A stretch of DNA of 64,000 bases from an uncultured Rickettsiales bacterium (GCA_964558555.1 CAZLEO010000008.1:61-64060); one strand, 5' to 3'. Counted from the stretch's first letter, positions 1 to 64,000 are shown. Made by a program: numbers and translations. The notes: generated from the letters alone by a model not told the origin.

Positions 1-236
1 GTGGGGCGGGGCCTGGGGGGCGTTGAGTGGCTCGGGATGCGCGAGCGCTCACAACTCGCGGGGTTGGCCTCAACCGGCCGAGATGTGAGCGGTATCCGTT
101 CATAACTCCAGGGGTTCTCGAGAACCCTCCCAGATATGAGCGACATCCGCTCATAACGTCCGGGGTTGATGCCAACCCCGGGAGATATGAGCGCTGAGCG
201 GCATCTCGGTCACGACTTGGGATGTGGGCCCGAGGC
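1..236. repeat. Copy 1 of a ~230-bp composite palindromic array (BIME/REP-like). Four units, each made of hairpin A (GATATGAGCG-n5-CGCTCATAAC) and hairpin B (GGGGTT-n6-AACCCC). It probably continues upstream of the window.
   Basis: Read directly: alternating near-perfect inverted repeats, e.g. gatatgagcgacatccgctcataac and ccggggttgatgccaaccccgg. The element is duplicated at 482-712 with >90% identity. Confidence 0.7.
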
Positions 237-481
237 ACGACGCTGATGAGCAAGGTGCCGCTGGGTGAGGTGGAGACCTATCGGTAGGGCTTCGACCGCC
301 CGTCGCCTGGTGAGCGTGCCCCGGTGCTCGACCGCGTCAAGGGCGAGTCGCTCCGCGACTCGTCGGCTTCGCCGATGTCGCCTTCGGCTCCACCCCTGAC
401 CCGGTCTGCGCTCCGGGGCCTGTGGGTGGGTGGCGACGGGGGAAGGATGGCTGATCTTGGCTCGGGAGGGATGGATGGGGG

Positions 482-712
482 GGTGGGGCCTGGGGGGCGT
501 CATGAGGCTCAGGATGCGCGACCGCTCACAACTCGCGGGGTTGGCCTCAACCGGCCGAGCTGTGAGCGGTATTCGCTCACAACTCCAGGGGTTCTCGAGA
601 ACGCTCCCAGATATGAGCGATATTCGCTCATAACGCCCGGGGTTGATGCCAACCCCGAGAGATATGAGCGTTGAGCGGCATCTCGGTCGCAACTTGGGAT
701 TTGGGCCCTCAG
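482..712. repeat. Copy 2 of the composite palindromic (BIME/REP-like) array.
   Basis: Near-identical to 1-236. It sits between ~150-bp imperfect inverted-repeat arms (328-480 and 780-935). The outer 24 bp of those arms, GTGCTCGACCGCGTCAAGGGCGAG, are a perfect reverse-complement pair at 328-351 and 912-935. Confidence 0.7.
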
Positions 713-1026
713 ACCCTCCGCCGACGGGGTCTCCAGTCGACCAACCAGGCCTTCGCCCTCCAAGCCACGAATCACCCCCCAAGGCCACCCCCCATCCATC
801 CACCCAGAGCTTGATCTCGCCATCCCTCCCCCCGTCGCCTGCAATCCACAAGCCTTGGCGCGCAGGCCGGGTCAAGGGTCGCCGCGGAGCGGCGACGGGC
901 GGAGCCCGCTCGCCCTTGACGCGGTCGAGCACCATGGCACCCTGTCACGGCGACGGGCGGCCGCCGCTCGAGCCTTCGCCCCACATGGAATGCTATCGTC
1001 CAGGTACCCGGGGAGGAGGTGGTCGG

Positions 1027-2079
1027 ATGTGTGAGGGGATGCGGTGGGTGGCTGCCTTCGCCCTGGCTCTGGGGGTGGCGGGGTGCTCCGATTCAGATGC
1101 TCGCGGTCCGATCGTGACTGACGACGATGACTCTGGCGACGACGTCGATGATGACGACGACGAGACAGGTGACGACGATCTGGCCGACGACGACTCTGGC
1201 GACGACGATTCGGGTGACGACGATTCGGGCGACGACGACGCTGTTGAATGTGCGCCGTGTGTCGGGGATTTCACGGTCCTCGACGAGATGGACCTGGCGA
1301 CGCTGGCCCGTTGTTCGAGCGTGACGGGAACCCTGGACATCATCGATCAGCAGTGGCTGACCGAGGTGGATCTGCCGTGCCTCGAGTCGGTGGATGGGGA
1401 TGTGAACATCACGGACAACTGGGATCTCGGCAGCCTGAGCTTGCCGAGCCTCACGTGCGTGGGCGGCGGCATGGGCATCGCTGACAGCTACTTCTTGACG
1501 AGCATCGACCTCGGTAGCCTCACGACGGTGGAGTACTCACTGAGCCTGGCCAACGTGATCGATCTCCAGAGCCTGGATCTCCATGGACTGGAGGCCGTGG
1601 GTTGGGACCTGTCCATTCACGGAGCCGACGAGCTCACGGTAGTCAGCCTCCCCGCGCTCGAATCCGTGGGCTGGGGGCTCTACGTGGGTAGCAACGACTC
1701 TATCCACACCATCGACGGAATGAGCGGTCTGACCACGGTGTGGATACTCTCCCTCACCCATAATCCGGCGCTGACCGATCTCGAAGCTCTTGCGGGCCTC
1801 GAGTCCCTGCCCGGATACATGACCATCCACGCGAACGACACCCTGATAGACCTTCGAGGTCTCGAGGGCATCGAGACCATTGGCGGACTGCTGTCCATCT
1901 CCGAAAACGATCTACTTCGCGACCTCAGTCAGCTTTCGAGCCTGACGTCCGTGGATGACCTGTACATCTACGACAATCCCTGCCTGAGTCAGTCCGATGC
2001 AGAGTCCTTTGCGAACGGACTCCAGGTCGCCGGCGAGATCGAGATCTACGACAACGGCGCAGCCCACCCCTGTCCATGA
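1027..2079 (+). CDS. Lipoprotein with an Asp-rich acidic linker and a leucine-rich-repeat / receptor-L-like repeat domain.
   Basis: Signal peptide with lipobox (MRWVAAFALALGVAGC). GGAGGAGG lies 9 nt upstream of the ATG. D-rich 21-bp DNA repeats (DDDSGDD x3), then repeated L-x-x-L-x-L-x-x-L/V blocks. The annotated 5' extension back to 643 overlaps the repeat array and is probably not translated. Confidence 0.6.
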   Translation: MCEGMRWVAAFALALGVAGCSDSDARGPIVTDDDDSGDDVDDDDDETGDDDLADDDSGDDDSGDDDSGDDDAVECAPCVGDFTVLDEMDLATLARCSSVTGTLDIIDQQWLTEVDLPCLESVDGDVNITDNWDLGSLSLPSLTCVGGGMGIADSYFLTSIDLGSLTTVEYSLSLANVIDLQSLDLHGLEAVGWDLSIHGADELTVVSLPALESVGWGLYVGSNDSIHTIDGMSGLTTVWILSLTHNPALTDLEALAGLESLPGYMTIHANDTLIDLRGLEGIETIGGLLSISENDLLRDLSQLSSLTSVDDLYIYDNPCLSQSDAESFANGLQVAGEIEIYDNGAAHPCP

Positions 2080-2095
2080 CAGGGAGCGTCTCTGC

Positions 2096-2479
2096 TCAGA
2101 TCATCATCGGCAGGAACGACACGATCGCCACGGCGATGGCGCCCAGCAGGATCAGGTTCGCCGGGACGATGTGTCGGGAGACCAGACCCGAGCGTGGCGA
2201 GGACTTGCCCGACTTGACGCGGGAGAGGTCGACCGCGGCGAGCAGCAGCGACAGCGGGGTCGCCAGGAGCGCGAGGGGGCCGGTGAAGGCGCCGAAGAGG
2301 CCGATGGCGGCCGCGGCAGCGGCGAGGGGAGAGGCCTTCTGGTCCCGGTCGTCGGCGCCGAGGTAGCGCATCAGCGCCAGGATGTAGATGAAGATCCAGA
2401 CGAGCGCGGCCAGGGACAGGACGACCGAGCCGATGACGGCGCCGGTGATCTCGAGGGGCCCCAGGGCTTGCTGTTCCAT
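2096..2479 (-). CDS. Small polytopic membrane protein, hypothetical.
   Basis: 127 aa with 3-4 hydrophobic helices. It is convergent with the upstream lipoprotein gene. Confidence 0.45.
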   Translation of the reverse strand: MEQQALGPLEITGAVIGSVVLSLAALVWIFIYILALMRYLGADDRDQKASPLAAAAAAIGLFGAFTGPLALLATPLSLLLAAVDLSRVKSGKSSPRSGLVSRHIVPANLILLGAIAVAIVSFLPMMI

Positions 2480-2503
2480 GTCTATCCTCGGGGCGGCGCC
2501 CGC

Positions 2504-3295
2504 CTACCAGATCTTCCACCAGGGTTTCTTCTCGCCGGCCTCCCCGTCGGCCTCCTTCGGCATCGCCGAGAGTCGCCGCGGCGCCTTGCCGGTGACCTGG
2601 CAGTTCCGGCCGGGGACGATGCAGCGGTCGAAACCCTCGGCGTCGAGGACGTCGAGCAGGGCGTCGGTGCCCTGTTCGAGCTTCAGGGCGCATTCCGGGG
2701 TGGTGATGGGCACCATCCACAGTAGATGGATCGGGTCCCCCTCGGAGACGATGGGACTCAGCGGCGGTTCCTCGAGCACGGGTTCGAGGAAGAGGACGGT
2801 GCTCAGCAGGGTGGAGGGCACGTAGGGCGTGGGTGGATCGCCGTTGGGGATGGTGTGGCCGGGCCCGAGCCAGGTGTTGTACTCGTGGGGGAAGCGGGCG
2901 AGGAACTTGGCGTTGCGGAACGGCCACCAGTCCTCTTCGCGGCTGTCGGAGCCTTCGGGCAGGGGCCAGTCGGGGGGCAGGTAGAACAGGATCTCGGCGA
3001 AGCGGCGTTCCTCGAGCTCGTCGGGGACGGTCATGGGGCGGTCGCTCAGGCCCATGGTGACCACCGTGGTCCAGTCGCGCTCCGCGGTGGGCGGGTAGAT
3101 GTAGAGATCCACGTGGACCGTCTCGGAGATGATCTCGTGAAACACGCTCGGCTCGGCGCCGAGGGCAGCTTCCAGGGCCGCCTCGAGGGCCTCGCGGCGG
3201 CGAGGATCCACGTCGTCGGGGAGGCGGCCGTCCGAGGTCGGTCCCTGGTCGTGGCGATAGAGCTTGGAGCCTCCGGGTGAGTCCTGTTCGGTCAT
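2504..3295 (-). CDS. Suppressor-of-fused (SUFU)-like domain protein.
   Basis: DWTTVVTMGLSDRPM and surrounding motifs are typical of the bacterial SUFU-like family. There is a 4-nt overlap with the upstream gene. Confidence 0.6.
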   Translation of the reverse strand: MTEQDSPGGSKLYRHDQGPTSDGRLPDDVDPRRREALEAALEAALGAEPSVFHEIISETVHVDLYIYPPTAERDWTTVVTMGLSDRPMTVPDELEERRFAEILFYLPPDWPLPEGSDSREEDWWPFRNAKFLARFPHEYNTWLGPGHTIPNGDPPTPYVPSTLLSTVLFLEPVLEEPPLSPIVSEGDPIHLLWMVPITTPECALKLEQGTDALLDVLDAEGFDRCIVPGRNCQVTGKAPRRLSAMPKEADGEAGEKKPWWKIW

Positions 3296-4386
3296 GGTGT
3301 GTCCCCTCGGGTGAGTGAGAACGATACCTCAGCCTTGCCGACCCCGTTGACGATCACGGCCAGCCCGTGTTCGCCGGGGTAGTGTTTGCGGGTGGACAGA
3401 TCGGCCAGGGAGAGCTTGCGCTTGACCAGGTGTGCGCCGGGTTCGAGCACGGCTTCCTTGATCTGGAAGATCTTGCCGGAGCGCTTGCCGCGCGCCTTGA
3501 CGTAGTCGACGCGGTATTCGAGGCGGACCTTGCGGGCGGCGTCCTCGTCGTTGTGCAGGTCGAAGGTGAAGTGGAGGTGGCCGCCGATGGGGACGCTGTC
3601 CGCGCTGAGGGAGAGCTGCTCGACGCGCAGGCTGGCGGGATCGGCGAAGCCGAAGATGCGCATGGCGCGGGGATCGCCGGCCTTGAGCAGCGTGCGGCAG
3701 GCGTGCTTGACGATCCAGTCGGTGCGGTCGGAGCTGCCGATCCAGCGCGCGGCGATGTCGAGGACGAGGTCGGGGTGGTCCTTGGAGATGTCGTTGAGGT
3801 TGTTGGCCACGGACCGGCGGACGTAGTCGGCCGGGTCGTCCTTGAGGGCCTCGAGGACGGGCAGGATCGGCGCGGGATCGGCCTTGAACGCCGGCAGGGC
3901 GGGGGCCCAGGGCAGGCGGGGCCGACACCCCTCGCTGGCGAGCCGGCGCACGTGCTCGTTGTCGTCGCGGGTCCACTCCAGCATCACCGCCATGGTCGCC
4001 GCGGTGTCCGCCTGGATGAACGGGCGGATCGCGAACTCGCCGCTGCCGTAGCGGGTGAACAGGCGCAGCGCCGGCAGGGAGAGATCCGGGCGGCCCTGTC
4101 CGAAGCAGAAGACATACTCGCTGAGCACCATGCCCATGAAGCCGTCGGTCTGCTCGGCGGTCCGCGCGAGGACGTCCAGGGCGCGTCCGTAGTCGTCGAA
4201 GACCTCGCCCAGGCCCAGGGCCAGGTGTCGCATCCGCTCCTTGAGCTCGCGGTCGGCCCAGCGTCCGTCGAGGACGAAGGCGATGTAACGGTCCCGGTCG
4301 AAGGTGGGCTCGGCCGCGGCCAGGCCGTCGGCGAAGCGGTGGACGTCGGGGGGGAGGAGGAGCTTGTCCTTGAGTTTCTGTGCCAT
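3292..4386 (-). CDS. DNA alkylation repair enzyme (AlkD/AlkC-like HEAT-repeat glycosylase family) with a C-terminal extension.
   Basis: VRRSVANNLNDISKDHPD-type HEAT motifs. A GGAG Shine-Dalgarno sequence precedes the ATG. Confidence 0.5.
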   Translation of the reverse strand: MAQKLKDKLLLPPDVHRFADGLAAAEPTFDRDRYIAFVLDGRWADRELKERMRHLALGLGEVFDDYGRALDVLARTAEQTDGFMGMVLSEYVFCFGQGRPDLSLPALRLFTRYGSGEFAIRPFIQADTAATMAVMLEWTRDDNEHVRRLASEGCRPRLPWAPALPAFKADPAPILPVLEALKDDPADYVRRSVANNLNDISKDHPDLVLDIAARWIGSSDRTDWIVKHACRTLLKAGDPRAMRIFGFADPASLRVEQLSLSADSVPIGGHLHFTFDLHNDEDAARKVRLEYRVDYVKARGKRSGKIFQIKEAVLEPGAHLVKRKLSLADLSTRKHYPGEHGLAVIVNGVGKAEVSFSLTRGDTP

Positions 4387-4408
4387 GGGGGACTCCGGGT
4401 GGTGCGCG

Positions 4409-5032
4409 TCAGAGTAGCCCGTACCCCAGCCGGGACGCCACGTTGCACAACATGAAGTGGAAAGCAGGGTCGTCGAGGCGGCGGTTGATCTCTGGATGGG
4501 CGGGTAGGGCGTCCTCGGCCCGCTCGCACAGAGCCGCGGAGGGGCGATTGGCGGCCATGGAGGAGGGATAGAGGACGCCGTCGACGTCCGGGTAGGCGGC
4601 GTGAATCCGCCTGGACCAGCGCCGGGATCGCGGGCGCGGACCCGTACTCAGGGCCATGGAGGCGCCTACACGTGTGGGCCAGGGCCCGGTGAGGTCGAGC
4701 AGCGTCACGTCGCGCGCGAGTCCAAATCCGGCGAGCCACGGGTTGGCGCGCGTCCGCTGGATGACCCGTGTGTCCTGGAAGACCTCGGCCAGGCAGGTCG
4801 GACCTTCCCCGGCGGCGTAGAGGATGCTCCGATCCTGGTCGTGAGCAGGCGGCTCGTGGTGATCGAACCGGCTGTGGGTCGGCCCCCAGGAGCGGAAGCG
4901 ATTCCAGAACGTGGGGTGACGGCCTCCCTGGAAGTAGATCCTCCACAGGAGGGTGCCCCGGGGCAGGATGTGGACCGCGGCCGGGATCTCCGCCAGATCG
5001 GCCGCCGGCGGGGGTTCGGGGAACTTCGCCAT
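4409..5032 (-). CDS. RES-domain toxin of a RES-Xre toxin-antitoxin pair.
   Basis: RES domain signature (LWRIY...R, FDHH, ILYAAGE, TCLAE). It starts 2 nt after the upstream HTH gene. Confidence 0.75.
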   Translation of the reverse strand: MAKFPEPPPAADLAEIPAAVHILPRGTLLWRIYFQGGRHPTFWNRFRSWGPTHSRFDHHEPPAHDQDRSILYAAGEGPTCLAEVFQDTRVIQRTRANPWLAGFGLARDVTLLDLTGPWPTRVGASMALSTGPRPRSRRWSRRIHAAYPDVDGVLYPSSMAANRPSAALCERAEDALPAHPEINRRLDDPAFHFMLCNVASRLGYGLL

Positions 5033-5033
5033 G

Positions 5034-5627
5034 TCAGAGGCTGGCGGCGATGGAGACGACCGGCTCGACCGGCAGCCTGAGGCGGAGCCAGGTCAGGGGA
5101 CTCAACGGCGCGGGCCGGTCCTCGTGCCGCAGATCCGGGCACGCGGTGGTGATCCAGCGGTAGACCGAGACCAGGTCCAGCTCGGGATCGAGCGCGGCGA
5201 CGACCTCTTCCATGCCGGGCACGAGGCCGTCGTCTTCGAACTGGAAGGCGGGGAACCGCCAGCCGCGACTCGCGCGGACACCGTAGAGCGTCCGTGGCTT
5301 CGACCCCACGCGCTGACGGATACGGCTCGGATTTACGCCGAGCTGGCTGGCGGCCTCGGCCGTGGTCAGGCTGGTGCGCAGCAGCGCCGCCAGCTCGGCC
5401 ACGGTCTCCGCGAGCACCCGGTCCGAGTCTGCGGGCTCGAGATCAAAGCCGCCGCGCTCCAGGGTAGCGGCCTCGTGTCTGGAGAGACCCGCGGCCGGCC
5501 TCTCCGGGACGAGCGCGACGGGTAGTTGATCGACGGCCTCGCGGACCATGAGTCCGAGCTCGTCCGGAGACACGCCGATACCGTGGACGTGCAGGTAGGC
5601 GCGGGTCGAGGGATCGGACGGTGGCAT
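5034..5627 (-). CDS. HTH-containing putative antitoxin (Xre/MbcA-like) cognate to the RES toxin.
   Basis: HTH segment AEAASQLGVNPSRIRQRV. Immediately upstream of the RES gene and tightly coupled to it. Confidence 0.6.
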   Translation of the reverse strand: MPPSDPSTRAYLHVHGIGVSPDELGLMVREAVDQLPVALVPERPAAGLSRHEAATLERGGFDLEPADSDRVLAETVAELAALLRTSLTTAEAASQLGVNPSRIRQRVGSKPRTLYGVRASRGWRFPAFQFEDDGLVPGMEEVVAALDPELDLVSVYRWITTACPDLRHEDRPAPLSPLTWLRLRLPVEPVVSIAASL

Positions 5628-5713
5628 GTTCGGCTCCGTTAACGGTGATTATCGACGTTAGATCTCGTTAACAACGTAACACGGAACCGGAAATCGGAGA
5701 AGGAGAACGTGCC
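5628..5713 (-). promoter_or_regulatory. AT-rich leader with a repeated palindromic CGTTAAC(G) motif. Candidate promoter/operator of the TA operon.
   Basis: ccgttaacggtgattatcgacgttagatctcgttaacaacgtaac carries two GTTAAC palindromes ~25 bp apart in an otherwise GC-rich genome. Confidence 0.4.
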
Positions 5714-6790
5714 TCAGTCCGTCCTTCCATCCCCCCGCTGGGCGATCCGGGAGGCCCTCATCAACGCCTCGAAGACCTCGGTGACGCCGCCGGGAGCGAG
5801 GTTGTGGGTCTCTCCCCAGGTGCGGCGGTCCTCGAGCATGCGGCGCTCCCGATCGGGATCGAGGACGCGGCGTCCGGTGGCGGCCTTGGCCGCCCCGGCC
5901 TGGCGGGCGAGCTGCACCCGGCGACCCATGAGCACGACGATGGCCTCGTCCACCTCGTCGATCAGGGTGCGGGCCTCCGCGAGGTCAGGGGAGGCCTCGC
6001 CGAGATCGGGGATGGCCAGGGCCCGGCGGGTCTCCAGGGTCGTGTCGGCGGAGGGTTCGGCGAGGGCGGCCTCCTCGAGCTCGTCGTCGATGTTCTGCAG
6101 CGCGTCGATGAATGCGCGCCGCGCGGCCGCGGCGTGGGGGTTCTCCAGCTGGATGGCCGCGAACAGGTGACCGGCGTCCCAGCGCACCGTCTCCACGGTG
6201 CGGTTCATCGCCTTGTACGACGGCGGCGAGAACGGGACGGCCTCGTCCGCGTCCGTGTCCAGCGCCAGCAGCCCCTTGGCCAGGAAGAACGCCAGGGCGT
6301 GGGTGCGGGCCATGAGCCGGTCGTGGGTGTCCGCGTCGGTCTCGACCACCTGGCATTCGATGGACTCGAGGAAGGTCCGCGCCTGCGTTGCCGCGTCGGG
6401 GTGGACCGGGTTGGGGCAGACCACCACCTCCAGCGGCCGCTCGCCGCGGGACAGCGACGCCGGCCCGAACAGCGGGTGCGTGCCGATCCAGGGGATGTCT
6501 CCGCCCAGGGCCCGCTCCATGGCCTGGATGGGCTCCACCTTGACGCTGGCCACGTCGATCACGAGCTGAGCCGGGTTCAGCGCGGGGCGAAGCTCCGTCA
6601 GGACCGGCCCCATGACCCCGATGGGCACGGCGACCACCACCAGCTGCGCGCCGTCCACGGCGGCCTCGAGCGTGGGCGCCATGGCCGACTCGGCCCCTGG
6701 ATCGTAGGCGGTGAAGGTGTGACCGGCCCGCACGATCAGGCCGGCGAAGGCGCGGCCGAAGCGGCCGTATCCGATGAGCGCGATGTGCAT
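5714..6790 (-). CDS. tyrA: Bifunctional prephenate dehydrogenase / chorismate mutase.
   Basis: N-terminal NAD-binding GYGRFGRAF and a prephenate dehydrogenase core. The C-terminal chorismate mutase helices include EAIVVLMGRRVQLARQAG. Confidence 0.85.
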   Translation of the reverse strand: MHIALIGYGRFGRAFAGLIVRAGHTFTAYDPGAESAMAPTLEAAVDGAQLVVVAVPIGVMGPVLTELRPALNPAQLVIDVASVKVEPIQAMERALGGDIPWIGTHPLFGPASLSRGERPLEVVVCPNPVHPDAATQARTFLESIECQVVETDADTHDRLMARTHALAFFLAKGLLALDTDADEAVPFSPPSYKAMNRTVETVRWDAGHLFAAIQLENPHAAAARRAFIDALQNIDDELEEAALAEPSADTTLETRRALAIPDLGEASPDLAEARTLIDEVDEAIVVLMGRRVQLARQAGAAKAATGRRVLDPDRERRMLEDRRTWGETHNLAPGGVTEVFEALMRASRIAQRGDGRTD

Positions 6791-6842
6791 GGGGGATCGT
6801 GTACCAAGTCGCTGCCTAAATGACCATGCGGGAGCTTCGGAT

Positions 6843-8090
6843 TCACGCCGCCCGGCGTACGGAGGCCGGCAGCGCCTCGGGCAGGTCCACCGCCTCGCCG
6901 AACCACGTGGGATCGGACGGCCGCAGGCCGGCGTCGCGGGCGAGCTGCTCGACGATGCGCATGTTGTCCATGTCGATGTCGCCGGTGAGCCTCAGACCCT
7001 GCAGCGTGCGGGCGAGCTCGGGGCGGGTGGCGAGCGCCCAGCCCAGCGCGAGGCCCTCGGAGCCGCACGCGAAGAGGTGGTGGGGCGGCAGGGGAAGGGG
7101 GAAGCCGCCGAAGCCGCGGTGCAGGTGATCCGACGAGAGGATGGACAGCTCGGCGGCGACCGTGGGGGCGCGCCGGGCCACGTCGCGGGCCAGGTTGTTG
7201 GGCTGGGAGGCGTCGCCCCACAGGGAGCCGTCCGGGCACAGCTGGTCGGCGCGGACGAGCTCTCCGGGGTGGCTGGTGCACAGGGCGCCCAGGCGCACCT
7301 CGGGGAGCATGTCGGTGAAGCAGGGGAACTCGTCGCGGCCGTCCCACGACGCCAGGTCCACGTCCAGACCCTGCAGGCGTAGCTCGGCGCGCAGGCGGCG
7401 GATCTTGGCGCTGGTGCGACCCACCGCGACCAGGCCTCCGTCGTGGTCTGCGTACCAGCGGACGAAGGCGCGTCCGATGATGCCTGTGGCGCCGACCACG
7501 GCCAGGCGCTCGCCGCGCATGTCGTAGCGGTCGATCAGCCGCTCGAGCTGCCGGCAGCCGGCCAGGGCGCTGAGGCTGTCGCCGTGGGAGACGATGACCG
7601 TGCGCAGCCGCGGGCACGCCCAGCCGAACAGACCGCCCAGCGCAGCGAACATCGTGCGGACGTCCTCGCCGTCGTGGGTCAGCGGCGACGTGTACGCCCC
7701 CAGCACGACCACGTCGGCGCCGCGCACCATCACGGCCCACAGGCACGCCGCCATCACCCGCAGCTGGGTCAGCCGCGGGTGGGCCTTCATCTGGTCGGCC
7801 ACCATCATCACGAAGTGGGTGTGGAAGCGGACCTGGCCGCGGTAGACGTCGCGTCCGGCGAGGAACGAAGACAGACCGCACAGCGGCAGCAGCCACAAGA
7901 CGGTGAACCGCAGCGCCGCCGTGGCCGCGCGATGCAGGCCCGGCCGGTGCGCCTTCCAGCGCCTCAGCGCCGGCAGCAGGATGGCGAAGTCGGCGTCGCG
8001 CCGCATGTTCACGATGAAGGCCACGGTGGTCCGGGGGTCGCTGTGCATCGTCGTTCCTCCCTCGCTCGGTTCACCCAGGGAGGTTTGCAT
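6843..8090 (-). CDS. NAD(P)-dependent oxidoreductase related to cyanobacterial acyl-ACP reductase (AAR) and the shikimate-dehydrogenase-like family. It has an N-terminal hydrophobic extension.
   Basis: LAVVGATGIIGRAFVRWY aligns with AAR's VAVVGATGDIGSAVCRWL. GCRQLERL aligns with AAR's ICRQVEAA. VVLGAYTSPL aligns with AAR's SALGGFTSI. The true start may lie downstream of 8090. Confidence 0.5.
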   Translation of the reverse strand: MQTSLGEPSEGGTTMHSDPRTTVAFIVNMRRDADFAILLPALRRWKAHRPGLHRAATAALRFTVLWLLPLCGLSSFLAGRDVYRGQVRFHTHFVMMVADQMKAHPRLTQLRVMAACLWAVMVRGADVVVLGAYTSPLTHDGEDVRTMFAALGGLFGWACPRLRTVIVSHGDSLSALAGCRQLERLIDRYDMRGERLAVVGATGIIGRAFVRWYADHDGGLVAVGRTSAKIRRLRAELRLQGLDVDLASWDGRDEFPCFTDMLPEVRLGALCTSHPGELVRADQLCPDGSLWGDASQPNNLARDVARRAPTVAAELSILSSDHLHRGFGGFPLPLPPHHLFACGSEGLALGWALATRPELARTLQGLRLTGDIDMDNMRIVEQLARDAGLRPSDPTWFGEAVDLPEALPASVRRAA

Positions 8091-8254
8091 CGGGCGTGCC
8101 AGTGTCGCCGACCGCGGCCTTTATGTAGTGAAATCAGGAAGTTACAGATGGTGCCCCGTCGGCGCGGGCGGGCGGGGTTGTCGGGCGCACATTACACCCT
8201 GGAAAGTGGTTGTCGTGGGTACAAATGGAGGTGTCGGCGTCGCGCCGGGGCCCC

Positions 8255-8821
8255 TCACTGCGCCGTGGTGCACGCCCCGTTGCGGCACTTGCCGCCGGCA
8301 CACTCGGAGTCGGAGTAGCAGCGCCCTCCAGCGGTGGTGCACTGGCCGTTGCGGCACTTGCCGCCGGCACACTCGGAGTCGGAGTAGCAGCGCCCACCGG
8401 CGGTGGTGCACTGGCCGTCGCGGCACTTGCCGCCGGCGCACTCGGAGTCGGAGTAACAACGGCCGCCAGCGGTGGTGCATTCGCCGTTACGGCACTTTCC
8501 ACCGGCGCACTCGGAGTCGGAGTAGCAGCGGCCGCCAGCGGTGGTGCATTCGCCGTTGCGGCACTTGCCGCCGGCGCATTCGGAGTCGGAGTAGCAGCGG
8601 CCTCCAGCGGTGGTGCACTCGCCGTTGCGGCACTTGCCGCCGGCGCATTCGGAGTCGGAGTAGCAGCGGCTCGGTGCGGGCTCGCACTTGCCCTGCTTGC
8701 AGCGCCCGTCATCGCAGTCTGCGTCCGTGGTGCAGGGTGGGGGATCGGCGGCGCGGGGCATTCCGGGGAGGAGGAGCACGGCCAGGAACAGGCCGGCGGC
8801 GAGGGTCCAGGGACATCTCAT
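8255..8821 (-). CDS. Secreted cysteine-rich repeat protein (Myxococcus-type Cys-rich repeat; 7 tandem 20-aa repeats).
   Basis: Signal peptide MRCPWTLAAGLFLAVLLLPG. GGGGAG Shine-Dalgarno sequence. Seven copies of GGRCYSDSECAGGKCRNGECTTA, encoded by 60-bp DNA repeats. Confidence 0.7.
   Translation of the reverse strand: MRCPWTLAAGLFLAVLLLPGMPRAADPPPCTTDADCDDGRCKQGKCEPAPSRCYSDSECAGGKCRNGECTTAGGRCYSDSECAGGKCRNGECTTAGGRCYSDSECAGGKCRNGECTTAGGRCYSDSECAGGKCRDGQCTTAGGRCYSDSECAGGKCRNGQCTTAGGRCYSDSECAGGKCRNGACTTAQ
8258..8665. repeat. Seven tandem 60-bp coding repeats inside the Cys-rich protein gene.
   Basis: The repeat unit is near-identical at the DNA level, so it is recently expanded or homogenised. 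Confidence 0.8.
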
Positions 8822-8882
8822 GGCGGTCTCCCCGGTCAGTGTACCGCGTCGCGCTGCCGGCGGGCGCAGACGCCCAGCCGTC

Positions 8883-9344
8883 CTACCAGCCGGGATCGCA
8901 GTCGGAGTTGCTGACCGTGCCCTCCAGGCGCCACATGGGCGCGCCGAAGAAGCAGCACAGCTCGTCGTCGAACTCGTCGAACTCGAACGTGGCGCTGTCG
9001 GGGCCATACGTGTCGCCGAAGTAGGTGTCCATGGACGACCAATCGATGTCTACGGTGCCGTCGTCGTGCGCGGTCCAGGTGCCCTTGTCGAGGAAGGTCC
9101 AGCCGTCGATCTCCGAGAACCCGTACATCCGGTTGTCGGCGCACAGGGTCCAGCCGACCTCCACGTACTCGCCGGACGCCAGCGTACCGGCGATGTACCA
9201 GGCGCCGACCACCGAGTTCTCGATGGACTCCTCCTCGTAGTATTCGCCCTCCTCGCCTTCGCCGCCTTCGGGGTGGGGGGGGCAGCCCAGGGCCAGGGTC
9301 AGGATGGAGCAAGCGATGAGGGTGATGAGAGTCTTGGGATGCAT
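8883..9344 (-). CDS. Hypothetical lipoprotein.
   Basis: MHPKTLITLIACSILTLALGC lipobox signal. GGAGG Shine-Dalgarno sequence. Acidic GEGEEGEYYEEE linker. Confidence 0.55.
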   Translation of the reverse strand: MHPKTLITLIACSILTLALGCPPHPEGGEGEEGEYYEEESIENSVVGAWYIAGTLASGEYVEVGWTLCADNRMYGFSEIDGWTFLDKGTWTAHDDGTVDIDWSSMDTYFGDTYGPDSATFEFDEFDDELCCFFGAPMWRLEGTVSNSDCDPGW

Positions 9345-9506
9345 GATGTGAACCTCCGGGGATTGTTGTGGCGACCTTCGATTGCCGCCTTCTGGTCCCT
9401 GGGTGCGGTGGGCCATCAGTCCGTCACAAGAAAGGCTGTCTTTTTTTTGGATCGAGCCGACGTGACCCGTTCGTGGGGCGGGCCGGAGGGGGCGGAGGGC
9501 GGTGAG

Positions 9507-12500
9507 TTACCGCTTGCAGGGGTGGTCGGGTGCGGGATCGGACACGACTGGACCCCCGTCTCGCCAGACCACCGGGACGCTGGACCAGACGTCCTCGACG
9601 ACGTCGCAGTACGGGCGTTCGAAGGTCCGCAGATCCACGATCTGGGCGTCGCCGAGCTCGGTGGCGGCGTGCAAAGTCGGGCCGTCGATCCGCAGGTGGG
9701 TGACCGCGCCGTGTAGCTTCTCGGTGTGGAGCCGAGCGCCGTCTCGGAGGCTCCACAATCCGAGGGTCCCGTTGCCGAAGCCGGCCACGAGGGTGTCCAT
9801 CGGTCCCGTGCGCAGGGAGGTCACGGGGCTGGAGGGCAGGTCCTCCAGCTCCAGAGTCGGGCCGTGGGCGGAGGCTCCCGACGTGCGCACCGCGATCGCG
9901 CCGTCCCGATAGCCCTGGACGCTCGTCCCGTCCACCCGATGCACCGCGGTCAGCCCCGTGCCGACGTCCCACTGCGAGAGCTGGGCCCCGTCGGTGCCCA
10001 GGAGGTGGGCGCGGTCGTCTGCGATGGCCAGGACCCCCTCGGGATCCCCGGAGATCGCCGAGACCCCGGACAGCGCCCTGGTCCAGCGGCCATCGAGGGA
10101 CAGCGTGTGCACCTCGCCGGCGGCGTCGAGGACCGCGCAGCCGCCCGCGTGTGCCACCAGCGCGGTGGCCGGAGGAGCCCGGTCGTCCGCATGGGGGCGA
10201 TCGGCGGCGGTGTCCCAGATCCACAGGCGTCCGTCCTCCGAGTAGGAACAGACGTGAGAGGCGTGGGACGCCGCGAGCACTGCGTCGGACTGGACGTGGT
10301 CGCGCCAGGCCGCGCTGGGGGGCGCGGAGCCGGGCTCGTCGGGGCGCTGCCAGCCGCGGTGGGTCAGCAGCTCGACCGGGGAGTCCATCATCAGCCGGGT
10401 CCACCAGGCCGGTCGGCCGTCCTCGGTGTGCCACAGGCGGACGGTGCCCTCGTCTCCGGCGGTCGCCGTCCAGTCGCCGTCGGGGCTGAATGCGAGGTCG
10501 ACCACGTCGCGCAGGTGCCCCCGCATGATCGTGGACTCCGATCCGTCGAGCGGCACGACCGCCGCGGTCCCGTCCCCGCAGGCCACGCCCACGCGCTGGT
10601 CGTCGGGGTGGTAGGTCACGGTCCAGTTGACGTGCGGTAGGCCGGTGTCGGCGCGCAGCTCGACGCGACCGTCGCCGTGAGTGTCGAGGATGCTCAGCAC
10701 GTCCCCTTCTCCGCTCACGGCCAGGTGAGAGCCGTCCTCGCTGAACTCCACGTGCACGGGCCAGGGGCCCACGTCCACGGCGCGCATGTGCCGGCCTCCG
10801 TCGATCCGCCAGAGGTGCACCTTTCCGTCGGTCGCCGCGCCGGCGAGGAGGCGCCCGTCCGGACTGACGTCGATCCCCCAGACTCCCGCCCCGCCCGTAT
10901 CCAGTGAGAGCCCCCGCTCGAACGCCGGGAGGCTCCACTGGTGGATCTCTCCAGACCACCCGCTGGAGTACAGCGTGTCACCGCCATCGGCGAAGCGGAC
11001 GTCGTACGCGCCCGACTCCCGCGCGGGGGACCGGGCGAGGAGTTCGCCGGAGTCGAGGTCCCACAGGTACACCACGCCGTCGAGGCCGGCGGCCACGACC
11101 CTGCGGCCCGTCGGGTCGACTCGCACGCGCGCGAAGCCGTCCTCCGGACCCGCGAGACTGCGCAGCTGTTCGCCGGTTTCCACGTCCCAGATCCGCACCG
11201 TTCCGTCGTAGCTCGACGAGAGCAGCCATCGGCCGTCCGCGGAGAAGGCCACGCCGTCGACCGTGCTGTCGTGGCCGCGGGCCGTGGTCGGCGCGGGTGT
11301 ACGGTCCAGGTCCCACAGCCGCACGGTCTGGTCCCGACCGCTCAGCGACGCGACGTGGCGGCCGTCCGGCGCGAAGACGACGCGCCGAATCCAGCCGTCG
11401 TGGCCCGCCACCGTGCGCCGGAGCTCGCCGGTGGTGACGTCCCAGATGTGGATGGCCCGGTCCTGGCCGCCCGTGGCCAGCTCGCGGCCGTCCGGCGAGA
11501 ACGACACCCCCCACAGGATGTCCGTGTGGCCCTCCAGATCGAGGCGCAGTTCCCCGGTCTGGGGGTTCCAGAGCTTGACGACATGGTCGCGGCCCAGGGA
11601 GGCGAGCTGCTCGCCGTCGGGGCTGAACCGGACCATGTGGATGCGCTGGGAATGTCCTTCGAGCGCGCGGATCTGGGCGCCGGTGGCCGCATCCCACAGG
11701 CGCACGGTGGCGTCCGAGCTGGCCGTGGCGATCCAGCGCCCGCGGGGGTCGAAGTCCACCGTGTGCGCGATGTCCTCGTGACCGACGAGATCCAGCCGCG
11801 CCTCGCCCGTGTCCGTGTGGAAGATCCGCGCGCGCTCGGACCAGCCGACGACCCCCAAGGACGCGCCGTCAGCGGAGAACCGCAGGTCGTTGATCTCGCC
11901 GAGCTCGGTGTCCACGGTGCGTGTGTCGCCGCCGGCGAGGTCGCGCAGGATGACGGTGCCCAGGCTCGTCCCGGACGCCAGCCAACGACCGTCCGGAGAG
12001 TAGGCGACGGCCATGTACAGCGCGTCGATGTCGCGCAGGATCTCCGACTGGCCGGAGGAGACGTCGAAGACCTGCACTGCGCCGTCGGCGCGGCACACGG
12101 CGACGGAACCCCCGTCCGGTGAGAACGCCAGGTCGTATGGGGCCGCCGGCAGCTCGTGATGCCAGACGAGGGGCTGTCGGCTCAGGCTCCACCACAGCGC
12201 TCGGGCCGTGGCCGAGTCACGGGTCTCCAGGGCGTTTCGCAGCCTGGCGCGGGCTTCCAGGAGGTCGCCACGCAGGTTCGCCGTCCGGGCGCCCTCGAGC
12301 ATGGCCGTGGCCTGACCCTCCTGGGCCAGGTCCCGCTGGCGGGCCGTGCGGTGATTCATCCATCCCAGCACGGCGGCGAGCGCGATCAGCGCGGCGAACC
12401 CAGCCACCAGGAGGCTCCGCCGTCGTCTCACACGCGCCCGCTCCTGGCGGCTGCCGACCACGAGGAACTCCATCGCCACGTGGGGCAGGCCGGACATCCG

Positions 12501-15107
12501 CCGTGCCCGCCGGTCGGCGTCGCGGAGGGCGTCCCCGGTCCAGACCTCGCTTGCCAGACGCCCGCGCCTCGCCCAGAGCTGGGCGGCCTGCGTCAGCTCG
12601 CTCGCGAACGCCCGGTCCGCGTGGCTCTCGTCGAGCCAGCGACGGAGCCGATCCCACTCTCCGACGAGGGACTCGTGGACCAGCTCGAGGGTGGCCTTCT
12701 CGTCCACGGATTCCTGTGCGCCGTCGCCACCTTCGGTCGCTACGCCATCGCCCCGGCTCCCCATCGATCGCTGGACGAGGACCAGTCTGCCCGTGACGAG
12801 CCGAACGAGCACGCCGCCAGCCTCCTCGGGTAGGTCCGCGAGCAGGTCGGAGCGAGTGACGACCCTTCTTGTCCCGTCGGGCCGCACCAGTCGCAGGAGG
12901 ATGTCCCGCGCCCACCCCAGCTGTTCTCCGTGCAGGCCGGCGAGGACGGCGTCGGCGTGGTGTGCCAGCGCGCCGGCCATGCCGCCCATGGACTCGTACT
13001 CACTGCGCAGCAACAGCCGAGCCTGGGTGTCGCGGTGGAGCCACAGGTGCTTGCCCACGACCTGTAGCAGCGGCAGCGCCGCGGCCTCGCCTCGGACGGC
13101 GTCGACCATCTCACCGACCAGGGCCGGGTCGTCGTAGGCATAGCCCGCGAGTTCGACGGGTCGGATGAGGATCTCCCGCAACCCCGCAGAGCCCGGAGGC
13201 CGTATCACAACCACCCGCGCCATCGCCGCCCGCGCGGCGGGGCCGATGGCGACGCGGGCGAGGAAGTCGTCGCGCAAGGTCGCGATCATCCGCACGGGGC
13301 CGTCGGGATCGTCGGCGGCGAGACAGATCGCCTCCATGAACACCCGGCGCTCGCGCTCGTCGTCCACCAGCGTGCACAGCTCCTCGAGCTGATCCACGAA
13401 CAACAGCACGCGGACCGGTCGGTCGTCCCCGGCGGCGGCTCCGAACGGGTCGCGAGTGGGCTGCGATCGGCCGGCGAACTCGCTCAGGCGCAACGCCAGC
13501 CTCGATGGGGATTCGTGAAGATCGCGGGCGAGCTCGGCGCGTAGCGCATCCACCTCCCCTGGAGTCGGCCGCCTGTGCGGCGTTGCCGGTCCGAGCTCTC
13601 CTTCGGTCGGCGGAATGCTCGAGCGGCTCGAACTCAGCGTCCACGTGCGTTCGTCCCCGGTCAGCAGCCGCTCGGCCAACGAACGCATCGGATCGCGCCC
13701 GGGCCGGAGCTGCAGCACGATCCAGCGACCCTGGTCCCGCAGCTTGGGGATGATCCCCGCCTGGACGAAAGAGCTCTTGCCGGATCCCGAGGCCCCCAGA
13801 ACGGCAATCGTCGACTCCTCGCGGAGACGCTCGAGGAGGGAGGCGATCTCCGCGTTCCTGCCGAAGAAGCGTTCAGCGTCCTTCTCCACGCAGGGCAGCA
13901 GCCCCCGGAAGGGGGGCTCCTCGACGGAGCGTCCCGTTCGCGCCACGGCGGCGAACTGCGCCAGTGACTCGGCGAGCTCGGAGATCGCGGGCCGTCGCCG
14001 GGGATCCCGGTCCATGCAGCGAGCCACGGTCTGGGCCAGCTGGGAGGGGAGCCCTTCCTCGTCCAGAGGAGCGAAGGGCTTGCGGGTGACCCGCATGGCC
14101 ATGGTCAGCCCGGGCATCCCCGCGAGAGGGTGCTCGCCGGCCAGCAGCTCGTACAGGATCATCCCCAACGCCCACACGTCCGTCGCGCTGCTGACGTCCT
14201 CTTCGAGCCACTGTTCCGGCGCCATGTACGGCGGCGTGCCCCGCAGACCCCGGGCGTGGGACTCGAACGTGCCCATCAGGTTGTCGTCCGTGGGCAGGGC
14301 CTGGGATCGGGCGTGCGGTTCCACACGCCCGGACTCCTCCACCGGCACGAGTTTGGCCAGACCGAAGTCCAGCACGCGCACGGTCCCGTCCTTGACGAGC
14401 ATCACGTTGTCGGGCTTGAGGTCCCGGTGGAGGATGCGGTGACGGTGCGCCTCGACCAGCGCCTCGGCGATGGCGAGCCCGATGCGGAGGATGTCTCGCA
14501 CGCCGACGCGCTCCTCGGTCATCCTCCTGCGCAGGGTCATCCCCTCCAGGTACTCGAGCGCGACGTATGGATTCTCTCCGTACTCACCCACCGCATGGAT
14601 GGTGACGATGTTGGGGTGATTGAATCTTGCGGTTGCACGCGCCTCGAATATGAACCTCTCGATGGCGCGCCGCGAGCCCATGTCCCGAGGCCGCAGGACT
14701 TTCAGCGCCACCTTTCGGCCGAGTCTCGTGTCCCGAGCCAGGTAGACCTCGCCCATGCCACCGCCGCCGAGTCGCCGCAGGATCTGGAGGTGGTCGACCC
14801 GCACACCGGGCTCCAGGGGCTGCGTCGGCGCTCCGGGTGGATCGAGTGCCCTCTCTCGGGCCGAGCCGCCACTGTCCACCTCGGTGTCGAAGGTGCCGGA
14901 CGCCTGCAGGCTCGCCGATAGGGACTGGCCGACGCTCCACAACAGGGTCCGCGCGTCGTGGATACCTGGGACGCTCTCCGGTTCCAGCTCCATCGCCTCG
15001 CGCAGCAACCGAGCACCCACCCGGCACTTCGGGCACGCGGAGAGGTGAGCCTGCACGGCCTCGGCCGGGGTGGGGTCGAGGAGCTCCTCGTCCGTACAGT
15101 GGCGCAT
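9507..15107 (-). CDS. Giant signalling protein of ~1867 aa. It has an N-terminal anti-sigma (zf-HC2) domain, a Ser/Thr protein kinase, a NACHT/AAA+ STAND ATPase, a transmembrane-like segment and ~14 WD40 repeats.
   Basis: N-terminus MRHCTDEELL...HLSACPKCR. Kinase motifs GGGGMGEVY, VALK, HRDLKPDN, DFGLAK. P-loop GASGSGKSS. Repeated WD motifs (LWD/IWD/VWD). The supplied 2391-aa ORF extends through the ECF gene in another frame; the real start, with signal-free ATG at 15105-15107, is placed 5 nt after the sigma stop. Confidence 0.8.
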   Translation of the reverse strand: MRHCTDEELLDPTPAEAVQAHLSACPKCRVGARLLREAMELEPESVPGIHDARTLLWSVGQSLSASLQASGTFDTEVDSGGSARERALDPPGAPTQPLEPGVRVDHLQILRRLGGGGMGEVYLARDTRLGRKVALKVLRPRDMGSRRAIERFIFEARATARFNHPNIVTIHAVGEYGENPYVALEYLEGMTLRRRMTEERVGVRDILRIGLAIAEALVEAHRHRILHRDLKPDNVMLVKDGTVRVLDFGLAKLVPVEESGRVEPHARSQALPTDDNLMGTFESHARGLRGTPPYMAPEQWLEEDVSSATDVWALGMILYELLAGEHPLAGMPGLTMAMRVTRKPFAPLDEEGLPSQLAQTVARCMDRDPRRRPAISELAESLAQFAAVARTGRSVEEPPFRGLLPCVEKDAERFFGRNAEIASLLERLREESTIAVLGASGSGKSSFVQAGIIPKLRDQGRWIVLQLRPGRDPMRSLAERLLTGDERTWTLSSSRSSIPPTEGELGPATPHRRPTPGEVDALRAELARDLHESPSRLALRLSEFAGRSQPTRDPFGAAAGDDRPVRVLLFVDQLEELCTLVDDERERRVFMEAICLAADDPDGPVRMIATLRDDFLARVAIGPAARAAMARVVVIRPPGSAGLREILIRPVELAGYAYDDPALVGEMVDAVRGEAAALPLLQVVGKHLWLHRDTQARLLLRSEYESMGGMAGALAHHADAVLAGLHGEQLGWARDILLRLVRPDGTRRVVTRSDLLADLPEEAGGVLVRLVTGRLVLVQRSMGSRGDGVATEGGDGAQESVDEKATLELVHESLVGEWDRLRRWLDESHADRAFASELTQAAQLWARRGRLASEVWTGDALRDADRRARRMSGLPHVAMEFLVVGSRQERARVRRRRSLLVAGFAALIALAAVLGWMNHRTARQRDLAQEGQATAMLEGARTANLRGDLLEARARLRNALETRDSATARALWWSLSRQPLVWHHELPAAPYDLAFSPDGGSVAVCRADGAVQVFDVSSGQSEILRDIDALYMAVAYSPDGRWLASGTSLGTVILRDLAGGDTRTVDTELGEINDLRFSADGASLGVVGWSERARIFHTDTGEARLDLVGHEDIAHTVDFDPRGRWIATASSDATVRLWDAATGAQIRALEGHSQRIHMVRFSPDGEQLASLGRDHVVKLWNPQTGELRLDLEGHTDILWGVSFSPDGRELATGGQDRAIHIWDVTTGELRRTVAGHDGWIRRVVFAPDGRHVASLSGRDQTVRLWDLDRTPAPTTARGHDSTVDGVAFSADGRWLLSSSYDGTVRIWDVETGEQLRSLAGPEDGFARVRVDPTGRRVVAAGLDGVVYLWDLDSGELLARSPARESGAYDVRFADGGDTLYSSGWSGEIHQWSLPAFERGLSLDTGGAGVWGIDVSPDGRLLAGAATDGKVHLWRIDGGRHMRAVDVGPWPVHVEFSEDGSHLAVSGEGDVLSILDTHGDGRVELRADTGLPHVNWTVTYHPDDQRVGVACGDGTAAVVPLDGSESTIMRGHLRDVVDLAFSPDGDWTATAGDEGTVRLWHTEDGRPAWWTRLMMDSPVELLTHRGWQRPDEPGSAPPSAAWRDHVQSDAVLAASHASHVCSYSEDGRLWIWDTAADRPHADDRAPPATALVAHAGGCAVLDAAGEVHTLSLDGRWTRALSGVSAISGDPEGVLAIADDRAHLLGTDGAQLSQWDVGTGLTAVHRVDGTSVQGYRDGAIAVRTSGASAHGPTLELEDLPSSPVTSLRTGPMDTLVAGFGNGTLGLWSLRDGARLHTEKLHGAVTHLRIDGPTLHAATELGDAQIVDLRTFERPYCDVVEDVWSSVPVVWRDGGPVVSDPAPDHPCKR

Positions 15108-15112
15108 GCCGC

Positions 15113-15748
15113 TCACCGGGTCTCCCACACGAAGGACGTGCCGTGGCCCAGCTGGGCCAGCCGGGCTTTCAGCTCGGCCTTGAGCTTGCGCCGGCAGCGC
15201 TGGAGCAGGCCGCGCGCGCCGGACGCGGTGGTCAGCCCGAGCAGGTCCGTGATCCGGTCCTGGGGCATCTGTTCGACGTAGCGCAGATACACCGCCTCTT
15301 GCTCCTGCTCCTCCAGCACGGCGGCAGCGGCGCTCCTGAGCAGCTCTTCGCGCTCTTGCCGCCCAAGAGCCGAGAGCGCCCCCTTCTCGTCGGAGGTCGG
15401 GTCGAGCAGACCGTCGACGGAAAGCAGGTCCTGCTTGCGCCGGAAAGCGCCATAGCAAACCCTCTTGGCGATGCCGTACAGCCACGTGCTGAAGGCGGAG
15501 TCCCCCCGGAACGTCGGGAGCCTGCGCCAGGCGGTCAGCAACGTCTCCTGGGCCAGGTCGCGCGCCTTCTCGGGGTCGCCGGCGAAGCGGTAGCAGATGG
15601 CGTAGACGCGGTCCTGATGGCGGGCGAAGAGCTGCTCGAGGTCGGCGGAGAGGGATGCAGAGGCGGACCCCTCGCCCTGCGCAACGAGCCGCACGCGCTT
15701 CAGCAGCGCCTCCTCGTCGCGAGCCTTGCGGTCCCCTGGCCTGTTCAT
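15113..15748 (-). CDS. ECF (sigma-70 family) RNA polymerase sigma factor.
   Basis: Region 2 (YAICYRFAGDPEKARDLAQETLLTAWRRL) and region 4 (EAVYLRYVEQMPQDRITDLLGLT). Confidence 0.85.
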   Translation of the reverse strand: MNRPGDRKARDEEALLKRVRLVAQGEGSASASLSADLEQLFARHQDRVYAICYRFAGDPEKARDLAQETLLTAWRRLPTFRGDSAFSTWLYGIAKRVCYGAFRRKQDLLSVDGLLDPTSDEKGALSALGRQEREELLRSAAAAVLEEQEQEAVYLRYVEQMPQDRITDLLGLTTASGARGLLQRCRRKLKAELKARLAQLGHGTSFVWETR

Positions 15749-15930
15749 GGCGATCCCTGCCCCACTCTCGAGCGCCTCGCCGCGAGCCTAGCACAGCCTC
15801 GGCGCCCCGCGAATGTACGCGCGAGGATGCCATCGCCCACGTGACGGCCACGACGGGTACAATCTGTGGTTGAGTGCCCGGATTGATGCGGCACCGGGGG
15901 CCGAAGCATCGTCCTGGCAAAGGAGGGAAC

Positions 15931-17211
15931 GTGAGACGCTCGATCCGACGCTCTGCGGTGTTGCGGCCGGCTCGACTCCTGATCGCCCTCGCGGTGCTGG
16001 GGACGGGCGGCACTGCCGCGGCCGGAGAGGCGTGCGGCATCTTCGAGCTGGCTGCCAGCGGCTCCAAGGCGACCAAGAACGTGGTGGTGAACCTGACCTC
16101 GCTGCTGGCCTCCGAGGTGGAGGCCACCGGCAAGTGCAGCTCCATCGCCATGTTCGCCGCAGAGGACTTCGAGCAGGGCTGCGGCGCGGACCCCGCGTGC
16201 GTGACGGAGTTCGCCGAGTACGACGAGCTGGACCTGATGATCACCGGCACGGTGCGGTTCGAGGCCGACGGGACACGGGTCAAGCTGCGGCTGCTGGATG
16301 CGGCCAGGGGCCGGTTCGTCAGCACCCTCGAGCGCGAGGCCGAGGGCGATCCCGACCGCCTCATGGAGCGCATGGCCGAGTTCGCGGCCGATCTGATGAG
16401 GGACCAGCGGGCCGTCGTGGTGGCAGAGGAGCCGAGCGAGCTGGACCTGATCGGCGACCTGGATCTGGTGGACGACCTCGACGACCCAGGCAGCGCCGAG
16501 GACGACTCCATCGTGGTGGAAGCCGAGGGGGCGGACTGGGAGGACGTGCCCATCGACGAGGTGGTCCGGCCCGTGGAGGAGGGGCCCATCGAGCTGGAGG
16601 TGTCGACCCTCGAGGAACGTGAGCGGATTGCCGTGGAGGAGGGGGATCTCGCCGACGCCGAGGACATGCCAGGGGCCTCCACCCTGCTCGGTCATGACTC
16701 CACGGGCCCCGAGCTGCTGTTCCGCATCGATCCCCGCCTGGGCATCAAGGCCTTTGGCGGGGTCGCGTTCTGGCAGGAGCCACACGGCGAGTTCGGGCTG
16801 GACTTCTCCATACACGTCAAGCCCCAGGCCTTCTTCGATGTGGAGGTCGGCACCTGGATCGGCACCAAGCATCAGCCGGGCAGCGATGACCTGTGGACCT
16901 ACGCGCTGTTGCCGTTCTCCATCGGGTTCGGCGCCAAGGGGCAGCGGCTGCCCCTGGTCCATCCCTACGTGGTCGGGGCGGCGATGGGTATCGTGTACTT
17001 CGTCAGCCCCAACAACGGCCTTCCCCAGCTGGCCTTCGGTGGCTGCGTCAAGGGCGGCATCGACCTGATGATCAAGCAGCGTTTCGGTCTGTTCGTCGAG
17101 GGGAGCGTCGGCGGGGTCTACGCGGGACACATCACGTCCGTGGTGGACGAGGACTACTGGCCGGGGCACGTCGTGTTGTCGCTGAACACCGGCGTGATCC
17201 TGCAGTTGTGA
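15931..17211 (+). CDS. Secreted hypothetical protein. The C-terminal part is beta-rich and may be an outer-membrane barrel.
   Basis: AGGAGGG then a GTG start. Signal peptide RRSAVLRPARLLIALAVLGTGGTAAAG. Acidic linker. Alternating hydrophobic beta strands at the C-terminus. Confidence 0.5.
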   Translation: MRRSIRRSAVLRPARLLIALAVLGTGGTAAAGEACGIFELAASGSKATKNVVVNLTSLLASEVEATGKCSSIAMFAAEDFEQGCGADPACVTEFAEYDELDLMITGTVRFEADGTRVKLRLLDAARGRFVSTLEREAEGDPDRLMERMAEFAADLMRDQRAVVVAEEPSELDLIGDLDLVDDLDDPGSAEDDSIVVEAEGADWEDVPIDEVVRPVEEGPIELEVSTLEERERIAVEEGDLADAEDMPGASTLLGHDSTGPELLFRIDPRLGIKAFGGVAFWQEPHGEFGLDFSIHVKPQAFFDVEVGTWIGTKHQPGSDDLWTYALLPFSIGFGAKGQRLPLVHPYVVGAAMGIVYFVSPNNGLPQLAFGGCVKGGIDLMIKQRFGLFVEGSVGGVYAGHITSVVDEDYWPGHVVLSLNTGVILQL

Positions 17212-17222
17212 GGAGGCCGGGC

Positions 17223-17768
17223 ATGACGCGTACAGTCTTTTCGGTGGTGCCGCTGCTCCTGGCCGTGCCCTTCTGGACGGTGGGGTGCATCGACATGATG
17301 GGGTTCCCGCCGGCGGAGTTCTACGAGGATCCGCTGGAAGCAGAAGGGAGCTTCTTCGAGGATTCGGGGGAGCCCGACGAGTGCGAGATCCCCGAGACCG
17401 AGCCCAACGGTCTGGACGATTCGTACGAGTTCGACACGATCGGTGCCCTGCTCGAGGGACAGAGCGCGACGGTGTGTGGGCGGATCTCCAGCACGGGAGT
17501 GGACGGCGAGGGGTACTTCGACGGGGACTACGACTACTACCTCTTCGAGCTGCTGCATCAGGAACGCGTGACGGTGGAGCTGCGATGGGAGGGCAGCACG
17601 GGGTTCGAGATGATCCTCCTCTCCTGGTCCGGCAGCTACTCGGAACAGACCTGGGGCGACGAGCCGCTTCGGATCAGTGACACCGTGCCTGCGGGGTACT
17701 ACGCGGTTCTGGTGGTGGCCGGGAGCGGCTCGGCGACCGACTACCAGCTGCTCCTCGAGGTGGATTGA
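17223..17768 (+). CDS. Lipoprotein with a PPC (pre-peptidase C-terminal)-like beta-sandwich domain.
   Basis: Lipobox LLLAVPFWTVGC with a GGAGG Shine-Dalgarno sequence. DGDYDYYLFEL...YYAVLVVAGSGSATDYQLLL resembles PPC/collagenase-type domains. Confidence 0.5.
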   Translation: MTRTVFSVVPLLLAVPFWTVGCIDMMGFPPAEFYEDPLEAEGSFFEDSGEPDECEIPETEPNGLDDSYEFDTIGALLEGQSATVCGRISSTGVDGEGYFDGDYDYYLFELLHQERVTVELRWEGSTGFEMILLSWSGSYSEQTWGDEPLRISDTVPAGYYAVLVVAGSGSATDYQLLLEVD

Positions 17769-17769
17769 C

Positions 17770-18891
17770 TCAGGAGTCTTCCTCGTCTTCCTCGTCTTCC
17801 TCGCCGCCGCCTTGTTCGCAATCGGCCGGATCGGGACAGTACAGGAAGTAGCCGATCGCGCGCTGATTCAACTCGGTGTAGTAGTCCAGCACCCAGAGGT
17901 GGATGCGCGGTCCGATGGCCCTCGCCGCGACCATCTGGGCGTCCCCGTCGAGCGTGGTGTTGAGGGGAAGGAAGCCGCCGTGTTGCCGGTTCCACGCGTC
18001 GTCGCCGGGCCCCTTGGACGCCAGCCCTACGTACGAATCACTCACCGAGCGCACGTTGCCCTGGTCGATCCACTCGCCGAAGCCCACGTAGAACATGTAG
18101 TCGTGGTCGTCCAGTTCGACGATGGAGATGTCCACGAAACCCTCGTCGTCCCACTCGCCGTCGGAGCCTGCCTTGAACACGCGGGAAGCATCGACGGCCC
18201 AGTTCTCGGGATCGTCGGTGGAGAGCCGATACACGTTGATTGACCCCTCCTCGACGCTCCCCCCGAGGTAGGCATCGTAGTTGCTCGCGCCGATGTTCAG
18301 CGCCAGGGGCCACGCGTAGTCGACGCCCTCGTAGGTCAGGCCGAAGTCGATGACTGGATTGTTGGGGGACAGCTCCCAGTTCAACCCGTCGTGGGAGGCG
18401 GCCAGCCCGGCGCCGAAGAACGACTTGTCCTCGTCGATACCGCCGTAGAGCATGACGTAGCCGTCCATGTTCACGTCCCAGGCCACCTCCAGGGCCTGGA
18501 CCTTGCCCCCGTCCCAGTCGCTGTTCGAGCGCGAGGGCCAGCCCGGGTTGTCCGGGTGGGGGGTCCACTCGGTCCCGCTGTCGCTGATGGCGTAGCCCAT
18601 GTCGAAGTCACCGCCTTCACTGGGGGAGCCCGCGTACCACAGCTGGTAGAACGGGTGTCCGGCCACCTCGGTGTGCCCGAAGGTGCTGAACGACAGGGTC
18701 TCGGCCCAGTCCTCGCCGGTGGTGGTGAACACGGGATTGCAGTCGTAGCGGTACAGCTCGTCGATGGCCGTGGGCACGAAGGGACACTCGGTGACCTCGT
18801 CGGGGTGCACGTTCACCGCGTGGAGCTGATACTCGCTGCAGGCTGCCAGGCCCAGGCAGACCAGGGTGAGCGGTAGGACGGCCCTACTCAT
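17770..18891 (-). CDS. Lipoprotein, probably a beta-propeller (GH32/43/130-like or BNR-like fold); function unknown.
   Basis: Lipobox LTLVCLGLAAC. Repeated W/Y-G-G-x-D blades. Acidic C-terminal tail. 8-nt overlap (ATGAGTAG) with the upstream gene. Confidence 0.45.
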   Translation of the reverse strand: MSRAVLPLTLVCLGLAACSEYQLHAVNVHPDEVTECPFVPTAIDELYRYDCNPVFTTTGEDWAETLSFSTFGHTEVAGHPFYQLWYAGSPSEGGDFDMGYAISDSGTEWTPHPDNPGWPSRSNSDWDGGKVQALEVAWDVNMDGYVMLYGGIDEDKSFFGAGLAASHDGLNWELSPNNPVIDFGLTYEGVDYAWPLALNIGASNYDAYLGGSVEEGSINVYRLSTDDPENWAVDASRVFKAGSDGEWDDEGFVDISIVELDDHDYMFYVGFGEWIDQGNVRSVSDSYVGLASKGPGDDAWNRQHGGFLPLNTTLDGDAQMVAARAIGPRIHLWVLDYYTELNQRAIGYFLYCPDPADCEQGGGEEDEEDEEDS

Positions 18892-19204
18892 CGTCGTCCC
18901 CCTCTTCGTCGACGGCGTGGTCGGAGCCGCCGTAGGCCCTGGCGCATTGCAGGATCACGAATGCGTCGCATTCGGCGTCGAGCACGCACTCGGTCAGGGG
19001 AGCCACGGCCGCGCCCCGCTCGGCCTTGTCGTACATGCAGCCGTCGTAGCAGGACCCGGGCTGGTCCGCGGGGAAGGCCTCGAACTGGCATTCGTCCACC
19101 AGCTCGTTGCACAGGTCCGTGCAGAGACCTTCCGAGTCCACGTTACAGCCCAGTGGGGTCGAGAGAAGCCCCAGTACCCCCAGGAGAAACAACGTCCGTC
19201 GCAT
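18884..19204 (-). CDS. Small Cys-rich lipoprotein (106 aa).
   Basis: MRRTLFLLGVLGLLSTPLGC. GGAGGG Shine-Dalgarno sequence. 10 Cys residues in 80 aa. Confidence 0.5.
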   Translation of the reverse strand: MRRTLFLLGVLGLLSTPLGCNVDSEGLCTDLCNELVDECQFEAFPADQPGSCYDGCMYDKAERGAAVAPLTECVLDAECDAFVILQCARAYGGSDHAVDEEGDDDE

Positions 19205-19352
19205 CCTCGTGCGCCCTCCAGGGGAGCCATCGTACGGTCGACCCGGGGGGGCGTCAACGTGGCGCGCCCGCCCCCCGTGCGTGGCTTGGACTATGATCGT
19301 GAGTCGTCCCATCCCTGGGACGACCCACTGCGTCGGGAACGGGGGTGATTGG

Positions 19353-20288
19353 GTGAGATCACGACGGTGGATCGAACGCACGGTGTGGGTGATCGCGTGC
19401 TGTCTCGCCGCGGCGTCCTCGCCTGCATGGGCCGAGGACGTGCCGCTGAAGATCAAGTTCTCGTCGCCGCGAGGTGGATCGTGGAATGGGCACCGCCTCG
19501 CCGTGGCCTTCGACGACCGGCGGTCGTCGCACCTCGGCGGCGGCACGGCCGACGTGATGGGCGTGGTGGGTGAGAACAAGGAAGTGACGCTGGTTCTCAA
19601 GCGGCTCACCGTCGAGGACGTGTTCTACGAACTGACCGAGGATGCGCTGAATGCCGCGGGCTTTCGTGCAGTCCAGGGGCGAGAAGACGGCCTTCCCACG
19701 CTGCTGGTGGTCCTGGAGGACCTCGAGGTGGAGGGCTTCACCGAGTACACGGTGAGCCTGTACCTGGAGTTCGAGCTGCTCTCGTCCGGGGACGAAGAGC
19801 TGCTGTGGGACGGCTCGGCAGCAGCCGAAGGAGAGGTGCGGCTCCAGTGGGGGGTCGGAGAGCTGTGGAAGGGCTACCGGGGGGCGTTCGAGGAGGCCCT
19901 GGACATCATGACTCGCCACTTCGAGAGCTCGGAGTTCCTCGAAGGACTGCCCGTCCAGAGCGAGCCTGCTGCCGTCGTCGAGGACGTCGTCGAGGACGTC
20001 GTCGAGGAGGCGCCGGTGGTGACCCCGCCCGTTGAACCCGTCGACACTCCGCTCCTGGCGGTGGTGCAGACGTACTACGCCTACCAGGGCACGACGATGA
20101 CCGACGATCAGCGCGAGGCGGGCGAGGACGCCGTGCGTCAGCTCCTGGCAGAGGGATTCGTCGCAGCCGGGCTGGAGAGGGCCGTGGTCCAGGTCCACCG
20201 GGAGATCCCCGGAGCCAGGACCATGGACTTCGAGCGCATCGTCCCCGCCTACGTGCGGGCGATGGGAGACACGTTCAAGGGACCGTAG
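19353..20288 (+). CDS. Secreted protein; paralogue P1 carrying an unrecognised ~70-aa C-terminal YY-x-QG...REIPGA domain.
   Basis: GTG start after GGGGG. Signal VRSRRWIERTVWVIACCLAAASSPAWA. The C-terminal domain is shared with P2 and P3. Confidence 0.5.
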   Translation: MRSRRWIERTVWVIACCLAAASSPAWAEDVPLKIKFSSPRGGSWNGHRLAVAFDDRRSSHLGGGTADVMGVVGENKEVTLVLKRLTVEDVFYELTEDALNAAGFRAVQGREDGLPTLLVVLEDLEVEGFTEYTVSLYLEFELLSSGDEELLWDGSAAAEGEVRLQWGVGELWKGYRGAFEEALDIMTRHFESSEFLEGLPVQSEPAAVVEDVVEDVVEEAPVVTPPVEPVDTPLLAVVQTYYAYQGTTMTDDQREAGEDAVRQLLAEGFVAAGLERAVVQVHREIPGARTMDFERIVPAYVRAMGDTFKGP

Positions 20289-20294
20289 GTCGGA

Positions 20295-21200
20295 TCAGAA
20301 GCGTGCGTGCAGGGTGAAGCCGGCGCTACGTGGGGTGAGCGCAGGTAGCACGGTCACCTGCGGGCGGTGGGTGTCCAGGTGGCTCCGGCGCCGGCTGTCC
20401 CGCTTGGGCGCGGCTGCTCCGACGATGATCAGCGTGATCCCTGCGACCTCCAGCACGGTCAGCGCCACGGCAAAGGGGACGTAGTAGTCGGTCACCGCCT
20501 GGCTGCACTCGGTCCCGCCCCAGTAGGCGTGGGAGGCGCCGGGGCCGATGATCGGGATCGCGCCGATCAAGGGGGCGCCGCCCGGCCAGAAGTTGCAGGC
20601 GTATCCGTGGGAGACGCCCAGAGCCATGCCGCCGATCATCCCACCGCCGAGCAGTCCGATTCCCGTGCCGATGAGTGCGTTCTTCTGCTTCTTCTTCAGG
20701 CCCTTGGGAGAACGGGATCTGCGGCGGGGCTCCTCGTCGATGTCGGCCACGGTGCGGGGCTGTTGCTCGGGTTCGTCCTCCGGCTCGACTTCCACCACGG
20801 GCTCGGTCTCGACTACGGGCTCGGTCTCGACTACGGGCTCGGTCTCGACTACGGGCTGAGGCGCCACCCACGCGGCCTTCCCACGGATCTGGGCGGAGCG
20901 CTCGTACGCCCAGCCCGGGACCACCTGCTCGAAGGGCGCCCAGGCCGCCGTCGGGTTTTCGCGGACGAGGTGGATCAGGGCACTCTCGAGTTGCTCGCGC
21001 GAGAATCCGGCATCGAACAGATCCAGGGCCGCCGGGATCCCGTCCACGAGCTGTCGAGCCGTGGCGTCGAGGCCCTGGAAGGTGTAGTAGGCCTCGACCA
21101 GCCTCGCGGCGTCCGTGGTGTCGGACGCCCGGGCCCCGGAGGCGGGGAGGAGCAATACGACCAGCAATCCCCATCGCGCGGCGGCCAGGATGACGTCCAT
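20295..21200 (-). CDS. Membrane protein, paralogue P3. Signal peptide, shared N-terminal domain, (EPVVET)x4 linker, then a Gly-zipper transmembrane C-terminus.
   Basis: GGGGAGGAAGG Shine-Dalgarno sequence. MDVILAAARWGLLVVLLLPASGARA. C-terminus LIGTGIGLLGGGMIGGMALGVSHGYACNFWPGG... Confidence 0.55.
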   Translation of the reverse strand: MDVILAAARWGLLVVLLLPASGARASDTTDAARLVEAYYTFQGLDATARQLVDGIPAALDLFDAGFSREQLESALIHLVRENPTAAWAPFEQVVPGWAYERSAQIRGKAAWVAPQPVVETEPVVETEPVVETEPVVEVEPEDEPEQQPRTVADIDEEPRRRSRSPKGLKKKQKNALIGTGIGLLGGGMIGGMALGVSHGYACNFWPGGAPLIGAIPIIGPGASHAYWGGTECSQAVTDYYVPFAVALTVLEVAGITLIIVGAAAPKRDSRRRSHLDTHRPQVTVLPALTPRSAGFTLHARF

Positions 21201-21215
21201 GAGCCTTCCTCCCCT

Positions 21216-22166
21216 CTAGAAAGCGACCGACATCATCAACACCGCGGGACCCTCCGTCGAGGCGGGGAGCACGGCGGTTGTCGGAGTCCAGCGCCGCGGC
21301 GTCTGCCCCACGGCCTCGCTCACCGCCAGGGCCTGATCCCACTTCGGCCGCACCGACAGCAGGTTGATCCCCTCGAGGACCAGCACCGTCGCGCCGGCGA
21401 TCACACCGCCGATGAGGGGCAACGTCCAGGCGCCGATGCCCAGGGCGATGCAGATCCCCGTGAGCGTCCAGGAACCCGCCATGTGCTTCTTCACCGGTCG
21501 ATAGCCCGCCCTCACGTACGCTCCGTGCTTGTCGGCCATGGCGATCGTGCCGATGATCGAACCTAGGGTGGTGAAGGTGGAGCCGATGACCATCACCAGC
21601 CCCACGACGCCGAAGCCGGCGCTGCTGGCCGCCGTGGAGGCCAGGAAGGTCGCGTAGCCCACGAGGTCGAAGATGGCGCAGGTGACGAGCCCGCCGCGCC
21701 CCCGTGCCCGGAGCCTGGCCGCCTCGGTGGTCGGCGGCGGCATCACCGGGGTCAGGGTCGTGTTCATGCGGGTCGAGGTCGCGGTGGCCGGAGCGCGGGT
21801 TTCCGGCGTCACGACCGCGGCTGTACCCGGCGTGGCCGTGGCGCGCACGAACGGTGGGAAGATCAGCTCGAAGGCCCCTGTCGCGGCCCCGGGGATCTCG
21901 CGGTGAACCTGGACCACGAGGTCGGTCATCGTGTCGACGTCGTATCCCGCGGCCATCAGCTCCAGGGCAGCCATCAGCCCCGCGTCCCGTTGTTCGTCGC
22001 CGACCTCGGTCGTGCCCTGCATGACGTAGTAGAGATCCACGACGCCCAGGGCGTCGTCGGTCACCGAAGCCCATACCCCTCCAGGGACGGCCAGGATCAG
22101 GCCCAGCGCCAGGGCGGTCAGGAGTCGGCCTCGGCGCTGGACAGGACTGTACGGAAGAGCATGCAT
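21216..22166 (-). CDS. Membrane protein, paralogue P2, with the same architecture as P3.
   Basis: Signal MHALPYSPVQRRGRLLTALALGLILAVPGGVWA. Domain VVDLYYVMQGTT...VVQVHREIPGAATGAFELIFPPFVRA. Gly-rich TM region GVIAGATVLVLEGINLL. Confidence 0.55.
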   Translation of the reverse strand: MHALPYSPVQRRGRLLTALALGLILAVPGGVWASVTDDALGVVDLYYVMQGTTEVGDEQRDAGLMAALELMAAGYDVDTMTDLVVQVHREIPGAATGAFELIFPPFVRATATPGTAAVVTPETRAPATATSTRMNTTLTPVMPPPTTEAARLRARGRGGLVTCAIFDLVGYATFLASTAASSAGFGVVGLVMVIGSTFTTLGSIIGTIAMADKHGAYVRAGYRPVKKHMAGSWTLTGICIALGIGAWTLPLIGGVIAGATVLVLEGINLLSVRPKWDQALAVSEAVGQTPRRWTPTTAVLPASTEGPAVLMMSVAF

Positions 22167-22234
22167 GGCGTCGTCCCTTCTCGTTCCCCAAAACGGGTAC
22201 GAACCCGATTCGAGATCCCCGCAGACCTTCGATC

Positions 22235-23587
22235 CTAGTCCACGCAGCGCAACCAAACGTTGTACTGGTCGTCGTTGCCGTAGACGACCCAGGCGCGTCC
22301 CTCGTCGTCCACCGTCACGTCGGAGAACAGCCAGTCCTGAGAGTCCAGCGTCCAGGTGTCGTATTGACCAGCTCGAAAGTCGTCCTCGATGTAGTACGCG
22401 ACGTCGTTGTCGTGGACGTAGGTGAAGTGACCCAGTTCGCCTTCCGAGAAGGCGGCCCCGCCCAGCCAGGAGAACCCGTTGTAGGGGAGGGTGGGGAAGG
22501 TCGAGCTGGAGGACCAGCTGTCGTTGTCGCACCAGTTGCGCTTGACCACGGCGTCCTCCTCCCAGCTGTCCTGGTGGTGGTAGAGCACGTAGGGCTCACC
22601 GCCGTACCTCGATCCTGCCCCGACGAAACCGCTGGGGTCCGAGTCGATCACCTGGGTGGACGTGAAGGAGGCGTCGGACACGTCGAACACTCGGCTGACG
22701 ATGCCGTCGGGGTCGTTGACGATGAGGACGAGTTCGTCGTTGGACCTGCATGAAAGGGCGAGGTCGCTGATCGAGTCGGCCTCGTAGAAGTAGCCATCCC
22801 AGTCACCGTTGTCCGGGACGTAGAAGTGGAGCGTATCGTTCGCGACCCAGCCGACGAACGGCTGGTCCGCCGGGCCGGGTGAGCAGATATCGAGGCCGTC
22901 CACGTAGTAGCTGGACTCGTTCACCCACTCGTCGTAGGCCCAGCTCGTCTCCGAGGTGTTCGTCGGGTAGATCCACAGGATGCGGTTGGAGTACGCGTAG
23001 GTGAGGATGTGGGGGGTTCCGCTGGCATCCAGCCACAGCTTCATGCTGTCGCCGGTGTGGACGTGCCCTTCGGGAACGGTGTCCACGTCGTCGAGCAGGT
23101 CGAGCGACTCGTCGAAGGTGCGATAGGCGATGTGATCGTCCTCTGTGGTCTGACCGCCGTAGCTCCAGGCGAAGGCGGTCTTCAACAGCCGGTCCTCCTC
23201 GTCGAAGAGGATGTCCACGACGGCGGTCTCCTGCCCTCCCGCGTTGAACGAGGCGATGAGCCCTTCGTCGTTGTCCCCGTCGGCGCAGTCCTCGTCCACC
23301 CCGTTGCAGGGGATCTCCGTTGCCCCGGGGTGGATGTTGGGGTTGCTGTCGTTGCAGTCGCCACCGGCTTCGGTCCAGCCGTCCCCGTCGGCGTCCGTGA
23401 CGGCATCGTCGTCGTCGCCGACCTGGTCGTCGTCGTCGCCGACCTGGTCGTCGTCGTCGTCAGAGACGAAGTCGTCGTCGTCCCCCTTCGTGTCGTCGTC
23501 GTCCCCGAGAGGGACAGGGGCGCAGCTGGCCAACAGCATGGAGGATGCGGTGAACAGTGAGATCCAGATGGGCGCACGTGTGAACAT
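22235..23587 (-). CDS. Lipoprotein with a poly-Asp linker and a MopE-type putative metal-binding motif.
   Basis: Lipobox MLLASC. DDDDTKGDDDDFVSDDDDDQVGDDDD linker. DGDGW..GGDCNDSNPNIHPGATEIPCNGVDEDC motif. Confidence 0.6.
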   Translation of the reverse strand: MFTRAPIWISLFTASSMLLASCAPVPLGDDDDTKGDDDDFVSDDDDDQVGDDDDQVGDDDDAVTDADGDGWTEAGGDCNDSNPNIHPGATEIPCNGVDEDCADGDNDEGLIASFNAGGQETAVVDILFDEEDRLLKTAFAWSYGGQTTEDDHIAYRTFDESLDLLDDVDTVPEGHVHTGDSMKLWLDASGTPHILTYAYSNRILWIYPTNTSETSWAYDEWVNESSYYVDGLDICSPGPADQPFVGWVANDTLHFYVPDNGDWDGYFYEADSISDLALSCRSNDELVLIVNDPDGIVSRVFDVSDASFTSTQVIDSDPSGFVGAGSRYGGEPYVLYHHQDSWEEDAVVKRNWCDNDSWSSSSTFPTLPYNGFSWLGGAAFSEGELGHFTYVHDNDVAYYIEDDFRAGQYDTWTLDSQDWLFSDVTVDDEGRAWVVYGNDDQYNVWLRCVD

Positions 23588-23714
23588 GGCTCTCCCCCTT
23601 CGAGGTCAGAATCTTGCCACGTTCCCTACGCTTGTCGGGGTAAAAAAACGGGTGAGACGCGGATCCGGCGATGGGCGTGGGCCTCGTCGGAACGGCGGCT
23701 CTCGGCGGGGCAGG

Positions 23715-23801
23715 TCAGCCGCCGGCCGGCGCGCAGACCATCGGGTTGATCACGAACACGTACAGCGCCGCGAGGGCGATCAGGCCGGCGAGGCCGGCCA
23801 T
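23715..23801 (-). CDS. Candidate 28-aa hydrophobic small protein (MAGLAGLIALAALYVFVINPMVCAPAGG).
   Basis: The ATG is 18 nt downstream of the ICMT stop. GAAGGAG lies 12 nt upstream. One predicted TM helix. Confidence 0.3.
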   Translation of the reverse strand: MAGLAGLIALAALYVFVINPMVCAPAGG

Positions 23802-23818
23802 GTAGAGGCCGAACTCCT

Positions 23819-24418
23819 TCACTTGCGGCTCCTCTCGGCGAAGTAGCGTCGGAAGCGGCTGAACCTGGGGATGAACATCGGCACCTCCTTGCGGTAGCGC
23901 TCGTAGGCCTCGCCCAGGTTCTGCAGGCAGTAACGCTCCTGGATGGCGACGTTGGTGATGTACGAGTACAGCAGCAGGATGGGGATGAAGATCGCCAGGA
24001 ATGCCAGCGACCGCATCAGGAAGCCCAGACCGATCACGCCGATGAGCTTGCCGATCACGGAGGGGTGGCGGATCCAGGAGTAGATGCCGGTGTCGACGAG
24101 GTTGGTGGTGTAGCCCATGTGGGAGCCGGGGCTGCCGGCGCCCTTGAGGTAGAGGTAGCCGTAGGAGTACCACACGACAAAGCCGCCGAGGGCCCAGCAG
24201 CCGGCGCAGATCACCACGTTCCAGGGCAAGCCCACGGTGGGGGCCCAGCCCCAGGACTGGTCCAGGCGCTGGGCGAACCACGCCAGCAAGGTGGCCGCGG
24301 GCACGAGCACGAAGACGTGGACCGCCATGTTGCCGTACAGCTCCTTGTGGCGGAGCGTGGCGAAGATCTCCCAGACAGTGGGTTCGCGGTCCACGGGCTG
24401 TGGGGATTCGTTGGTCAT
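23819..24418 (-). CDS. Membrane methyltransferase of the ICMT / phospholipid methyltransferase family (SrsB-like).
   Basis: Five TM helices. The C-terminal EYERYRKEVPMFIPR motif is typical of isoprenylcysteine carboxyl methyltransferase-family enzymes. Confidence 0.7.
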   Translation of the reverse strand: MTNESPQPVDREPTVWEIFATLRHKELYGNMAVHVFVLVPAATLLAWFAQRLDQSWGWAPTVGLPWNVVICAGCWALGGFVVWYSYGYLYLKGAGSPGSHMGYTTNLVDTGIYSWIRHPSVIGKLIGVIGLGFLMRSLAFLAIFIPILLLYSYITNVAIQERYCLQNLGEAYERYRKEVPMFIPRFSRFRRYFAERSRK

Positions 24419-24428
24419 GAATGGGACA

Positions 24429-25880
24429 CTATATCTTAGATTGACCGGCCTTTAGCAGCTCCATGCGGCCGAGCTGGAACCCGCCGAGCAGCACGTTCTT
24501 GAGCTCGGCGCGGGTGCGGATCTTGGAAAACGTCCGCGCCAGCGTGCGCGGATGGAAGTAGAAGGCCCGGTTGACCTTCTTGAACAGCTCGAGCAGTTCC
24601 TCCTTGGACAGGTGCTCCTCCCAGGCGGTGGGCAGGTCGTAGCCCTCGTCCGGATCGAGCATGAACCGTTCCCAGCAGTCCGCCGGCCACAGCCCCTTGT
24701 CGGTGCCCTCGGCGAAGATGGGGGCGTCGGGGTAGGGGGTGAACAGGGAGTACACGACGTAGTCGGGGGCCAGGTCGTGCATGAACGGGATCACGTCGAG
24801 GATCTGCTGGGCGTTCTCCTCGTGGGGGTTGCCCATGATCATGTAGGCGATGGCCTTGACCCCCTCGGACTGGGTCATGCGGAAGATGTCCTTGATCTCC
24901 GCCACCGTGGCCTTCTTGTTGAGCGCCTTGAGGCCGTGGTCGGTGAAGGTCTCCACCCCGTAGTGCATGCGGTAGCAGCCGGCGCGCTTGGCCAGCTTGA
25001 CCATCTCGCGGGTGGTCTGGCGGATGGACGCCTTGTACCCCCACCAGATCTTGAGGTTGCGCTGCAGGATCAGCTCGCTGATGGCCATGACCCGCTCGGG
25101 CGAGGCGTTGAACAGGTCGTCGACGAAGTGGATGTCCTGGATGCCGTGGCGGTGCACGCACTCGGCCATCTCGTCCACCACGCGCTCGGGGCTGTGGGGG
25201 CGGTAGGCGTGGGGCACGTTGCAGAACACGCAGCGGTGGGGGCAGCCGCGCGAGGACATCATGGTGGTGGTGTGGGCGCCGCGCATGCCCGGGGTGTAGT
25301 ACCTGCCCGGGGGGAAGAAGTCGCGGTCGGGGAAGGGCAGGGTGTCCAGGTCGTGGGTGGGGTCGCCCTTCTCGCCCTGGTAGACGCTGCCGTCCTCGCG
25401 CTGGATGACGATGGAGGGCACCGTGTCGATGTCGCCGCCCTCCTCGAGGGTGTCCAGCAGCTGCACCAGCGGCTTCTCGCCGTCGCCCTGGATGCACGCG
25501 TCCACGCCGCGCAGCCGCGCGCCGATCTCCGGGAACGAGGTGACGTGGGCGCCGCCCATGACCACGAACACGTCGGGCAGCACGCGCTTCACCGCGTCGA
25601 TGCAGCGGGCCACGTTGATGAGGTTGTGCGAGGCCGTGGCCGACACGCCCACCACGTCGGGGCGGACGCGGGCCGCGTGGGCCTCGATGTCGCCAAAGCT
25701 CATGTCCTCGACCACGCAGTCCAGGGTGTGGACCTCGTGATGGGAGTGCTCCTTGAGCCACGCCGACAGGCTCATCACGGCCAGGGGTGGGAACAGGTAG
25801 GCGTACTTGTCGTTGAACACCGACGGCACGCCCGCCCACACCTGGTAGGTCTTGGGGGGATGGATCAGCAGGATGCGCAC
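24429..25880 (-). CDS. B12-binding radical SAM enzyme.
   Basis: N-terminal cobalamin-binding Rossmann region (RILLIHPP...). CPHRCVFC radical SAM cluster motif. A GTG start at 25880 is preferred over the ATG at 25940, which would overlap the upstream gene by 76 nt. Confidence 0.75.
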   Translation of the reverse strand: MRILLIHPPKTYQVWAGVPSVFNDKYAYLFPPLAVMSLSAWLKEHSHHEVHTLDCVVEDMSFGDIEAHAARVRPDVVGVSATASHNLINVARCIDAVKRVLPDVFVVMGGAHVTSFPEIGARLRGVDACIQGDGEKPLVQLLDTLEEGGDIDTVPSIVIQREDGSVYQGEKGDPTHDLDTLPFPDRDFFPPGRYYTPGMRGAHTTTMMSSRGCPHRCVFCNVPHAYRPHSPERVVDEMAECVHRHGIQDIHFVDDLFNASPERVMAISELILQRNLKIWWGYKASIRQTTREMVKLAKRAGCYRMHYGVETFTDHGLKALNKKATVAEIKDIFRMTQSEGVKAIAYMIMGNPHEENAQQILDVIPFMHDLAPDYVVYSLFTPYPDAPIFAEGTDKGLWPADCWERFMLDPDEGYDLPTAWEEHLSKEELLELFKKVNRAFYFHPRTLARTFSKIRTRAELKNVLLGGFQLGRMELLKAGQSKI

Positions 25881-26578
25881 GGTTCGCTCTTTCTCGCGGG
25901 GTGGTTGACCCGCTCGCACCGGACCAGGTCCAGGTGCCACACCAGCATGGGCTTGCCGTAGAAACGGAAGCGGCCGGCGCGCTCGAAGCCCCAGGAGGTC
26001 AGCTGGCGCACGGCGCCGGCGTTGTCCTCCTCGGTGGTGATCTTGACGTGATCGTGGCCGCGCGCGGCCAGCTCGTCGAAGAGCACCTTGTTGATCAGCC
26101 CGGCCACCTTTTTACCCCGCAATCCCGGCTCGAACGAACAAAACATGGACTCCGCCTTCACGTCGGGGCCCTCGTCGGTCCGCGTGAGGGTGTGGTAGCG
26201 GAAGGTCTCGGCCAGGGGCAGGGCCGCGCCGGGGCGCCCCACGAGGCCGCGCGCGGTGGACAGGGCCAGGGCCGGAGCGTGACGCGTGAACGTCTCGCGT
26301 AGCATGCGCGGTCCGTCCTCCGTCCCCGCGATGAACCCCTGCACGCGCCCGTCGTCCACGAAGACCCAGGCCAGGAAGTCGGGGTGCTCCAGCAGGGCCT
26401 TGTAGATACGCGCGAGGAACCGCGGCCCCAGCTGGGCCCACAAGGAGTGACCCATGGCCGCGGTGTGCAGGCGGACCACCCCGGGGACGTGGGCCCGGTT
26501 CATCCGGTGGATGCGGGCCCGCACCTCGGGGTCGACGGGGAAGGGCGCGAGGCGCCCGTTCGGGGACGGCTCGGCCAA
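25865..26578 (-). CDS. GNAT-family N-acetyltransferase.
   Basis: Acetyl-CoA-binding motif (AARGHDHVKITTEEDNAGAVRQLTSWGFE). TTG start, 2 nt after the crotonase stop. Confidence 0.65.
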   Translation of the reverse strand: MAEPSPNGRLAPFPVDPEVRARIHRMNRAHVPGVVRLHTAAMGHSLWAQLGPRFLARIYKALLEHPDFLAWVFVDDGRVQGFIAGTEDGPRMLRETFTRHAPALALSTARGLVGRPGAALPLAETFRYHTLTRTDEGPDVKAESMFCSFEPGLRGKKVAGLINKVLFDELAARGHDHVKITTEEDNAGAVRQLTSWGFERAGRFRFYGKPMLVWHLDLVRCERVNHPARKSEPCASC

Positions 26579-26580
26579 GC

Positions 26581-27351
<771 letters not shown>

Positions 27352-27370
27352 GGAATCCTCCCCAGAGGGG

Positions 27371-28435
27371 TTACCAGCGAAGCAGGCCGGTCTCGATGGA
27401 GATGCCCGGGCCCATGGCGATGGTCACGCCGTAGTCCCCGGCGTGCACCACGTCCTCGTGCTTGAGCTCCTGGAAGGAGAACAGGAACGCGCCCGACGAC
27501 AGGTTGCCGTAGTCGCGCAGGATGGACTTGGTGTGGCGCACGTCGTGCTCGGTCAGGCCAAGGTTGTACTTGATGGCGTCGATGACCTTCTTGCCGCCGG
27601 AGTGGATGATCCAGTGGCGGATGTCGCGCTGTTTGAGGCCGTTGTCCTTCAGCAGCTTGCCCACCGGGGTGTTGATGGTCTCGCCGATGAGGTAGGGGAT
27701 GTCGCGGCCGAGGTAGAAGCTGAACTTGCCCTCCTCGAAGTCGAACCGCATCTCGGCCATGGCGTGGGCGACCATGATCGACTCGAAGCCCAGCACCTGG
27801 GGGCCCTCCGCCGCGGTGAGCTCGTCGCCCGACACCAGCAGCACGGCCGCCGCGCCGTCGCCGAACAGGGAGTTGACCACGCCGGTGCGCACGGTCATGT
27901 CGAACACGTAGGCCGCCGAACACACCTCGCAGGTCAGCAGCAGGGCCGGCTTGCCCGGGTTGGCTGCGGCGAACGAGGTGGTGGCCATCAGGCCGTTCAT
28001 GCCGCCGTTGCAGCCCATGCCCACCAGGTCGATGCGGTGGACGTTGTCGCGCATGCCCGAGTCGCGGGCGATCATGGCCGACAGGCCGGGGCACAGGAAG
28101 CCGGTGGAGGTGACCACGGCGAAGAACTCGATGTCCTCGGGGCCGTAGGGGCTGTCCTTGAGGCACCGCTCGACCGCCTCGCAGCCGATGGTGATGGAGA
28201 CGTCGGTGTGCTTGCCCAGCAGCTCCTCGCCGCTCTCGTCGGGCATGATCCCGTCCTCGCCGGGATCGGGCAGCACCAGGTGGCGGGTCTTGATGTGGGA
28301 GTTGGTGAAGAACCGCCGGATGATCTTCACCTCGCACTGGAACAGGTCGAGCAGCTCGGCCTGCGTGTAGCGGCGCGGCGGGTTGGCGGTGCCCACCGAC
28401 AGGATTCGGGGAGCGAGCGGGCGTTCCATGGCCAT
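27371..28435 (-). CDS. Type III polyketide synthase (chalcone/stilbene synthase superfamily).
   Basis: Cys-His-Asn catalytic triad contexts (GMGCNGG, IHSGGKKV, GNLSSG). GAGAGG Shine-Dalgarno sequence. Confidence 0.85.
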   Translation of the reverse strand: MAMERPLAPRILSVGTANPPRRYTQAELLDLFQCEVKIIRRFFTNSHIKTRHLVLPDPGEDGIMPDESGEELLGKHTDVSITIGCEAVERCLKDSPYGPEDIEFFAVVTSTGFLCPGLSAMIARDSGMRDNVHRIDLVGMGCNGGMNGLMATTSFAAANPGKPALLLTCEVCSAAYVFDMTVRTGVVNSLFGDGAAAVLLVSGDELTAAEGPQVLGFESIMVAHAMAEMRFDFEEGKFSFYLGRDIPYLIGETINTPVGKLLKDNGLKQRDIRHWIIHSGGKKVIDAIKYNLGLTEHDVRHTKSILRDYGNLSSGAFLFSFQELKHEDVVHAGDYGVTIAMGPGISIETGLLRW

Positions 28436-28653
28436 GGTCCTACCTCTCGTCGGGCGGCTCGCGAGCGTCGGAGCGCAGCCCAGGCATTCTCTATAGCCTA
28501 GGTTCGTCCATCGCCAGGAGGAATGCCGCGCCCGAGTCGCCGCATTATAGCATCAGGGTTCCGGGTCGCCCCCCCCTCGAAAGCCAGCGATATCGCTGGC
28601 TTGACATCGGTAGGGGTGGTCTCTACGGTGCCGGAGGAAGAACGGAGCACACC
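28436..28653. promoter_or_regulatory. Divergent intergenic control region. A perfect 20-bp palindrome AGCCAGCGATATCGCTGGCT (28582-28601) abuts a sigma70-like -35 TTGACA (28601-28606). A TACGGT -10 follows at 17-nt spacing.
   Basis: Read directly from the sequence. The predicted transcription start is ~18 nt upstream of the PP-loop gene ATG at 28654. Confidence 0.5.
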
Positions 28654-29427
28654 ATGGCCCCCAAGCCCGATCGAAGCGACGGCGACCGCAGGATGGCCCT
28701 GTTGTTCTCCGGTGGCCTGGACACCACGCTGGAGGTGGTCGAGCGGCTCAAGGAGTACGACGCCGTCGATCTACTCACCTTCGACAACGGCTACTGCATC
28801 AACATGCGCGGCGCGCGCCGGCGCGTGCGCGAGCTGCGCGACCTGCTGGGTCCAGACCGCATCCACCACGTGGAGGTCGAGACCAAGGAGCTCATCGACA
28901 TCCTGCTGCGCGACGGCGACCAGCTGTGGCGCGAGTACCGATCCCCGCTGATCTTCGACATGGCCTGCAAGGTGTCCTCCGTCACCGAGCTCATCTACTA
29001 CGCCCGCACCCACGGCATCACCGATCTGAGCGACGGCGCCGCGCTGGAGCAGACCGAGATCTTCTTGCAGCACCGCGACTTCTCCGCCGAGGTCAAGCCG
29101 TACCTGGAGAGCTACGGGCTGGTCTACCGCGAGGCCATCCAGTACGAGTGGTCCCGCGACGAGAAGCAGCGGATGATCGAGCAGCAGGGCCTGAGCTCCG
29201 GCGTGCCCTTGCTCGAGAAGTTCTCCATCGGCAGCCACATCGCCCACCAGCCGTTCTGCCTGCGCGGCGCCGTCACCTTCTTCTTCACCTCGCCGACCCG
29301 CCACCTCGGTCCGGTCAAGCGCTACGCCCTGCCCATGAACCGCGCCATCGCCCTGTGGAAGCGGCTGCTGCCCACGGCGAAGGACTACCTGGACGAGCGG
29401 TTGCGGGGGGCGGGGATCGAGGTCTAG
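28654..29427 (+). CDS. PP-loop ATP pyrophosphatase superfamily protein (QueC/ExsB-like).
   Basis: LFSGGLDTT PP-loop (SGGxDS-like). LLTFDNGYC resembles QueC's ITFDYGQRH. The QueC C-terminal Zn-Cys motif is absent. Confidence 0.55.
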   Translation: MAPKPDRSDGDRRMALLFSGGLDTTLEVVERLKEYDAVDLLTFDNGYCINMRGARRRVRELRDLLGPDRIHHVEVETKELIDILLRDGDQLWREYRSPLIFDMACKVSSVTELIYYARTHGITDLSDGAALEQTEIFLQHRDFSAEVKPYLESYGLVYREAIQYEWSRDEKQRMIEQQGLSSGVPLLEKFSIGSHIAHQPFCLRGAVTFFFTSPTRHLGPVKRYALPMNRAIALWKRLLPTAKDYLDERLRGAGIEV

Positions 29428-29458
29428 CGGGGATCCTGGAGCAGGGGCGGGAGCGGGA

Positions 29459-29965
29459 CTACTCGGCCTTCTTCGGCGCGGCCTCTGCGGCCGGCGGCGC
29501 GCTATCGCCGGCGGGCTTGTCGCCTTCGGCCTTCTCGCCTTCCGCGGGCGGCGCGGCCTCCTCGCCCTCCTTCTTCTCGGGCGCGGGGGCGGCCTCGGGC
29601 AGATCCAGGGCGGCGGCCCAGGTGATGAGCTCGTCGGTGGCGCCGGCCTTCTTGAGCATCTCCTTCTCGGCGTCGGTCAGTCCGGTGGCGCCTCCGAGCT
29701 GGTCGTTCTCGACGCCCTCGGTGGCCTTGGCGCGGATCTGCTCCTCGGTCAGGCCGATCTCGATCCACTCGGCGATGTGGCTCGCCAGGGCCCGCGGGGG
29801 ATCGGGGGCCGTGTTGGCGTCGGCGGACTTCGTGTTGTCGGCCGGCGGCGGCGTCCAGGCGGCGTCCGTCGGCTTGTCCGAGGCGTTCGTGGGCGCGGCG
29901 GGTCGGCAGGCGGGGAGCATCAGGGCCAGGACGATCACCGTGATCGCGAGGGTGTGGATCTTCAT
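29459..29965 (-). CDS. Ala/Pro/Glu-rich lipoprotein, hypothetical.
   Basis: Lipobox LALMLPAC. Low-complexity C-terminus. Confidence 0.5.
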   Translation of the reverse strand: MKIHTLAITVIVLALMLPACRPAAPTNASDKPTDAAWTPPPADNTKSADANTAPDPPRALASHIAEWIEIGLTEEQIRAKATEGVENDQLGGATGLTDAEKEMLKKAGATDELITWAAALDLPEAAPAPEKKEGEEAAPPAEGEKAEGDKPAGDSAPPAAEAAPKKAE

Positions 29966-30115
29966 GGGGGACATCTCCAGGTCGTCGCGCCGGTTCGCCC
30001 GGCGGCGTGTGCGCAGATGTTACCGATGGGTTTCGAAGGCGGTCAAGGCGCGCGTGTGCGGCGCGCGTGTGCCGGCGTCCTTGTGCGTGGGCGCGGACGG
30101 GGCAATAGTAGGGCC

Positions 30116-31357
30116 ATGCGTGGACTCCCGATTGCAGGTGTGTGTGTGGCGGTGTCGCTGGCCGGGCTGGCGGCCGCGCCCGGTTGTGGCGGCGATCAGA
30201 CGGTGGACCCGGACGCGGCGCGCCTCGCCGCGATCGAGCAGGAGGCGCGGGAGCGCAAGGACGACGGTGCGCCGCCCTTGAGGCCCCTCGATACGCCGAT
30301 CCTCAACGCCCACCCGGCCGGCGAGGGGTGCACGGCGCACGAGAGCATGACCATCCTGCTGGACGGCGACCAGATCGCCGATCCGCATTACCACAGCGAC
30401 GGCCAGCAGCCCTCGGTGGTGATCGGTCTGACCGACCACGACGGCGTCAGCGGCGTGCTGGTGGAGGATCTGGGCGACTACGCCCCGGCCATGGACTACA
30501 ACCTCGACGCCTGGCTGACCCGCTGGCGCATCGAGGAGACGACCTACCCGCGCCGGGCCCTGCTGATCTCCCACCCCCACACCATCGGCCGGATGATCCT
30601 GCCGGGGAAGATCACCCAGCCCGTGGAGGAAGGCCCAGCGGTCATCGACGAGACCCTGCGGCGGCTGGGTCACGCGTCCCTGACGAGTCCCAACTTCCAG
30701 AACCTGTGCGACGAGGCGCGGCGCGATCCCAACTGGCCGGTGGCGCCGGTATGCGAGCGGCCGGTCCACGACCTCGAGACCGGGCTGGAGCCGCTGGTGT
30801 GGGGGGACGGCACGAAGTCCGGGCGGGTGTTCCTGTACACCTATGCCATCGCGCCGGAGGAGCTGGACAAGATCCCGTTCCAGCCGCTGGAGACCGTACT
30901 GATCGTCCAGGCGGACCCCGGCTACCTGGTGTACAGCGTGTGCTCGCACCTGCCCAACCACCCCGACGAGGGGCACGTCGCGCCGTTCCACGTGGCCTAC
31001 GAGATCAAGGCGCTGATGGATGCGGGCAAGCTCGAGCCGGGCCCCATCCACACCGTGGTCACCGGCACCTGCGGAGTGCTGCGCACCTTTGACATGCAAG
31101 GCGGCAAGACCGAGCAGGGGGTGTTCGACACGCCGGGCTTCCAGAGCCGCGTCCAGCAGATGCGTGACGACCTGGGCATCCAGCGGCTGTTCCTGAGCCA
31201 CTGCGCCCTGCGGCGCACCTCCCAGCACTCCCTGCGGCCCTTCTACGAGGTGTTCCGCGAGGGGGTCCAGCTGGCCTACCCGGGGGCGTGTATTCCGCTA
31301 TCACCCCCCGCGGCGGTCCCCCAGGCCGAGGCGCCGACCGACCATCCCGCCCACTGA
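30116..31357 (+). CDS. Hypothetical lipoprotein (413 aa).
   Basis: MRGLPIAGVCVAVSLAGLAAAPGCGG. No recognisable domain. Confidence 0.5.
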   Translation: MRGLPIAGVCVAVSLAGLAAAPGCGGDQTVDPDAARLAAIEQEARERKDDGAPPLRPLDTPILNAHPAGEGCTAHESMTILLDGDQIADPHYHSDGQQPSVVIGLTDHDGVSGVLVEDLGDYAPAMDYNLDAWLTRWRIEETTYPRRALLISHPHTIGRMILPGKITQPVEEGPAVIDETLRRLGHASLTSPNFQNLCDEARRDPNWPVAPVCERPVHDLETGLEPLVWGDGTKSGRVFLYTYAIAPEELDKIPFQPLETVLIVQADPGYLVYSVCSHLPNHPDEGHVAPFHVAYEIKALMDAGKLEPGPIHTVVTGTCGVLRTFDMQGGKTEQGVFDTPGFQSRVQQMRDDLGIQRLFLSHCALRRTSQHSLRPFYEVFREGVQLAYPGACIPLSPPAAVPQAEAPTDHPAH

Positions 31358-31399
31358 ACTTGATATGGTGGGGATTCCTCTACCCTAGGGGGTACTCCG

Positions 31400-32617
31400 A
31401 TGTCCGTAGCGAGGTTCCGGCCCTCCCTGTCCCTGCGCGAGGCCGCGCACTTCGTGGGCGCCGGCCTGCCCGGCAAGCCGGCGCTGACGCGTGAGTTCGA
31501 GCGGGCCTTCGGCCGGGAGGTGCTGGGCAACCGCACCGTGATCCTGGCGCCGTCGGGCCGCATCGCCCTGTACTGGATCCTCGAGGCCCTGGACATGGGC
31601 CCTGGCGACGAGGTGGTCACCCAGGCGTTCAACTTCACCGCCGTGCCCGCGGCCATCGAGGCGGCCGGGGCGAAGCCGGTGTTCGTGGACGTGGCCCGGG
31701 ACGGGTTCGGCCCGGACCCGCGCAAGCTCGCCGAGGTGGTGGGGCCGCGCACGCGCGCCGTCCTGTTGACCCACCTGTACGGCAACCCCGCCGACGTGGG
31801 CGGCGTCAGCGCGGTGTGCGAGGAGCACGGCATCCCCCTGATCGAGGACTGCGCCCAGGCCGTGGGCGCCACGTACGAGGGGCGCACGCTGGGCACCTTC
31901 GGGCTGGCCACGTTCTTCACCTTCGGCCCCACCAAGAACTTCACGCTGCTCGGCGGCGGGGCCGTGGCCACCGCCGATCCGGAGATGGGTCAGCGCATGG
32001 CCGAGCTGGCGCGCCGCCACCGCCGCGTGGGGGCCCGCAAGTCCCTGCGCATGGCCGCCATGGCGGCGGTGATCACCGCGGCGACGAGCCCGCTGCCGTT
32101 CCAGCTGGCCACCTTCCCCGCCATCCGCCTGCTCAGCGCGCGCGGTGGCGATCCGGTGCACAAGGTCATGGCCGAGCCCGACAGCCCCCTGCGGGACGTG
32201 GAGGCCTACCGGGCTCCATCGGGGGCCATGGCCGCGGTGGGTATGGCCCAGCTCAAGCGCTACGTGGAGCTCAACCGCGCCCGCGAGCGCAATGGCTGGG
32301 AGCTGTACGACCGGCTGCGGCAGGTGGACGGCATCACCGTGCCGTTGTCCCGCGAGGGCAACATCTTCCTGAGCTTCCCGGTGTTCCACCCGCGGCGGAA
32401 GGCCTTTGCCGCGGCCCTGCGGAGTCGGGGCGTGGACACGGACCTGGGGTTCATGTGTGACTGCGCGTCCCACCCCATGTTCCCCGACGCGGCCGCCGAC
32501 TGCCCGGAGTCGATCCGGGCCGCGGACGAGATCGTGCACCTGCCGGTCCATCCGTACCTGGGCCAGCGCGGTCGCGACCGCATCGTCGAGGCCGCGAAGG
32601 AGGCCGCGAGCGTTTGA
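31400..32617 (+). CDS. DegT/DnrJ/EryC1/StrS-family PLP-dependent aminotransferase.
   Basis: Family motifs DCAQAVGATYEG and FSFGPTKNF-like (TFGPTKNFT). Confidence 0.8.
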   Translation: MSVARFRPSLSLREAAHFVGAGLPGKPALTREFERAFGREVLGNRTVILAPSGRIALYWILEALDMGPGDEVVTQAFNFTAVPAAIEAAGAKPVFVDVARDGFGPDPRKLAEVVGPRTRAVLLTHLYGNPADVGGVSAVCEEHGIPLIEDCAQAVGATYEGRTLGTFGLATFFTFGPTKNFTLLGGGAVATADPEMGQRMAELARRHRRVGARKSLRMAAMAAVITAATSPLPFQLATFPAIRLLSARGGDPVHKVMAEPDSPLRDVEAYRAPSGAMAAVGMAQLKRYVELNRARERNGWELYDRLRQVDGITVPLSREGNIFLSFPVFHPRRKAFAAALRSRGVDTDLGFMCDCASHPMFPDAAADCPESIRAADEIVHLPVHPYLGQRGRDRIVEAAKEAASV

Positions 32618-35600
32618 TCCACGAGGTCCCGGCTCAGCGGTCTCGGTGGCCTGGCCTCGCGGCCGCGGGGCTGGCCCTCGCCCTGCTGGCCGTCCCCGGC
32701 GTCGGCCGCGCCACCCTCACCGACCTGCCGCGGGACTTCGAGCTGTCCGAGGTGGCCTGGGGCGGCCTCGGCGGCGGCGAGGCGCGGACCGACTGCGGTG
32801 AGCTGCGCCATCACCCGGTGATCCTCGTCCACGGCGATGGCGAGGGGCCCGAGGCGTGGATCGCAGGGGAGGACGGCGGCGCGGTCGGCGCGCTGCGCGC
32901 GGCCGGGTTCGGTCCGTGCGAGGTGTGGGCCCTGCGGGTGGGCGAGGCGGGCAAGCCCATGCGCTCGCTGGAGGAGCTCACCGACGACGTCAAGGTCTTC
33001 ATGTACGCGGTGCTGTCGTACACCGGCGCGCCGCGGGTACAGATCGTGGCCGACGACGAGGGAGCCGTGCTCGTCCACGCCACCCTGGTCAAGTACGGCC
33101 TGCACAACCTCGTGCACGCCCTGGTCTACCTGGACGCGCCCTTCGGCGGCGAGCCGGGCTGCAACGACGACCGCTGCTTTGCCGGCGAGGTGATGTGCTG
33201 CACCCTGCGCCGGAAGTCCGGCTTCCTCGACCGTACGTTGCTGCCCGTGGAGACCCCCCACGCCCTCTCGGCGGTGCCGGACGGCAGGCGGACCGGCCAC
33301 ATCCGGTACCTGACCGCGGGCCCCACCCCGGCGGTGGCGCTGAAGGACCGCACCGACGTCCACGGCGGCTGGATGCTCGACGGCGCCTGGAACCTGTCCT
33401 ACCCCGGGCTGGCCGCGAAGCCGGCGCACCACGTGCCGGAGCTCTGGGGTGTGATCGTGCGGACCCTGTCCGACCCGGCGGCGGCGTGCCAGCGCGCCGA
33501 CGACGCGGACGGGGACGGATACTGCGCCACGGCCGCGGGCGGCAACGACTGCGACGACGCGAACCCGGCGATCTACCCGGGCGCGCCCGAGGTGCAGGCC
33601 GACGGCATCGACCAGGACTGCAACCTCCACGATCTGGACCGCAGCATCGTCGGCTGGAAGTGCGAGCGACCCCTCGGCGATCCGGTGGGCCCCACCGTGC
33701 TGGGCCCGCGGGCGACGACGACCGAGGAGGAGGACGGGGACTGGAGCTGGCAGGAGTGGGTGGTCGTGGCCGCCCTGTCGGCGTTGCTGCTGCCCATCGG
33801 GTGGGTGGCGTACGGCGCGTTCGGGCGGCGCTGGTTCAAGCGGATGCGGCGCCGGGCGCGGCGCGGGGCCCTGTCGGCGCCGGCCGCTGACGAGGAACCC
33901 GTCGCCGAGGAGACCCCGGATCGTCCGTGGCGCGCGAGGTTGCTCGAAGGGGCGGTCGTGGCCGCCGTGTTCGCTGCGGTCGTCACCGCGGCCCTGTTCA
34001 CCCGCGGGTTCGATCCGGCGCTGCACTACGTGGGCGGCAACTACGAGTTCGTGGGCTGGAACCTGGTGGACTGGAACGTCCACTACTGGTCCATGTGGGA
34101 CTTCCGTCACGTCTACCTGGGCCTGGACAACCCCCTGCGCTCGGTGCACGAGTTCTACCCCGAGGGCCTGCTCACGGTGACCGTGCGCGGCGACCTGGCG
34201 ATGATGGCCATCGCCGGGGTGGTGGGCCTGTTCTGCTCCCCGGACACCACCTACCTGCTCATGCTGGTGTTCATCCTCGCCGGCAACGGCCTGGGGGGCT
34301 TCGTGCTGGTGCGCACCCTCACCGGCAGCCGCCTGGCCGGCCTGGCCGTGGGGGTGGTCTTCTGCTTCGCCGGGGTCACGTCCTGGGCCCTGAACACGGG
34401 CAACCTCGAGTACGGCCTGTGGTTGTGGATCTGCCTGTACTTCGCCGCGCTGGTGCAGGTGCTGCGCCACGGGGGCCGCAAGCGCGCGGTGATCGCGGGG
34501 GTGTTCGGGCTGCTGGCCATCTACTCGAACTTCCTGTTCATCTACCACCTCGCCGGGGTCAGCGCGGTGCTCCTGGCCTTCCGGGCGCGCCAGCTGGACA
34601 CCCGCCGCTGGATCTCCCTGGGCGTGCTGGTGGCCACGATCCTGTCGCTGCTGCTGCCGTTCGCCATCTACTTCCGCTACGAGGGCAAGGACCAGGGGCA
34701 GGTCCTGCTGCCCAACGCCGACGAACTCAGCGACGACCAGGGCACGGGTCAGATGCGTCGCAACAACAGCTACGCCCTGTCCGACTACCTGCCGTGGAAG
34801 CGCGGCTACACCCGCGAGCACGGCGAGTACCTGCACTTCGACCGCAACGACGCCGACACGTACTACCTGCTGTTCGCGGCGGTGGTGCTGGGGCTGATCG
34901 TGGCGCCGCGGCGCAGCCTGCCGTGGCTGGTGGCCGGTGGTGTGTTCCTGTCGCTGTCCCTGGGGCCGGACTGGACGATCGGGACGGCCGAGGACCCGAC
35001 GCGCGTGCCGCTGCCGTACACCCTGGCGGTGCGGATCGTGCCGCTGTTCTACCGCATCTACTTCCCCCACCGGATCTTCACCTTCGCCATGATCTGCGCC
35101 GGCGTGGTCATGGGCTACGCCATCGCGTGGCTGCTGCAGCGGGCCGGCCGGCCCGGGTCGATCCGGCTGTCCGGCGGCAAGCAGCGCATGCGCGTCGGCG
35201 GGCGGCGCATGCGCACCCTGGTGGGGATCGCCGTGGTCTTCGCGGTGTTCATGGAGCTGCACGGTGCGTGGGGCATCCGCACCTTCTGGAAGCACGAGGT
35301 GCACCCCTTCTACCAGCAGCTGGGCGAGGACCACGAGCAGTACGCCATGGTGGTGTTCCCCATGGACTACGGCGTGTTCGACGCGCGCTACCTGTACTTC
35401 CAGACCGTGCACCACAAGCCGCTGTTCAACGGCACGGTGCCCCGTTACTTCGGCATCTACGGCATCCCCAACTACGAGATGCTCGAGGAGAACTCGATCC
35501 TGCGGCGGGCCTACCAGCTGCAGATGGAGCACATGCCGCGCACGGTCACCGCGGCCATGATCGAGATCGGCGGCGCCTCGTTCGCCCTGGACCGGCCCAC

Positions 35601-35811
35601 CCTCGACCAGGGCATCATCGACCTGCTGCGCGAGGGCTTCCGCTACGTGGTCCTGCACCGCCGGGTGGTGTGGGACTCGGGGCTGAGCTTCGAGATGCCC
35701 CGGGACACCGAGCTGGAGCTGTTCCTCGTGGACGCCCTGGGCAAGCCCGCGTACGAGGACGCCGAGATCGTCGTGTTCGACCTGCGCGCCACCGGAAGGA
35801 CCGGAAATTGA
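32614..35811 (+). CDS. Large fusion protein. Signal peptide, alpha/beta-hydrolase (lipase-like) domain, MopE metal-binding motif, then a ~700-aa polytopic membrane domain.
   Basis: ILVHGDGEG lipase-type motif. DADGDGYCATAAGGNDCDDANPAIYPGAPE motif. More than 12 predicted TM helices. 4-nt overlap with the aminotransferase gene. Confidence 0.55.
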   Translation: MIHEVPAQRSRWPGLAAAGLALALLAVPGVGRATLTDLPRDFELSEVAWGGLGGGEARTDCGELRHHPVILVHGDGEGPEAWIAGEDGGAVGALRAAGFGPCEVWALRVGEAGKPMRSLEELTDDVKVFMYAVLSYTGAPRVQIVADDEGAVLVHATLVKYGLHNLVHALVYLDAPFGGEPGCNDDRCFAGEVMCCTLRRKSGFLDRTLLPVETPHALSAVPDGRRTGHIRYLTAGPTPAVALKDRTDVHGGWMLDGAWNLSYPGLAAKPAHHVPELWGVIVRTLSDPAAACQRADDADGDGYCATAAGGNDCDDANPAIYPGAPEVQADGIDQDCNLHDLDRSIVGWKCERPLGDPVGPTVLGPRATTTEEEDGDWSWQEWVVVAALSALLLPIGWVAYGAFGRRWFKRMRRRARRGALSAPAADEEPVAEETPDRPWRARLLEGAVVAAVFAAVVTAALFTRGFDPALHYVGGNYEFVGWNLVDWNVHYWSMWDFRHVYLGLDNPLRSVHEFYPEGLLTVTVRGDLAMMAIAGVVGLFCSPDTTYLLMLVFILAGNGLGGFVLVRTLTGSRLAGLAVGVVFCFAGVTSWALNTGNLEYGLWLWICLYFAALVQVLRHGGRKRAVIAGVFGLLAIYSNFLFIYHLAGVSAVLLAFRARQLDTRRWISLGVLVATILSLLLPFAIYFRYEGKDQGQVLLPNADELSDDQGTGQMRRNNSYALSDYLPWKRGYTREHGEYLHFDRNDADTYYLLFAAVVLGLIVAPRRSLPWLVAGGVFLSLSLGPDWTIGTAEDPTRVPLPYTLAVRIVPLFYRIYFPHRIFTFAMICAGVVMGYAIAWLLQRAGRPGSIRLSGGKQRMRVGGRRMRTLVGIAVVFAVFMELHGAWGIRTFWKHEVHPFYQQLGEDHEQYAMVVFPMDYGVFDARYLYFQTVHHKPLFNGTVPRYFGIYGIPNYEMLEENSILRRAYQLQMEHMPRTVTAAMIEIGGASFALDRPTLDQGIIDLLREGFRYVVLHRRVVWDSGLSFEMPRDTELELFLVDALGKPAYEDAEIVVFDLRATGRTGN

Positions 35812-37646
35812 GCTGGCGTGCCCCGCGCGGCGGCTCCTTACGACTGCGCGGCCGCCACGCCTTCGGCGCCCTGTCCGCGCTGGGGGTGATCGCCTACCTG
35901 GCGGTCAACGTGCACTGGATCCAGCACAACGGCGACTACATCCAGTTCGACGTGGCCCACCACCTCAACGAGGCCGTGGACTTCGAGAACACGGCCCTGG
36001 CGATCCTGCACCACGATCAGGGATTCACCGCCAAGGTCGGCGATCTGGTCCAGCTGCTGAACAACCGCGCCGGGCTCAAGATGATGTGGCCGCGGCTGGT
36101 GTACGCGGTGACCGCGGCGTGGTCCATCTTCGTGGGCGGCGGCGACCGGGCGCCGTTCTACTCCAACCTCGCGTTCCTCATGGCCTGGATCGCGGGCGCG
36201 GCCGTGGCCATGCGGCGGCTGGTGGGCCGCAAGCTGGGCTGGGAGGGGTTCTTCTACGCGCTGGTGATCGGGCTGCTGTTCCCGGCCACGTACGGGCCGA
36301 TGCGCCTGTACGGGCTGGACTTCCCCCTGGCGTGCGGGGTGTGCCTGAGCCTGGGCCTGCTGATGGCGTCGCGGGGGTTCTCGCGTCCGGTGGCGACGTT
36401 GCTGTTCGGCCTCGTGGCCGGGCTGAGCCTGCTGATCAAGGCCCACTTCGCCTTCTACCTGATCTTCGCGCTGCCGTACGCCCTGGGCCAGCTCGTGGCG
36501 CGGGCGCCGTCGGGGCGCGACACCCGGCTGCGGCGGCTTGGCCTGCTCGCGGGGGCCACGGTGATCTTCGGCTTGATGGCGTACGTCTGGCTCGCAGGCA
36601 GCATCGGCGCCATCGTCCACGACCTGGCCATCCACACGGTGCCGCAGCTGGTGCCGTCGGCCGAGGGCAGCTACACCGAACCCCACTCCGAGGCGTTCCC
36701 CAAGTACTCGCTGGCGTGGTGGACGTACTACGTCAAGGCCGGCGTCCTGGACATGGGCATCGCCGGCACGCTGGCGCTGATCCTGGGCATCGTCTCGCTG
36801 GTGATCTGCCGCAAGGAGCTGCCGCGGGGCCTGCGCCACGACCGCCGCCTGCTCTACCTGGCCGCGGGCGGCGTGATGTTCGCCCTGTCGGTGTTGCCCA
36901 TCAAGGACACCCGCTACCTGTTCCCGGCCTTCCCGTTCTTCGCCCTGATCGCGGCCACGGGGCTGATGACCATGCGGCGACGCCCGCGGCGCCTCTTCGC
37001 CGGCATCGCCCTGGTGGTGGGCGTGGCCACCCTCGGCGGCATCTCGTACAACCGCAAGCTGTCGGACCGGCTGCACCACGAGCTGATGCACAACGTGGGC
37101 TGGGAGGAGGGCAACCTCTGGGCCCGGTCCACGGGCGAGGAGCGGTTCGAGGGTATGGCGTCGAACGTGGCGGCCACCCTCATGGACGAGCCCAGCCAGC
37201 GCGGGGCCAACGTGGGCTTCATCGTCGTGCCCCAGGGCCACCCCATGGCCGGCTACCACATCGACCTGGCGCGCCTGGATGCGTACCGCCTCAAGCGGCG
37301 GCTGGGGTGCGTCGGTCGCAAGAACCCCGACCTGTTCGACACGGCCATGCTCGACGCCCTGTGTTACGTCGAGACCGTGGACATGCGCTTCTACAGCCCC
37401 ACCTACTTCGAGATCGAGGCCATGCACCTCGACGCCTTCGTGGTCTACCACTGCGTGGGCAGCTACGACGGCTTCGAGCCGCCGTACATGTCGTATTACG
37501 GCGAGCCCATGCCCGACCTGGTGTTCTCGCGCACCGTCGAGGAGATCGACGAGCGCATGCCGCGCCGCTACGACCGCATCGCCGAGTACGACTACGCCTC
37601 GGGGGGCCAGCAGGTGCCGGCGCTGGTGTACCTGTACGAGAAGTAG
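35808..37646 (+). CDS. GT-C-fold membrane glycosyltransferase-like protein (GT39/ArnT/PMT-like), 612 aa.
   Basis: N-terminal polytopic region with a C-terminal soluble domain. The start is uncertain: a TTG at 35808 overlaps the upstream stop as TTGA; the first in-frame ATG is at 36079. Confidence 0.4.
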   Translation: MSWRAPRGGSLRLRGRHAFGALSALGVIAYLAVNVHWIQHNGDYIQFDVAHHLNEAVDFENTALAILHHDQGFTAKVGDLVQLLNNRAGLKMMWPRLVYAVTAAWSIFVGGGDRAPFYSNLAFLMAWIAGAAVAMRRLVGRKLGWEGFFYALVIGLLFPATYGPMRLYGLDFPLACGVCLSLGLLMASRGFSRPVATLLFGLVAGLSLLIKAHFAFYLIFALPYALGQLVARAPSGRDTRLRRLGLLAGATVIFGLMAYVWLAGSIGAIVHDLAIHTVPQLVPSAEGSYTEPHSEAFPKYSLAWWTYYVKAGVLDMGIAGTLALILGIVSLVICRKELPRGLRHDRRLLYLAAGGVMFALSVLPIKDTRYLFPAFPFFALIAATGLMTMRRRPRRLFAGIALVVGVATLGGISYNRKLSDRLHHELMHNVGWEEGNLWARSTGEERFEGMASNVAATLMDEPSQRGANVGFIVVPQGHPMAGYHIDLARLDAYRLKRRLGCVGRKNPDLFDTAMLDALCYVETVDMRFYSPTYFEIEAMHLDAFVVYHCVGSYDGFEPPYMSYYGEPMPDLVFSRTVEEIDERMPRRYDRIAEYDYASGGQQVPALVYLYEK

Positions 37647-37658
37647 GTCCGCGGCGCG

Positions 37659-38987
37659 TCACTTCACCTGCATGTCGATCACGACGGTGATCTCGTCGCG
37701 GGCGCGCAGCAGCACCACCACCAGCTGACGGCCCACCGCGCCGCGGGCGATGGCGGCGCGCATGTCCGCCACCGAGGCGACGGGGGCGGTGGAGTCCGCG
37801 TCGATGCCGGCGCGCAGGACCTGATCGCCGGCGTAGATGCCGGCAGCCTCGGCCGGTCCGCCCCGGTCGATGCCCACCACCATCAGCCGCGACGACTCCT
37901 TGATGTCCGGGGCCACGGACAGGCCCAGGTACAGCTCGCCGGGCACCGAGCCCAGCGAGACCGCGACCGCGAGGTCGTTGCCGGCGCGGCGGATGCCGAA
38001 CAGCACCTCCTCGCCGGGCAGGCGGTGGAAGGTCACCTCGCGCTGGAAGTCTCGCCTCGAGCCCATGGTCCGGCCGTCCACGGTCAACAGCAGGTCGTCG
38101 GGCAGGATGCCGGCGTGGGCGGCCGGGGAGTCGTCCTCCACCGCGTGCACGAGCAGGCCGGCGGGCAGGGCAAGGGCGAGCTTGGTGGCCTGGGGGATCG
38201 GCTCGAGGGTGACGCCGGCCCAGGGGTGGACCACGTTGCCGTGGTCGCGCAGCTGCTGGGCGACCCACATGGCCGCGTTGATGGGGATGGCGAAGCCCAG
38301 GGACTGGGGCGGGACCGGCGAGTTGCCCGTGCGGCCGATGATCCAGGTGTTGATGCCCACCACCTGGCCGCACAGATCCACCAGCGGCCCGCCGCTGTTG
38401 CCCAGGTTGATGGCCGCGTCGGTCTGAACGTAGTCCTCGTACGAGGCGATGCCGAACCCGGACCGGCCCAGGCCCGACACGATGCCCACGCTGGCGGAGA
38501 ACTCCAGGCCCATGGGATGACCGATGGCCACCACCTCCTCGCCCACCACCAGCCCTGCGGAGTCCCCCATGGGCGCGGGTCGCAGCTCCTGCAACGGCGG
38601 CCGCTCCAGCACCTGTAGCAGCGCCAGGTCCAGGTCCTCGTCCAGGCCCACCACCATCGCCCGCGCCACGCCGCCGTCGCGCAGGGTCACCGCCAGGTCC
38701 ACGGCCCGCTCCACCACGTGGGCGTTGGTCAGCACGTAGTCCCCGTCGTACACCACCACCCCCGTGCCGATGCCCGTGGCCTTGTCGTCCAGCTCCGCGC
38801 CCAGGTCGTCCTCGATGGCCCGCGCCGACAGGGGTGTGATCGCCACCACCGAGTGGGACATCTGCTCGACGATGGCCGTGTACGGCTGGGCGCACGACAG
38901 GGCCGGGCGGTGCTCGGCCTGGGCTCCGGCGACACACGCCCACACCACCGCCAATGTGGCAGCCAGCCCGGGCAGCATGCGTCTCAT
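37659..38987 (-). CDS. htrA: HtrA/DegP-family periplasmic serine protease (trypsin domain + 2 PDZ).
   Basis: Catalytic His, Asp and GNSGGP Ser motifs. Two PDZ-like segments. Signal peptide. Confidence 0.85.
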   Translation of the reverse strand: MRRMLPGLAATLAVVWACVAGAQAEHRPALSCAQPYTAIVEQMSHSVVAITPLSARAIEDDLGAELDDKATGIGTGVVVYDGDYVLTNAHVVERAVDLAVTLRDGGVARAMVVGLDEDLDLALLQVLERPPLQELRPAPMGDSAGLVVGEEVVAIGHPMGLEFSASVGIVSGLGRSGFGIASYEDYVQTDAAINLGNSGGPLVDLCGQVVGINTWIIGRTGNSPVPPQSLGFAIPINAAMWVAQQLRDHGNVVHPWAGVTLEPIPQATKLALALPAGLLVHAVEDDSPAAHAGILPDDLLLTVDGRTMGSRRDFQREVTFHRLPGEEVLFGIRRAGNDLAVAVSLGSVPGELYLGLSVAPDIKESSRLMVVGIDRGGPAEAAGIYAGDQVLRAGIDADSTAPVASVADMRAAIARGAVGRQLVVVLLRARDEITVVIDMQVK

Positions 38988-38991
38988 GGGA

Positions 38992-39594
38992 CTACAGCGG
39001 CACCGCCGGCCCGTCGGCCGGGTCGTCCTCGGGGAGCGTCTCGTCGAGCTCCTGCATCAGGCCGGGGTCGTGCAGCAGCTCCATCAGCAGTTCCGTGAAC
39101 TCGTCGGCCTTGTCCACGCAGAAGTACATGTTGCCGAGGAACTCTTCGCGGTCGATGAGGGCCGTGGGGAACTCCAGCGACACCACCGGCTCGAACGTCT
39201 CGTCCAGCCCCACCTTCACCTGGTTCCAGTTGAAGTTCATCCGCCCGATCACCGCGAACAGCGCCAGGTTCAGCCGCTCGTTGCGCTCCCCCAGCAGCTG
39301 GGTCACCGGCCGCAGCCAGACCACGTACGTCGTGAACGTCTCCTCGAACTCCACGTACACGTCCCACGACCGGTCCTCGACGTCGCTCGCGAACGGCAGC
39401 TTCCACAGCCCGTACTGCGCCTTCACGTCCACCCGTTGCCGCTCGTAATGCAGGTCCTGCTCGTCCATCCACCCCTCGAGCAGCTCCACACTCGGCGTCG
39501 GCTTCGCCTCCCGCAGATTCTTCCGCGTCACCCCACACCCCACCAGCAGCGGCACCACCACCACCACGGCCATCCACCTCGCCGGAATCCTCAT
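38992..39594 (-). CDS. Hypothetical lipoprotein, co-directional with and upstream of htrA.
   Basis: MRIPARWMAVVVVVPLLVGC. GGAGGGAGG Shine-Dalgarno sequence. Confidence 0.5.
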   Translation of the reverse strand: MRIPARWMAVVVVVPLLVGCGVTRKNLREAKPTPSVELLEGWMDEQDLHYERQRVDVKAQYGLWKLPFASDVEDRSWDVYVEFEETFTTYVVWLRPVTQLLGERNERLNLALFAVIGRMNFNWNQVKVGLDETFEPVVSLEFPTALIDREEFLGNMYFCVDKADEFTELLMELLHDPGLMQELDETLPEDDPADGPAVPL

Positions 39595-39699
39595 CGCCAG
39601 CCTCCCTCCGAGGGAGTGCAGAACCAGGGCAGGAACACGAGACCCTCTCCCCTTCAACGTAGCATTCGGCCCCCTGTCCCCCAAAAACACCCCCCATGC

Positions 39700-39890
39700 C
39701 AACTAACTCCCGAGATGGCCGGCATCTCGCCCACAAGTTGGCATCGATGGGGGGAAGGGTATGGATAGTGCCCGAGCTGTGGACAACCCTGCGGGTTGCC
39801 CCCAGCTCGTTGGATAACCCCTTCGGGGTTACCCACACTCTCCACACCCTCGACGACTACAAAAAAAAAGAAAAAATGAGCTCTAGGGAA
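39700..39890. repeat. REP-like hairpins downstream of the RAYT gene, plus an atypical A-rich tract.
   Basis: ATGCCAACT/AGTTGGCAT inverted repeat. Hairpins caaccctgcgggttg and aaccccttcggggtt. acaaaaaaaaagaaaaaatg occurs in a ~70% GC background. Confidence 0.45.
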
Positions 39891-39977
39891 TCGTCGTCGC
39901 GGCGGTGGGCATGTGGGAAACCACGGAGAAAAGCGGCGTGACACGCCATGTCCACGGCCGATCCCCCAAGCCTTCGG

Positions 39978-40748
39978 TCACCCCAGCCGCGCCACCGCCA
40001 CCTCGATTCCCATCCGCAGCAACACCGCCTCGAGTTCCCGTTCCTCGACGGGTCGCTTCGACAGCTTCCTCGCGGCTTCGCGGGAGATGTGGAGGGCTGC
40101 CGTGACATCCCGGGTCGGGAGGCCAGCCTCTCGGCCGAGCGCCACGACCAGGGCCTTAGCGTGGGTCTCGGGTGCGGTGCGGCCGGAGAGGTCTGGTGGC
40201 GCGTTGGCCACGAATGACGCCGCAGCGGTCAGGGACTCGACATCGGCGCCGCGCAGCTGTCTCACGTCGAGCTGGCGGACTCCTTGGGGATTCAAGCCGG
40301 CCGATCTCCAGGCCTCGGCCGGCCGGTACCTCGGCAACACATCGGGGATGCGCAGCTCACAGATGACCCGCGCACCGACGATGTCCGGGAACGCACTGCC
40401 CGACCACAGCGCCGGGTGCGCGTCGAGGCCGTGCTTGGCTGGCTGCTCGATGGTGTAGCCAACGAGCCTGAGCAGGTGGGCCCGGCTTTCCACCGGCTTG
40501 ATGTACGGTTGCTCGAATTCCCTCCCGGCGATCGGCCGCAAGCCCAGGAGCAGGGCCCGCGACAACTTGCCCGCTGTCGCTCGGTCGCAGACCACCACCA
40601 CGTGCAGGTGGTCGTCGACGATGCCGAATGTGATCAGATGGGGGCCGGCCCGCTGGACCACGACGGCGACGGCAGCTCTCCGCTGACGCTCCGTGGGGAA
40701 CAGGGGGTGGCGGCCGTCCGAGGAGAACCTCAGATGCCAGATTTCCAT
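39978..40748 (-). CDS. REP-associated tyrosine transposase (RAYT; IS200/IS605 Y1 HUH family) with a C-terminal HTH-like extension.
   Basis: HUH motif DDHLHVVVV. Catalytic Tyr motif GYTIEQPAKHGL, compared with E. coli RAYT YIYINPVKHGWV. Confidence 0.65.
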   Translation of the reverse strand: MEIWHLRFSSDGRHPLFPTERQRRAAVAVVVQRAGPHLITFGIVDDHLHVVVVCDRATAGKLSRALLLGLRPIAGREFEQPYIKPVESRAHLLRLVGYTIEQPAKHGLDAHPALWSGSAFPDIVGARVICELRIPDVLPRYRPAEAWRSAGLNPQGVRQLDVRQLRGADVESLTAAASFVANAPPDLSGRTAPETHAKALVVALGREAGLPTRDVTAALHISREAARKLSKRPVEERELEAVLLRMGIEVAVARLG

Positions 40749-40893
40749 GGGTACTTCTTTCCCCGTGGGGGCGAGGGCGAAGGGAATCTAGTCACGACGC
40801 CGAGGGGCACAAGTAGGGAAGGATGTAGCCGTTCCAGGGCCTTGGAAAAGATGGTCCGTGATATGAACGGAAAGACAAGGGGGTGCCGGACGC

Positions 40894-41838
40894 ATGCGAT
40901 GGGAACCGTTTCTCATTCTCTATGTCCTCGGCTCGCTCGGTTGTTCGGCCGGCGATGTGCCAGCGGGTGCTGACGACGACGTCGTTGACGACGACGACAG
41001 CGACGCGCTCGAGTCGGGTGAGTGGAGAACGGTGCAGGCGTCATACGTGTTCTCGTGCGGCCTGCGGACTGAAGGACGCGTCGAATGCTGGGGATTGGAG
41101 AGCGAGGGAGAGTGCGCGCCGCCCCTGGGGCTCTATCGAGAGATCAGCGTGGGGATGAACCACAGCTGCGGCATCCTCGACGGCGGCCAGGTGGTCTGCT
41201 GGGGTAGCAATGCCGTCGGTCAGAACGACGTTCCTGACGGTGAGTTCTCCATGGTCGTTGCCGGCCTCGGCAGTTTCTCGTGCGGGCTGGAACCTGCCGG
41301 GAGCGCGCGATGCTGGGGAGCCGTCCAGTTCGACGGGTTGGAGGAGTATCCATTGGCCGCGCTGACGACCCTGAGCGCGGGATCGGCGCACGTGTGCGGC
41401 TTGACCGCGGAGGGCGAGGCCGTGTGCTGGGGCTGTGACGGCCCGACCTATCACCATAACGGGCAGTGCACACCGCCTGCGGGTGCCTTCAGGCAAGTGT
41501 CGGCCGGGAACTACCACACCTGCGGGATCGCCCAGGATGGCCAGCTGGGCTGCTGGGGCTGCTGGGACCCGGATCGGAACCATGGGCAATGCGCCCCCCC
41601 CTCAGGAACCTTCGAGTACGTCGACTGCGGGGTGGACGCCTGCTGCGCCATCGACGACGGGCAGACCATCCATTGCTGGGGCCGGGCCAACGTGGGACAG
41701 GGGGAGATCATCCCCTCGCTGGCAGCGCTGTCCTATCGCCAGGTCCATGTGGGCGTGGAGCACTCCTGCGCCGTGCACACCACAGGTGAGGCCGTGTGCT
41801 GGGGGTACAACTGGTACGACCAGTGCGACGTCCCGTGA
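40894..41838 (+). CDS. Lipoprotein with RCC1-like repeats (beta-propeller).
   Basis: Lipobox LGSLGC. Asp-rich linker. Repeated HxCG..DG..xCWG blades (RCC1-like). Confidence 0.65.
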   Translation: MRWEPFLILYVLGSLGCSAGDVPAGADDDVVDDDDSDALESGEWRTVQASYVFSCGLRTEGRVECWGLESEGECAPPLGLYREISVGMNHSCGILDGGQVVCWGSNAVGQNDVPDGEFSMVVAGLGSFSCGLEPAGSARCWGAVQFDGLEEYPLAALTTLSAGSAHVCGLTAEGEAVCWGCDGPTYHHNGQCTPPAGAFRQVSAGNYHTCGIAQDGQLGCWGCWDPDRNHGQCAPPSGTFEYVDCGVDACCAIDDGQTIHCWGRANVGQGEIIPSLAALSYRQVHVGVEHSCAVHTTGEAVCWGYNWYDQCDVP

Positions 41839-41862
41839 TTGGGGACGCGCCCGCCCGGGGCT

Positions 41863-44800
41863 CTACGGCCGGCGACGAATCCTTGCCTTGAACATCCCCG
41901 AGTACGCCAGCTCGACGCCGACGATGGTGCTCAGCCCCGGGTCGGAGGTGGCGTCGACCTTGCCGCGGTAGGCGAGGAGGTCGGCGTAGACCTTGAGGTG
42001 GAGGTGGCCGAGGAGGACGACGCCGAGCTCGGAGCGGAAGTTGGCGGAGATGAGGAGGTCCTCGTCGGTGTCGTCGCGGTGGGGGAACCAGCCGGAGAGG
42101 ACGAGGGTGTTGGCCCACTTGAGGGGGCCGCGGGAGACCTCCTGGGCGATGTCGAGGGAGATGCCGGCCTCGAGGGCGCCGGAGTCGGCGGAGAGGTCGT
42201 ACTCGATGAAGGGGCCGGTCTTGATGGTCTTGACGGTGGGGATGAGGTTGGAGGCGGTGGCGCCGGCGGTGCCGCGCAGATCCTTCTGGCGGGGCTGCTG
42301 GCCGATGACGGCGCCGTCGTCGGCGAGCTCGTCGGCGCGGAGGAACTCGGTGTCGTAGGAGGCCTGGAGGAAGGGGTAGACCGGGGCCTTGCGGATGGAC
42401 AGGGCCTTGAGGCCGAGGTCGGCGGAGAGCAACAGGTCGTCCTCGAGCTCGGTGGGGTCCTCTTCGCCGATGGTGTTGAGGGTGAGCACGGCCTTGCCGC
42501 GGGTCTCGAAGACGAGGTTGCGGGTGTCGATGCCCAGGGTGCCGTCGGCGCGCAGGCCGAAGGTGAAGGAGCCGGGGGTGGTGATGCGGCTCTCGCGGAC
42601 GTTGGCGTAGGGCTCCTGGTCGCCGTTGACCATGTAGCGGGTGAGCACGACGCCGAGGTTGTCGGCGCGGGCGTAGAACATGGGGTGGATGGTCTCGCCG
42701 CGCTCGCGCAGCCAGTCCGACAGCTGGGCGCGGTAGGCCTCGTCGAAGCCGTCGTGGGTGTCGCGGGCGTCGTGGAGTCCGCGCAGGACCTGCGCCCGCA
42801 GGGTCAGGGGCTGGCCGTGCAGGGTGGGGCGGAAGCCGCGGTCGGTGGTGCGGAAGCGCGTCTTGGGCTTGGCGCCGCCGATCACCGACGTGACCGATGC
42901 GTAGTCGCGCAGCTTCGAGGTGGTCAGCACGCGGTAGGTGTCGCCGCCGACCAGGGGCCGCCCGCCGACCTTGCCGTGGGTCGGGTCCAGGCCGGCGACC
43001 CAGGGCGCGCCGGTCCGCTTCTCGGACTCCACGTCGCCGCGGGTGGCGGTGCGGCGCGGGGCGCTGCGCGGTGCGTTGCGGGCGTCGCCGGTGAGGCGGA
43101 CCAGCTCCTTGAGCTGGGCGCCGGTGAGCTCCATCAGCTGCAGCTCGTCGGGCACGGCGAGGTAGGCCGACGCGTACATGTCGCGGGTCGCGCCGGAAAG
43201 GTCGACGGGCCACGGCAGGGGCGGCAGCACGACCACGTCGGCGCCGCTGCGCTCGAGCAGCACGTTGGCCGAGAGGTTGGCGAACAGGCTGCGGGTCATG
43301 CGCAGCTGCAGCCGCTCCACGGCCAGGGTGCCCGTGGCCATCTCCACCTCGATGACCCGCTGGTACGGCTGGCCCTGCACCAGGAACTGCAGGCGGTTGA
43401 CGTCCTCCTCGACCAGGGTGCGCAGGTCGGGGATGAGCACCGGCTCGCCGTCGAGGTAGACCGACTGGCGGATCTCCATGACCCGCGCCAGGCCCTCGGG
43501 ATCGGGCGGCAGCAGCTGGGTGATCGGCGTGGTGTTCAGCGCCAGCTCGGCCAGCCGGCCGTCGTCCATGCGCACGTCCAGCTGGCCGGTCTCCACACCC
43601 GACGCGTGGACCACCAGCAGGGGCGGGGGGTCGGGCGCGTACAGCCGCGCCGGCGCGGGGCGGACCGTCTGCTCCTGGGCGCGCGGCACCGCCGCGTGGA
43701 AGTCCCCCACGACCACGTCCACGTGGGCCAGGCGCGCCACGAGGTCGCCGAAGGTGTCCGGCTCGAACCCGGCCAGCAGCACGGTCAGATCGGGGTCGCG
43801 GCCCTCCCGCGCCCTGAGGGAATGCAGCGCCCGCTCCACGGCCGGGGCCGGGGATTCGATGTCCAGGCCGCTGCGCGCGGTGGAGTCCAGCTGCGCCTCG
43901 ATCGCCGGGTCCACCACGCCGATGAACGCCACGTCCACGTCGCCGAGCTGGATCATCTGCGCGCCGTCGAAGGGGTGATCCCCGGCGGCGTCGGTGAGGT
44001 TGGCGGCGATCACGGTGATGCCCGCCTCTTCGGCCTCGGTGGTGAGGTGATCCAGCCCCAGCATCAGCTCGGGCAGCCCCGGTGACAGCAGCCGCAGCCC
44101 GGCCTCACCCAGGCTGTCCCAGGACAGGGGGCGGTGCAGGCTGGCGTCCTGGCCCGGCACGAAGGAGCGCCCCTCCACCACGCCGCCGCTGGAGACGTAG
44201 ACCGCCGGCGCGTCGGCCCGTTCGATCAGCCCGCGCGTCAGGGCCATGCGACGCGTGCCCTCGCCCACCATGCGCGAGAGCTGGTGCAGGGTCCGCTGCT
44301 GGCCGGACTGCTCCACCACCACGGTTTCCTGGCTGCGCACCTCCCAGGTCGTGAACTCCTGTTCCAGGGGGGCGTCGGGGGGCATGCCCGGTCCCTGGGC
44401 CACCCACGCCTCGGCCCCGTCGGAGTTGCGGTAGCGGGTGAGCACACCCTGCAGGCGGATGGCGTCGCCGTACCCGTGGCGTTCGCCCATGGCGCGCTCG
44501 AGGTGGTCCAGCAGCTCCAGGTCCGGGTCGTGGACCCCCTGCACCAGCACGGCCAGGTCGGTGCGGATCACCGGCGCCGGGTCCACCCGCTCGACCACCT
44601 CGAAGCCCCCCGCCGGCAGGAACGTGATCGCGCTGGACAGCAGCCCGTCGTCGGTCCACAGGTAGCGCCCCTCGCGGTACAGCGCCCCCATGCCCGACTG
44701 CACCGACACGATGCGCCCGCCCTCCTGCTCCAGGTAGTCGAACAGCAGGTCGCCGAACCCCAGCTCCATGCGGCCGCTGCTCACGCCGCCGGTGTTGCCG

Positions 44801-44964
44801 TCGAAGACGATGCGGCAGTCCGGCGGCGGCTCGCCGATCTCGCCGGCCAGCTCACCCTCGTCCATCAGGTCGGGCTCGAGGAGTGGGGGATCTGCGGCGA
44901 GGGCGGGCAGGGCGGTGCCGAGGGTGAGGGCGAGGGTCAGAGCTGGGATATTGAAGGGACGCAA
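41863..44964 (-). CDS. Large secreted protein (1033 aa). Central region resembles 5'-nucleotidase/metallophosphoesterase domains; the C-terminus is beta-rich (possible outer-membrane domain).
   Basis: Signal peptide MRPFNIPALTLALTLGTALPALA. Apparent TTG start with an AGGGA Shine-Dalgarno sequence. The domain call is weak. Confidence 0.4.
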   Translation of the reverse strand: MRPFNIPALTLALTLGTALPALAADPPLLEPDLMDEGELAGEIGEPPPDCRIVFDGNTGGVSSGRMELGFGDLLFDYLEQEGGRIVSVQSGMGALYREGRYLWTDDGLLSSAITFLPAGGFEVVERVDPAPVIRTDLAVLVQGVHDPDLELLDHLERAMGERHGYGDAIRLQGVLTRYRNSDGAEAWVAQGPGMPPDAPLEQEFTTWEVRSQETVVVEQSGQQRTLHQLSRMVGEGTRRMALTRGLIERADAPAVYVSSGGVVEGRSFVPGQDASLHRPLSWDSLGEAGLRLLSPGLPELMLGLDHLTTEAEEAGITVIAANLTDAAGDHPFDGAQMIQLGDVDVAFIGVVDPAIEAQLDSTARSGLDIESPAPAVERALHSLRAREGRDPDLTVLLAGFEPDTFGDLVARLAHVDVVVGDFHAAVPRAQEQTVRPAPARLYAPDPPPLLVVHASGVETGQLDVRMDDGRLAELALNTTPITQLLPPDPEGLARVMEIRQSVYLDGEPVLIPDLRTLVEEDVNRLQFLVQGQPYQRVIEVEMATGTLAVERLQLRMTRSLFANLSANVLLERSGADVVVLPPLPWPVDLSGATRDMYASAYLAVPDELQLMELTGAQLKELVRLTGDARNAPRSAPRRTATRGDVESEKRTGAPWVAGLDPTHGKVGGRPLVGGDTYRVLTTSKLRDYASVTSVIGGAKPKTRFRTTDRGFRPTLHGQPLTLRAQVLRGLHDARDTHDGFDEAYRAQLSDWLRERGETIHPMFYARADNLGVVLTRYMVNGDQEPYANVRESRITTPGSFTFGLRADGTLGIDTRNLVFETRGKAVLTLNTIGEEDPTELEDDLLLSADLGLKALSIRKAPVYPFLQASYDTEFLRADELADDGAVIGQQPRQKDLRGTAGATASNLIPTVKTIKTGPFIEYDLSADSGALEAGISLDIAQEVSRGPLKWANTLVLSGWFPHRDDTDEDLLISANFRSELGVVLLGHLHLKVYADLLAYRGKVDATSDPGLSTIVGVELAYSGMFKARIRRRP

Positions 44965-44982
44965 AGCGTCCCTGGTTATAAC

Positions 44983-45090
44983 GTTCCCACGGGGACCGTG
45001 GGAACGAGGAATCTGGGAATGGGGACCGTGGGAACGAGGAATCTGGGAATGGGGACCGTGGGAACGAGGAAATAGGAGAGGAATGGGGGA
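44983..45090. repeat. Perfect palindrome GTTCCCACGG-GG-ACCGTGGGAAC followed by three tandem 30-bp direct repeats (GGGGACCGTGGGAACGAGGAATCTGGGAAT).
   Basis: Read directly from the sequence. Located between the tatC stop and the start of the large secreted-protein gene. Confidence 0.8.
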
Positions 45091-45091
45091 A

Positions 45092-45877
45092 TCAGTCGGT
45101 GTCGTCGTCGGGCGGCTCCACCCACTTCACCAGCACGATGCCCAGCTCGTACAGCACCATCAGCGGCAGCCCCAGCGCGATCTGGGTCACCACGTCCGGG
45201 GGCGTGATCAGCGAGGCGAGCACGAACACGCCGATCAGCGCGAACGGTCGCGCCTTGCGCAGCAACGGGGTCCGCACGAACCCGATCTTGCCGAGGAACA
45301 TCATCGCCAGCGGTAGCTCGAACACGACCCCGAAGGCCAGCAGCAGCCGCGTGCTGAACGACAGGTACTCCCCGATGGTCAACATCGGCGCGGTCGTCTC
45401 GTTCCCGTAGCCCAGGAAGAACTTGCACGCCCACGGCAAGACGGCGAAGTAGCACGCGGCCGCGCCCGCGACGAACAGCGCGGTGCTGAACAACACGAAC
45501 GGCACCACGAGCTTGCGTTCCCTGGCGTACAGCCCCGGCGCGACGAACCGCCACCCCTGGTAGAAGAGCACCGGCGAGGCGACGAACACCGAGGCCAGCA
45601 GCGAGACCTTGAGGTAGGTCAGGAACGCCTCGGGGAGCTTGGTGTAGATGAACGTGGAGCCCTCGGGGAAGTAGGGCAGGGCCGGCAGGATCAGCAACTG
45701 GAAGAGCCGCTTGGAGAACAGCAGGCACACGCCCAGGGCCAGGGCATAGGCGATCATCCCGTGGATCATCCGCTTGCGGAGCTCTTCGAGGTGCTCCAGC
45801 AGCGGCATCCTGTATCCGTCGACCTCGTCGAGCAGGCCGTCCGGTCCCCCGCCGTTGGAGGCCGTTGCCGTGCTCAC
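45092..45877 (-). CDS. tatC: Twin-arginine translocase subunit TatC.
   Basis: Six-TM TatC signature (FSKRLFQLLILP...PLAMMFLGKIG). Confidence 0.9.
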   Translation of the reverse strand: MSTATASNGGGPDGLLDEVDGYRMPLLEHLEELRKRMIHGMIAYALALGVCLLFSKRLFQLLILPALPYFPEGSTFIYTKLPEAFLTYLKVSLLASVFVASPVLFYQGWRFVAPGLYARERKLVVPFVLFSTALFVAGAAACYFAVLPWACKFFLGYGNETTAPMLTIGEYLSFSTRLLLAFGVVFELPLAMMFLGKIGFVRTPLLRKARPFALIGVFVLASLITPPDVVTQIALGLPLMVLYELGIVLVKWVEPPDDDTD

Positions 45878-46161
45878 TCGTCTGCCCCAGGCTGCTCGGC
45901 GGATTCAGCGGCGTCGGGCGGTGTCATCGCCGGCGACCGCGACGGTCGGGCCACGAAGCGCCGCTTCTGGCCGGCGGGCCGCCTTGGGCTGTGGTCGGTC
46001 CCCTCGAGGATCAGGTTGCTCTTGAGGTCGTCCGTGACGCGCTTCGCCTCGGACATGGTTCGGAACAGGGTGCGGGCCACCTGCGGGAGCTTGTCGGGGC
46101 CGACGAACACCAGGACCAGCACGAGGATCACGGCGATCTCGGTGAAGCCTATGCTGGGCAT
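45874..46161 (-). CDS. tatA: Twin-arginine translocase TatA/TatB-family protein.
   Basis: GFTEIAVILVLVLVFVGPDKLPQVAR. GGAGG Shine-Dalgarno sequence. 4-nt overlap with tatC. Confidence 0.85.
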   Translation of the reverse strand: MPSIGFTEIAVILVLVLVFVGPDKLPQVARTLFRTMSEAKRVTDDLKSNLILEGTDHSPRRPAGQKRRFVARPSRSPAMTPPDAAESAEQPGADE

Positions 46162-47168
46162 GGCGGAGCCTCCTGATCCTCGCTGTCATCGGATGGTGGG
46201 CGAAGCTGGCAGTGCTGCTCGATGAACTCGACCATGGGGCCGGGATCGTCCAGTGGGAACCTCGGCCAGTCGCCGTCCACGCGCGAGTCCCCGACGACCG
46301 CCACCGTCGTGGACGGGGGGACGTGGGGTGGGGACGGGGCTCCCTCGCGGGTGATCAGGACGACCGGGACTCCTGCGTCCCGGTATCCCTCGATCAAGAC
46401 GATGTCCACGTCTCCGAGGAGGGGGACGAGGTCGGGCAGGGTCGTGTCGGACGGCAGGTCGCCGTGGGCGCCGACGCGGCCGTCGCCGGCGATGACGACC
46501 CGGGTGGAACCCGCCTCCCTGAGGCGGTACGAATCCTTGCCCTCGTGATCGATGTCGAACTCGTGGGCGTCGTGCTTGATCGTCCCCACCCGATACCCGC
46601 GGTCGGCCAGCGCGCGGATGAGGGTTTCGAGGTAGGTCGTCTTGCCGGTGCCCGAGGGCGCGACGAACGAGATCCTGGGCGCCTCGGGGTTGCGGTAGTG
46701 GCCACTGCGACCGCCGGACTTCTCCAGCAGCCGGACCCGGGACAGGACCATGGAGCGGTCCATGGACTTGCACATGTCGTACACCGTCAGGGCGGCCACG
46801 GTCGCGGCGGTGATGGCCTCCATCTCCACGCCGGTCCTGGCGAACGTCCTCGCCGAGGCCTCGATGGCGACCGCCCGGTCCAGCAGCCGGCACCGGACGT
46901 CCAGGTGGTCCAGCAGCAGGGGATGGCACATGGGGATCAGCTCGGCGGTCTTCTTGGCGGCCTGGATGCCGGCGATGCGGGCCGTCTCGAGGACGGGCCC
47001 CTTGGCCATGGCGCCGTCGCGGATGCGACCGATGACCTCGCGCGTGGTGAACACCCTCGCCGCCGCCCGCGCGAACCGCACGGTCTGCTCCTTGCCCGAG
47101 ACGTCCACCATGCGCGCTCGGCCCTGGCGATCGACGTGGGTGAAGTCACCCACTGCGGTCGCCGCCAC
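46149..47168 (-). CDS. moaC: MoaC (cyclic pyranopterin monophosphate synthase accessory protein) fused to MobB (molybdopterin-guanine dinucleotide biosynthesis adaptor GTPase).
   Basis: MoaC motifs THVD..MVDVS, MCHPL, YDMCK. MobB Walker A VAPSGTGKTT. The GTG start at 47168 is approximate. Confidence 0.75.
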   Translation of the reverse strand: MAATAVGDFTHVDRQGRARMVDVSGKEQTVRFARAAARVFTTREVIGRIRDGAMAKGPVLETARIAGIQAAKKTAELIPMCHPLLLDHLDVRCRLLDRAVAIEASARTFARTGVEMEAITAATVAALTVYDMCKSMDRSMVLSRVRLLEKSGGRSGHYRNPEAPRISFVAPSGTGKTTYLETLIRALADRGYRVGTIKHDAHEFDIDHEGKDSYRLREAGSTRVVIAGDGRVGAHGDLPSDTTLPDLVPLLGDVDIVLIEGYRDAGVPVVLITREGAPSPPHVPPSTTVAVVGDSRVDGDWPRFPLDDPGPMVEFIEQHCQLRPPSDDSEDQEAPPCPA

Positions 47169-48354
47169 GGATGAGCTGGAAGTGGACCTCCTCGCCGGCG
47201 CGCAGGGCGTGCTCGCCCGCGGGCAGGGGCACCAGCGCGTTGGCCGCGGCCGTGGCGAAGACATCCGCCGAGCCGCTCCCCGGGCGAGCCGTGACCTCGT
47301 AGTGGTCGTCGCACCACCGCGCGGTCACCAGCGCGAACAGTTCTCGCTTGCTCTGGTACCACGCGTCGTCGCTCAGCACCCCCCGATGTCGTGGGGGCGC
47401 CGGGACGTGGCCCGTCATCTTGGCCACGGCCGCGGAGACGTACACCTGGAACGCCACCACCGTCGCGAGGGGATTGCCGGGCGCGCCGAAGACCAGGGTC
47501 CGGCCCCGCGTGCCGAACCACAGCGGTTTGCCGGGCTTTTGCAGCACCCTGTGGAAGCAGCACTCGACGCCCAGCTCCTCCAGGGTGTCCGGCACGAGAT
47601 CGTACTTGCCCCGCGACACACCTCCGGCGATCACGACCACGTCGCTCGCCAGCGCGTCTTGCAGGGTGGTCCGGAGTACGTCCGGATCGTCCGTCGCGCG
47701 CAGCAAGGTGATCTTGTCGAGCCCCAGGCAGCGCGCCTGCGCGGCCAGGGACACCCCGTTGGAGTCCCGGATCTGATGGGGGCCGGGCTCGCTGTCGATG
47801 GAGACCAGCTCGTCGCCGGTGGTGACCACCGCCAGGGACGGGGTCCGCCGGACGCGCACGAGGGTGCGGCCCTCGGCGGCCAGCGCCGCGATCCCGATGG
47901 GGGTCACGACGGCGCCCTCCGGCAGGATCACCTCACCTTCGGCCGTGGAGCTGCCCCTTCGAGCCACGTGCTGTCCGGCCTTGACCTCGTCTGCGAAGTG
48001 GATCGCGTCTCCGCTGCGCGAGGTCATCTCCACCGGGACCACGGCGTCTGCGCCATCGGGGAGGGGGCCACCAGTCATGACCTCCATGCACGCGCCGGAT
48101 CGCACGTGGGTGATCGCGACCGCTCCGGCCGGGCACTCTCCGATCCGCAGCAGGGTCACCCCGGCCCGGACCTCCGCGGAGCGCACCGCGTACCCGTCCA
48201 TCATCACCTTGTCGAACGCCGGGTGGGAGGACGAGGTGACGAGCGCCTCGCTCAGGACGCGGCCGACCGCACAGTGGATGGGGATGACGATGTTGCCGAG
48301 GGTCTCCGGACAGGCGGCGAGGACCTCCTCGAGGGCTTGTTCGACGGTGATCAT
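47146..48354 (-). CDS. moeA: Molybdopterin molybdenumtransferase MoeA.
   Basis: MoeA N-terminal and MoCF-binding motifs (DGYAV, GGVSRGKYD). Confidence 0.85.
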   Translation of the reverse strand: MITVEQALEEVLAACPETLGNIVIPIHCAVGRVLSEALVTSSSHPAFDKVMMDGYAVRSAEVRAGVTLLRIGECPAGAVAITHVRSGACMEVMTGGPLPDGADAVVPVEMTSRSGDAIHFADEVKAGQHVARRGSSTAEGEVILPEGAVVTPIGIAALAAEGRTLVRVRRTPSLAVVTTGDELVSIDSEPGPHQIRDSNGVSLAAQARCLGLDKITLLRATDDPDVLRTTLQDALASDVVVIAGGVSRGKYDLVPDTLEELGVECCFHRVLQKPGKPLWFGTRGRTLVFGAPGNPLATVVAFQVYVSAAVAKMTGHVPAPPRHRGVLSDDAWYQSKRELFALVTARWCDDHYEVTARPGSGSADVFATAAANALVPLPAGEHALRAGEEVHFQLIRGGDRSG

Positions 48355-49607
48355 GCGTACTCCTCAGACGTGGCCTCGTCGGCCGGCTCCGATGCCGACG
48401 TCTCCGGTAACAGCGGCAGGAGCTTGATTCCCAGGACGAACAGCGCAGCACCCAGCGCCAGGATCCCGCCCGAGACGAGCCACTCGAAGAGGCTGGGGAA
48501 GTACTCGAAGACCGCGCGCTGCGAGTGATAGGCCTCGGCCAGGCCCTCCATCATGGGCTGGGTCAGGGGCGGCACCACGAGGTTCAGCCGCACCGACAGG
48601 AAGGTCACGGCCACCAGGCCGCCCGCGAGGGCCACGGCGCCGGGCTTTCGCGGCAGCCAGACCAGCAGCGCCACCGGGACGACGACGCCCAGCGCCAGGT
48701 GGAAGATCCAGAAGTTCCACCAGTACGGGCCGAACAGCAGGTGATGGAAGATCTCGGATTCGTGGCTGATGCCCTGCCACAGGGGGGTGGAGAACTCGGC
48801 CCACTCCAGCAGGCTGTCGGCCAGCACCAGCACCAGGACCAGCCGGCCGAGCATGACCAGGGTCTCGCGGAACCGGGCACCCCGGTCGGGCCACACGATG
48901 TAGTAGATCGCCGCCAGCCCGCCGCAACCCGAGGCCAGGGCGCCGACCAGGAAGATGATCGGGAACAGGGGCTGGTGCCAGTACATCCGCGCGCCGATGG
49001 TGGCGAACAGCGCTCCCACGCCGCCGTGGAAGGCGATGGCGAGGGGGACGCCGATCATGCCCAGGCGGTGGAGCCAGCGTTCGGCAAAGGGCTCGGGGAT
49101 GCGCGTGACCTGACGGGCCATGAAGCCCGTCAGCCCCCTCTTGTCACGCCAGGGCACCAGCCGGGGGACCAGGGCCAGGAGGTTCTCGACCAGGATCACG
49201 CCGAAGTAGGTGGAGTACAGGAAGATCATCCACGCCATCATCGAGCGGAAGTTGGCGTGGAGCATGACCTGGATGGAGCGGTTCATGTGGCCCAGGTCCA
49301 TGGCGATGGACAGCAGCGCCATGACCAGGGTGACCGCCGCGGTGAACAGGGCCAGCGGCGCCAGGGGCGCCAGCTTCTCCACGCGTCCGACGTAGACCAC
49401 GGACGAGAGGATGAACGAGCCCGCGGACAGGCCGATGAAGTAGATGTAGAAGGCGACCCACAGGCCCCAGGGGATGTAGTTGTTGTAGTCGGCGAGCTGG
49501 TGGCCGGTGCTCAGCCTCAACCAGACCCCCCAGACCCCGGTGACGGCGAGGACCGCCCAGAGCAGGAAGAAGACGATCTTGGCGAGCCGGATCATGGTGC
49601 TCTCCAT
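48351..49607 (-). CDS. NrfD/PsrC-family polytopic membrane anchor subunit (quinol-interacting).
   Basis: ~10 TM helices with the NrfD family pattern. An alternative start at 49595 (MIRLAK) is preceded by GGAGAG. Confidence 0.75.
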   Translation of the reverse strand: MESTMIRLAKIVFFLLWAVLAVTGVWGVWLRLSTGHQLADYNNYIPWGLWVAFYIYFIGLSAGSFILSSVVYVGRVEKLAPLAPLALFTAAVTLVMALLSIAMDLGHMNRSIQVMLHANFRSMMAWMIFLYSTYFGVILVENLLALVPRLVPWRDKRGLTGFMARQVTRIPEPFAERWLHRLGMIGVPLAIAFHGGVGALFATIGARMYWHQPLFPIIFLVGALASGCGGLAAIYYIVWPDRGARFRETLVMLGRLVLVLVLADSLLEWAEFSTPLWQGISHESEIFHHLLFGPYWWNFWIFHLALGVVVPVALLVWLPRKPGAVALAGGLVAVTFLSVRLNLVVPPLTQPMMEGLAEAYHSQRAVFEYFPSLFEWLVSGGILALGAALFVLGIKLLPLLPETSASEPADEATSEEYA

Positions 49608-51827
49608 CTACAGGCGGTCACACGAGCCGCGCTTGCTGGCCAGCAGCTCGGCGAGGGTCCGCCGCGGTTCGGGGTCGGCCGGGTGGACCGTGACGGCTCC
49701 GGATTCGCCGCGCAGCGAACCCACCTCGGCCCCGAACGTCCGCCGCGGATCGGGCTGGACCGCGGCTCCGTCGATGGTCATGCGTCCATCGAACCCCTCG
49801 GTGTGCCCGTACCCCACGGCGGCGGCGACCACACCGGGGCGGACGGCCTCGGTCTCGACCACGTTGATCTCCCGGTGCGCGCGATCCGCCTCCAGCTCGA
49901 CGCGGTGCCCCCGTCGGACCCCGACCTCGGCGAACGTGCTCGGGTGGACCCAGGCCTCGTTCTCGGCCCTCAGGGACGGCGTGGCCCAGTACTGGGCCGT
50001 GGAGTCCACGAAGCCGCCGAAGCTCTCGCGGTAGGTCACCAGCGCCACCCCCTCGATGGGATCCCCGGGGGATCGGACCGCGCTGGGACGGAACGCTTCG
50101 GGTTTGGGCGGCGTGACAGGGCTGCGGCGGGCTTCGAGCCAGCCCCGGTGCTGGAGCCTGGCCGGGTTCGGGGTCGCGGCGATGGCCGCTTCCAGGACCG
50201 CGTGACTGTCCAGCGTCTCACCGGCGAGCGCGGCGAGGGTCTCGAGCAGGCCCTCGAGCCCACGGCTCCAGGGCGCCTCCAGCCCGGCCTCGCTCATCAC
50301 CGAGCCGACCGTCGGCTGGACCAGCGAGATGCCGTCCCAGCGCTCGACGAGGCCGAACCGCTCGTGCTCGGTCACGTCCGGGACGATCCAGTCGGCCAGG
50401 GCGGCCACGGGGTTCATGACCGTCGTGACGACCACGAGGTTGCGCACGCGGGCGGGGTCGGCCAGGGCCTCGAGCAGCTCGGCGTGGTGGGGGCCGTCGG
50501 TGATCCCTCCGTCCCCCACGACGATCAGGGTCTCGAGGGTCTCCCTGGCGGCCAGGCGTTGTTGCAGCGCGAGGTCGGCACGCTCCCCGAGGGGAACGGG
50601 CGACAGCGCCGGCTCCATGGCCCCACCGACGCCCGTGGCCCCGGACAGGACCGCCAGCCGCAGGATGGCCTCGCAGACCTCGGCGCCGTCGGGGCGCTCC
50701 CCCACGCCGCCGCCCACCCGCACGGTCAGACCATCACCCATCTCCGCGAGCCGGTCGGCGGTGCGCCGGACGACCATCTCACCCAGCCCCGACCGCGGCT
50801 CTAGGTCCTTCCACGGCCGCGCGGCGATCTGGTCGAGCCACTCGTCGGGCGGCTCGACGACACCGTCGTCCACCCAGGCCCTGAGCAGCATCCACGCCAG
50901 GGCCATGTCGCCGCCTGGGCGCACGGGCAGCCAGACGTCGGCCATCCCGGCGACCTCGGACAGCCGCGGATCGACCACGACCAGGGCGCCCGTCCCGTGG
51001 CGCTCACGCAGCCGGAGCAGCTCCCGCGAGTCCCCGATGGGATCCACACCGGACGCGATCGCGTCGGCCCCCCAGATCAACGCCCCCCGCGCGCGCTCGA
51101 GGCGCGGCTGCAGCGTCCAGCCGGGCTGTCCCATCATGGCGTCGCTGGCCGCGTTCACCCACGGGTTGGGCGTACCCAGGAGGACCTCGGCCCCCTCCAG
51201 CGTCTGCTGGAAGGCCTCCAGGACCGGGCGCCGGTCCAGCTGGCGCGGATCCACCGCGACGACGGTCCCGGATGGAGCGGTATCGGCGATCAGGTTTGCC
51301 GCTGCCGCGGCGGCGTCGCCGGGCTGGAGGGTCTGCCAGGCCCCCTCGCCGCGCTCGCCGAGCCTGGAGAGCGGCCGCACGATGCGGAAGGGGTCGTGGG
51401 TGTTCTGCAGCCGCGCCTGGCCGCGGGCGCAGCAGGCTCCTCGCAGGGTCGCGGCGTCGGCGGCCGTGACCGGGAGGGGGCCGCCGTGGACCCTCGGGGA
51501 CCAAGGGTTGCCGTCGATCTTGGCCAGCACCCCACCTTCGGTGGCCACCCGCACGGGGCACGCGCCGTGGCACCCCAGACAGGTGGACAGGACGATGGAG
51601 CCGGGATCATCGAGGGGGTACTCGGCGCGGAAGATCGTGTCCGCGTCGGCAAAGTCGGGACGGCCGGGGCCGATGGCCAGCCCCGCGCGGGAGGCGGCCA
51701 GGGTTCCCAGCGCGCACCCGCCCAGCAGGGCGGTGAGACGACAGAACTGGCGGCGGTCCACGCCCTTTCGGGTGTCCCGGTCGGATCGGACCTCCGGATC
51801 AGCTCCTGTAGTAGACCGTCGGCTCAT
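49608..51827 (-). CDS. Molybdopterin (Mo-bisPGD) oxidoreductase catalytic subunit, Psr/Phs/Ttr-like, Tat-exported.
   Basis: Twin-arginine signal DRRQFCRLTALLGGCALG. N-terminal [4Fe-4S] motif CLGCHGACP. ~740 aa. Confidence 0.8.
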   Translation of the reverse strand: MSRRSTTGADPEVRSDRDTRKGVDRRQFCRLTALLGGCALGTLAASRAGLAIGPGRPDFADADTIFRAEYPLDDPGSIVLSTCLGCHGACPVRVATEGGVLAKIDGNPWSPRVHGGPLPVTAADAATLRGACCARGQARLQNTHDPFRIVRPLSRLGERGEGAWQTLQPGDAAAAAANLIADTAPSGTVVAVDPRQLDRRPVLEAFQQTLEGAEVLLGTPNPWVNAASDAMMGQPGWTLQPRLERARGALIWGADAIASGVDPIGDSRELLRLRERHGTGALVVVDPRLSEVAGMADVWLPVRPGGDMALAWMLLRAWVDDGVVEPPDEWLDQIAARPWKDLEPRSGLGEMVVRRTADRLAEMGDGLTVRVGGGVGERPDGAEVCEAILRLAVLSGATGVGGAMEPALSPVPLGERADLALQQRLAARETLETLIVVGDGGITDGPHHAELLEALADPARVRNLVVVTTVMNPVAALADWIVPDVTEHERFGLVERWDGISLVQPTVGSVMSEAGLEAPWSRGLEGLLETLAALAGETLDSHAVLEAAIAATPNPARLQHRGWLEARRSPVTPPKPEAFRPSAVRSPGDPIEGVALVTYRESFGGFVDSTAQYWATPSLRAENEAWVHPSTFAEVGVRRGHRVELEADRAHREINVVETEAVRPGVVAAAVGYGHTEGFDGRMTIDGAAVQPDPRRTFGAEVGSLRGESGAVTVHPADPEPRRTLAELLASKRGSCDRL

Positions 51828-52500
51828 TGCCGAGCTCCTCCTTGAGCCTGTGGCCGCCGTGGTGGGAGATGCTCTCCTGGACCAGGCTGTACGGGTCGTT
51901 GAGATCTCCGAAGACCAGGGCACCCGTGGGACAGGTGAGCACGCAGGCGGGCAGCGAACCGCGGGCGAGCCGGTGCATGCAGTGGTGGCACTTGCGGACG
52001 TTGCCCACGGGGCTCTCGTGGTGGTGGCGCGTCCACGGCCGGTCGTAGTCGGGCGACGGCCGCTGCTCGTAGGCCACCTCGCCGTGGCAGCCCTCGCCGT
52101 ACCGATCCCCCACGTCGAACGTGCGCGCCGAATAGGGGCACGCGGTCATGCAGTACCGGCAGCCGATGCACTTCATGTAGTCCATCACCACCGTCCCGTC
52201 CGGGGTCGAATAGGTGGCGGCGACGGGGCACACCAGCACACACGCGGGCGTGGCGCAGTGCATGCAGGGTTTGGGGCGGTAGGACCGCCGCGTGTGGGGG
52301 AACTTCCCGTGCAGCTCCTCGAGCACCATCATGTAGGTGATCGCCGGGGGCAGGTTGTTCTCGGCCTCGCACGCGACCTGGCAGGCGCGGCACCCGGTGC
52401 AGGCGTGCATGTCGATGAACATGCCCCACTGACGCCGGCCGTCGCGCCGCTGGAGGGCACGGGTCAGCTCCTCGGCCTGCCTGGCCTTGGCGTCGCTCAT
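51799..52500 (-). CDS. 4Fe-4S ferredoxin-type iron-sulfur subunit (PsrB/NrfC-like).
   Basis: Four Cys clusters (CTGCRACQVAC, CMHCATPACVLVCP, CIGCRYCMTACP, CHHCMHRL...CPTGA). GGGAGG Shine-Dalgarno sequence. Confidence 0.85.
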   Translation of the reverse strand: MSDAKARQAEELTRALQRRDGRRQWGMFIDMHACTGCRACQVACEAENNLPPAITYMMVLEELHGKFPHTRRSYRPKPCMHCATPACVLVCPVAATYSTPDGTVVMDYMKCIGCRYCMTACPYSARTFDVGDRYGEGCHGEVAYEQRPSPDYDRPWTRHHHESPVGNVRKCHHCMHRLARGSLPACVLTCPTGALVFGDLNDPYSLVQESISHHGGHRLKEELGNEPTVYYRS

Positions 52501-53072
52501 GGGGGGGCCTCCCGTTCGGGTTGCGAAGGGGGCCCTCGGTGGACCCGGTCGTGCATCGCGGTGTGGACGCGGACGCTGCGGTCGTGGAACGCCTCCACGT
52601 GGCAGTTGCGGCAGTGGAGGCCCTCGAAGGGCCGCTCCATCATCCGGTCGTGGTGGCAGGCCTCGCACCGCTCGGTGATGTCGATGTCGTGGGAGCCGTC
52701 GGCGTGACACCGGACGCAGTCGGTGCTGCCACGCCCGTGGGTCAGGTGGCACTCGAGGCAGCTCTGCTCCGCCACCACCGGGTTCTCCATCGACTCCATC
52801 CAGGATGGGACGTCGGCGCCGACCCGCAGCGTGGTGTACGACAGGTACTCCTTGATCGGGAGTACGTGGCAGACGTGGCAGCTGGCCGAGAAGGTTTCCG
52901 AGTGAGGAGGCGTGTCCAGGGCCTCGGCGTCGGAGGTGCCGTGGTGGCACGACACGCACAGGGCCTCGCGCGTATCGATCTGCTCGAAGCGGGCGCCACC
53001 GGCGAAGCCGCCGAGGAACAGCCCGATCACGGCAGGGGCGAGGGTGCGGGGTTGGATCAAGTTCCTCACCAC
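52497..53072 (-). CDS. Hexaheme c-type cytochrome (NrfB/ActA-like).
   Basis: Six CxxCH motifs (CVSCH, CHVCH, CLECH, CVRCH, CEACH, CRNCH) and an N-terminal TM/signal. Confidence 0.8.
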   Translation of the reverse strand: MVRNLIQPRTLAPAVIGLFLGGFAGGARFEQIDTREALCVSCHHGTSDAEALDTPPHSETFSASCHVCHVLPIKEYLSYTTLRVGADVPSWMESMENPVVAEQSCLECHLTHGRGSTDCVRCHADGSHDIDITERCEACHHDRMMERPFEGLHCRNCHVEAFHDRSVRVHTAMHDRVHRGPPSQPEREAPP

Positions 53073-53182
53073 ATGCCTCCGTGGGGGAGCACCACGGCGA
53101 GGAATCGCACCAGGAACATCAGCCAGTAGCCCAGCACCGCGCCGACCACGAGCATCCCTGTGCCGATGATCCAGCGCATCAT
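53066..53182 (-). CDS. Candidate 38-aa single-TM protein (MMRWIIGTGMLVVGAVLGYWLMFLVRFLAVVLPHGGMW).
   Basis: GAGGA Shine-Dalgarno sequence. Overlaps both flanking genes by 4-7 nt in the operon. Confidence 0.35.
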   Translation of the reverse strand: MMRWIIGTGMLVVGAVLGYWLMFLVRFLAVVLPHGGMW

Positions 53183-55743
53183 GGTGAATCCTCGCCCTGG
53201 TCCAGGGTCAGCCGGTACTCGTCCTCGTGGAAGAAGGTGAGCTGCGGCCTGCCCTCGAGGCCGTGGCACACCTCACAGAAGCGGACGATCTCGTCGGGAT
53301 CACGCAGGAAGCTGTTGAGCTCCGAGCCGTCCACCTCTCCGGGCCGGTCCTCGGCGTCGTGGCGCCAGCGGTGCGGGTCGTGGCAGGTCATGCACGTGAT
53401 CTCCCCCACCTGGCGGTTCTCGGTCTGCTCGCCGTCGGGGCCGTAGTAGGGCACGGGGCCGTCGTAGCGGAACGGCAGCCCGCCCACGGTGAGCATCAGC
53501 CGCTCGGGGTGGGTGTAGTGGTCCACTGGGGTGGCGTCGGTGGAGCCGTCGTGGCAGGCCAGGCAGCGACCGTTGGCGGGGTTGATCTCCCCGGCGCCGT
53601 CGTCGGCGAGCCCTGTCATCAGGTAGTCCAGATCCGATCCGTGGGCCGCGTGGCACGAGAGACAGGGCCGCCGCTCGCCGTCGACGGCCACGACGCTGGC
53701 GTCGTGATCCGTACCCAGCACCGCACCCTTGTCGGCGTGGCACTCGAGGCACAGGGGGCCGACGCCGTCGTCGCTCCTGAGCACGAACGCGGTACCCGCG
53801 TGGGCATCGTGGCAGGTGCTGCAGCCGAGCCGACCATCGTAGTCGGGCAGGTCGCCGTGCTCGCCGGGCTCGAGGTCCGTGCCCAGCGGATGGGAGGCTG
53901 CCAGGGAGATCTGCGGGTCCTCGCTGCCGTCGGTGTGGCAGTCCAGGCACTGATCGGGTCCCACGCCCTGGCGCCGCTGGCCGTCCCCGAAGCCCCCGGG
54001 CCGCGTGTGCATGCCGTGGCATTCCTGGCAGGCCGGCGCTCCGTGGCCGCCGGCCCGGATGGCGCGCGACTCGTCCACGTGGCAGGCGCGACAGGCGTCG
54101 GTGCCCGCCTGGTTCATCCGCAACAACGTGGCGCTGGTGGACTGGTGGGGATCGTGGCACGACAGGCAGGTCAGGTGGCCGTCGGGCGCGAAGGCCCCGC
54201 CCATGGACTCGACCCGGTTGAGGGTGATCCGGTCGACCTCCACGTCCACGGCGTGGCGGGAGAACCCGCTGGCGTGGTCCGCGTGGCACGACGTACACAG
54301 GTCGCCGTTGGACGCCGCCGAGATCAGCAGGGGGTCGGCGTGGGCGCCGTGGGGCGGATGGCAGCTCATGCACACCAGCCGCTCGCCCTCGAACCGCGCG
54401 CCCTCCCCGATCAGCTCCTCCGCGGCCGTGCCGGCCGGCGGCGCCAGCCCGATGGGGTGGCTCTTGCGGCGGTGCGAGGTCTCGGTGTCCAGGTAGTCGT
54501 CGTGGCACTCGACGCACAGATCGTTGCCCGGGAAGCGTGAGACCTGCTCCCCTTCGCGCGGCAATCCGAAGTCCACCACCTCACCCAGCGCGGCGGGCCC
54601 GGCGGAGGCGCCCATCTCCCTGTGCACGAAGTGGCAGGTGTGACAGGTCATGTCGCCGGACTCGGACGTGCGGAACCGCTCCGGGATCTCGTCGTCCTCC
54701 TCGAGCACGAGGGGATGGTTGGTGGCCCCTGGGTCCCAGTTGCCGGAAGCGAGCACCCTCGTGCCGTCGTGACACTGACGGCAAACGAAGGACGGGTCTG
54801 CGTCGCGGACCGTGGCGCTGCTGGCGAGCTCCCCTTCGGGCGGGAACCGCCCGTCCCGCCACGCGCTCCCCTGCGCGTCCAGGCGGTACGCCGAGGCGGA
54901 GCCCGCGTCCGTGACGTACAGGCTGCCCTCGTGTGCGGCGATGCCGATGGGGAAGGCGAACAGCAGCGGCTCGGCGGGCCCGGAGATCAGCTGCCGGAAC
55001 GTGCCGTCGCGCTCGAGGATCTGCACCGCGCCCTTGTGGCTGTCCACCACGGCCATCGCGCCGTCGGCGAGGACGGCCACGTCCTTGGGCTTGTAGAAGC
55101 GGCCCTCCCCCGGTCCCCACTCCCCGAAGGCCCCACGCAGGGTCCCGTCGTCGGCGAGATGGAGCACGCGGCCCGCCAGCGTCTCGGTGACGAGGACCCC
55201 GCCGTCGCCGTCCGAGACGAGGCCACGGGGACCTTCCAGCGGCGTACCGTCGATCGCGTCGATGTCCGCCTCCACCGCACCGGCGGAGTCCAGGACCAGG
55301 ATGCGATTCTGGGGCGTGAGGGCGACCCACAGCCTGCCGTCCGCGGCGACACAGACGTCGATGGGCTCGGTGTGCTCGTCGAGGATGATCTCGTCCTGTT
55401 GCCGGCCGTCGGCGGGGGACAGGAGCACGAGCCGATGGTTGCCTGCGTCGGCGATCCAGATCCCCTCGTCTGCCACGCCGATCCCCGATGGGTGATCGAG
55501 GTCCTGGGACACGCGCCAGCGGATCTTCCCCATGGGTCCGACCGCCATCACGACGTCCCTGGCGATGTCGGCGATCACGACGGTCCCGTCGGCGAGGACG
55601 TCCACGGCCGCGGGCTCGGCCAGGCCCGCCTGCCAGGTGGAGCCGATGACGAAGCCCGTGGTCGTACCCGGGCCGGCGAGCACCCCCCCGGCGAGGGCGC
55701 ACAGGAGCCCCAGGCCGGCCGCGACGAGGAGTAGGCGCTTCAT
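53179..55743 (-). CDS. Fusion protein: N-terminal NHL-repeat beta-propeller followed by a 15-heme c-type cytochrome domain.
   Basis: Signal MKRLLLVAAGLGLLCALAGG. NHL-like repeats. 15 CxxCH motifs. Confidence 0.8.
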   Translation of the reverse strand: MKRLLLVAAGLGLLCALAGGVLAGPGTTTGFVIGSTWQAGLAEPAAVDVLADGTVVIADIARDVVMAVGPMGKIRWRVSQDLDHPSGIGVADEGIWIADAGNHRLVLLSPADGRQQDEIILDEHTEPIDVCVAADGRLWVALTPQNRILVLDSAGAVEADIDAIDGTPLEGPRGLVSDGDGGVLVTETLAGRVLHLADDGTLRGAFGEWGPGEGRFYKPKDVAVLADGAMAVVDSHKGAVQILERDGTFRQLISGPAEPLLFAFPIGIAAHEGSLYVTDAGSASAYRLDAQGSAWRDGRFPPEGELASSATVRDADPSFVCRQCHDGTRVLASGNWDPGATNHPLVLEEDDEIPERFRTSESGDMTCHTCHFVHREMGASAGPAALGEVVDFGLPREGEQVSRFPGNDLCVECHDDYLDTETSHRRKSHPIGLAPPAGTAAEELIGEGARFEGERLVCMSCHPPHGAHADPLLISAASNGDLCTSCHADHASGFSRHAVDVEVDRITLNRVESMGGAFAPDGHLTCLSCHDPHQSTSATLLRMNQAGTDACRACHVDESRAIRAGGHGAPACQECHGMHTRPGGFGDGQRRQGVGPDQCLDCHTDGSEDPQISLAASHPLGTDLEPGEHGDLPDYDGRLGCSTCHDAHAGTAFVLRSDDGVGPLCLECHADKGAVLGTDHDASVVAVDGERRPCLSCHAAHGSDLDYLMTGLADDGAGEINPANGRCLACHDGSTDATPVDHYTHPERLMLTVGGLPFRYDGPVPYYGPDGEQTENRQVGEITCMTCHDPHRWRHDAEDRPGEVDGSELNSFLRDPDEIVRFCEVCHGLEGRPQLTFFHEDEYRLTLDQGEDSP

Positions 55744-56732
55744 GGTTGCTGTCCCTGCAGTTCGGCGTCCACCTCTGCGGCGGGGTGGCATGCCTTGCAC
55801 AGCTGGCCGTCACTCAGGGGCAGACGCAGGTAGTCGGGCTCGGTCGTGTGCAGGACCGGGGACTCCCCCTCCTCCGCGTCCACGGCCACGCCCAGGACCT
55901 CCTCGGCCCAGTCCGGCGGCATCACGAGGCCGCCCAGGGCCTGGGCGCGCCCGCTCTCCTGTTCGATGCTGCCGGCGGGGTGGGGATCGTGGCAGGTACC
56001 GCAGTACACCTTGCCCTGATCCAGCGGGAGGCCTGCCGCCTCGGCGCGGGTGATCCCGTCTGCGTCCAGCTCGACGAGGTGCTCGGCGGAGCTGGTGTGG
56101 ATGCCCTCCTCCCGGTGGCATCCCTCGCACATCTGCGGTGCGGCGACCTTGAGGTCGTCCATGTCGGCCTCGGTGACCGTGGCGTCCTGGTGACAGAACT
56201 CGCAGATGGACGTGGCCTCCGGACGCTCCTTCATGTCCTCGTGGGGGTCGTACTTGCCCAGCTGCTCCACCGTGTGGCACCGGGCGCAGAACTCGCCGAT
56301 GGTGCCGTAGGGGCCGCCACGGAGGAAGTAGGGGTTGTCGGGGGCCATGGGAGCCCCGTCGCAGGCCGGCTCGTCGTGACACGTCAGGCAGGCGACCCGG
56401 CCATCGTCCAGAGGCCATGTCTCCGGGAGTTCGGCGTGCTCGCCCGTCCCGTCGTCCTCCAGTACGGGCTCCATGCCGACCTCGTGGGGGCCCTCCTCGT
56501 GGCAGTACAGGCACGCCGCGTCGGAAGAACCCCGGGCGAACGTCGTCCCGGCGGATGCGGGGACACCCTCGCCGTCGGAGTGACAGCCCGTGCAGGACGA
56601 GGGCACGCCGTGGGGCGACTCCTCGTCGGCGCCCGGGGCGGCGCCGAGCAGGGCGGCGAGGGCCAGCGCCGAGACGCCCAACGCGACGTTCCGGTCGGCA
56701 GGGCGACCCCTCGGTGGTTGGACTGGCGTCAC
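55740..56732 (-). CDS. Octaheme c-type cytochrome.
   Basis: Eight CxxCH motifs. Signal peptide ALGVSALALAALLGAAPGA. The GTG start overlaps the upstream stop as GTGA. Confidence 0.75.
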   Translation of the reverse strand: MTPVQPPRGRPADRNVALGVSALALAALLGAAPGADEESPHGVPSSCTGCHSDGEGVPASAGTTFARGSSDAACLYCHEEGPHEVGMEPVLEDDGTGEHAELPETWPLDDGRVACLTCHDEPACDGAPMAPDNPYFLRGGPYGTIGEFCARCHTVEQLGKYDPHEDMKERPEATSICEFCHQDATVTEADMDDLKVAAPQMCEGCHREEGIHTSSAEHLVELDADGITRAEAAGLPLDQGKVYCGTCHDPHPAGSIEQESGRAQALGGLVMPPDWAEEVLGVAVDAEEGESPVLHTTEPDYLRLPLSDGQLCKACHPAAEVDAELQGQQP

Positions 56733-57034
56733 GGCAGCACTCCGTTGGAGCCGTGGCAGTCGGAGCAGCTGTCGTAGCCCTCCGTCCGCACCAGGGTCTC
56801 CAGTTCCAGGTAGTCCACGCCCGTCGTGCACTCGCGCTGGTGGACCACCGCGAGGACGTGGCAGGCCGCGCAGTCGTCCCGGCCCCAGCCATCGGCGTGC
56901 TCCGAAGGGGTCACGACGAGCCCCTCCTCCGACTGGCCGATGGGGACCTCCAGGTCCTCGCACGGCGTCAGAGAGGCGCACGACAGCCCGAGGACGGCGA
57001 GCCCCAGGGAGACCAGGACGTGGCGCGCTACCAT
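56729..57034 (-). CDS. Diheme c-type cytochrome lipoprotein (101 aa).
   Basis: Lipobox LGLAVLGLSC. CAACH and CSDCH. GGAAGG Shine-Dalgarno sequence. Confidence 0.7.
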   Translation of the reverse strand: MVARHVLVSLGLAVLGLSCASLTPCEDLEVPIGQSEEGLVVTPSEHADGWGRDDCAACHVLAVVHQRECTTGVDYLELETLVRTEGYDSCSDCHGSNGVLP

Positions 57035-57633
57035 GGCGACCTTCCGTTGCTGTGACAGCGCGTACACGAGTCGCCGGAGTGGCACGTGACGCAGGACTGG
57101 GGATCGAAGCGGGCCTCGATGCCGTGGAGCGCGCCCCACCCCGGCGGGTGATTCGAGCGGGTCAGGGCGCCGCGGTTCTCGTGGCAGGTGAGGCAGCGGC
57201 CGGTGTCGTGGCATTCGTGACAGCCAGGGCGGATCATCCTGACCTCGCTGCCGTGGAACCTGGCCCAGCCCGGCCCGTGGGAGTCGGGGGAGAACCCCTC
57301 GCCGTGACAGATCTGGCACCCCTCGGGACCCACGGCGGCGCGGGTGTCCGTGGCCTTGTGACAGTAGTGGCAGCTGGCAGGGGGCGGCGACAGGAACGCG
57401 TCGTCCAGGACCTCGGCGTCCCCGGGTTCCTCCAGGCGCGTCCCGACCAGGTGACAGGCGACGCACGCGACGTTCTGCTCGGTGAAGGTCTCGACGTGCT
57501 CCTCGTGCAGGAACTCGTCGAAGATCAGCTGCACCTCCTCGGACGTGAGGGACTCCTCGGCCCCACCCCCGACCATCGTGGCCGAGGCGCCCAGCAGGAT
57601 CACCACCAGCGGCGTCGCGACGATGGCCCTCAC
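57028..57633 (-). CDS. Heptaheme c-type cytochrome.
   Basis: Seven CxxCH motifs. GTG start after AAGGGAGGGG. Signal peptide. Confidence 0.75.
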   Translation of the reverse strand: MRAIVATPLVVILLGASATMVGGGAEESLTSEEVQLIFDEFLHEEHVETFTEQNVACVACHLVGTRLEEPGDAEVLDDAFLSPPPASCHYCHKATDTRAAVGPEGCQICHGEGFSPDSHGPGWARFHGSEVRMIRPGCHECHDTGRCLTCHENRGALTRSNHPPGWGALHGIEARFDPQSCVTCHSGDSCTRCHSNGRSPW

Positions 57634-59009
57634 AGCGCCCCCCTCCCTTGGCCCACGCGGGCCTGCAAGGCCACGCCCGCACGCCACCAGGGGGACAGCA
57701 GACGGTCCGTGCCCACGGCGGTGCGGAAGACGATGCCCAGTTGACCCCACTTGGGCCGCACGGGAAGGACCAGGCTCCCCTGGAACCGGGCCTCCCCGAC
57801 GGTGGCCTGGGTCCCATCCAGGCCCTGGAAGCGATAGATCCCGGCCTCACCCCAGAGGTGGACCGGGCCGACCTGGTGGCGCATCCCCACGCCGCCGCCG
57901 GCGTACCACGATGCGCCCACGGACGTGCCGGTGCCGTAGAGGCCCAGTCCGGACCAGTCGAAGGCCAGCTTTGCGGTGCCGCCGACCGCGACTCCCGTCT
58001 CCACACCCGGGGGGATCTCGGAGTCCTCGGCCACGACCTCGTAGCCCTCGGTCTGCTGCCCGATGGTGGGGCCGCCCTCGACACGGAGGCTCAGGTCGTT
58101 GGCGGGCCGGAGCTCGAACGAGACCTCGGCCACGCCGTAGTCCTCGGGGCGGAGGGTCTCCACGATCGAGGCGGCGGACCAGGGCACCGTGATGGGGGGC
58201 AGGCCGTAGTAGCGCCCGCCCAGCCTCAGCCTCGCGCGCGTCCCCAGCGGGAGCGAGGACTGGACGCGCGCCGCGAATCCAACCCCCCCGGAGTCCTCGA
58301 CCCCCTCGGTCTCGCCGTCGATGCCGAGCTCGCCCAGCGCCAGCAGGGACACCCCCCGGCTGCTGCGCAGGGTCGTGCTCAGGTGGATGCGGTGGGTCAG
58401 GTTCACCGGCGTGCGGCGAATGTCGTACCCGGCGGCGAGGCCGAACGCCCCCGGTGAGATGCGGAACTGCGCGCCGCCGCCCACGTCTCCGCCGATGTCG
58501 ATCGCCTCCGGGTGGCCCACGCGGCCGCCCCACAGCGACACCCCCACCGGATCGTCCATGCCGAGGTTCAGCAGGACGCCGTCCACGCGGGTCAGGCCGA
58601 GGGTCCCGGCGTGGACGTACCGGCCGGCCGTGATCGACACCTTGGGGCCGTTGTACTGCACGGCCAGGCGCTGGATGCTCGCCTCGTCCCAGGCGTACAC
58701 GTCGGTGGTGGCCAGGGGGATCAGCAGCTGGCCGTCGGCGATCACCCGGAAACGCGGTGAGAAGCCTGCGGTGAGCGACAGCCCATGGCGCATCCGGGCC
58801 CAGGTGTCGCCGTTGGACTCCGGCAGGACCTCGATGGACGAATGGCCCTCGGCCTGGCTCTGGCTCGCAAATGTACCCGCGCTGGCCAAAGAGGCAAAAG
58901 CCAGCAGGGGGACCAGCACCAGGCCGAAGGCCCACCGTCCGGAGCGAGTGGGCGCGCTCCGGAGCAGAGTTCGCCGTGGTTGCAAGAGGCGCACGGCCCT
59001 ACTCCTCAT
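57630..59009 (-). CDS. Porin-like outer-membrane beta-barrel protein (MtrB/PioB/OmbB-like context).
   Basis: Signal peptide. Glycine/aromatic-rich alternating beta-strand pattern throughout. No cofactor motifs. Flanked on both sides by cytochromes. Confidence 0.6.
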   Translation of the reverse strand: MRSRAVRLLQPRRTLLRSAPTRSGRWAFGLVLVPLLAFASLASAGTFASQSQAEGHSSIEVLPESNGDTWARMRHGLSLTAGFSPRFRVIADGQLLIPLATTDVYAWDEASIQRLAVQYNGPKVSITAGRYVHAGTLGLTRVDGVLLNLGMDDPVGVSLWGGRVGHPEAIDIGGDVGGGAQFRISPGAFGLAAGYDIRRTPVNLTHRIHLSTTLRSSRGVSLLALGELGIDGETEGVEDSGGVGFAARVQSSLPLGTRARLRLGGRYYGLPPITVPWSAASIVETLRPEDYGVAEVSFELRPANDLSLRVEGGPTIGQQTEGYEVVAEDSEIPPGVETGVAVGGTAKLAFDWSGLGLYGTGTSVGASWYAGGGVGMRHQVGPVHLWGEAGIYRFQGLDGTQATVGEARFQGSLVLPVRPKWGQLGIVFRTAVGTDRLLSPWWRAGVALQARVGQGRGAL

Positions 59010-59277
59010 CCTCGAGGTGGACTGGCGGGTAGGCGTGGCACAGGGAGCAGTGGTAGACCGACGTACCCTCGATCCGTCCGTCCTCGTCCTCGGCGTGGCA
59101 CTCGAAGCAGGCGGTGTCGTCCTCCTCGACGTCCTCCATGTGCAGGCGCGAGTACCCTTCGGGATGGGGGAATCCTCCCGATCCGTACCCCTCGGTGACG
59201 TCCACGGGCACGCCGCAGCTCCCCACGGCCAGCCCGAGCGCGCACGCCAGCAGGGTCCTGGAAATCCAGCGAGTCAT
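58999..59277 (-). CDS. Diheme c-type cytochrome lipoprotein.
   Basis: MTRWISRTLLACALGLAVGSC lipobox. CFECH and CSLCH. GGAG Shine-Dalgarno sequence. ATGA overlap with the upstream gene. Confidence 0.7.
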   Translation of the reverse strand: MTRWISRTLLACALGLAVGSCGVPVDVTEGYGSGGFPHPEGYSRLHMEDVEEDDTACFECHAEDEDGRIEGTSVYHCSLCHAYPPVHLEDEE

Positions 59278-59837
59278 CGATGCGCTCCACGCGGTGGCGG
59301 GGTGCGCCGGACCAGCAACCACAGGATCAGCAGATACGACGGCCAGGGCGCCGAGACATCGCCGGCGAGCGAGTACACGCAGCTGGCGGGAGCTTCGTCC
59401 TCGCCGGCGGAGTCGTCGTCGTCGGAGATGTCCGCGCACTCGTAGACCGGCAGCTCTTCGAGGACACTGAGATCATCCCCCGGGTTGCTGGTCTCCTCGA
59501 ACGCGGCGTCCTGGCCGTAGGTCCATTCGCCGCAGGGATCGCCGAGCTCCTCGCCGTTGGTCTGACCGTCGTCGTCGGAGTCGAGTGCGTACACCGCGGG
59601 CCAGATGGGTTTCGGGTTGACGTAGTCGTCGTAGGTCAGCGCGACGTCGACCCCGAACCAGGTGAGGTTCAGGGCCCTGTCGATGTCGATGTGACAGGCG
59701 CCGCAGTCGTGCGTGGCGCCGTTGGGGATCTCGGTGCTGAACAGGTTCCGCGCCTCGGCCGGGGCGGCCGGGAGCAGCGCGAGGAGGCACACCACCGCCA
59801 TGGCACGGGGTGCGGCACATGGCGGTCTGGTGCTCAT
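59274..59837 (-). CDS. Monoheme c-type cytochrome with a C-terminal TM anchor.
   Basis: Signal MAVVCLLALLPAAPAEA. Single CGACH. C-terminal hydrophobic helix. Acidic region. Confidence 0.6.
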   Translation of the reverse strand: MSTRPPCAAPRAMAVVCLLALLPAAPAEARNLFSTEIPNGATHDCGACHIDIDRALNLTWFGVDVALTYDDYVNPKPIWPAVYALDSDDDGQTNGEELGDPCGEWTYGQDAAFEETSNPGDDLSVLEELPVYECADISDDDDSAGEDEAPASCVYSLAGDVSAPWPSYLLILWLLVRRTPPPRGAHR

Positions 59838-60496
59838 GTGCCGCTGGCCCCGTGCCGCGCACCCTCTTCCTCGAGCAAGACCTCGGTGAGGCGCGCCAGC
59901 TCGGCGTAGAAGGGTCGCCGTGCCGCTTGCCGCACCTTCCGACAGAATGGGGGAACCCAGCGAGAGAGATCCTGTCGGTAGAGGTAGCGTTCGGAGTTGA
60001 GGATGCGCTCGGCTCGTTCGTCGTCTCCGTCCTGTAGTGCCCCGGCCTGGCTCTCGAGGAGCTTGGCGTACAGCTCCAGCTCGTGGGCGACGTGGTCCGG
60101 GATTCCGTCGTAGCTCTGTCCGCCGAACTCCAGGCCGTGGTCCTTGGCGAACCGACGGATGCGGCTCGTGGTATTGCCCCAGAGGTTGCCCTGCCTGGTG
60201 TCGTCCGGGTGGTGGACCGATCCGTAGGGCGGCACGTGCTTTCCCGGCCCCAGGAAGACCCTGGAGTACTCCCGGCGGATGGCCGTGAGCTCGTCCGCGT
60301 CCGCCAGGGCCTCCTGCTCGAGGTCGAAGCCCTCGCGCTGCAGCAGCCCCAGCGTTCCCGAGCTCGCCAGCTTGTCGCCCAGCTCCTCGGTGACCTCGCT
60401 GCGGTACAGCGTCGCCATGAGTCGGTACAGGGCCGCCCGCTCGATGAGAGCCAGGGGTTGTGTCGTCGTGCTGTCGGACATGTCACAGCTCTCCAT
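59834..60496 (-). CDS. TorD/DmsD-family redox-enzyme maturation chaperone (REMP).
   Basis: TorD-like helical protein (REYSRVFLGP...PPYGSVHH motif region). Confidence 0.7.
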   Translation of the reverse strand: MESCDMSDSTTTQPLALIERAALYRLMATLYRSEVTEELGDKLASSGTLGLLQREGFDLEQEALADADELTAIRREYSRVFLGPGKHVPPYGSVHHPDDTRQGNLWGNTTSRIRRFAKDHGLEFGGQSYDGIPDHVAHELELYAKLLESQAGALQDGDDERAERILNSERYLYRQDLSRWVPPFCRKVRQAARRPFYAELARLTEVLLEEEGARHGASGT

Positions 60497-60552
60497 TGCC
60501 GGCCCGGAGGCCGGGCCGGCTCGAGTTCGGGGTTGAGGTGCCTGTCGCTGCG

Positions 60553-63429
60553 TCAGGCGGGCGAAACGCTGACCACCGTGTCCATGAACCGCAGCCCGCC
60601 GCCGATGGGGTCACCAGCGTTGGGCATGATCCAGTTGGGCCGGAAGCCCTTGCTGTTCCACCAGATCTCGTCCTTGTCCACGTCGTTGGCGCCGTGGTCG
60701 GTGTAGTCCGCGTCGTCGCCCAGCGGGTGGGTCTCCTCACCCGCCGTGGCGTAGCGTCCGTAGGCCCAGTGATCGAAGTGGTGGGACACGGCGATCACCT
60801 TGGGGTGGATACCCTGGACGACCTTGGCGGTGACCGTGATGGAGGACCGGGCGGTCCCTTCGGTCACGATCATGTCCTTGTCGTTGATCAGCTCCGCGGT
60901 GCGCGTGATGGTGATCTCGTCGCCGTCGGCGATCCCCAGGGACGCGGCCGTGGACGCGTTGATCCAGGCACCCTCGGAGTGATCGAGCTCGCTGAGGTAC
61001 TTGCAGTTCTGGCTGCGCGAGTGGATCTGCGTGGCCAGCTTGAACGTGGTCAGGATGAGCTCGTCGGCGCCCATCTCGTCGTGCTCGGGGATGCGCATCC
61101 ACACGGGCAGACCCGGGTAGTGGCCCATCTCCATGATCACGGACTGGAGCTCGAAGAAGCCCGACTTGTTGATCTTGTCGGGCGCGAACCCCTCGTACAC
61201 CGTCCCCGAGTCGTCGATCACCTGGCCGACGTAGTGCTTGTACGACTTGGAGGTGTTGCGGTAGCCGTCGTTGAACTCGGCCTTGGTGCACTCCCAGACG
61301 ATGCCCTCCTCGTCCATGAAGACGTAGTCGTCCTCGTCCTCGTCGTCGACGGTCTCGGGATCGGTCAGGTCCACGTCCACGACGTTGTCGTACTCGCCGT
61401 ACTTGGGTTCGGCGGACGGGTCGTGCCACGCCCCTTCGGCGGTCATGAAATCGAACCCGTTGGCGTATCCGGCGCTCGTGCCGGCGTTGTCCACGTCCTC
61501 GGTGTCGTTGCACGCGGCCTCGACGAAGTTCTCCATGCTGCCCACGGCGGCCACGTCCTCGAGGGGATCGTCGCCACCTTCGCTGAGGCGGCCGGCCAGG
61601 TCGATGAGCACGTCCTGCATGTTGCGGACCTCGCCCAGCGGCGAGATCACCGGCTGGCGGATGTAGAACTCGGGGACCATGTCGTACGAGACCATGTCCT
61701 CCCAGTCCCAGCGCTCGAGGTACGTGGCGTCCGGCAGGATCAGGTCGGCGTACATGGCGGCCTCGGTGTACGCGACGTCGGACACCACGATGTACGGGAT
61801 CAGGCTCTCGTCCTTGAGGACGTCGATGTTGTCCTGCATGTCGCCGTTGGCGTAGGCCGGGGTGTAGCAGTACACCAGGTACACCATCGGGCGATCCTCG
61901 GGCGCGGCCGCGCGGATCTCCTTGAGCACCTGGTGACTGGCGTGATGCGACGGGGCCACGTAGGCGTCGTCGTTCTGGACCGACAGCCCGGTGGTGTCGT
62001 TGCTGGGCTTGGGGAAGGTCGAGGAGTACGACCAGCTGGCGCCCACGCCGTGGACGCGGCCGCCTTCGCGGTCGATGTTCCCACAGAGCCCCTCGAGCAT
62101 CTGCACGGCGTTCTCGGTCACGGTGCCGTTGAAGTGCATCACGGCGCCGCGGTAGCTGATGATGGTGCTGCCGGGGCTGCCGGCGGCGTAGGCCTCGGCG
62201 ACCATCTCGATGTCCGCCGCGGACACACCGCTGAGGCCCTCGGCCCACGCGGGCGTGAAGCCACCTGCGGGCTGGTCGTCGGGATCCCAGTAGTCGATCA
62301 TGTCGGGATCGGCGTCGCGGCAGGCCGAGATGTAGTCGGCCGGGTTCTCGAGCAGGTCACGCAGGCGCTCGAACTTGCTGTCGAAGCCCAGCGGATCGAC
62401 GTTCGACCAGTCGTTGATGAAGTCGATGCCCGCCTGGGGCGCCAGGTCGTTGGTGACGATGTGGTAGGTCATCGCCAGGACGACCGCCAGATCGGTGCCG
62501 GGCTTGATCGGCAGCCACTTGGTGGACTTGGCCGCGGTCTCGGAGAGCCGGACGTCGAAGGTGTAGGTCTCCGCGCCCTCGTGGATAGCCTCGCTGAGTC
62601 GCGTGGCGAACGGGATGTGGCTGGTGTGCGCGGCCAGCGGATTGGAGCCGAAGTTGACGATGACGCTGGAGTTGATCACGTCGTTGACGTCGTAGTGCTT
62701 GCCCCAGACCAGCTCCTGGCTCGTCCACTTGTTGGACTCGCAGATGGCGGTGTGCCCCGCATAGGACTTGGAGCCGAACGCGGGCAGGAAGTAGGACTTG
62801 GCCAGCTTGGACGACGAGCCCTTCATGCGTCCGTAATGGAACATGAAGTACTTGGGATCGGCGGCGCGGGCCTCGGCCATCTTCGCGGTCAGCTCGGTGA
62901 GGGCGTCGTCCCAGGAGATGCGCTCCCACTGGTGGTCGCCGCGAGCGGTCCCGGCGACGCGCCGCATGGGGAACAGCAGGCGATCGGGGTCGTAGACCTG
63001 ACCGATGCCACCCTGCCCCTTGGCGCAGATCTTCCCTCGGGTCTTCTGCGCCCTGGGGTTGCCCTCGATCTTGGCCAGGCGGCCGTCCTCGACGTAGCAG
63101 ATGATCCCGTCGCGGCAGACGCACTGCCAGCAAGCGCTGGGGATGGCGGTGCGCTCCTCGCCGGTGACGGGCGAGTAGTCTGTCATGGTGCCGTCGACCG
63201 TATCGCCGACGATCACGTCGTCGAACTGGACCGTGTCGTCCGGGCACTCCTCGGTCACGACATCGTCGTCATCGACGTCATCGGCGCATGCCGCGATCGC
63301 GGCGCCCACGCCGAACACCAGCGCGCTCTTGGCGCCCAGAGAGGTCAGCAACTCCCGACGCGACGACGCGCGCTCGGTCTCGGCACCCTCGGCGGTCAGC
63401 GCATCATTCTTCTTTGATTCGTCCTTCAT
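60553..63429 (-). CDS. Second molybdopterin oxidoreductase catalytic subunit (958 aa; TtrA/PsrA-like), Tat-exported.
   Basis: Twin-arginine signal SRRELLTSLGAKSALVFGVGAAIAACA. Cys motif CWQCVCRDGIIC. Mo-bisPGD domain architecture. AAGGAG Shine-Dalgarno sequence. Confidence 0.8.
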   Translation of the reverse strand: MKDESKKNDALTAEGAETERASSRRELLTSLGAKSALVFGVGAAIAACADDVDDDDVVTEECPDDTVQFDDVIVGDTVDGTMTDYSPVTGEERTAIPSACWQCVCRDGIICYVEDGRLAKIEGNPRAQKTRGKICAKGQGGIGQVYDPDRLLFPMRRVAGTARGDHQWERISWDDALTELTAKMAEARAADPKYFMFHYGRMKGSSSKLAKSYFLPAFGSKSYAGHTAICESNKWTSQELVWGKHYDVNDVINSSVIVNFGSNPLAAHTSHIPFATRLSEAIHEGAETYTFDVRLSETAAKSTKWLPIKPGTDLAVVLAMTYHIVTNDLAPQAGIDFINDWSNVDPLGFDSKFERLRDLLENPADYISACRDADPDMIDYWDPDDQPAGGFTPAWAEGLSGVSAADIEMVAEAYAAGSPGSTIISYRGAVMHFNGTVTENAVQMLEGLCGNIDREGGRVHGVGASWSYSSTFPKPSNDTTGLSVQNDDAYVAPSHHASHQVLKEIRAAAPEDRPMVYLVYCYTPAYANGDMQDNIDVLKDESLIPYIVVSDVAYTEAAMYADLILPDATYLERWDWEDMVSYDMVPEFYIRQPVISPLGEVRNMQDVLIDLAGRLSEGGDDPLEDVAAVGSMENFVEAACNDTEDVDNAGTSAGYANGFDFMTAEGAWHDPSAEPKYGEYDNVVDVDLTDPETVDDEDEDDYVFMDEEGIVWECTKAEFNDGYRNTSKSYKHYVGQVIDDSGTVYEGFAPDKINKSGFFELQSVIMEMGHYPGLPVWMRIPEHDEMGADELILTTFKLATQIHSRSQNCKYLSELDHSEGAWINASTAASLGIADGDEITITRTAELINDKDMIVTEGTARSSITVTAKVVQGIHPKVIAVSHHFDHWAYGRYATAGEETHPLGDDADYTDHGANDVDKDEIWWNSKGFRPNWIMPNAGDPIGGGLRFMDTVVSVSPA

Positions 63430-63442
63430 GATGCTTCTCCTT

Positions 63443-64000
63443 TCAGATGCTGGGGACGTCGAGCTGGCGACCTGCGTCGCCGCGGATGTCGTAGCCGGTG
63501 TCGTAGACGTCGGAGTCGAGGTCGATGTAGTACAGCGCCGGGTCGGTGCCCGAGCCGCCGAGCAACACGGTGACCCGGTCGCCCGCGGCCTCGATCTGCT
63601 GGCTGATCTCGCTGTTGGGATCATTGAGGTTGCCCGTGACGCGCGCGTTGGCCGGACAGGTGTTCACGCACGAGGGCACGATCCCGTTGGCCAGGCGGTG
63701 GATGCAGCTGTTGCACTTGTCCACGGGGTGGGGATCGCTGATGGACAGTCCGAACTCGGCGGGGTCCCCGCCGGCGGTCTTGGAGTAGTCGAGGAAGCGG
63801 GCGCCGTAGGGGCAGTCCGCGACGCAGTACCCGCAGCCGACGCAGCGGTCCTGGTCCACGTGGACCAGGCCGTCGGGGCGCTGGTAGGTGGCGCGAGCCC
63901 AGAACTGGGCCGTGCCCCCGCCGGGGAACTCGAGGTTGGCCATGATCGGCGTGGTCGGGCAGCGCTCGAGGCAGACCGGCTCACGGCAGTGGTTGCACCG
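63443..64000 (-). CDS. 4Fe-4S iron-sulfur subunit partner of the second molybdoenzyme. Partial: the N-terminus lies beyond the window edge.
   Basis: CVGCGYCVADCP and CNSCIHRL...CPANA clusters. Translating upstream of the internal Met gives CNHCREPVCLERCP, so the gene continues past 64000. Confidence 0.75.
   Translation of the reverse strand, partial: RCNHCREPVCLERCPTTPIMANLEFPGGGTAQFWARATYQRPDGLVHVDQDRCVGCGYCVADCPYGARFLDYSKTAGGDPAEFGLSISDPHPVDKCNSCIHRLANGIVPSCVNTCPANARVTGNLNDPNSEISQQIEAAGDRVTVLLGGSGTDPALYYIDLDSDVYDTGYDIRGDAGRQLDVPSI

Follow-up and report, generated by a model that had tools for sequence, protein, structure and literature searches.

A 22-stranded outer-membrane barrel from a previously unannotated family as the probable sheath of a porin-cytochrome conduit

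We propose, with a probability of about 70%, that a gene in a 64,000-nucleotide stretch of DNA from an uncultured bacterium (GCA_964558555.1 CAZLEO010000008.1:61-64060, hereafter the window) encodes an insulating sheath for the cytochrome wire of an electron conduit of the porin-cytochrome type, and that this sheath belongs to a barrel family not previously annotated. It is through conduits of this type that electrons pass between diderm bacteria and minerals, electrodes or partner cells. To our knowledge, the structure has been solved only for the Mtr complex, and the known families of conduit barrels are few. The gene of the barrel described here always has those of a seven-heme cytochrome and of small lipoprotein cytochromes as neighbors, and the barrel is thus very likely the sheath of a wire crossing the outer membrane. 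The barrel gene and its neighbors are listed in Table 1.

Table 1. The predicted barrel gene and its neighbors, with positions counted from the first letter of the window.
Feature	Position	Strand	Details
Molybdenum cofactor genes at the end of the run	46149..48354	-	MoeA 47146-48354, MoaC-MobB 46149-47264 (Pfam)
Qrc/ACIII-like module	48351..52500	-	FeS protein, Tat molybdopterin-like subunit, NrfD; Pfam and NCBIfam
NrfD membrane subunit of the Qrc/ACIII-like module	48351-49607	-	
Tat molybdopterin-like subunit of the Qrc/ACIII-like module	49608-51827	-	
FeS protein of the Qrc/ACIII-like module	51799-52500	-	
Hexaheme cytochrome with N-terminal membrane anchor	52497..53072	-	6 CXXCH, hydrophobic N-terminus
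Tiny hydrophobic peptide	53066..53182	-	38 aa, sequence read directly
NHL beta-propeller fused to 15-heme cytochrome	53179..55743	-	854 aa, 15 CXXCH; NHL and Paired_CXXCH_1
Octaheme cytochrome	55740..56732	-	330 aa, 8 CXXCH, Sec signal, no lipobox
Second diheme lipoprotein, between heptaheme and octaheme	56729..57034	-	101 aa, MVARHVLVSLGLAVLGLSC..., 2 CXXCH
Soluble periplasmic heptaheme c-type cytochrome	57028..57633	-	201 aa, 7 CXXCH; proposed wire inside the barrel
Outer-membrane beta-barrel, 22 predicted strands	57630..59009	-	459 aa, Sec signal of about 44 aa
Diheme lipoprotein directly upstream of the barrel	58999..59277	-	92 aa, lipobox LAVGSC/G, 2 CXXCH
Monoheme Temptin_C-like protein	59274..59837	-	PF24784, E 3.9e-11; 1 CXXCH
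TorD/DmsD-type Tat proofreading chaperone	59834..60496	-	PF02613, E 7e-21; TorD NF003442, E 3.5e-14
Molybdopterin catalytic subunit	60553..63429	-	958 aa, Tat signal SRRELL, lipobox AAIAAC, poly-Asp stretch; Pfam
4Fe-4S subunit of the Mo enzyme	63443..64000	-	Runs into the window end; Fer4_11, TtrB, DsrO, ArrB-like

With a GC3 of 0.91 in a window of 70% GC, the barrel ORF behaves as a real gene. Its product starts with a Sec signal composed of an Arg-rich n-region and the h-region WAFGLVLVPLLAFASLASA, followed by G, and the mature chain of 415 residues contains 68 Gly and 32 Phe, Trp or Tyr, with no Cys and no CXXCH motif. The face-to-face hydropathy difference, averaged across the 22 predicted strands, is 2.77, compared to 1.33 +/- 0.21 (maximum 2.00) in 500 composition-preserving shuffles. 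These data bear out a preliminary description of the locus, which had reported a signal-peptide protein of this length displaying an alternating Gly/aromatic pattern and no cofactor motifs. The chain ends with ...GQGRGAL, without the aromatic end residue that typifies the beta-signals of proteobacterial outer-membrane proteins, a point against the sheath reading.

The AlphaFold (AF2) model of the barrel, computed from a 63-sequence alignment, displays 22 strands with a pLDDT of 86.4 and a pTM of 0.79, and its strand boundaries are nearly identical to those of a 12-sequence model. On this model, the protein forms an outer-membrane beta-barrel of 22 strands that lacks a plug. Fold searches with the model returned outer-membrane barrels only, at 6-15% identity, the top matches including the FimD and PapC usher translocation pores and Occ-type substrate porins. 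Given a periplasmic N-terminus, the putative periplasmic turns in the strand list of the model are 2-6 residues long, and the loops of at least 9 residues (9-22) are all found on the opposite side. Barrel closure and lumen size were judged from DSSP strand counts, fold matches and a hand calculation, which yields, for n = 22 and independently of the model coordinates, a C-alpha diameter of about 40 Å. The preliminary description had suggested strand-number prediction as a check, quoting 26-28 strands for MtrB/PioB and about 20 for OmbB, and had considered that the protein might instead be periplasmic, not a barrel, or carry an enzymatic domain. The answer is 22 strands, in a confident model of closed size, and no recognizable enzymatic domain was detected in the protein by Pfam or NCBIfam. 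TonB-dependent transporters aligned with the model over 330-358 residues, and this candidate was rejected: the barrel size fits, but strand 1 begins after only about 6 residues of the mature chain, in which neither the domain searches nor the model detected a Plug or TonB-receptor (TonB_dep_Rec) domain. Membership in the MtrB family was likewise rejected, with no model match and 22 strands instead of 26.

Sequence searches delineated a family around this protein. About 70 related clusters are present in a library of 1.84 billion proteins, with 71 phmmer homologues at E <= 1e-3, conserved over their full length; a word-indexed homologue search with the family profile A2 added only one further protein. 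Neither Pfam nor NCBIfam contained a family matching the barrel at E <= 0.1, and Pfam searches on all 63 family members returned scattered single chance matches only. The MtrB/PioB models matched none of these 63 members at E <= 1, and profile A2 retrieved nothing from PDB sequences, even at E = 10. We take the family to be previously unannotated; it may be identical to one of the four porin-MHC clusters of a 2026 peat preprint. All its members originate from metagenomes or MAGs. The related MAGs bear the NCBI label 'uncultured Rickettsiales', a poor fit to their GC content of 68-71%. Lipoproteins, DegP, and a TonB receptor on the contig of a relative suggest that the host is a diderm.

Gene context, looked up contig by contig for individual family proteins, was readable at 13 loci, and 12 of these include a downstream flank. 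Whenever a contig includes the flank, a multiheme cytochrome gene directly adjoins the barrel gene (13 loci). In the 12 downstream flanks, without exception, the barrel is followed by a cytochrome of about 190-215 aa, with seven CXXCH motifs in each of the 11 sequences read, and then by a small gene of about 70-108 aa. This order of barrel, heptaheme and small gene, the latter encoding a diheme protein where read, is kept at barrel identities down to about 25-27%; between subfamilies, identity is only about 32% for the barrel, and 45% for the heptaheme. The GTG start of the heptaheme gene overlaps the barrel stop by 4 nt, as it does at the other loci where both genes were called, with the exception of L010 (1 nt). 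All heptaheme homologues carry a Sec signal and none a lipobox. Seven CXXCH motifs and seven additional His are invariant among 11 sequences, with about 25 residues per heme, and the conservation of these 14 positions at this spacing leads us to read the heptaheme as a wire rather than an enzyme. Pairwise identities of the barrel and of the heptaheme are correlated (r = 0.80 over 55 pairs), which is weak evidence because the two share phylogeny.

A lipoprotein cytochrome gene precedes the barrel gene. In the window it encodes the upstream diheme protein, whose lipobox is conserved in 4 loci and which corresponds to one repeat unit (FPHPxGY...CXXCH...CXXCH) of the 7-8-heme lipoprotein (E 2e-8) that the other subfamily encodes immediately before the barrel. 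The second diheme gene is concealed within a longer spurious ORF. Its homologues, small genes of 71-108 aa located after the heptaheme gene at other loci, encode the lipobox Cys and two CXXCH motifs in 8/8 sequences read, and share a mean pairwise identity of 51%. The preliminary description had placed the barrel gene between a diheme lipoprotein gene and the heptaheme and octaheme genes; all three are present, but the second diheme gene, lying between the last two, had been missed. The gene logic of porin-cytochrome conduits that it had recognized at this locus is upheld by the adjoining cytochrome genes and by an order conserved across the 12 loci with a downstream flank.

The barrel unit is part of a tightly spaced minus-strand run that spans all genes between MoeA and the FeS gene at the edge of the window, both included. 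Most junctions between TorD and MoeA are overlaps of 4 nt, such as those of the octaheme GTG start with the preceding stop and of MoeA with NrfD; longer overlaps, of 7-29 nt, occur at four others, and at one the genes abut. A scan of the 46-64 kb region identified no promoter-like site and, within the barrel gene, one terminator-like site, a lower number than shuffled sequences gave; the scan is compatible with one long operon and otherwise uninformative. Rfam searches across the whole window returned nothing. Beyond the second diheme gene, the octaheme protein, whose position is conserved across loci, displayed weak matches to MtrC/MtrF domain II/IV and to paired CXXCH, and the position of the NHL/15-heme protein is occupied at other loci by a multiheme homologue of 800-870 aa. 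Both proteins gave partial matches to the DmsE family, far below the cut-off. A gene of 37-40 aa holds the position of the tiny peptide in L004, L008, L012, L013 and the P0085 contig. The hexaheme position is held by a 6-heme gene in L001-L004 and L008, and by a gene of 254-274 aa at the other loci; in the window, the membrane-anchored hexaheme is a candidate entry or exit point at the inner membrane. FeS or Mo-like genes of the Qrc/ACIII-like module were found in the closer loci L001-L003, and genes of this module are absent after the hexaheme gene in L004 and the P0085 contig.

On the upstream side, the two subfamilies differ in the partners of the barrel. The other subfamily carries large lipoprotein multiheme cytochromes with CarboxypepD_reg (Ig-like) domains, which are replaced in this subfamily by Tat-lipoprotein FeS and Mo subunits, the TorD chaperone and the monoheme protein. 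A single operon unites the genes for the barrel and the periplasmic multiheme cytochrome with those for the chaperone and for the FeS and Tat-exported Mo subunits, in the same order in L001-L004 and partly so in L008. The best NCBIfam matches of the Mo subunit are all far below cut-off, with 252 bits for the PhsA equivalog (cut-off 694), 202 bits for the dmsA_ynfE model (DmsA/YnfE; cut-off 778) and 168 bits for the ArrA equivalog NF041714 (cut-off 1600). Its nearest solved structures are PsrA (2vpw, 1e-42) and ArrA (6cz7, 1e-41), to whose SLC and SSVC motifs its Cys aligns. A Tat motif, a lipobox and an acidic stretch are found on both enzyme subunits, the full-length FeS orthologue in L001 having its own Tat motif and lipobox (RNRREIL...VTIGC/DEE). 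The lipobox of the Mo subunit is present in the window and in L001-L003 and missing in L004, so that not every locus encodes a lipid-anchored enzyme. In the monoheme protein, an acidic linker is followed by a C-terminal Cys, a hydrophobic helix and an Arg-rich tail; this tripartite, sorting-signal-like end is conserved in 5 loci, and no NCBIfam sorting domain matched it. Further upstream, the orthologous loci L001 and L004 carry genes for a histidine kinase, a sigma-54 regulator and a binding protein whose closest relative is ArrX (6x6b, E 3e-45); these genes are known from the orthologous loci, and the equivalent region lies beyond the end of the window.

Several other readings have to be weighed against that of a conduit sheath. 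The barrel could be a transient secretion or assembly pore, usher-like or Slam-like, that brings lipidated proteins to the surface, both the lipoprotein cytochromes and the Mo and FeS subunits. The usher pores FimD and PapC are indeed among the best fold matches, several neighbors are lipoproteins that would need surface export, and assembly of the Mtr complex has itself been described as a stalled excretion of MtrA (PMC7198977), so that secretion and sheath roles are not exclusive. However, the mature chain contains none of the plug, N-terminal and C-terminal domains of ushers and no Slam TPR domain, and its tightest-coupled and best-conserved neighbor is the soluble heptaheme, not a lipoprotein. 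An usher was rejected for lack of a plug or periplasmic domains in the barrel chain, and we consider the secretion pore unlikely. Distinctly improbable, in our view, is a diffusion or specific channel for the substrate of the Mo enzyme, oxyanion or polysulfide, that would have the cytochromes as mere neighbors. Although Occ-type substrate porins rank among the top fold matches and many Arg are found at lumen-facing positions, the barrel-heptaheme-diheme order persists at loci without a Mo enzyme in the fetched flanks, and the substrate porin was rejected on this synteny. In addition, 22 strands with short loops and no plug would form an unusually large open pore, and the start and stop codons of the barrel gene overlap cytochrome genes at both ends.

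At least as improbable is a barrel that only anchors periplasm-facing cytochromes, with no electron crossing and a Mo enzyme that is periplasmic like classical ArrAB/PsrAB. The Tat signal and lipobox place the enzyme outside the cytoplasm and leave its membrane and face unspecified, and the hexaheme, 15-heme and octaheme proteins would constitute a complete periplasmic heme path without any crossing; but a 22-strand barrel is needless for lipoprotein anchoring, and the other subfamily pairs the conduit with its large CarboxypepD_reg lipoprotein cytochromes, which are presumably cell-surface-like. Finally, long spurious ORFs are common in GC-rich DNA and several overlap this locus, as would suit a chance ORF, or else a soluble beta-rich protein, in place of a barrel gene. 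This reading is refuted by the GC3 value, the full-length conservation of the homologues, the confident barrel model and an amphipathicity far above that of the shuffles, and we give it practically no credence.

The sheath of an electron conduit is the reading that we develop. The heptaheme, presumably co-translated with the barrel and with all its hemes bis-His coordinated, would enter the barrel lumen from the periplasm and there carry electrons through the outer membrane. At the membrane, it could be capped or touched by the two small diheme lipoproteins, each on its presumed side. In the periplasm, the octaheme and the 15-heme NHL protein may form a relay to the membrane-anchored hexaheme and, in this subfamily, also to the Qrc/ACIII-like NrfD module and the quinone pool. 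On the distal side, the partners would be large lipoprotein multiheme cytochromes in other family members and, in this subfamily, the Tat-exported, lipid-anchored FeS and Mo enzyme of the Psr/Arr type, together with the monoheme protein and its surface-sorting-like tail. By analogy with DmsEFAB in Shewanella, the conduit, whose direction of electron flow and substrate we infer, would most likely link the reaction of the molybdoenzyme, across the outer membrane, with the respiratory chain.

More tentatively, the DmsEFAB logic could have arisen independently on an unrelated scaffold, a possibility that we hold to be rather doubtful: an Arr/Psr-like molybdoenzyme, with both subunits Tat-exported and lipid-anchored, would be displayed at the surface or work across the outer membrane, wired by the barrel-heptaheme unit to the quinone pool and encoded in an operon under an ArrX-like oxyanion sensor. 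If true, cells would use the system for extracellular respiration, on arsenate (mineral-sorbed As(V), for instance) or on a similar oxyanion or sulfur compound, or would run it in reverse, oxidizing such a compound and passing the electrons to acceptors outside the cell. An enzyme located outside the cell would mean that extracellular molybdoenzyme respiration had originated a second time, independently, and the ArrX-like sensor hints at arsenic-type oxyanions, with a possible bearing on arsenic mobilization from sediments. At the level of the family, the distal module appears to be interchangeable, consisting of either large multiheme lipoproteins or a molybdoenzyme. The barrel is invisible to current Pfam and NCBIfam models, and the series of barrel, heptaheme, diheme lipoprotein and relay cytochromes provides a compact syntenic signature for searches.

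Several traits are shared with the Pcc class, whose porins have 18-22 strands and whose periplasmic cytochromes bind 5-14 hemes (PMC4245776): the 22 strands and 7 hemes found here are within these ranges, the barrel gene is located beside a gene for a periplasmic multiheme cytochrome with a Sec signal and no lipobox in 12/12 downstream flanks, and lipoprotein cytochromes are present in the cluster, as two dihemes here and as 7-8-heme lipoproteins in the other subfamily. The pcc clusters themselves were delimited by BLAST similarity to OmbB/OmbC or OmaB/OmaC at E < 0.01 (Shi et al. 2014); the likeness described here is one of architecture. Among the Geobacter conduits (OmbB-OmaB-OmcB, ExtABCD, ExtEFG and ExtHIJKL), ExtB, ExtE and ExtI have 18 or 21 predicted strands (PMC4245776; PMC6148476), the outer-surface lipoprotein is replaceable, the periplasmic cytochrome is conserved, and non-cytochrome caps have been predicted (PMC6148476). 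The exchange of lipoprotein cytochromes for FeS and Mo lipoproteins matches this replaced-lipoprotein pattern and the predicted non-cytochrome caps, a likeness of swapped distal modules that is drawn from published descriptions. By contrast with the Geobacter conduits, the order of barrel, 7-heme and 2-heme genes is fixed here, the caps are two 2-heme lipoproteins instead of 5-12-heme lipoproteins, the distal module is a molybdoenzyme, and the barrel has no detectable sequence link to any annotated family. With MtrCAB, MtoAB and PioAB, the proposed conduit would share a barrel sheath around a bis-His multiheme wire and a lipoprotein cytochrome outside. The structure of MtrB, which illustrates the sheath principle with 26 strands, resembles FimD-type secretion barrels (PMC7198977), as does the barrel model presented here.

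The enzyme module has its own relatives. As in ArrAB and PsrABC, the Mo subunit aligns with the GR, H..C and K positions of ArrA and has the HWAYGRYA segment in common with it, and the ArrX-like binding protein, histidine kinase and sigma-54 regulator upstream in orthologous loci recall ArrAB with ArrXSR (PMC5908839). Unlike ArrAB and PsrABC, the enzyme has no dedicated PsrC/ArrC anchor beside it and is embedded in a multiheme and barrel operon; within an incomplete library, we found no literature description of an Arr/Psr-like enzyme inside a porin-cytochrome operon. DmsEFAB of Shewanella oneidensis is an extracellular DMSO/iodate reductase built on an Mtr-type conduit (PMC9732548). It differs from the present system in its barrel, the one described here having no MtrB/PioB model match and 22 strands instead of the 26 of MtrB (PMC7198977), and in its cytochrome, DmsE having 10 hemes (PMC9732548) and the heptaheme 7, with no NCBIfam match, including to the DmsE family. 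The Mo subunit is of the Cys type and Psr/Arr-like rather than DmsA, lipoboxes are carried by both enzyme subunits, and the location of the DmsEFAB enzyme is extracellular, whereas here export signals were read from genes. Nevertheless, both systems combine, in one operon, a barrel, a periplasmic multiheme cytochrome, a Tat Mo-bisPGD subunit, an FeS subunit and a TorD/DmsD-type chaperone (PMC9732548). Since the Mo enzyme, its chaperone and an inner-membrane module are part of the same unit, we conclude that the closest functional analogue is DmsEFAB rather than plain MtrCAB.

The preliminary description had read this gene, from sequence alone, as encoding a porin-like barrel: a 459-aa signal-peptide protein with alternating glycine and aromatic residues and no cofactor motifs. 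This reading was borne out. The ORF has a GC3 of 0.91 in a window of ~70% GC, indicating a true reading frame, and a spurious ORF was excluded as an explanation of the gene. The product begins with an Arg-rich n-region and the hydrophobic core WAFGLVLVPLLAFASLASA, followed by a cleavage site of small residues. Its mature chain of 415 residues includes 68 Gly and 32 aromatic residues and, lacking Cys, has no haem or Fe-S motif. A recognisable enzymatic domain, which would have spoken against a barrel, was sought in Pfam and NCBIfam, neither of which gave a match at E ≤ 0.1. AlphaFold2 predicted 22 strands both with 12 homologues (pLDDT 70.9) and with an alignment of 63 sequences (pLDDT 86.4, pTM 0.79), at nearly the same strand boundaries. 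The significant fold matches in the PDB were without exception outer-membrane barrels (6-15% identity, Foldseek TM-scores ≤ 0.52), and the 22-strand barrels of TonB-dependent receptors aligned over 330-358 residues at ~4 Å. Along the strands, a hydrophobic face alternates with a polar, Gly-rich face, with a score of 2.77 against 1.33 ± 0.21 in 500 shuffles (maximum 2.00). With the N-terminus set in the periplasm, turns on that side have 2-6 residues and all loops of at least 9 residues (9-22) lie on the opposite side, the usual topology of outer-membrane proteins. We conclude that the protein, as modelled, is a 22-strand outer-membrane beta-barrel.

The model contains no plug, only ~6 residues preceding strand 1 without an additional domain. 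Its C-alpha diameter, calculated by hand from the standard barrel-geometry relation (n = 22, shear ~24), is ~40 Å; TonB-receptor barrels, of the same size class, hold a plug of ~150 residues. Unless its lumen is occupied by a partner, such a short-looped, plug-less barrel would leave an unusually wide open pore. The longest loop (residues 269-290), which includes a short helix, is the most conserved non-strand segment (LPPxxxPWSxxSxxExxRPxDYG) and could act as a latch, a cytochrome contact or a constriction loop.

The barrel family is small, unannotated and located among cytochrome genes in the 13 loci with gene context: the window and the metagenomic loci L001-L004, L007-L013 and the P0085 contig (L005, a duplicate of L004, and L006, too short, were left out). 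A word-indexed search returned 12 relatives, none of them named, and an exhaustive phmmer search of 1.84 billion cluster representatives returned 71 at E ≤ 1e-3, mostly of 400-450 aa. Family members matched no relevant Pfam family, and the family profile found nothing among PDB sequences even at E = 10. Downstream of the barrel gene, all loci with that flank (12/12) encode a cytochrome of ~190-215 aa, with 7 CXXCH in 11/11 read, and then a small gene of 71-108 aa, with 2 CXXCH and a lipobox Cys in 8/8 read; the L011 contig stops at the barrel gene and carries a lipoprotein cytochrome directly upstream. Where contigs reach further, there usually follow a cytochrome of ~290-360 aa (8 CXXCH where read), a multihaem protein of 800-870 aa (15 CXXCH where read; NHL matches in the window, L012 and L013), a hydrophobic peptide of 37-40 aa and a gene of ~190-275 aa (6 CXXCH where read). 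Exceptions are L009, where the order breaks once past the diheme (4 haems, followed by unrelated genes), and L013, with additional small genes. Barrel and heptaheme pairwise identities correlate (r = 0.80), which is weak evidence because both share a phylogeny.

Features of the window
Feature	Position	Strand	Remarks
FeS subunit, 4Fe-4S	63443-64000 and beyond window end	-	cut by window edge
Mo subunit	60553-63429	-	Tat SRRELL, lipobox AAIAAC, poly-Asp
TorD-like chaperone	59834-60496	-	Tat proofreading type
Temptin_C-like protein	59274-59837	-	monoheme; C-terminal Cys, helix, Arg-rich tail
Diheme lipoprotein (upstream)	58999-59277	-	lipobox, 2 CXXCH
Barrel	57630-59009	-	22 predicted strands
Barrel loop, residues 269-290	58143-58208	-	
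Heptaheme	57028-57633	-	GTG start overlapping barrel stop
Second diheme lipoprotein	56729-57034	-	101 aa; embedded in spurious 451-aa ORF 56729-58084
Octaheme	55740-56732	-	Sec signal, no lipobox
NHL/15-heme protein	53179-55743	-	beta-propeller and cytochrome
Hydrophobic peptide	53066-53182	-	38 aa
Hexaheme	52497-53072	-	N-terminal membrane anchor
FeS, Mo-like, NrfD module	48351-52500	-	Qrc/ACIII-like; with hexaheme, 48351-53072
MoeA, MoaC-MobB	46149-48354	-	Mo cofactor genes
2391-aa ORF, two MopE-motif proteins, radical SAM, polyketide synthase, DegP-type (collective list)	9507-16682 (-), 22235-23587 (-), 24429-25940 (-), 27371-28435 (-), 32614-35811 (+), 37659-38987 (-)		

In the window, the neighbours previously described, a diheme upstream and the heptaheme and octaheme downstream, are in place, but a second diheme gene had been overlooked. 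From the TorD-like chaperone to MoeA, most gene junctions overlap by 4 nt, and no promoter-like site was found within this run. All heptaheme homologues carry a Sec signal and lack a lipobox. Besides its 7 invariant CXXCH, the heptaheme has 7 other invariant His, so that each haem could be bis-His ligated; its ~25 residues per haem point to an electron wire rather than an enzyme. The lipobox Cys of both dihemes is kept across loci. Among the small components of the barrel family, the second diheme (EHPxGWG...CxxCH...CxxCHGxNG) is the most conserved, with a mean identity of 51%. The gene for the 38-aa peptide overlaps both the 15-heme and hexaheme genes flanking it; five other loci have a 37-40-aa gene at this position, and the peptide may be a small membrane subunit partnering the anchored hexaheme. 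The hexaheme, FeS, molybdopterin-like and NrfD genes resemble Qrc or alternative complex III; FeS or Mo-like genes of this module occur in L001-L003, and in L004 and the P0085 contig the hexaheme is not followed by the module. The window also carries two proteins with MopE-type Cu/metal-binding motifs, a 2391-aa ORF, a type III polyketide synthase, a DegP-type protease and a B12-binding radical SAM enzyme, a gene that likewise follows the conduit cluster in L004. The L001-L003 loci have 68-71% GC, and the NCBI label of their MAGs, 'uncultured Rickettsiales bacterium', is probably wrong.

Two subfamilies, with barrels ~32% and heptahemes ~45% identical between them, differ upstream of the barrel. 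In the more distant one, an 8-heme lipoprotein with CarboxypepD_reg domains precedes a 7-8-heme lipoprotein in which a diheme unit (FPHPxGY...CXXCH...CXXCH) is repeated about four times. The upstream diheme in the window's subfamily corresponds to a single such unit (E 2e-8), and there an FeS subunit, an Mo subunit, a chaperone and a monoheme protein take the place of the 8-heme lipoprotein. The distal module of the conduit is thus exchangeable between subfamilies. The Mo subunit has a Tat motif and lipobox in 4/5 loci, that of L004 having no lipobox, and the L001 FeS subunit has its own (RNRREIL...VTIGC|DEE); in classical PsrAB, ArrAB and DmsAB, the FeS subunit is exported by hitch-hiking. 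In both enzyme subunits (window 60553-63429 and 63443-64000, L001 4609-5535), Asp/Glu runs follow the Tat motif and lipobox. The Temptin_C-like protein has a DSDxDGQTNGxELGDPCG motif and DDDDS linkers; its C-terminal Cys, hydrophobic helix and Arg-rich tail resemble MYXO-CTERM or PEP-CTERM-type sorting signals, and the NCBIfam sorting models did not match this tail.

The best models for the Mo subunit are PhsA, DmsA/YnfE and ArrA, all far below cut-off; among solved structures, Thermus PsrA (1e-42) and Shewanella ArrA (1e-41) are closest to it. It has a Cys aligned with those of SLC in PsrA and SSVC in ArrA, the Mo ligands of those enzymes, and shares the HWAYGRYA segment and the GR, H and K positions with ArrA. 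Upstream of the FeS/Mo genes, L001 (390-4360) and L004 (679-4345) encode a periplasmic binding protein, a HAMP histidine kinase and a sigma-54 response regulator, the AioXSR/ArxXSR/ArrXSR design that regulates aio, arx and arr arsenic operons (PMC5908839); for the binding protein of L001, the match to ArrX (6x6b) has an E-value of 3e-45, that to AioX 7e-32 and that to PtxB 3e-16. This points to an arsenic-type or related oxyanion, but as a lead only, since the window ends (at 64000) before the corresponding region and the ArrA model stays below cut-off.

Taken together, a soluble multihaem cytochrome, a suitably sized barrel and lipoprotein cytochromes reproduce the gene logic of porin-cytochrome conduits that the preliminary description had proposed. 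In MtrCAB, a barrel has been shown structurally to sheathe a bis-His decahaem (PMC7198977), and the Geobacter Pcc and Ext clusters set the paradigm genetically and biochemically (PMC4245776; PMC6148476). For Pcc, barrels of 18-22 predicted strands and periplasmic cytochromes of 5-14 haems have been reported (PMC4245776), ranges that include both our 22 strands and 7 haems. On the strength of this match, we favour, with a probability of about 0.7, a barrel sheathing the heptaheme as wire. The heptaheme, soluble in the periplasm, would insert into the barrel, and the lipoprotein cytochromes would complete the conduit; we infer both the membrane side of the dihemes and the direction of electron flow.

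A secretion or assembly pore would fit the usher among the fold matches and the many lipoprotein neighbours, yet the usher and Slam accessory domains are missing and the tightest partner of the barrel is the soluble heptaheme, making this reading unlikely. That the barrel is a porin for the enzyme's substrate seems very improbable, since synteny is also kept where the flanks retrieved for a locus contain no Mo enzyme. About as improbable is an anchor for a periplasm-only system, as the lipoproteins do not need the barrel.

Porin-cytochrome conduits are well known as a kind, and sequence-divergent ones keep turning up, such as PCC3 and PCC4 (PMC5566968) and, recently, the peat clusters. New here are a barrel family not seen by current models, with OmbB/Ext barrels compared by description only, the fixed core order of barrel, heptaheme and diheme, and a branch capped by an Arr/Psr-like lipoprotein molybdoenzyme. 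Outer lipoproteins replaced by non-orthologous ones beside a conserved periplasmic part have been described, and non-cytochrome caps such as FeS proteins were predicted (PMC6148476), exactly the pattern of the swap in the window's subfamily. Functionally, the window operon is closest to DmsEFAB, in which an extracellular DMSO/iodate reductase caps an Mtr-type conduit (PMC9732548); unlike in DmsEFAB, the barrel and cytochrome of the window are not Mtr-like, and the enzyme is not DmsA.
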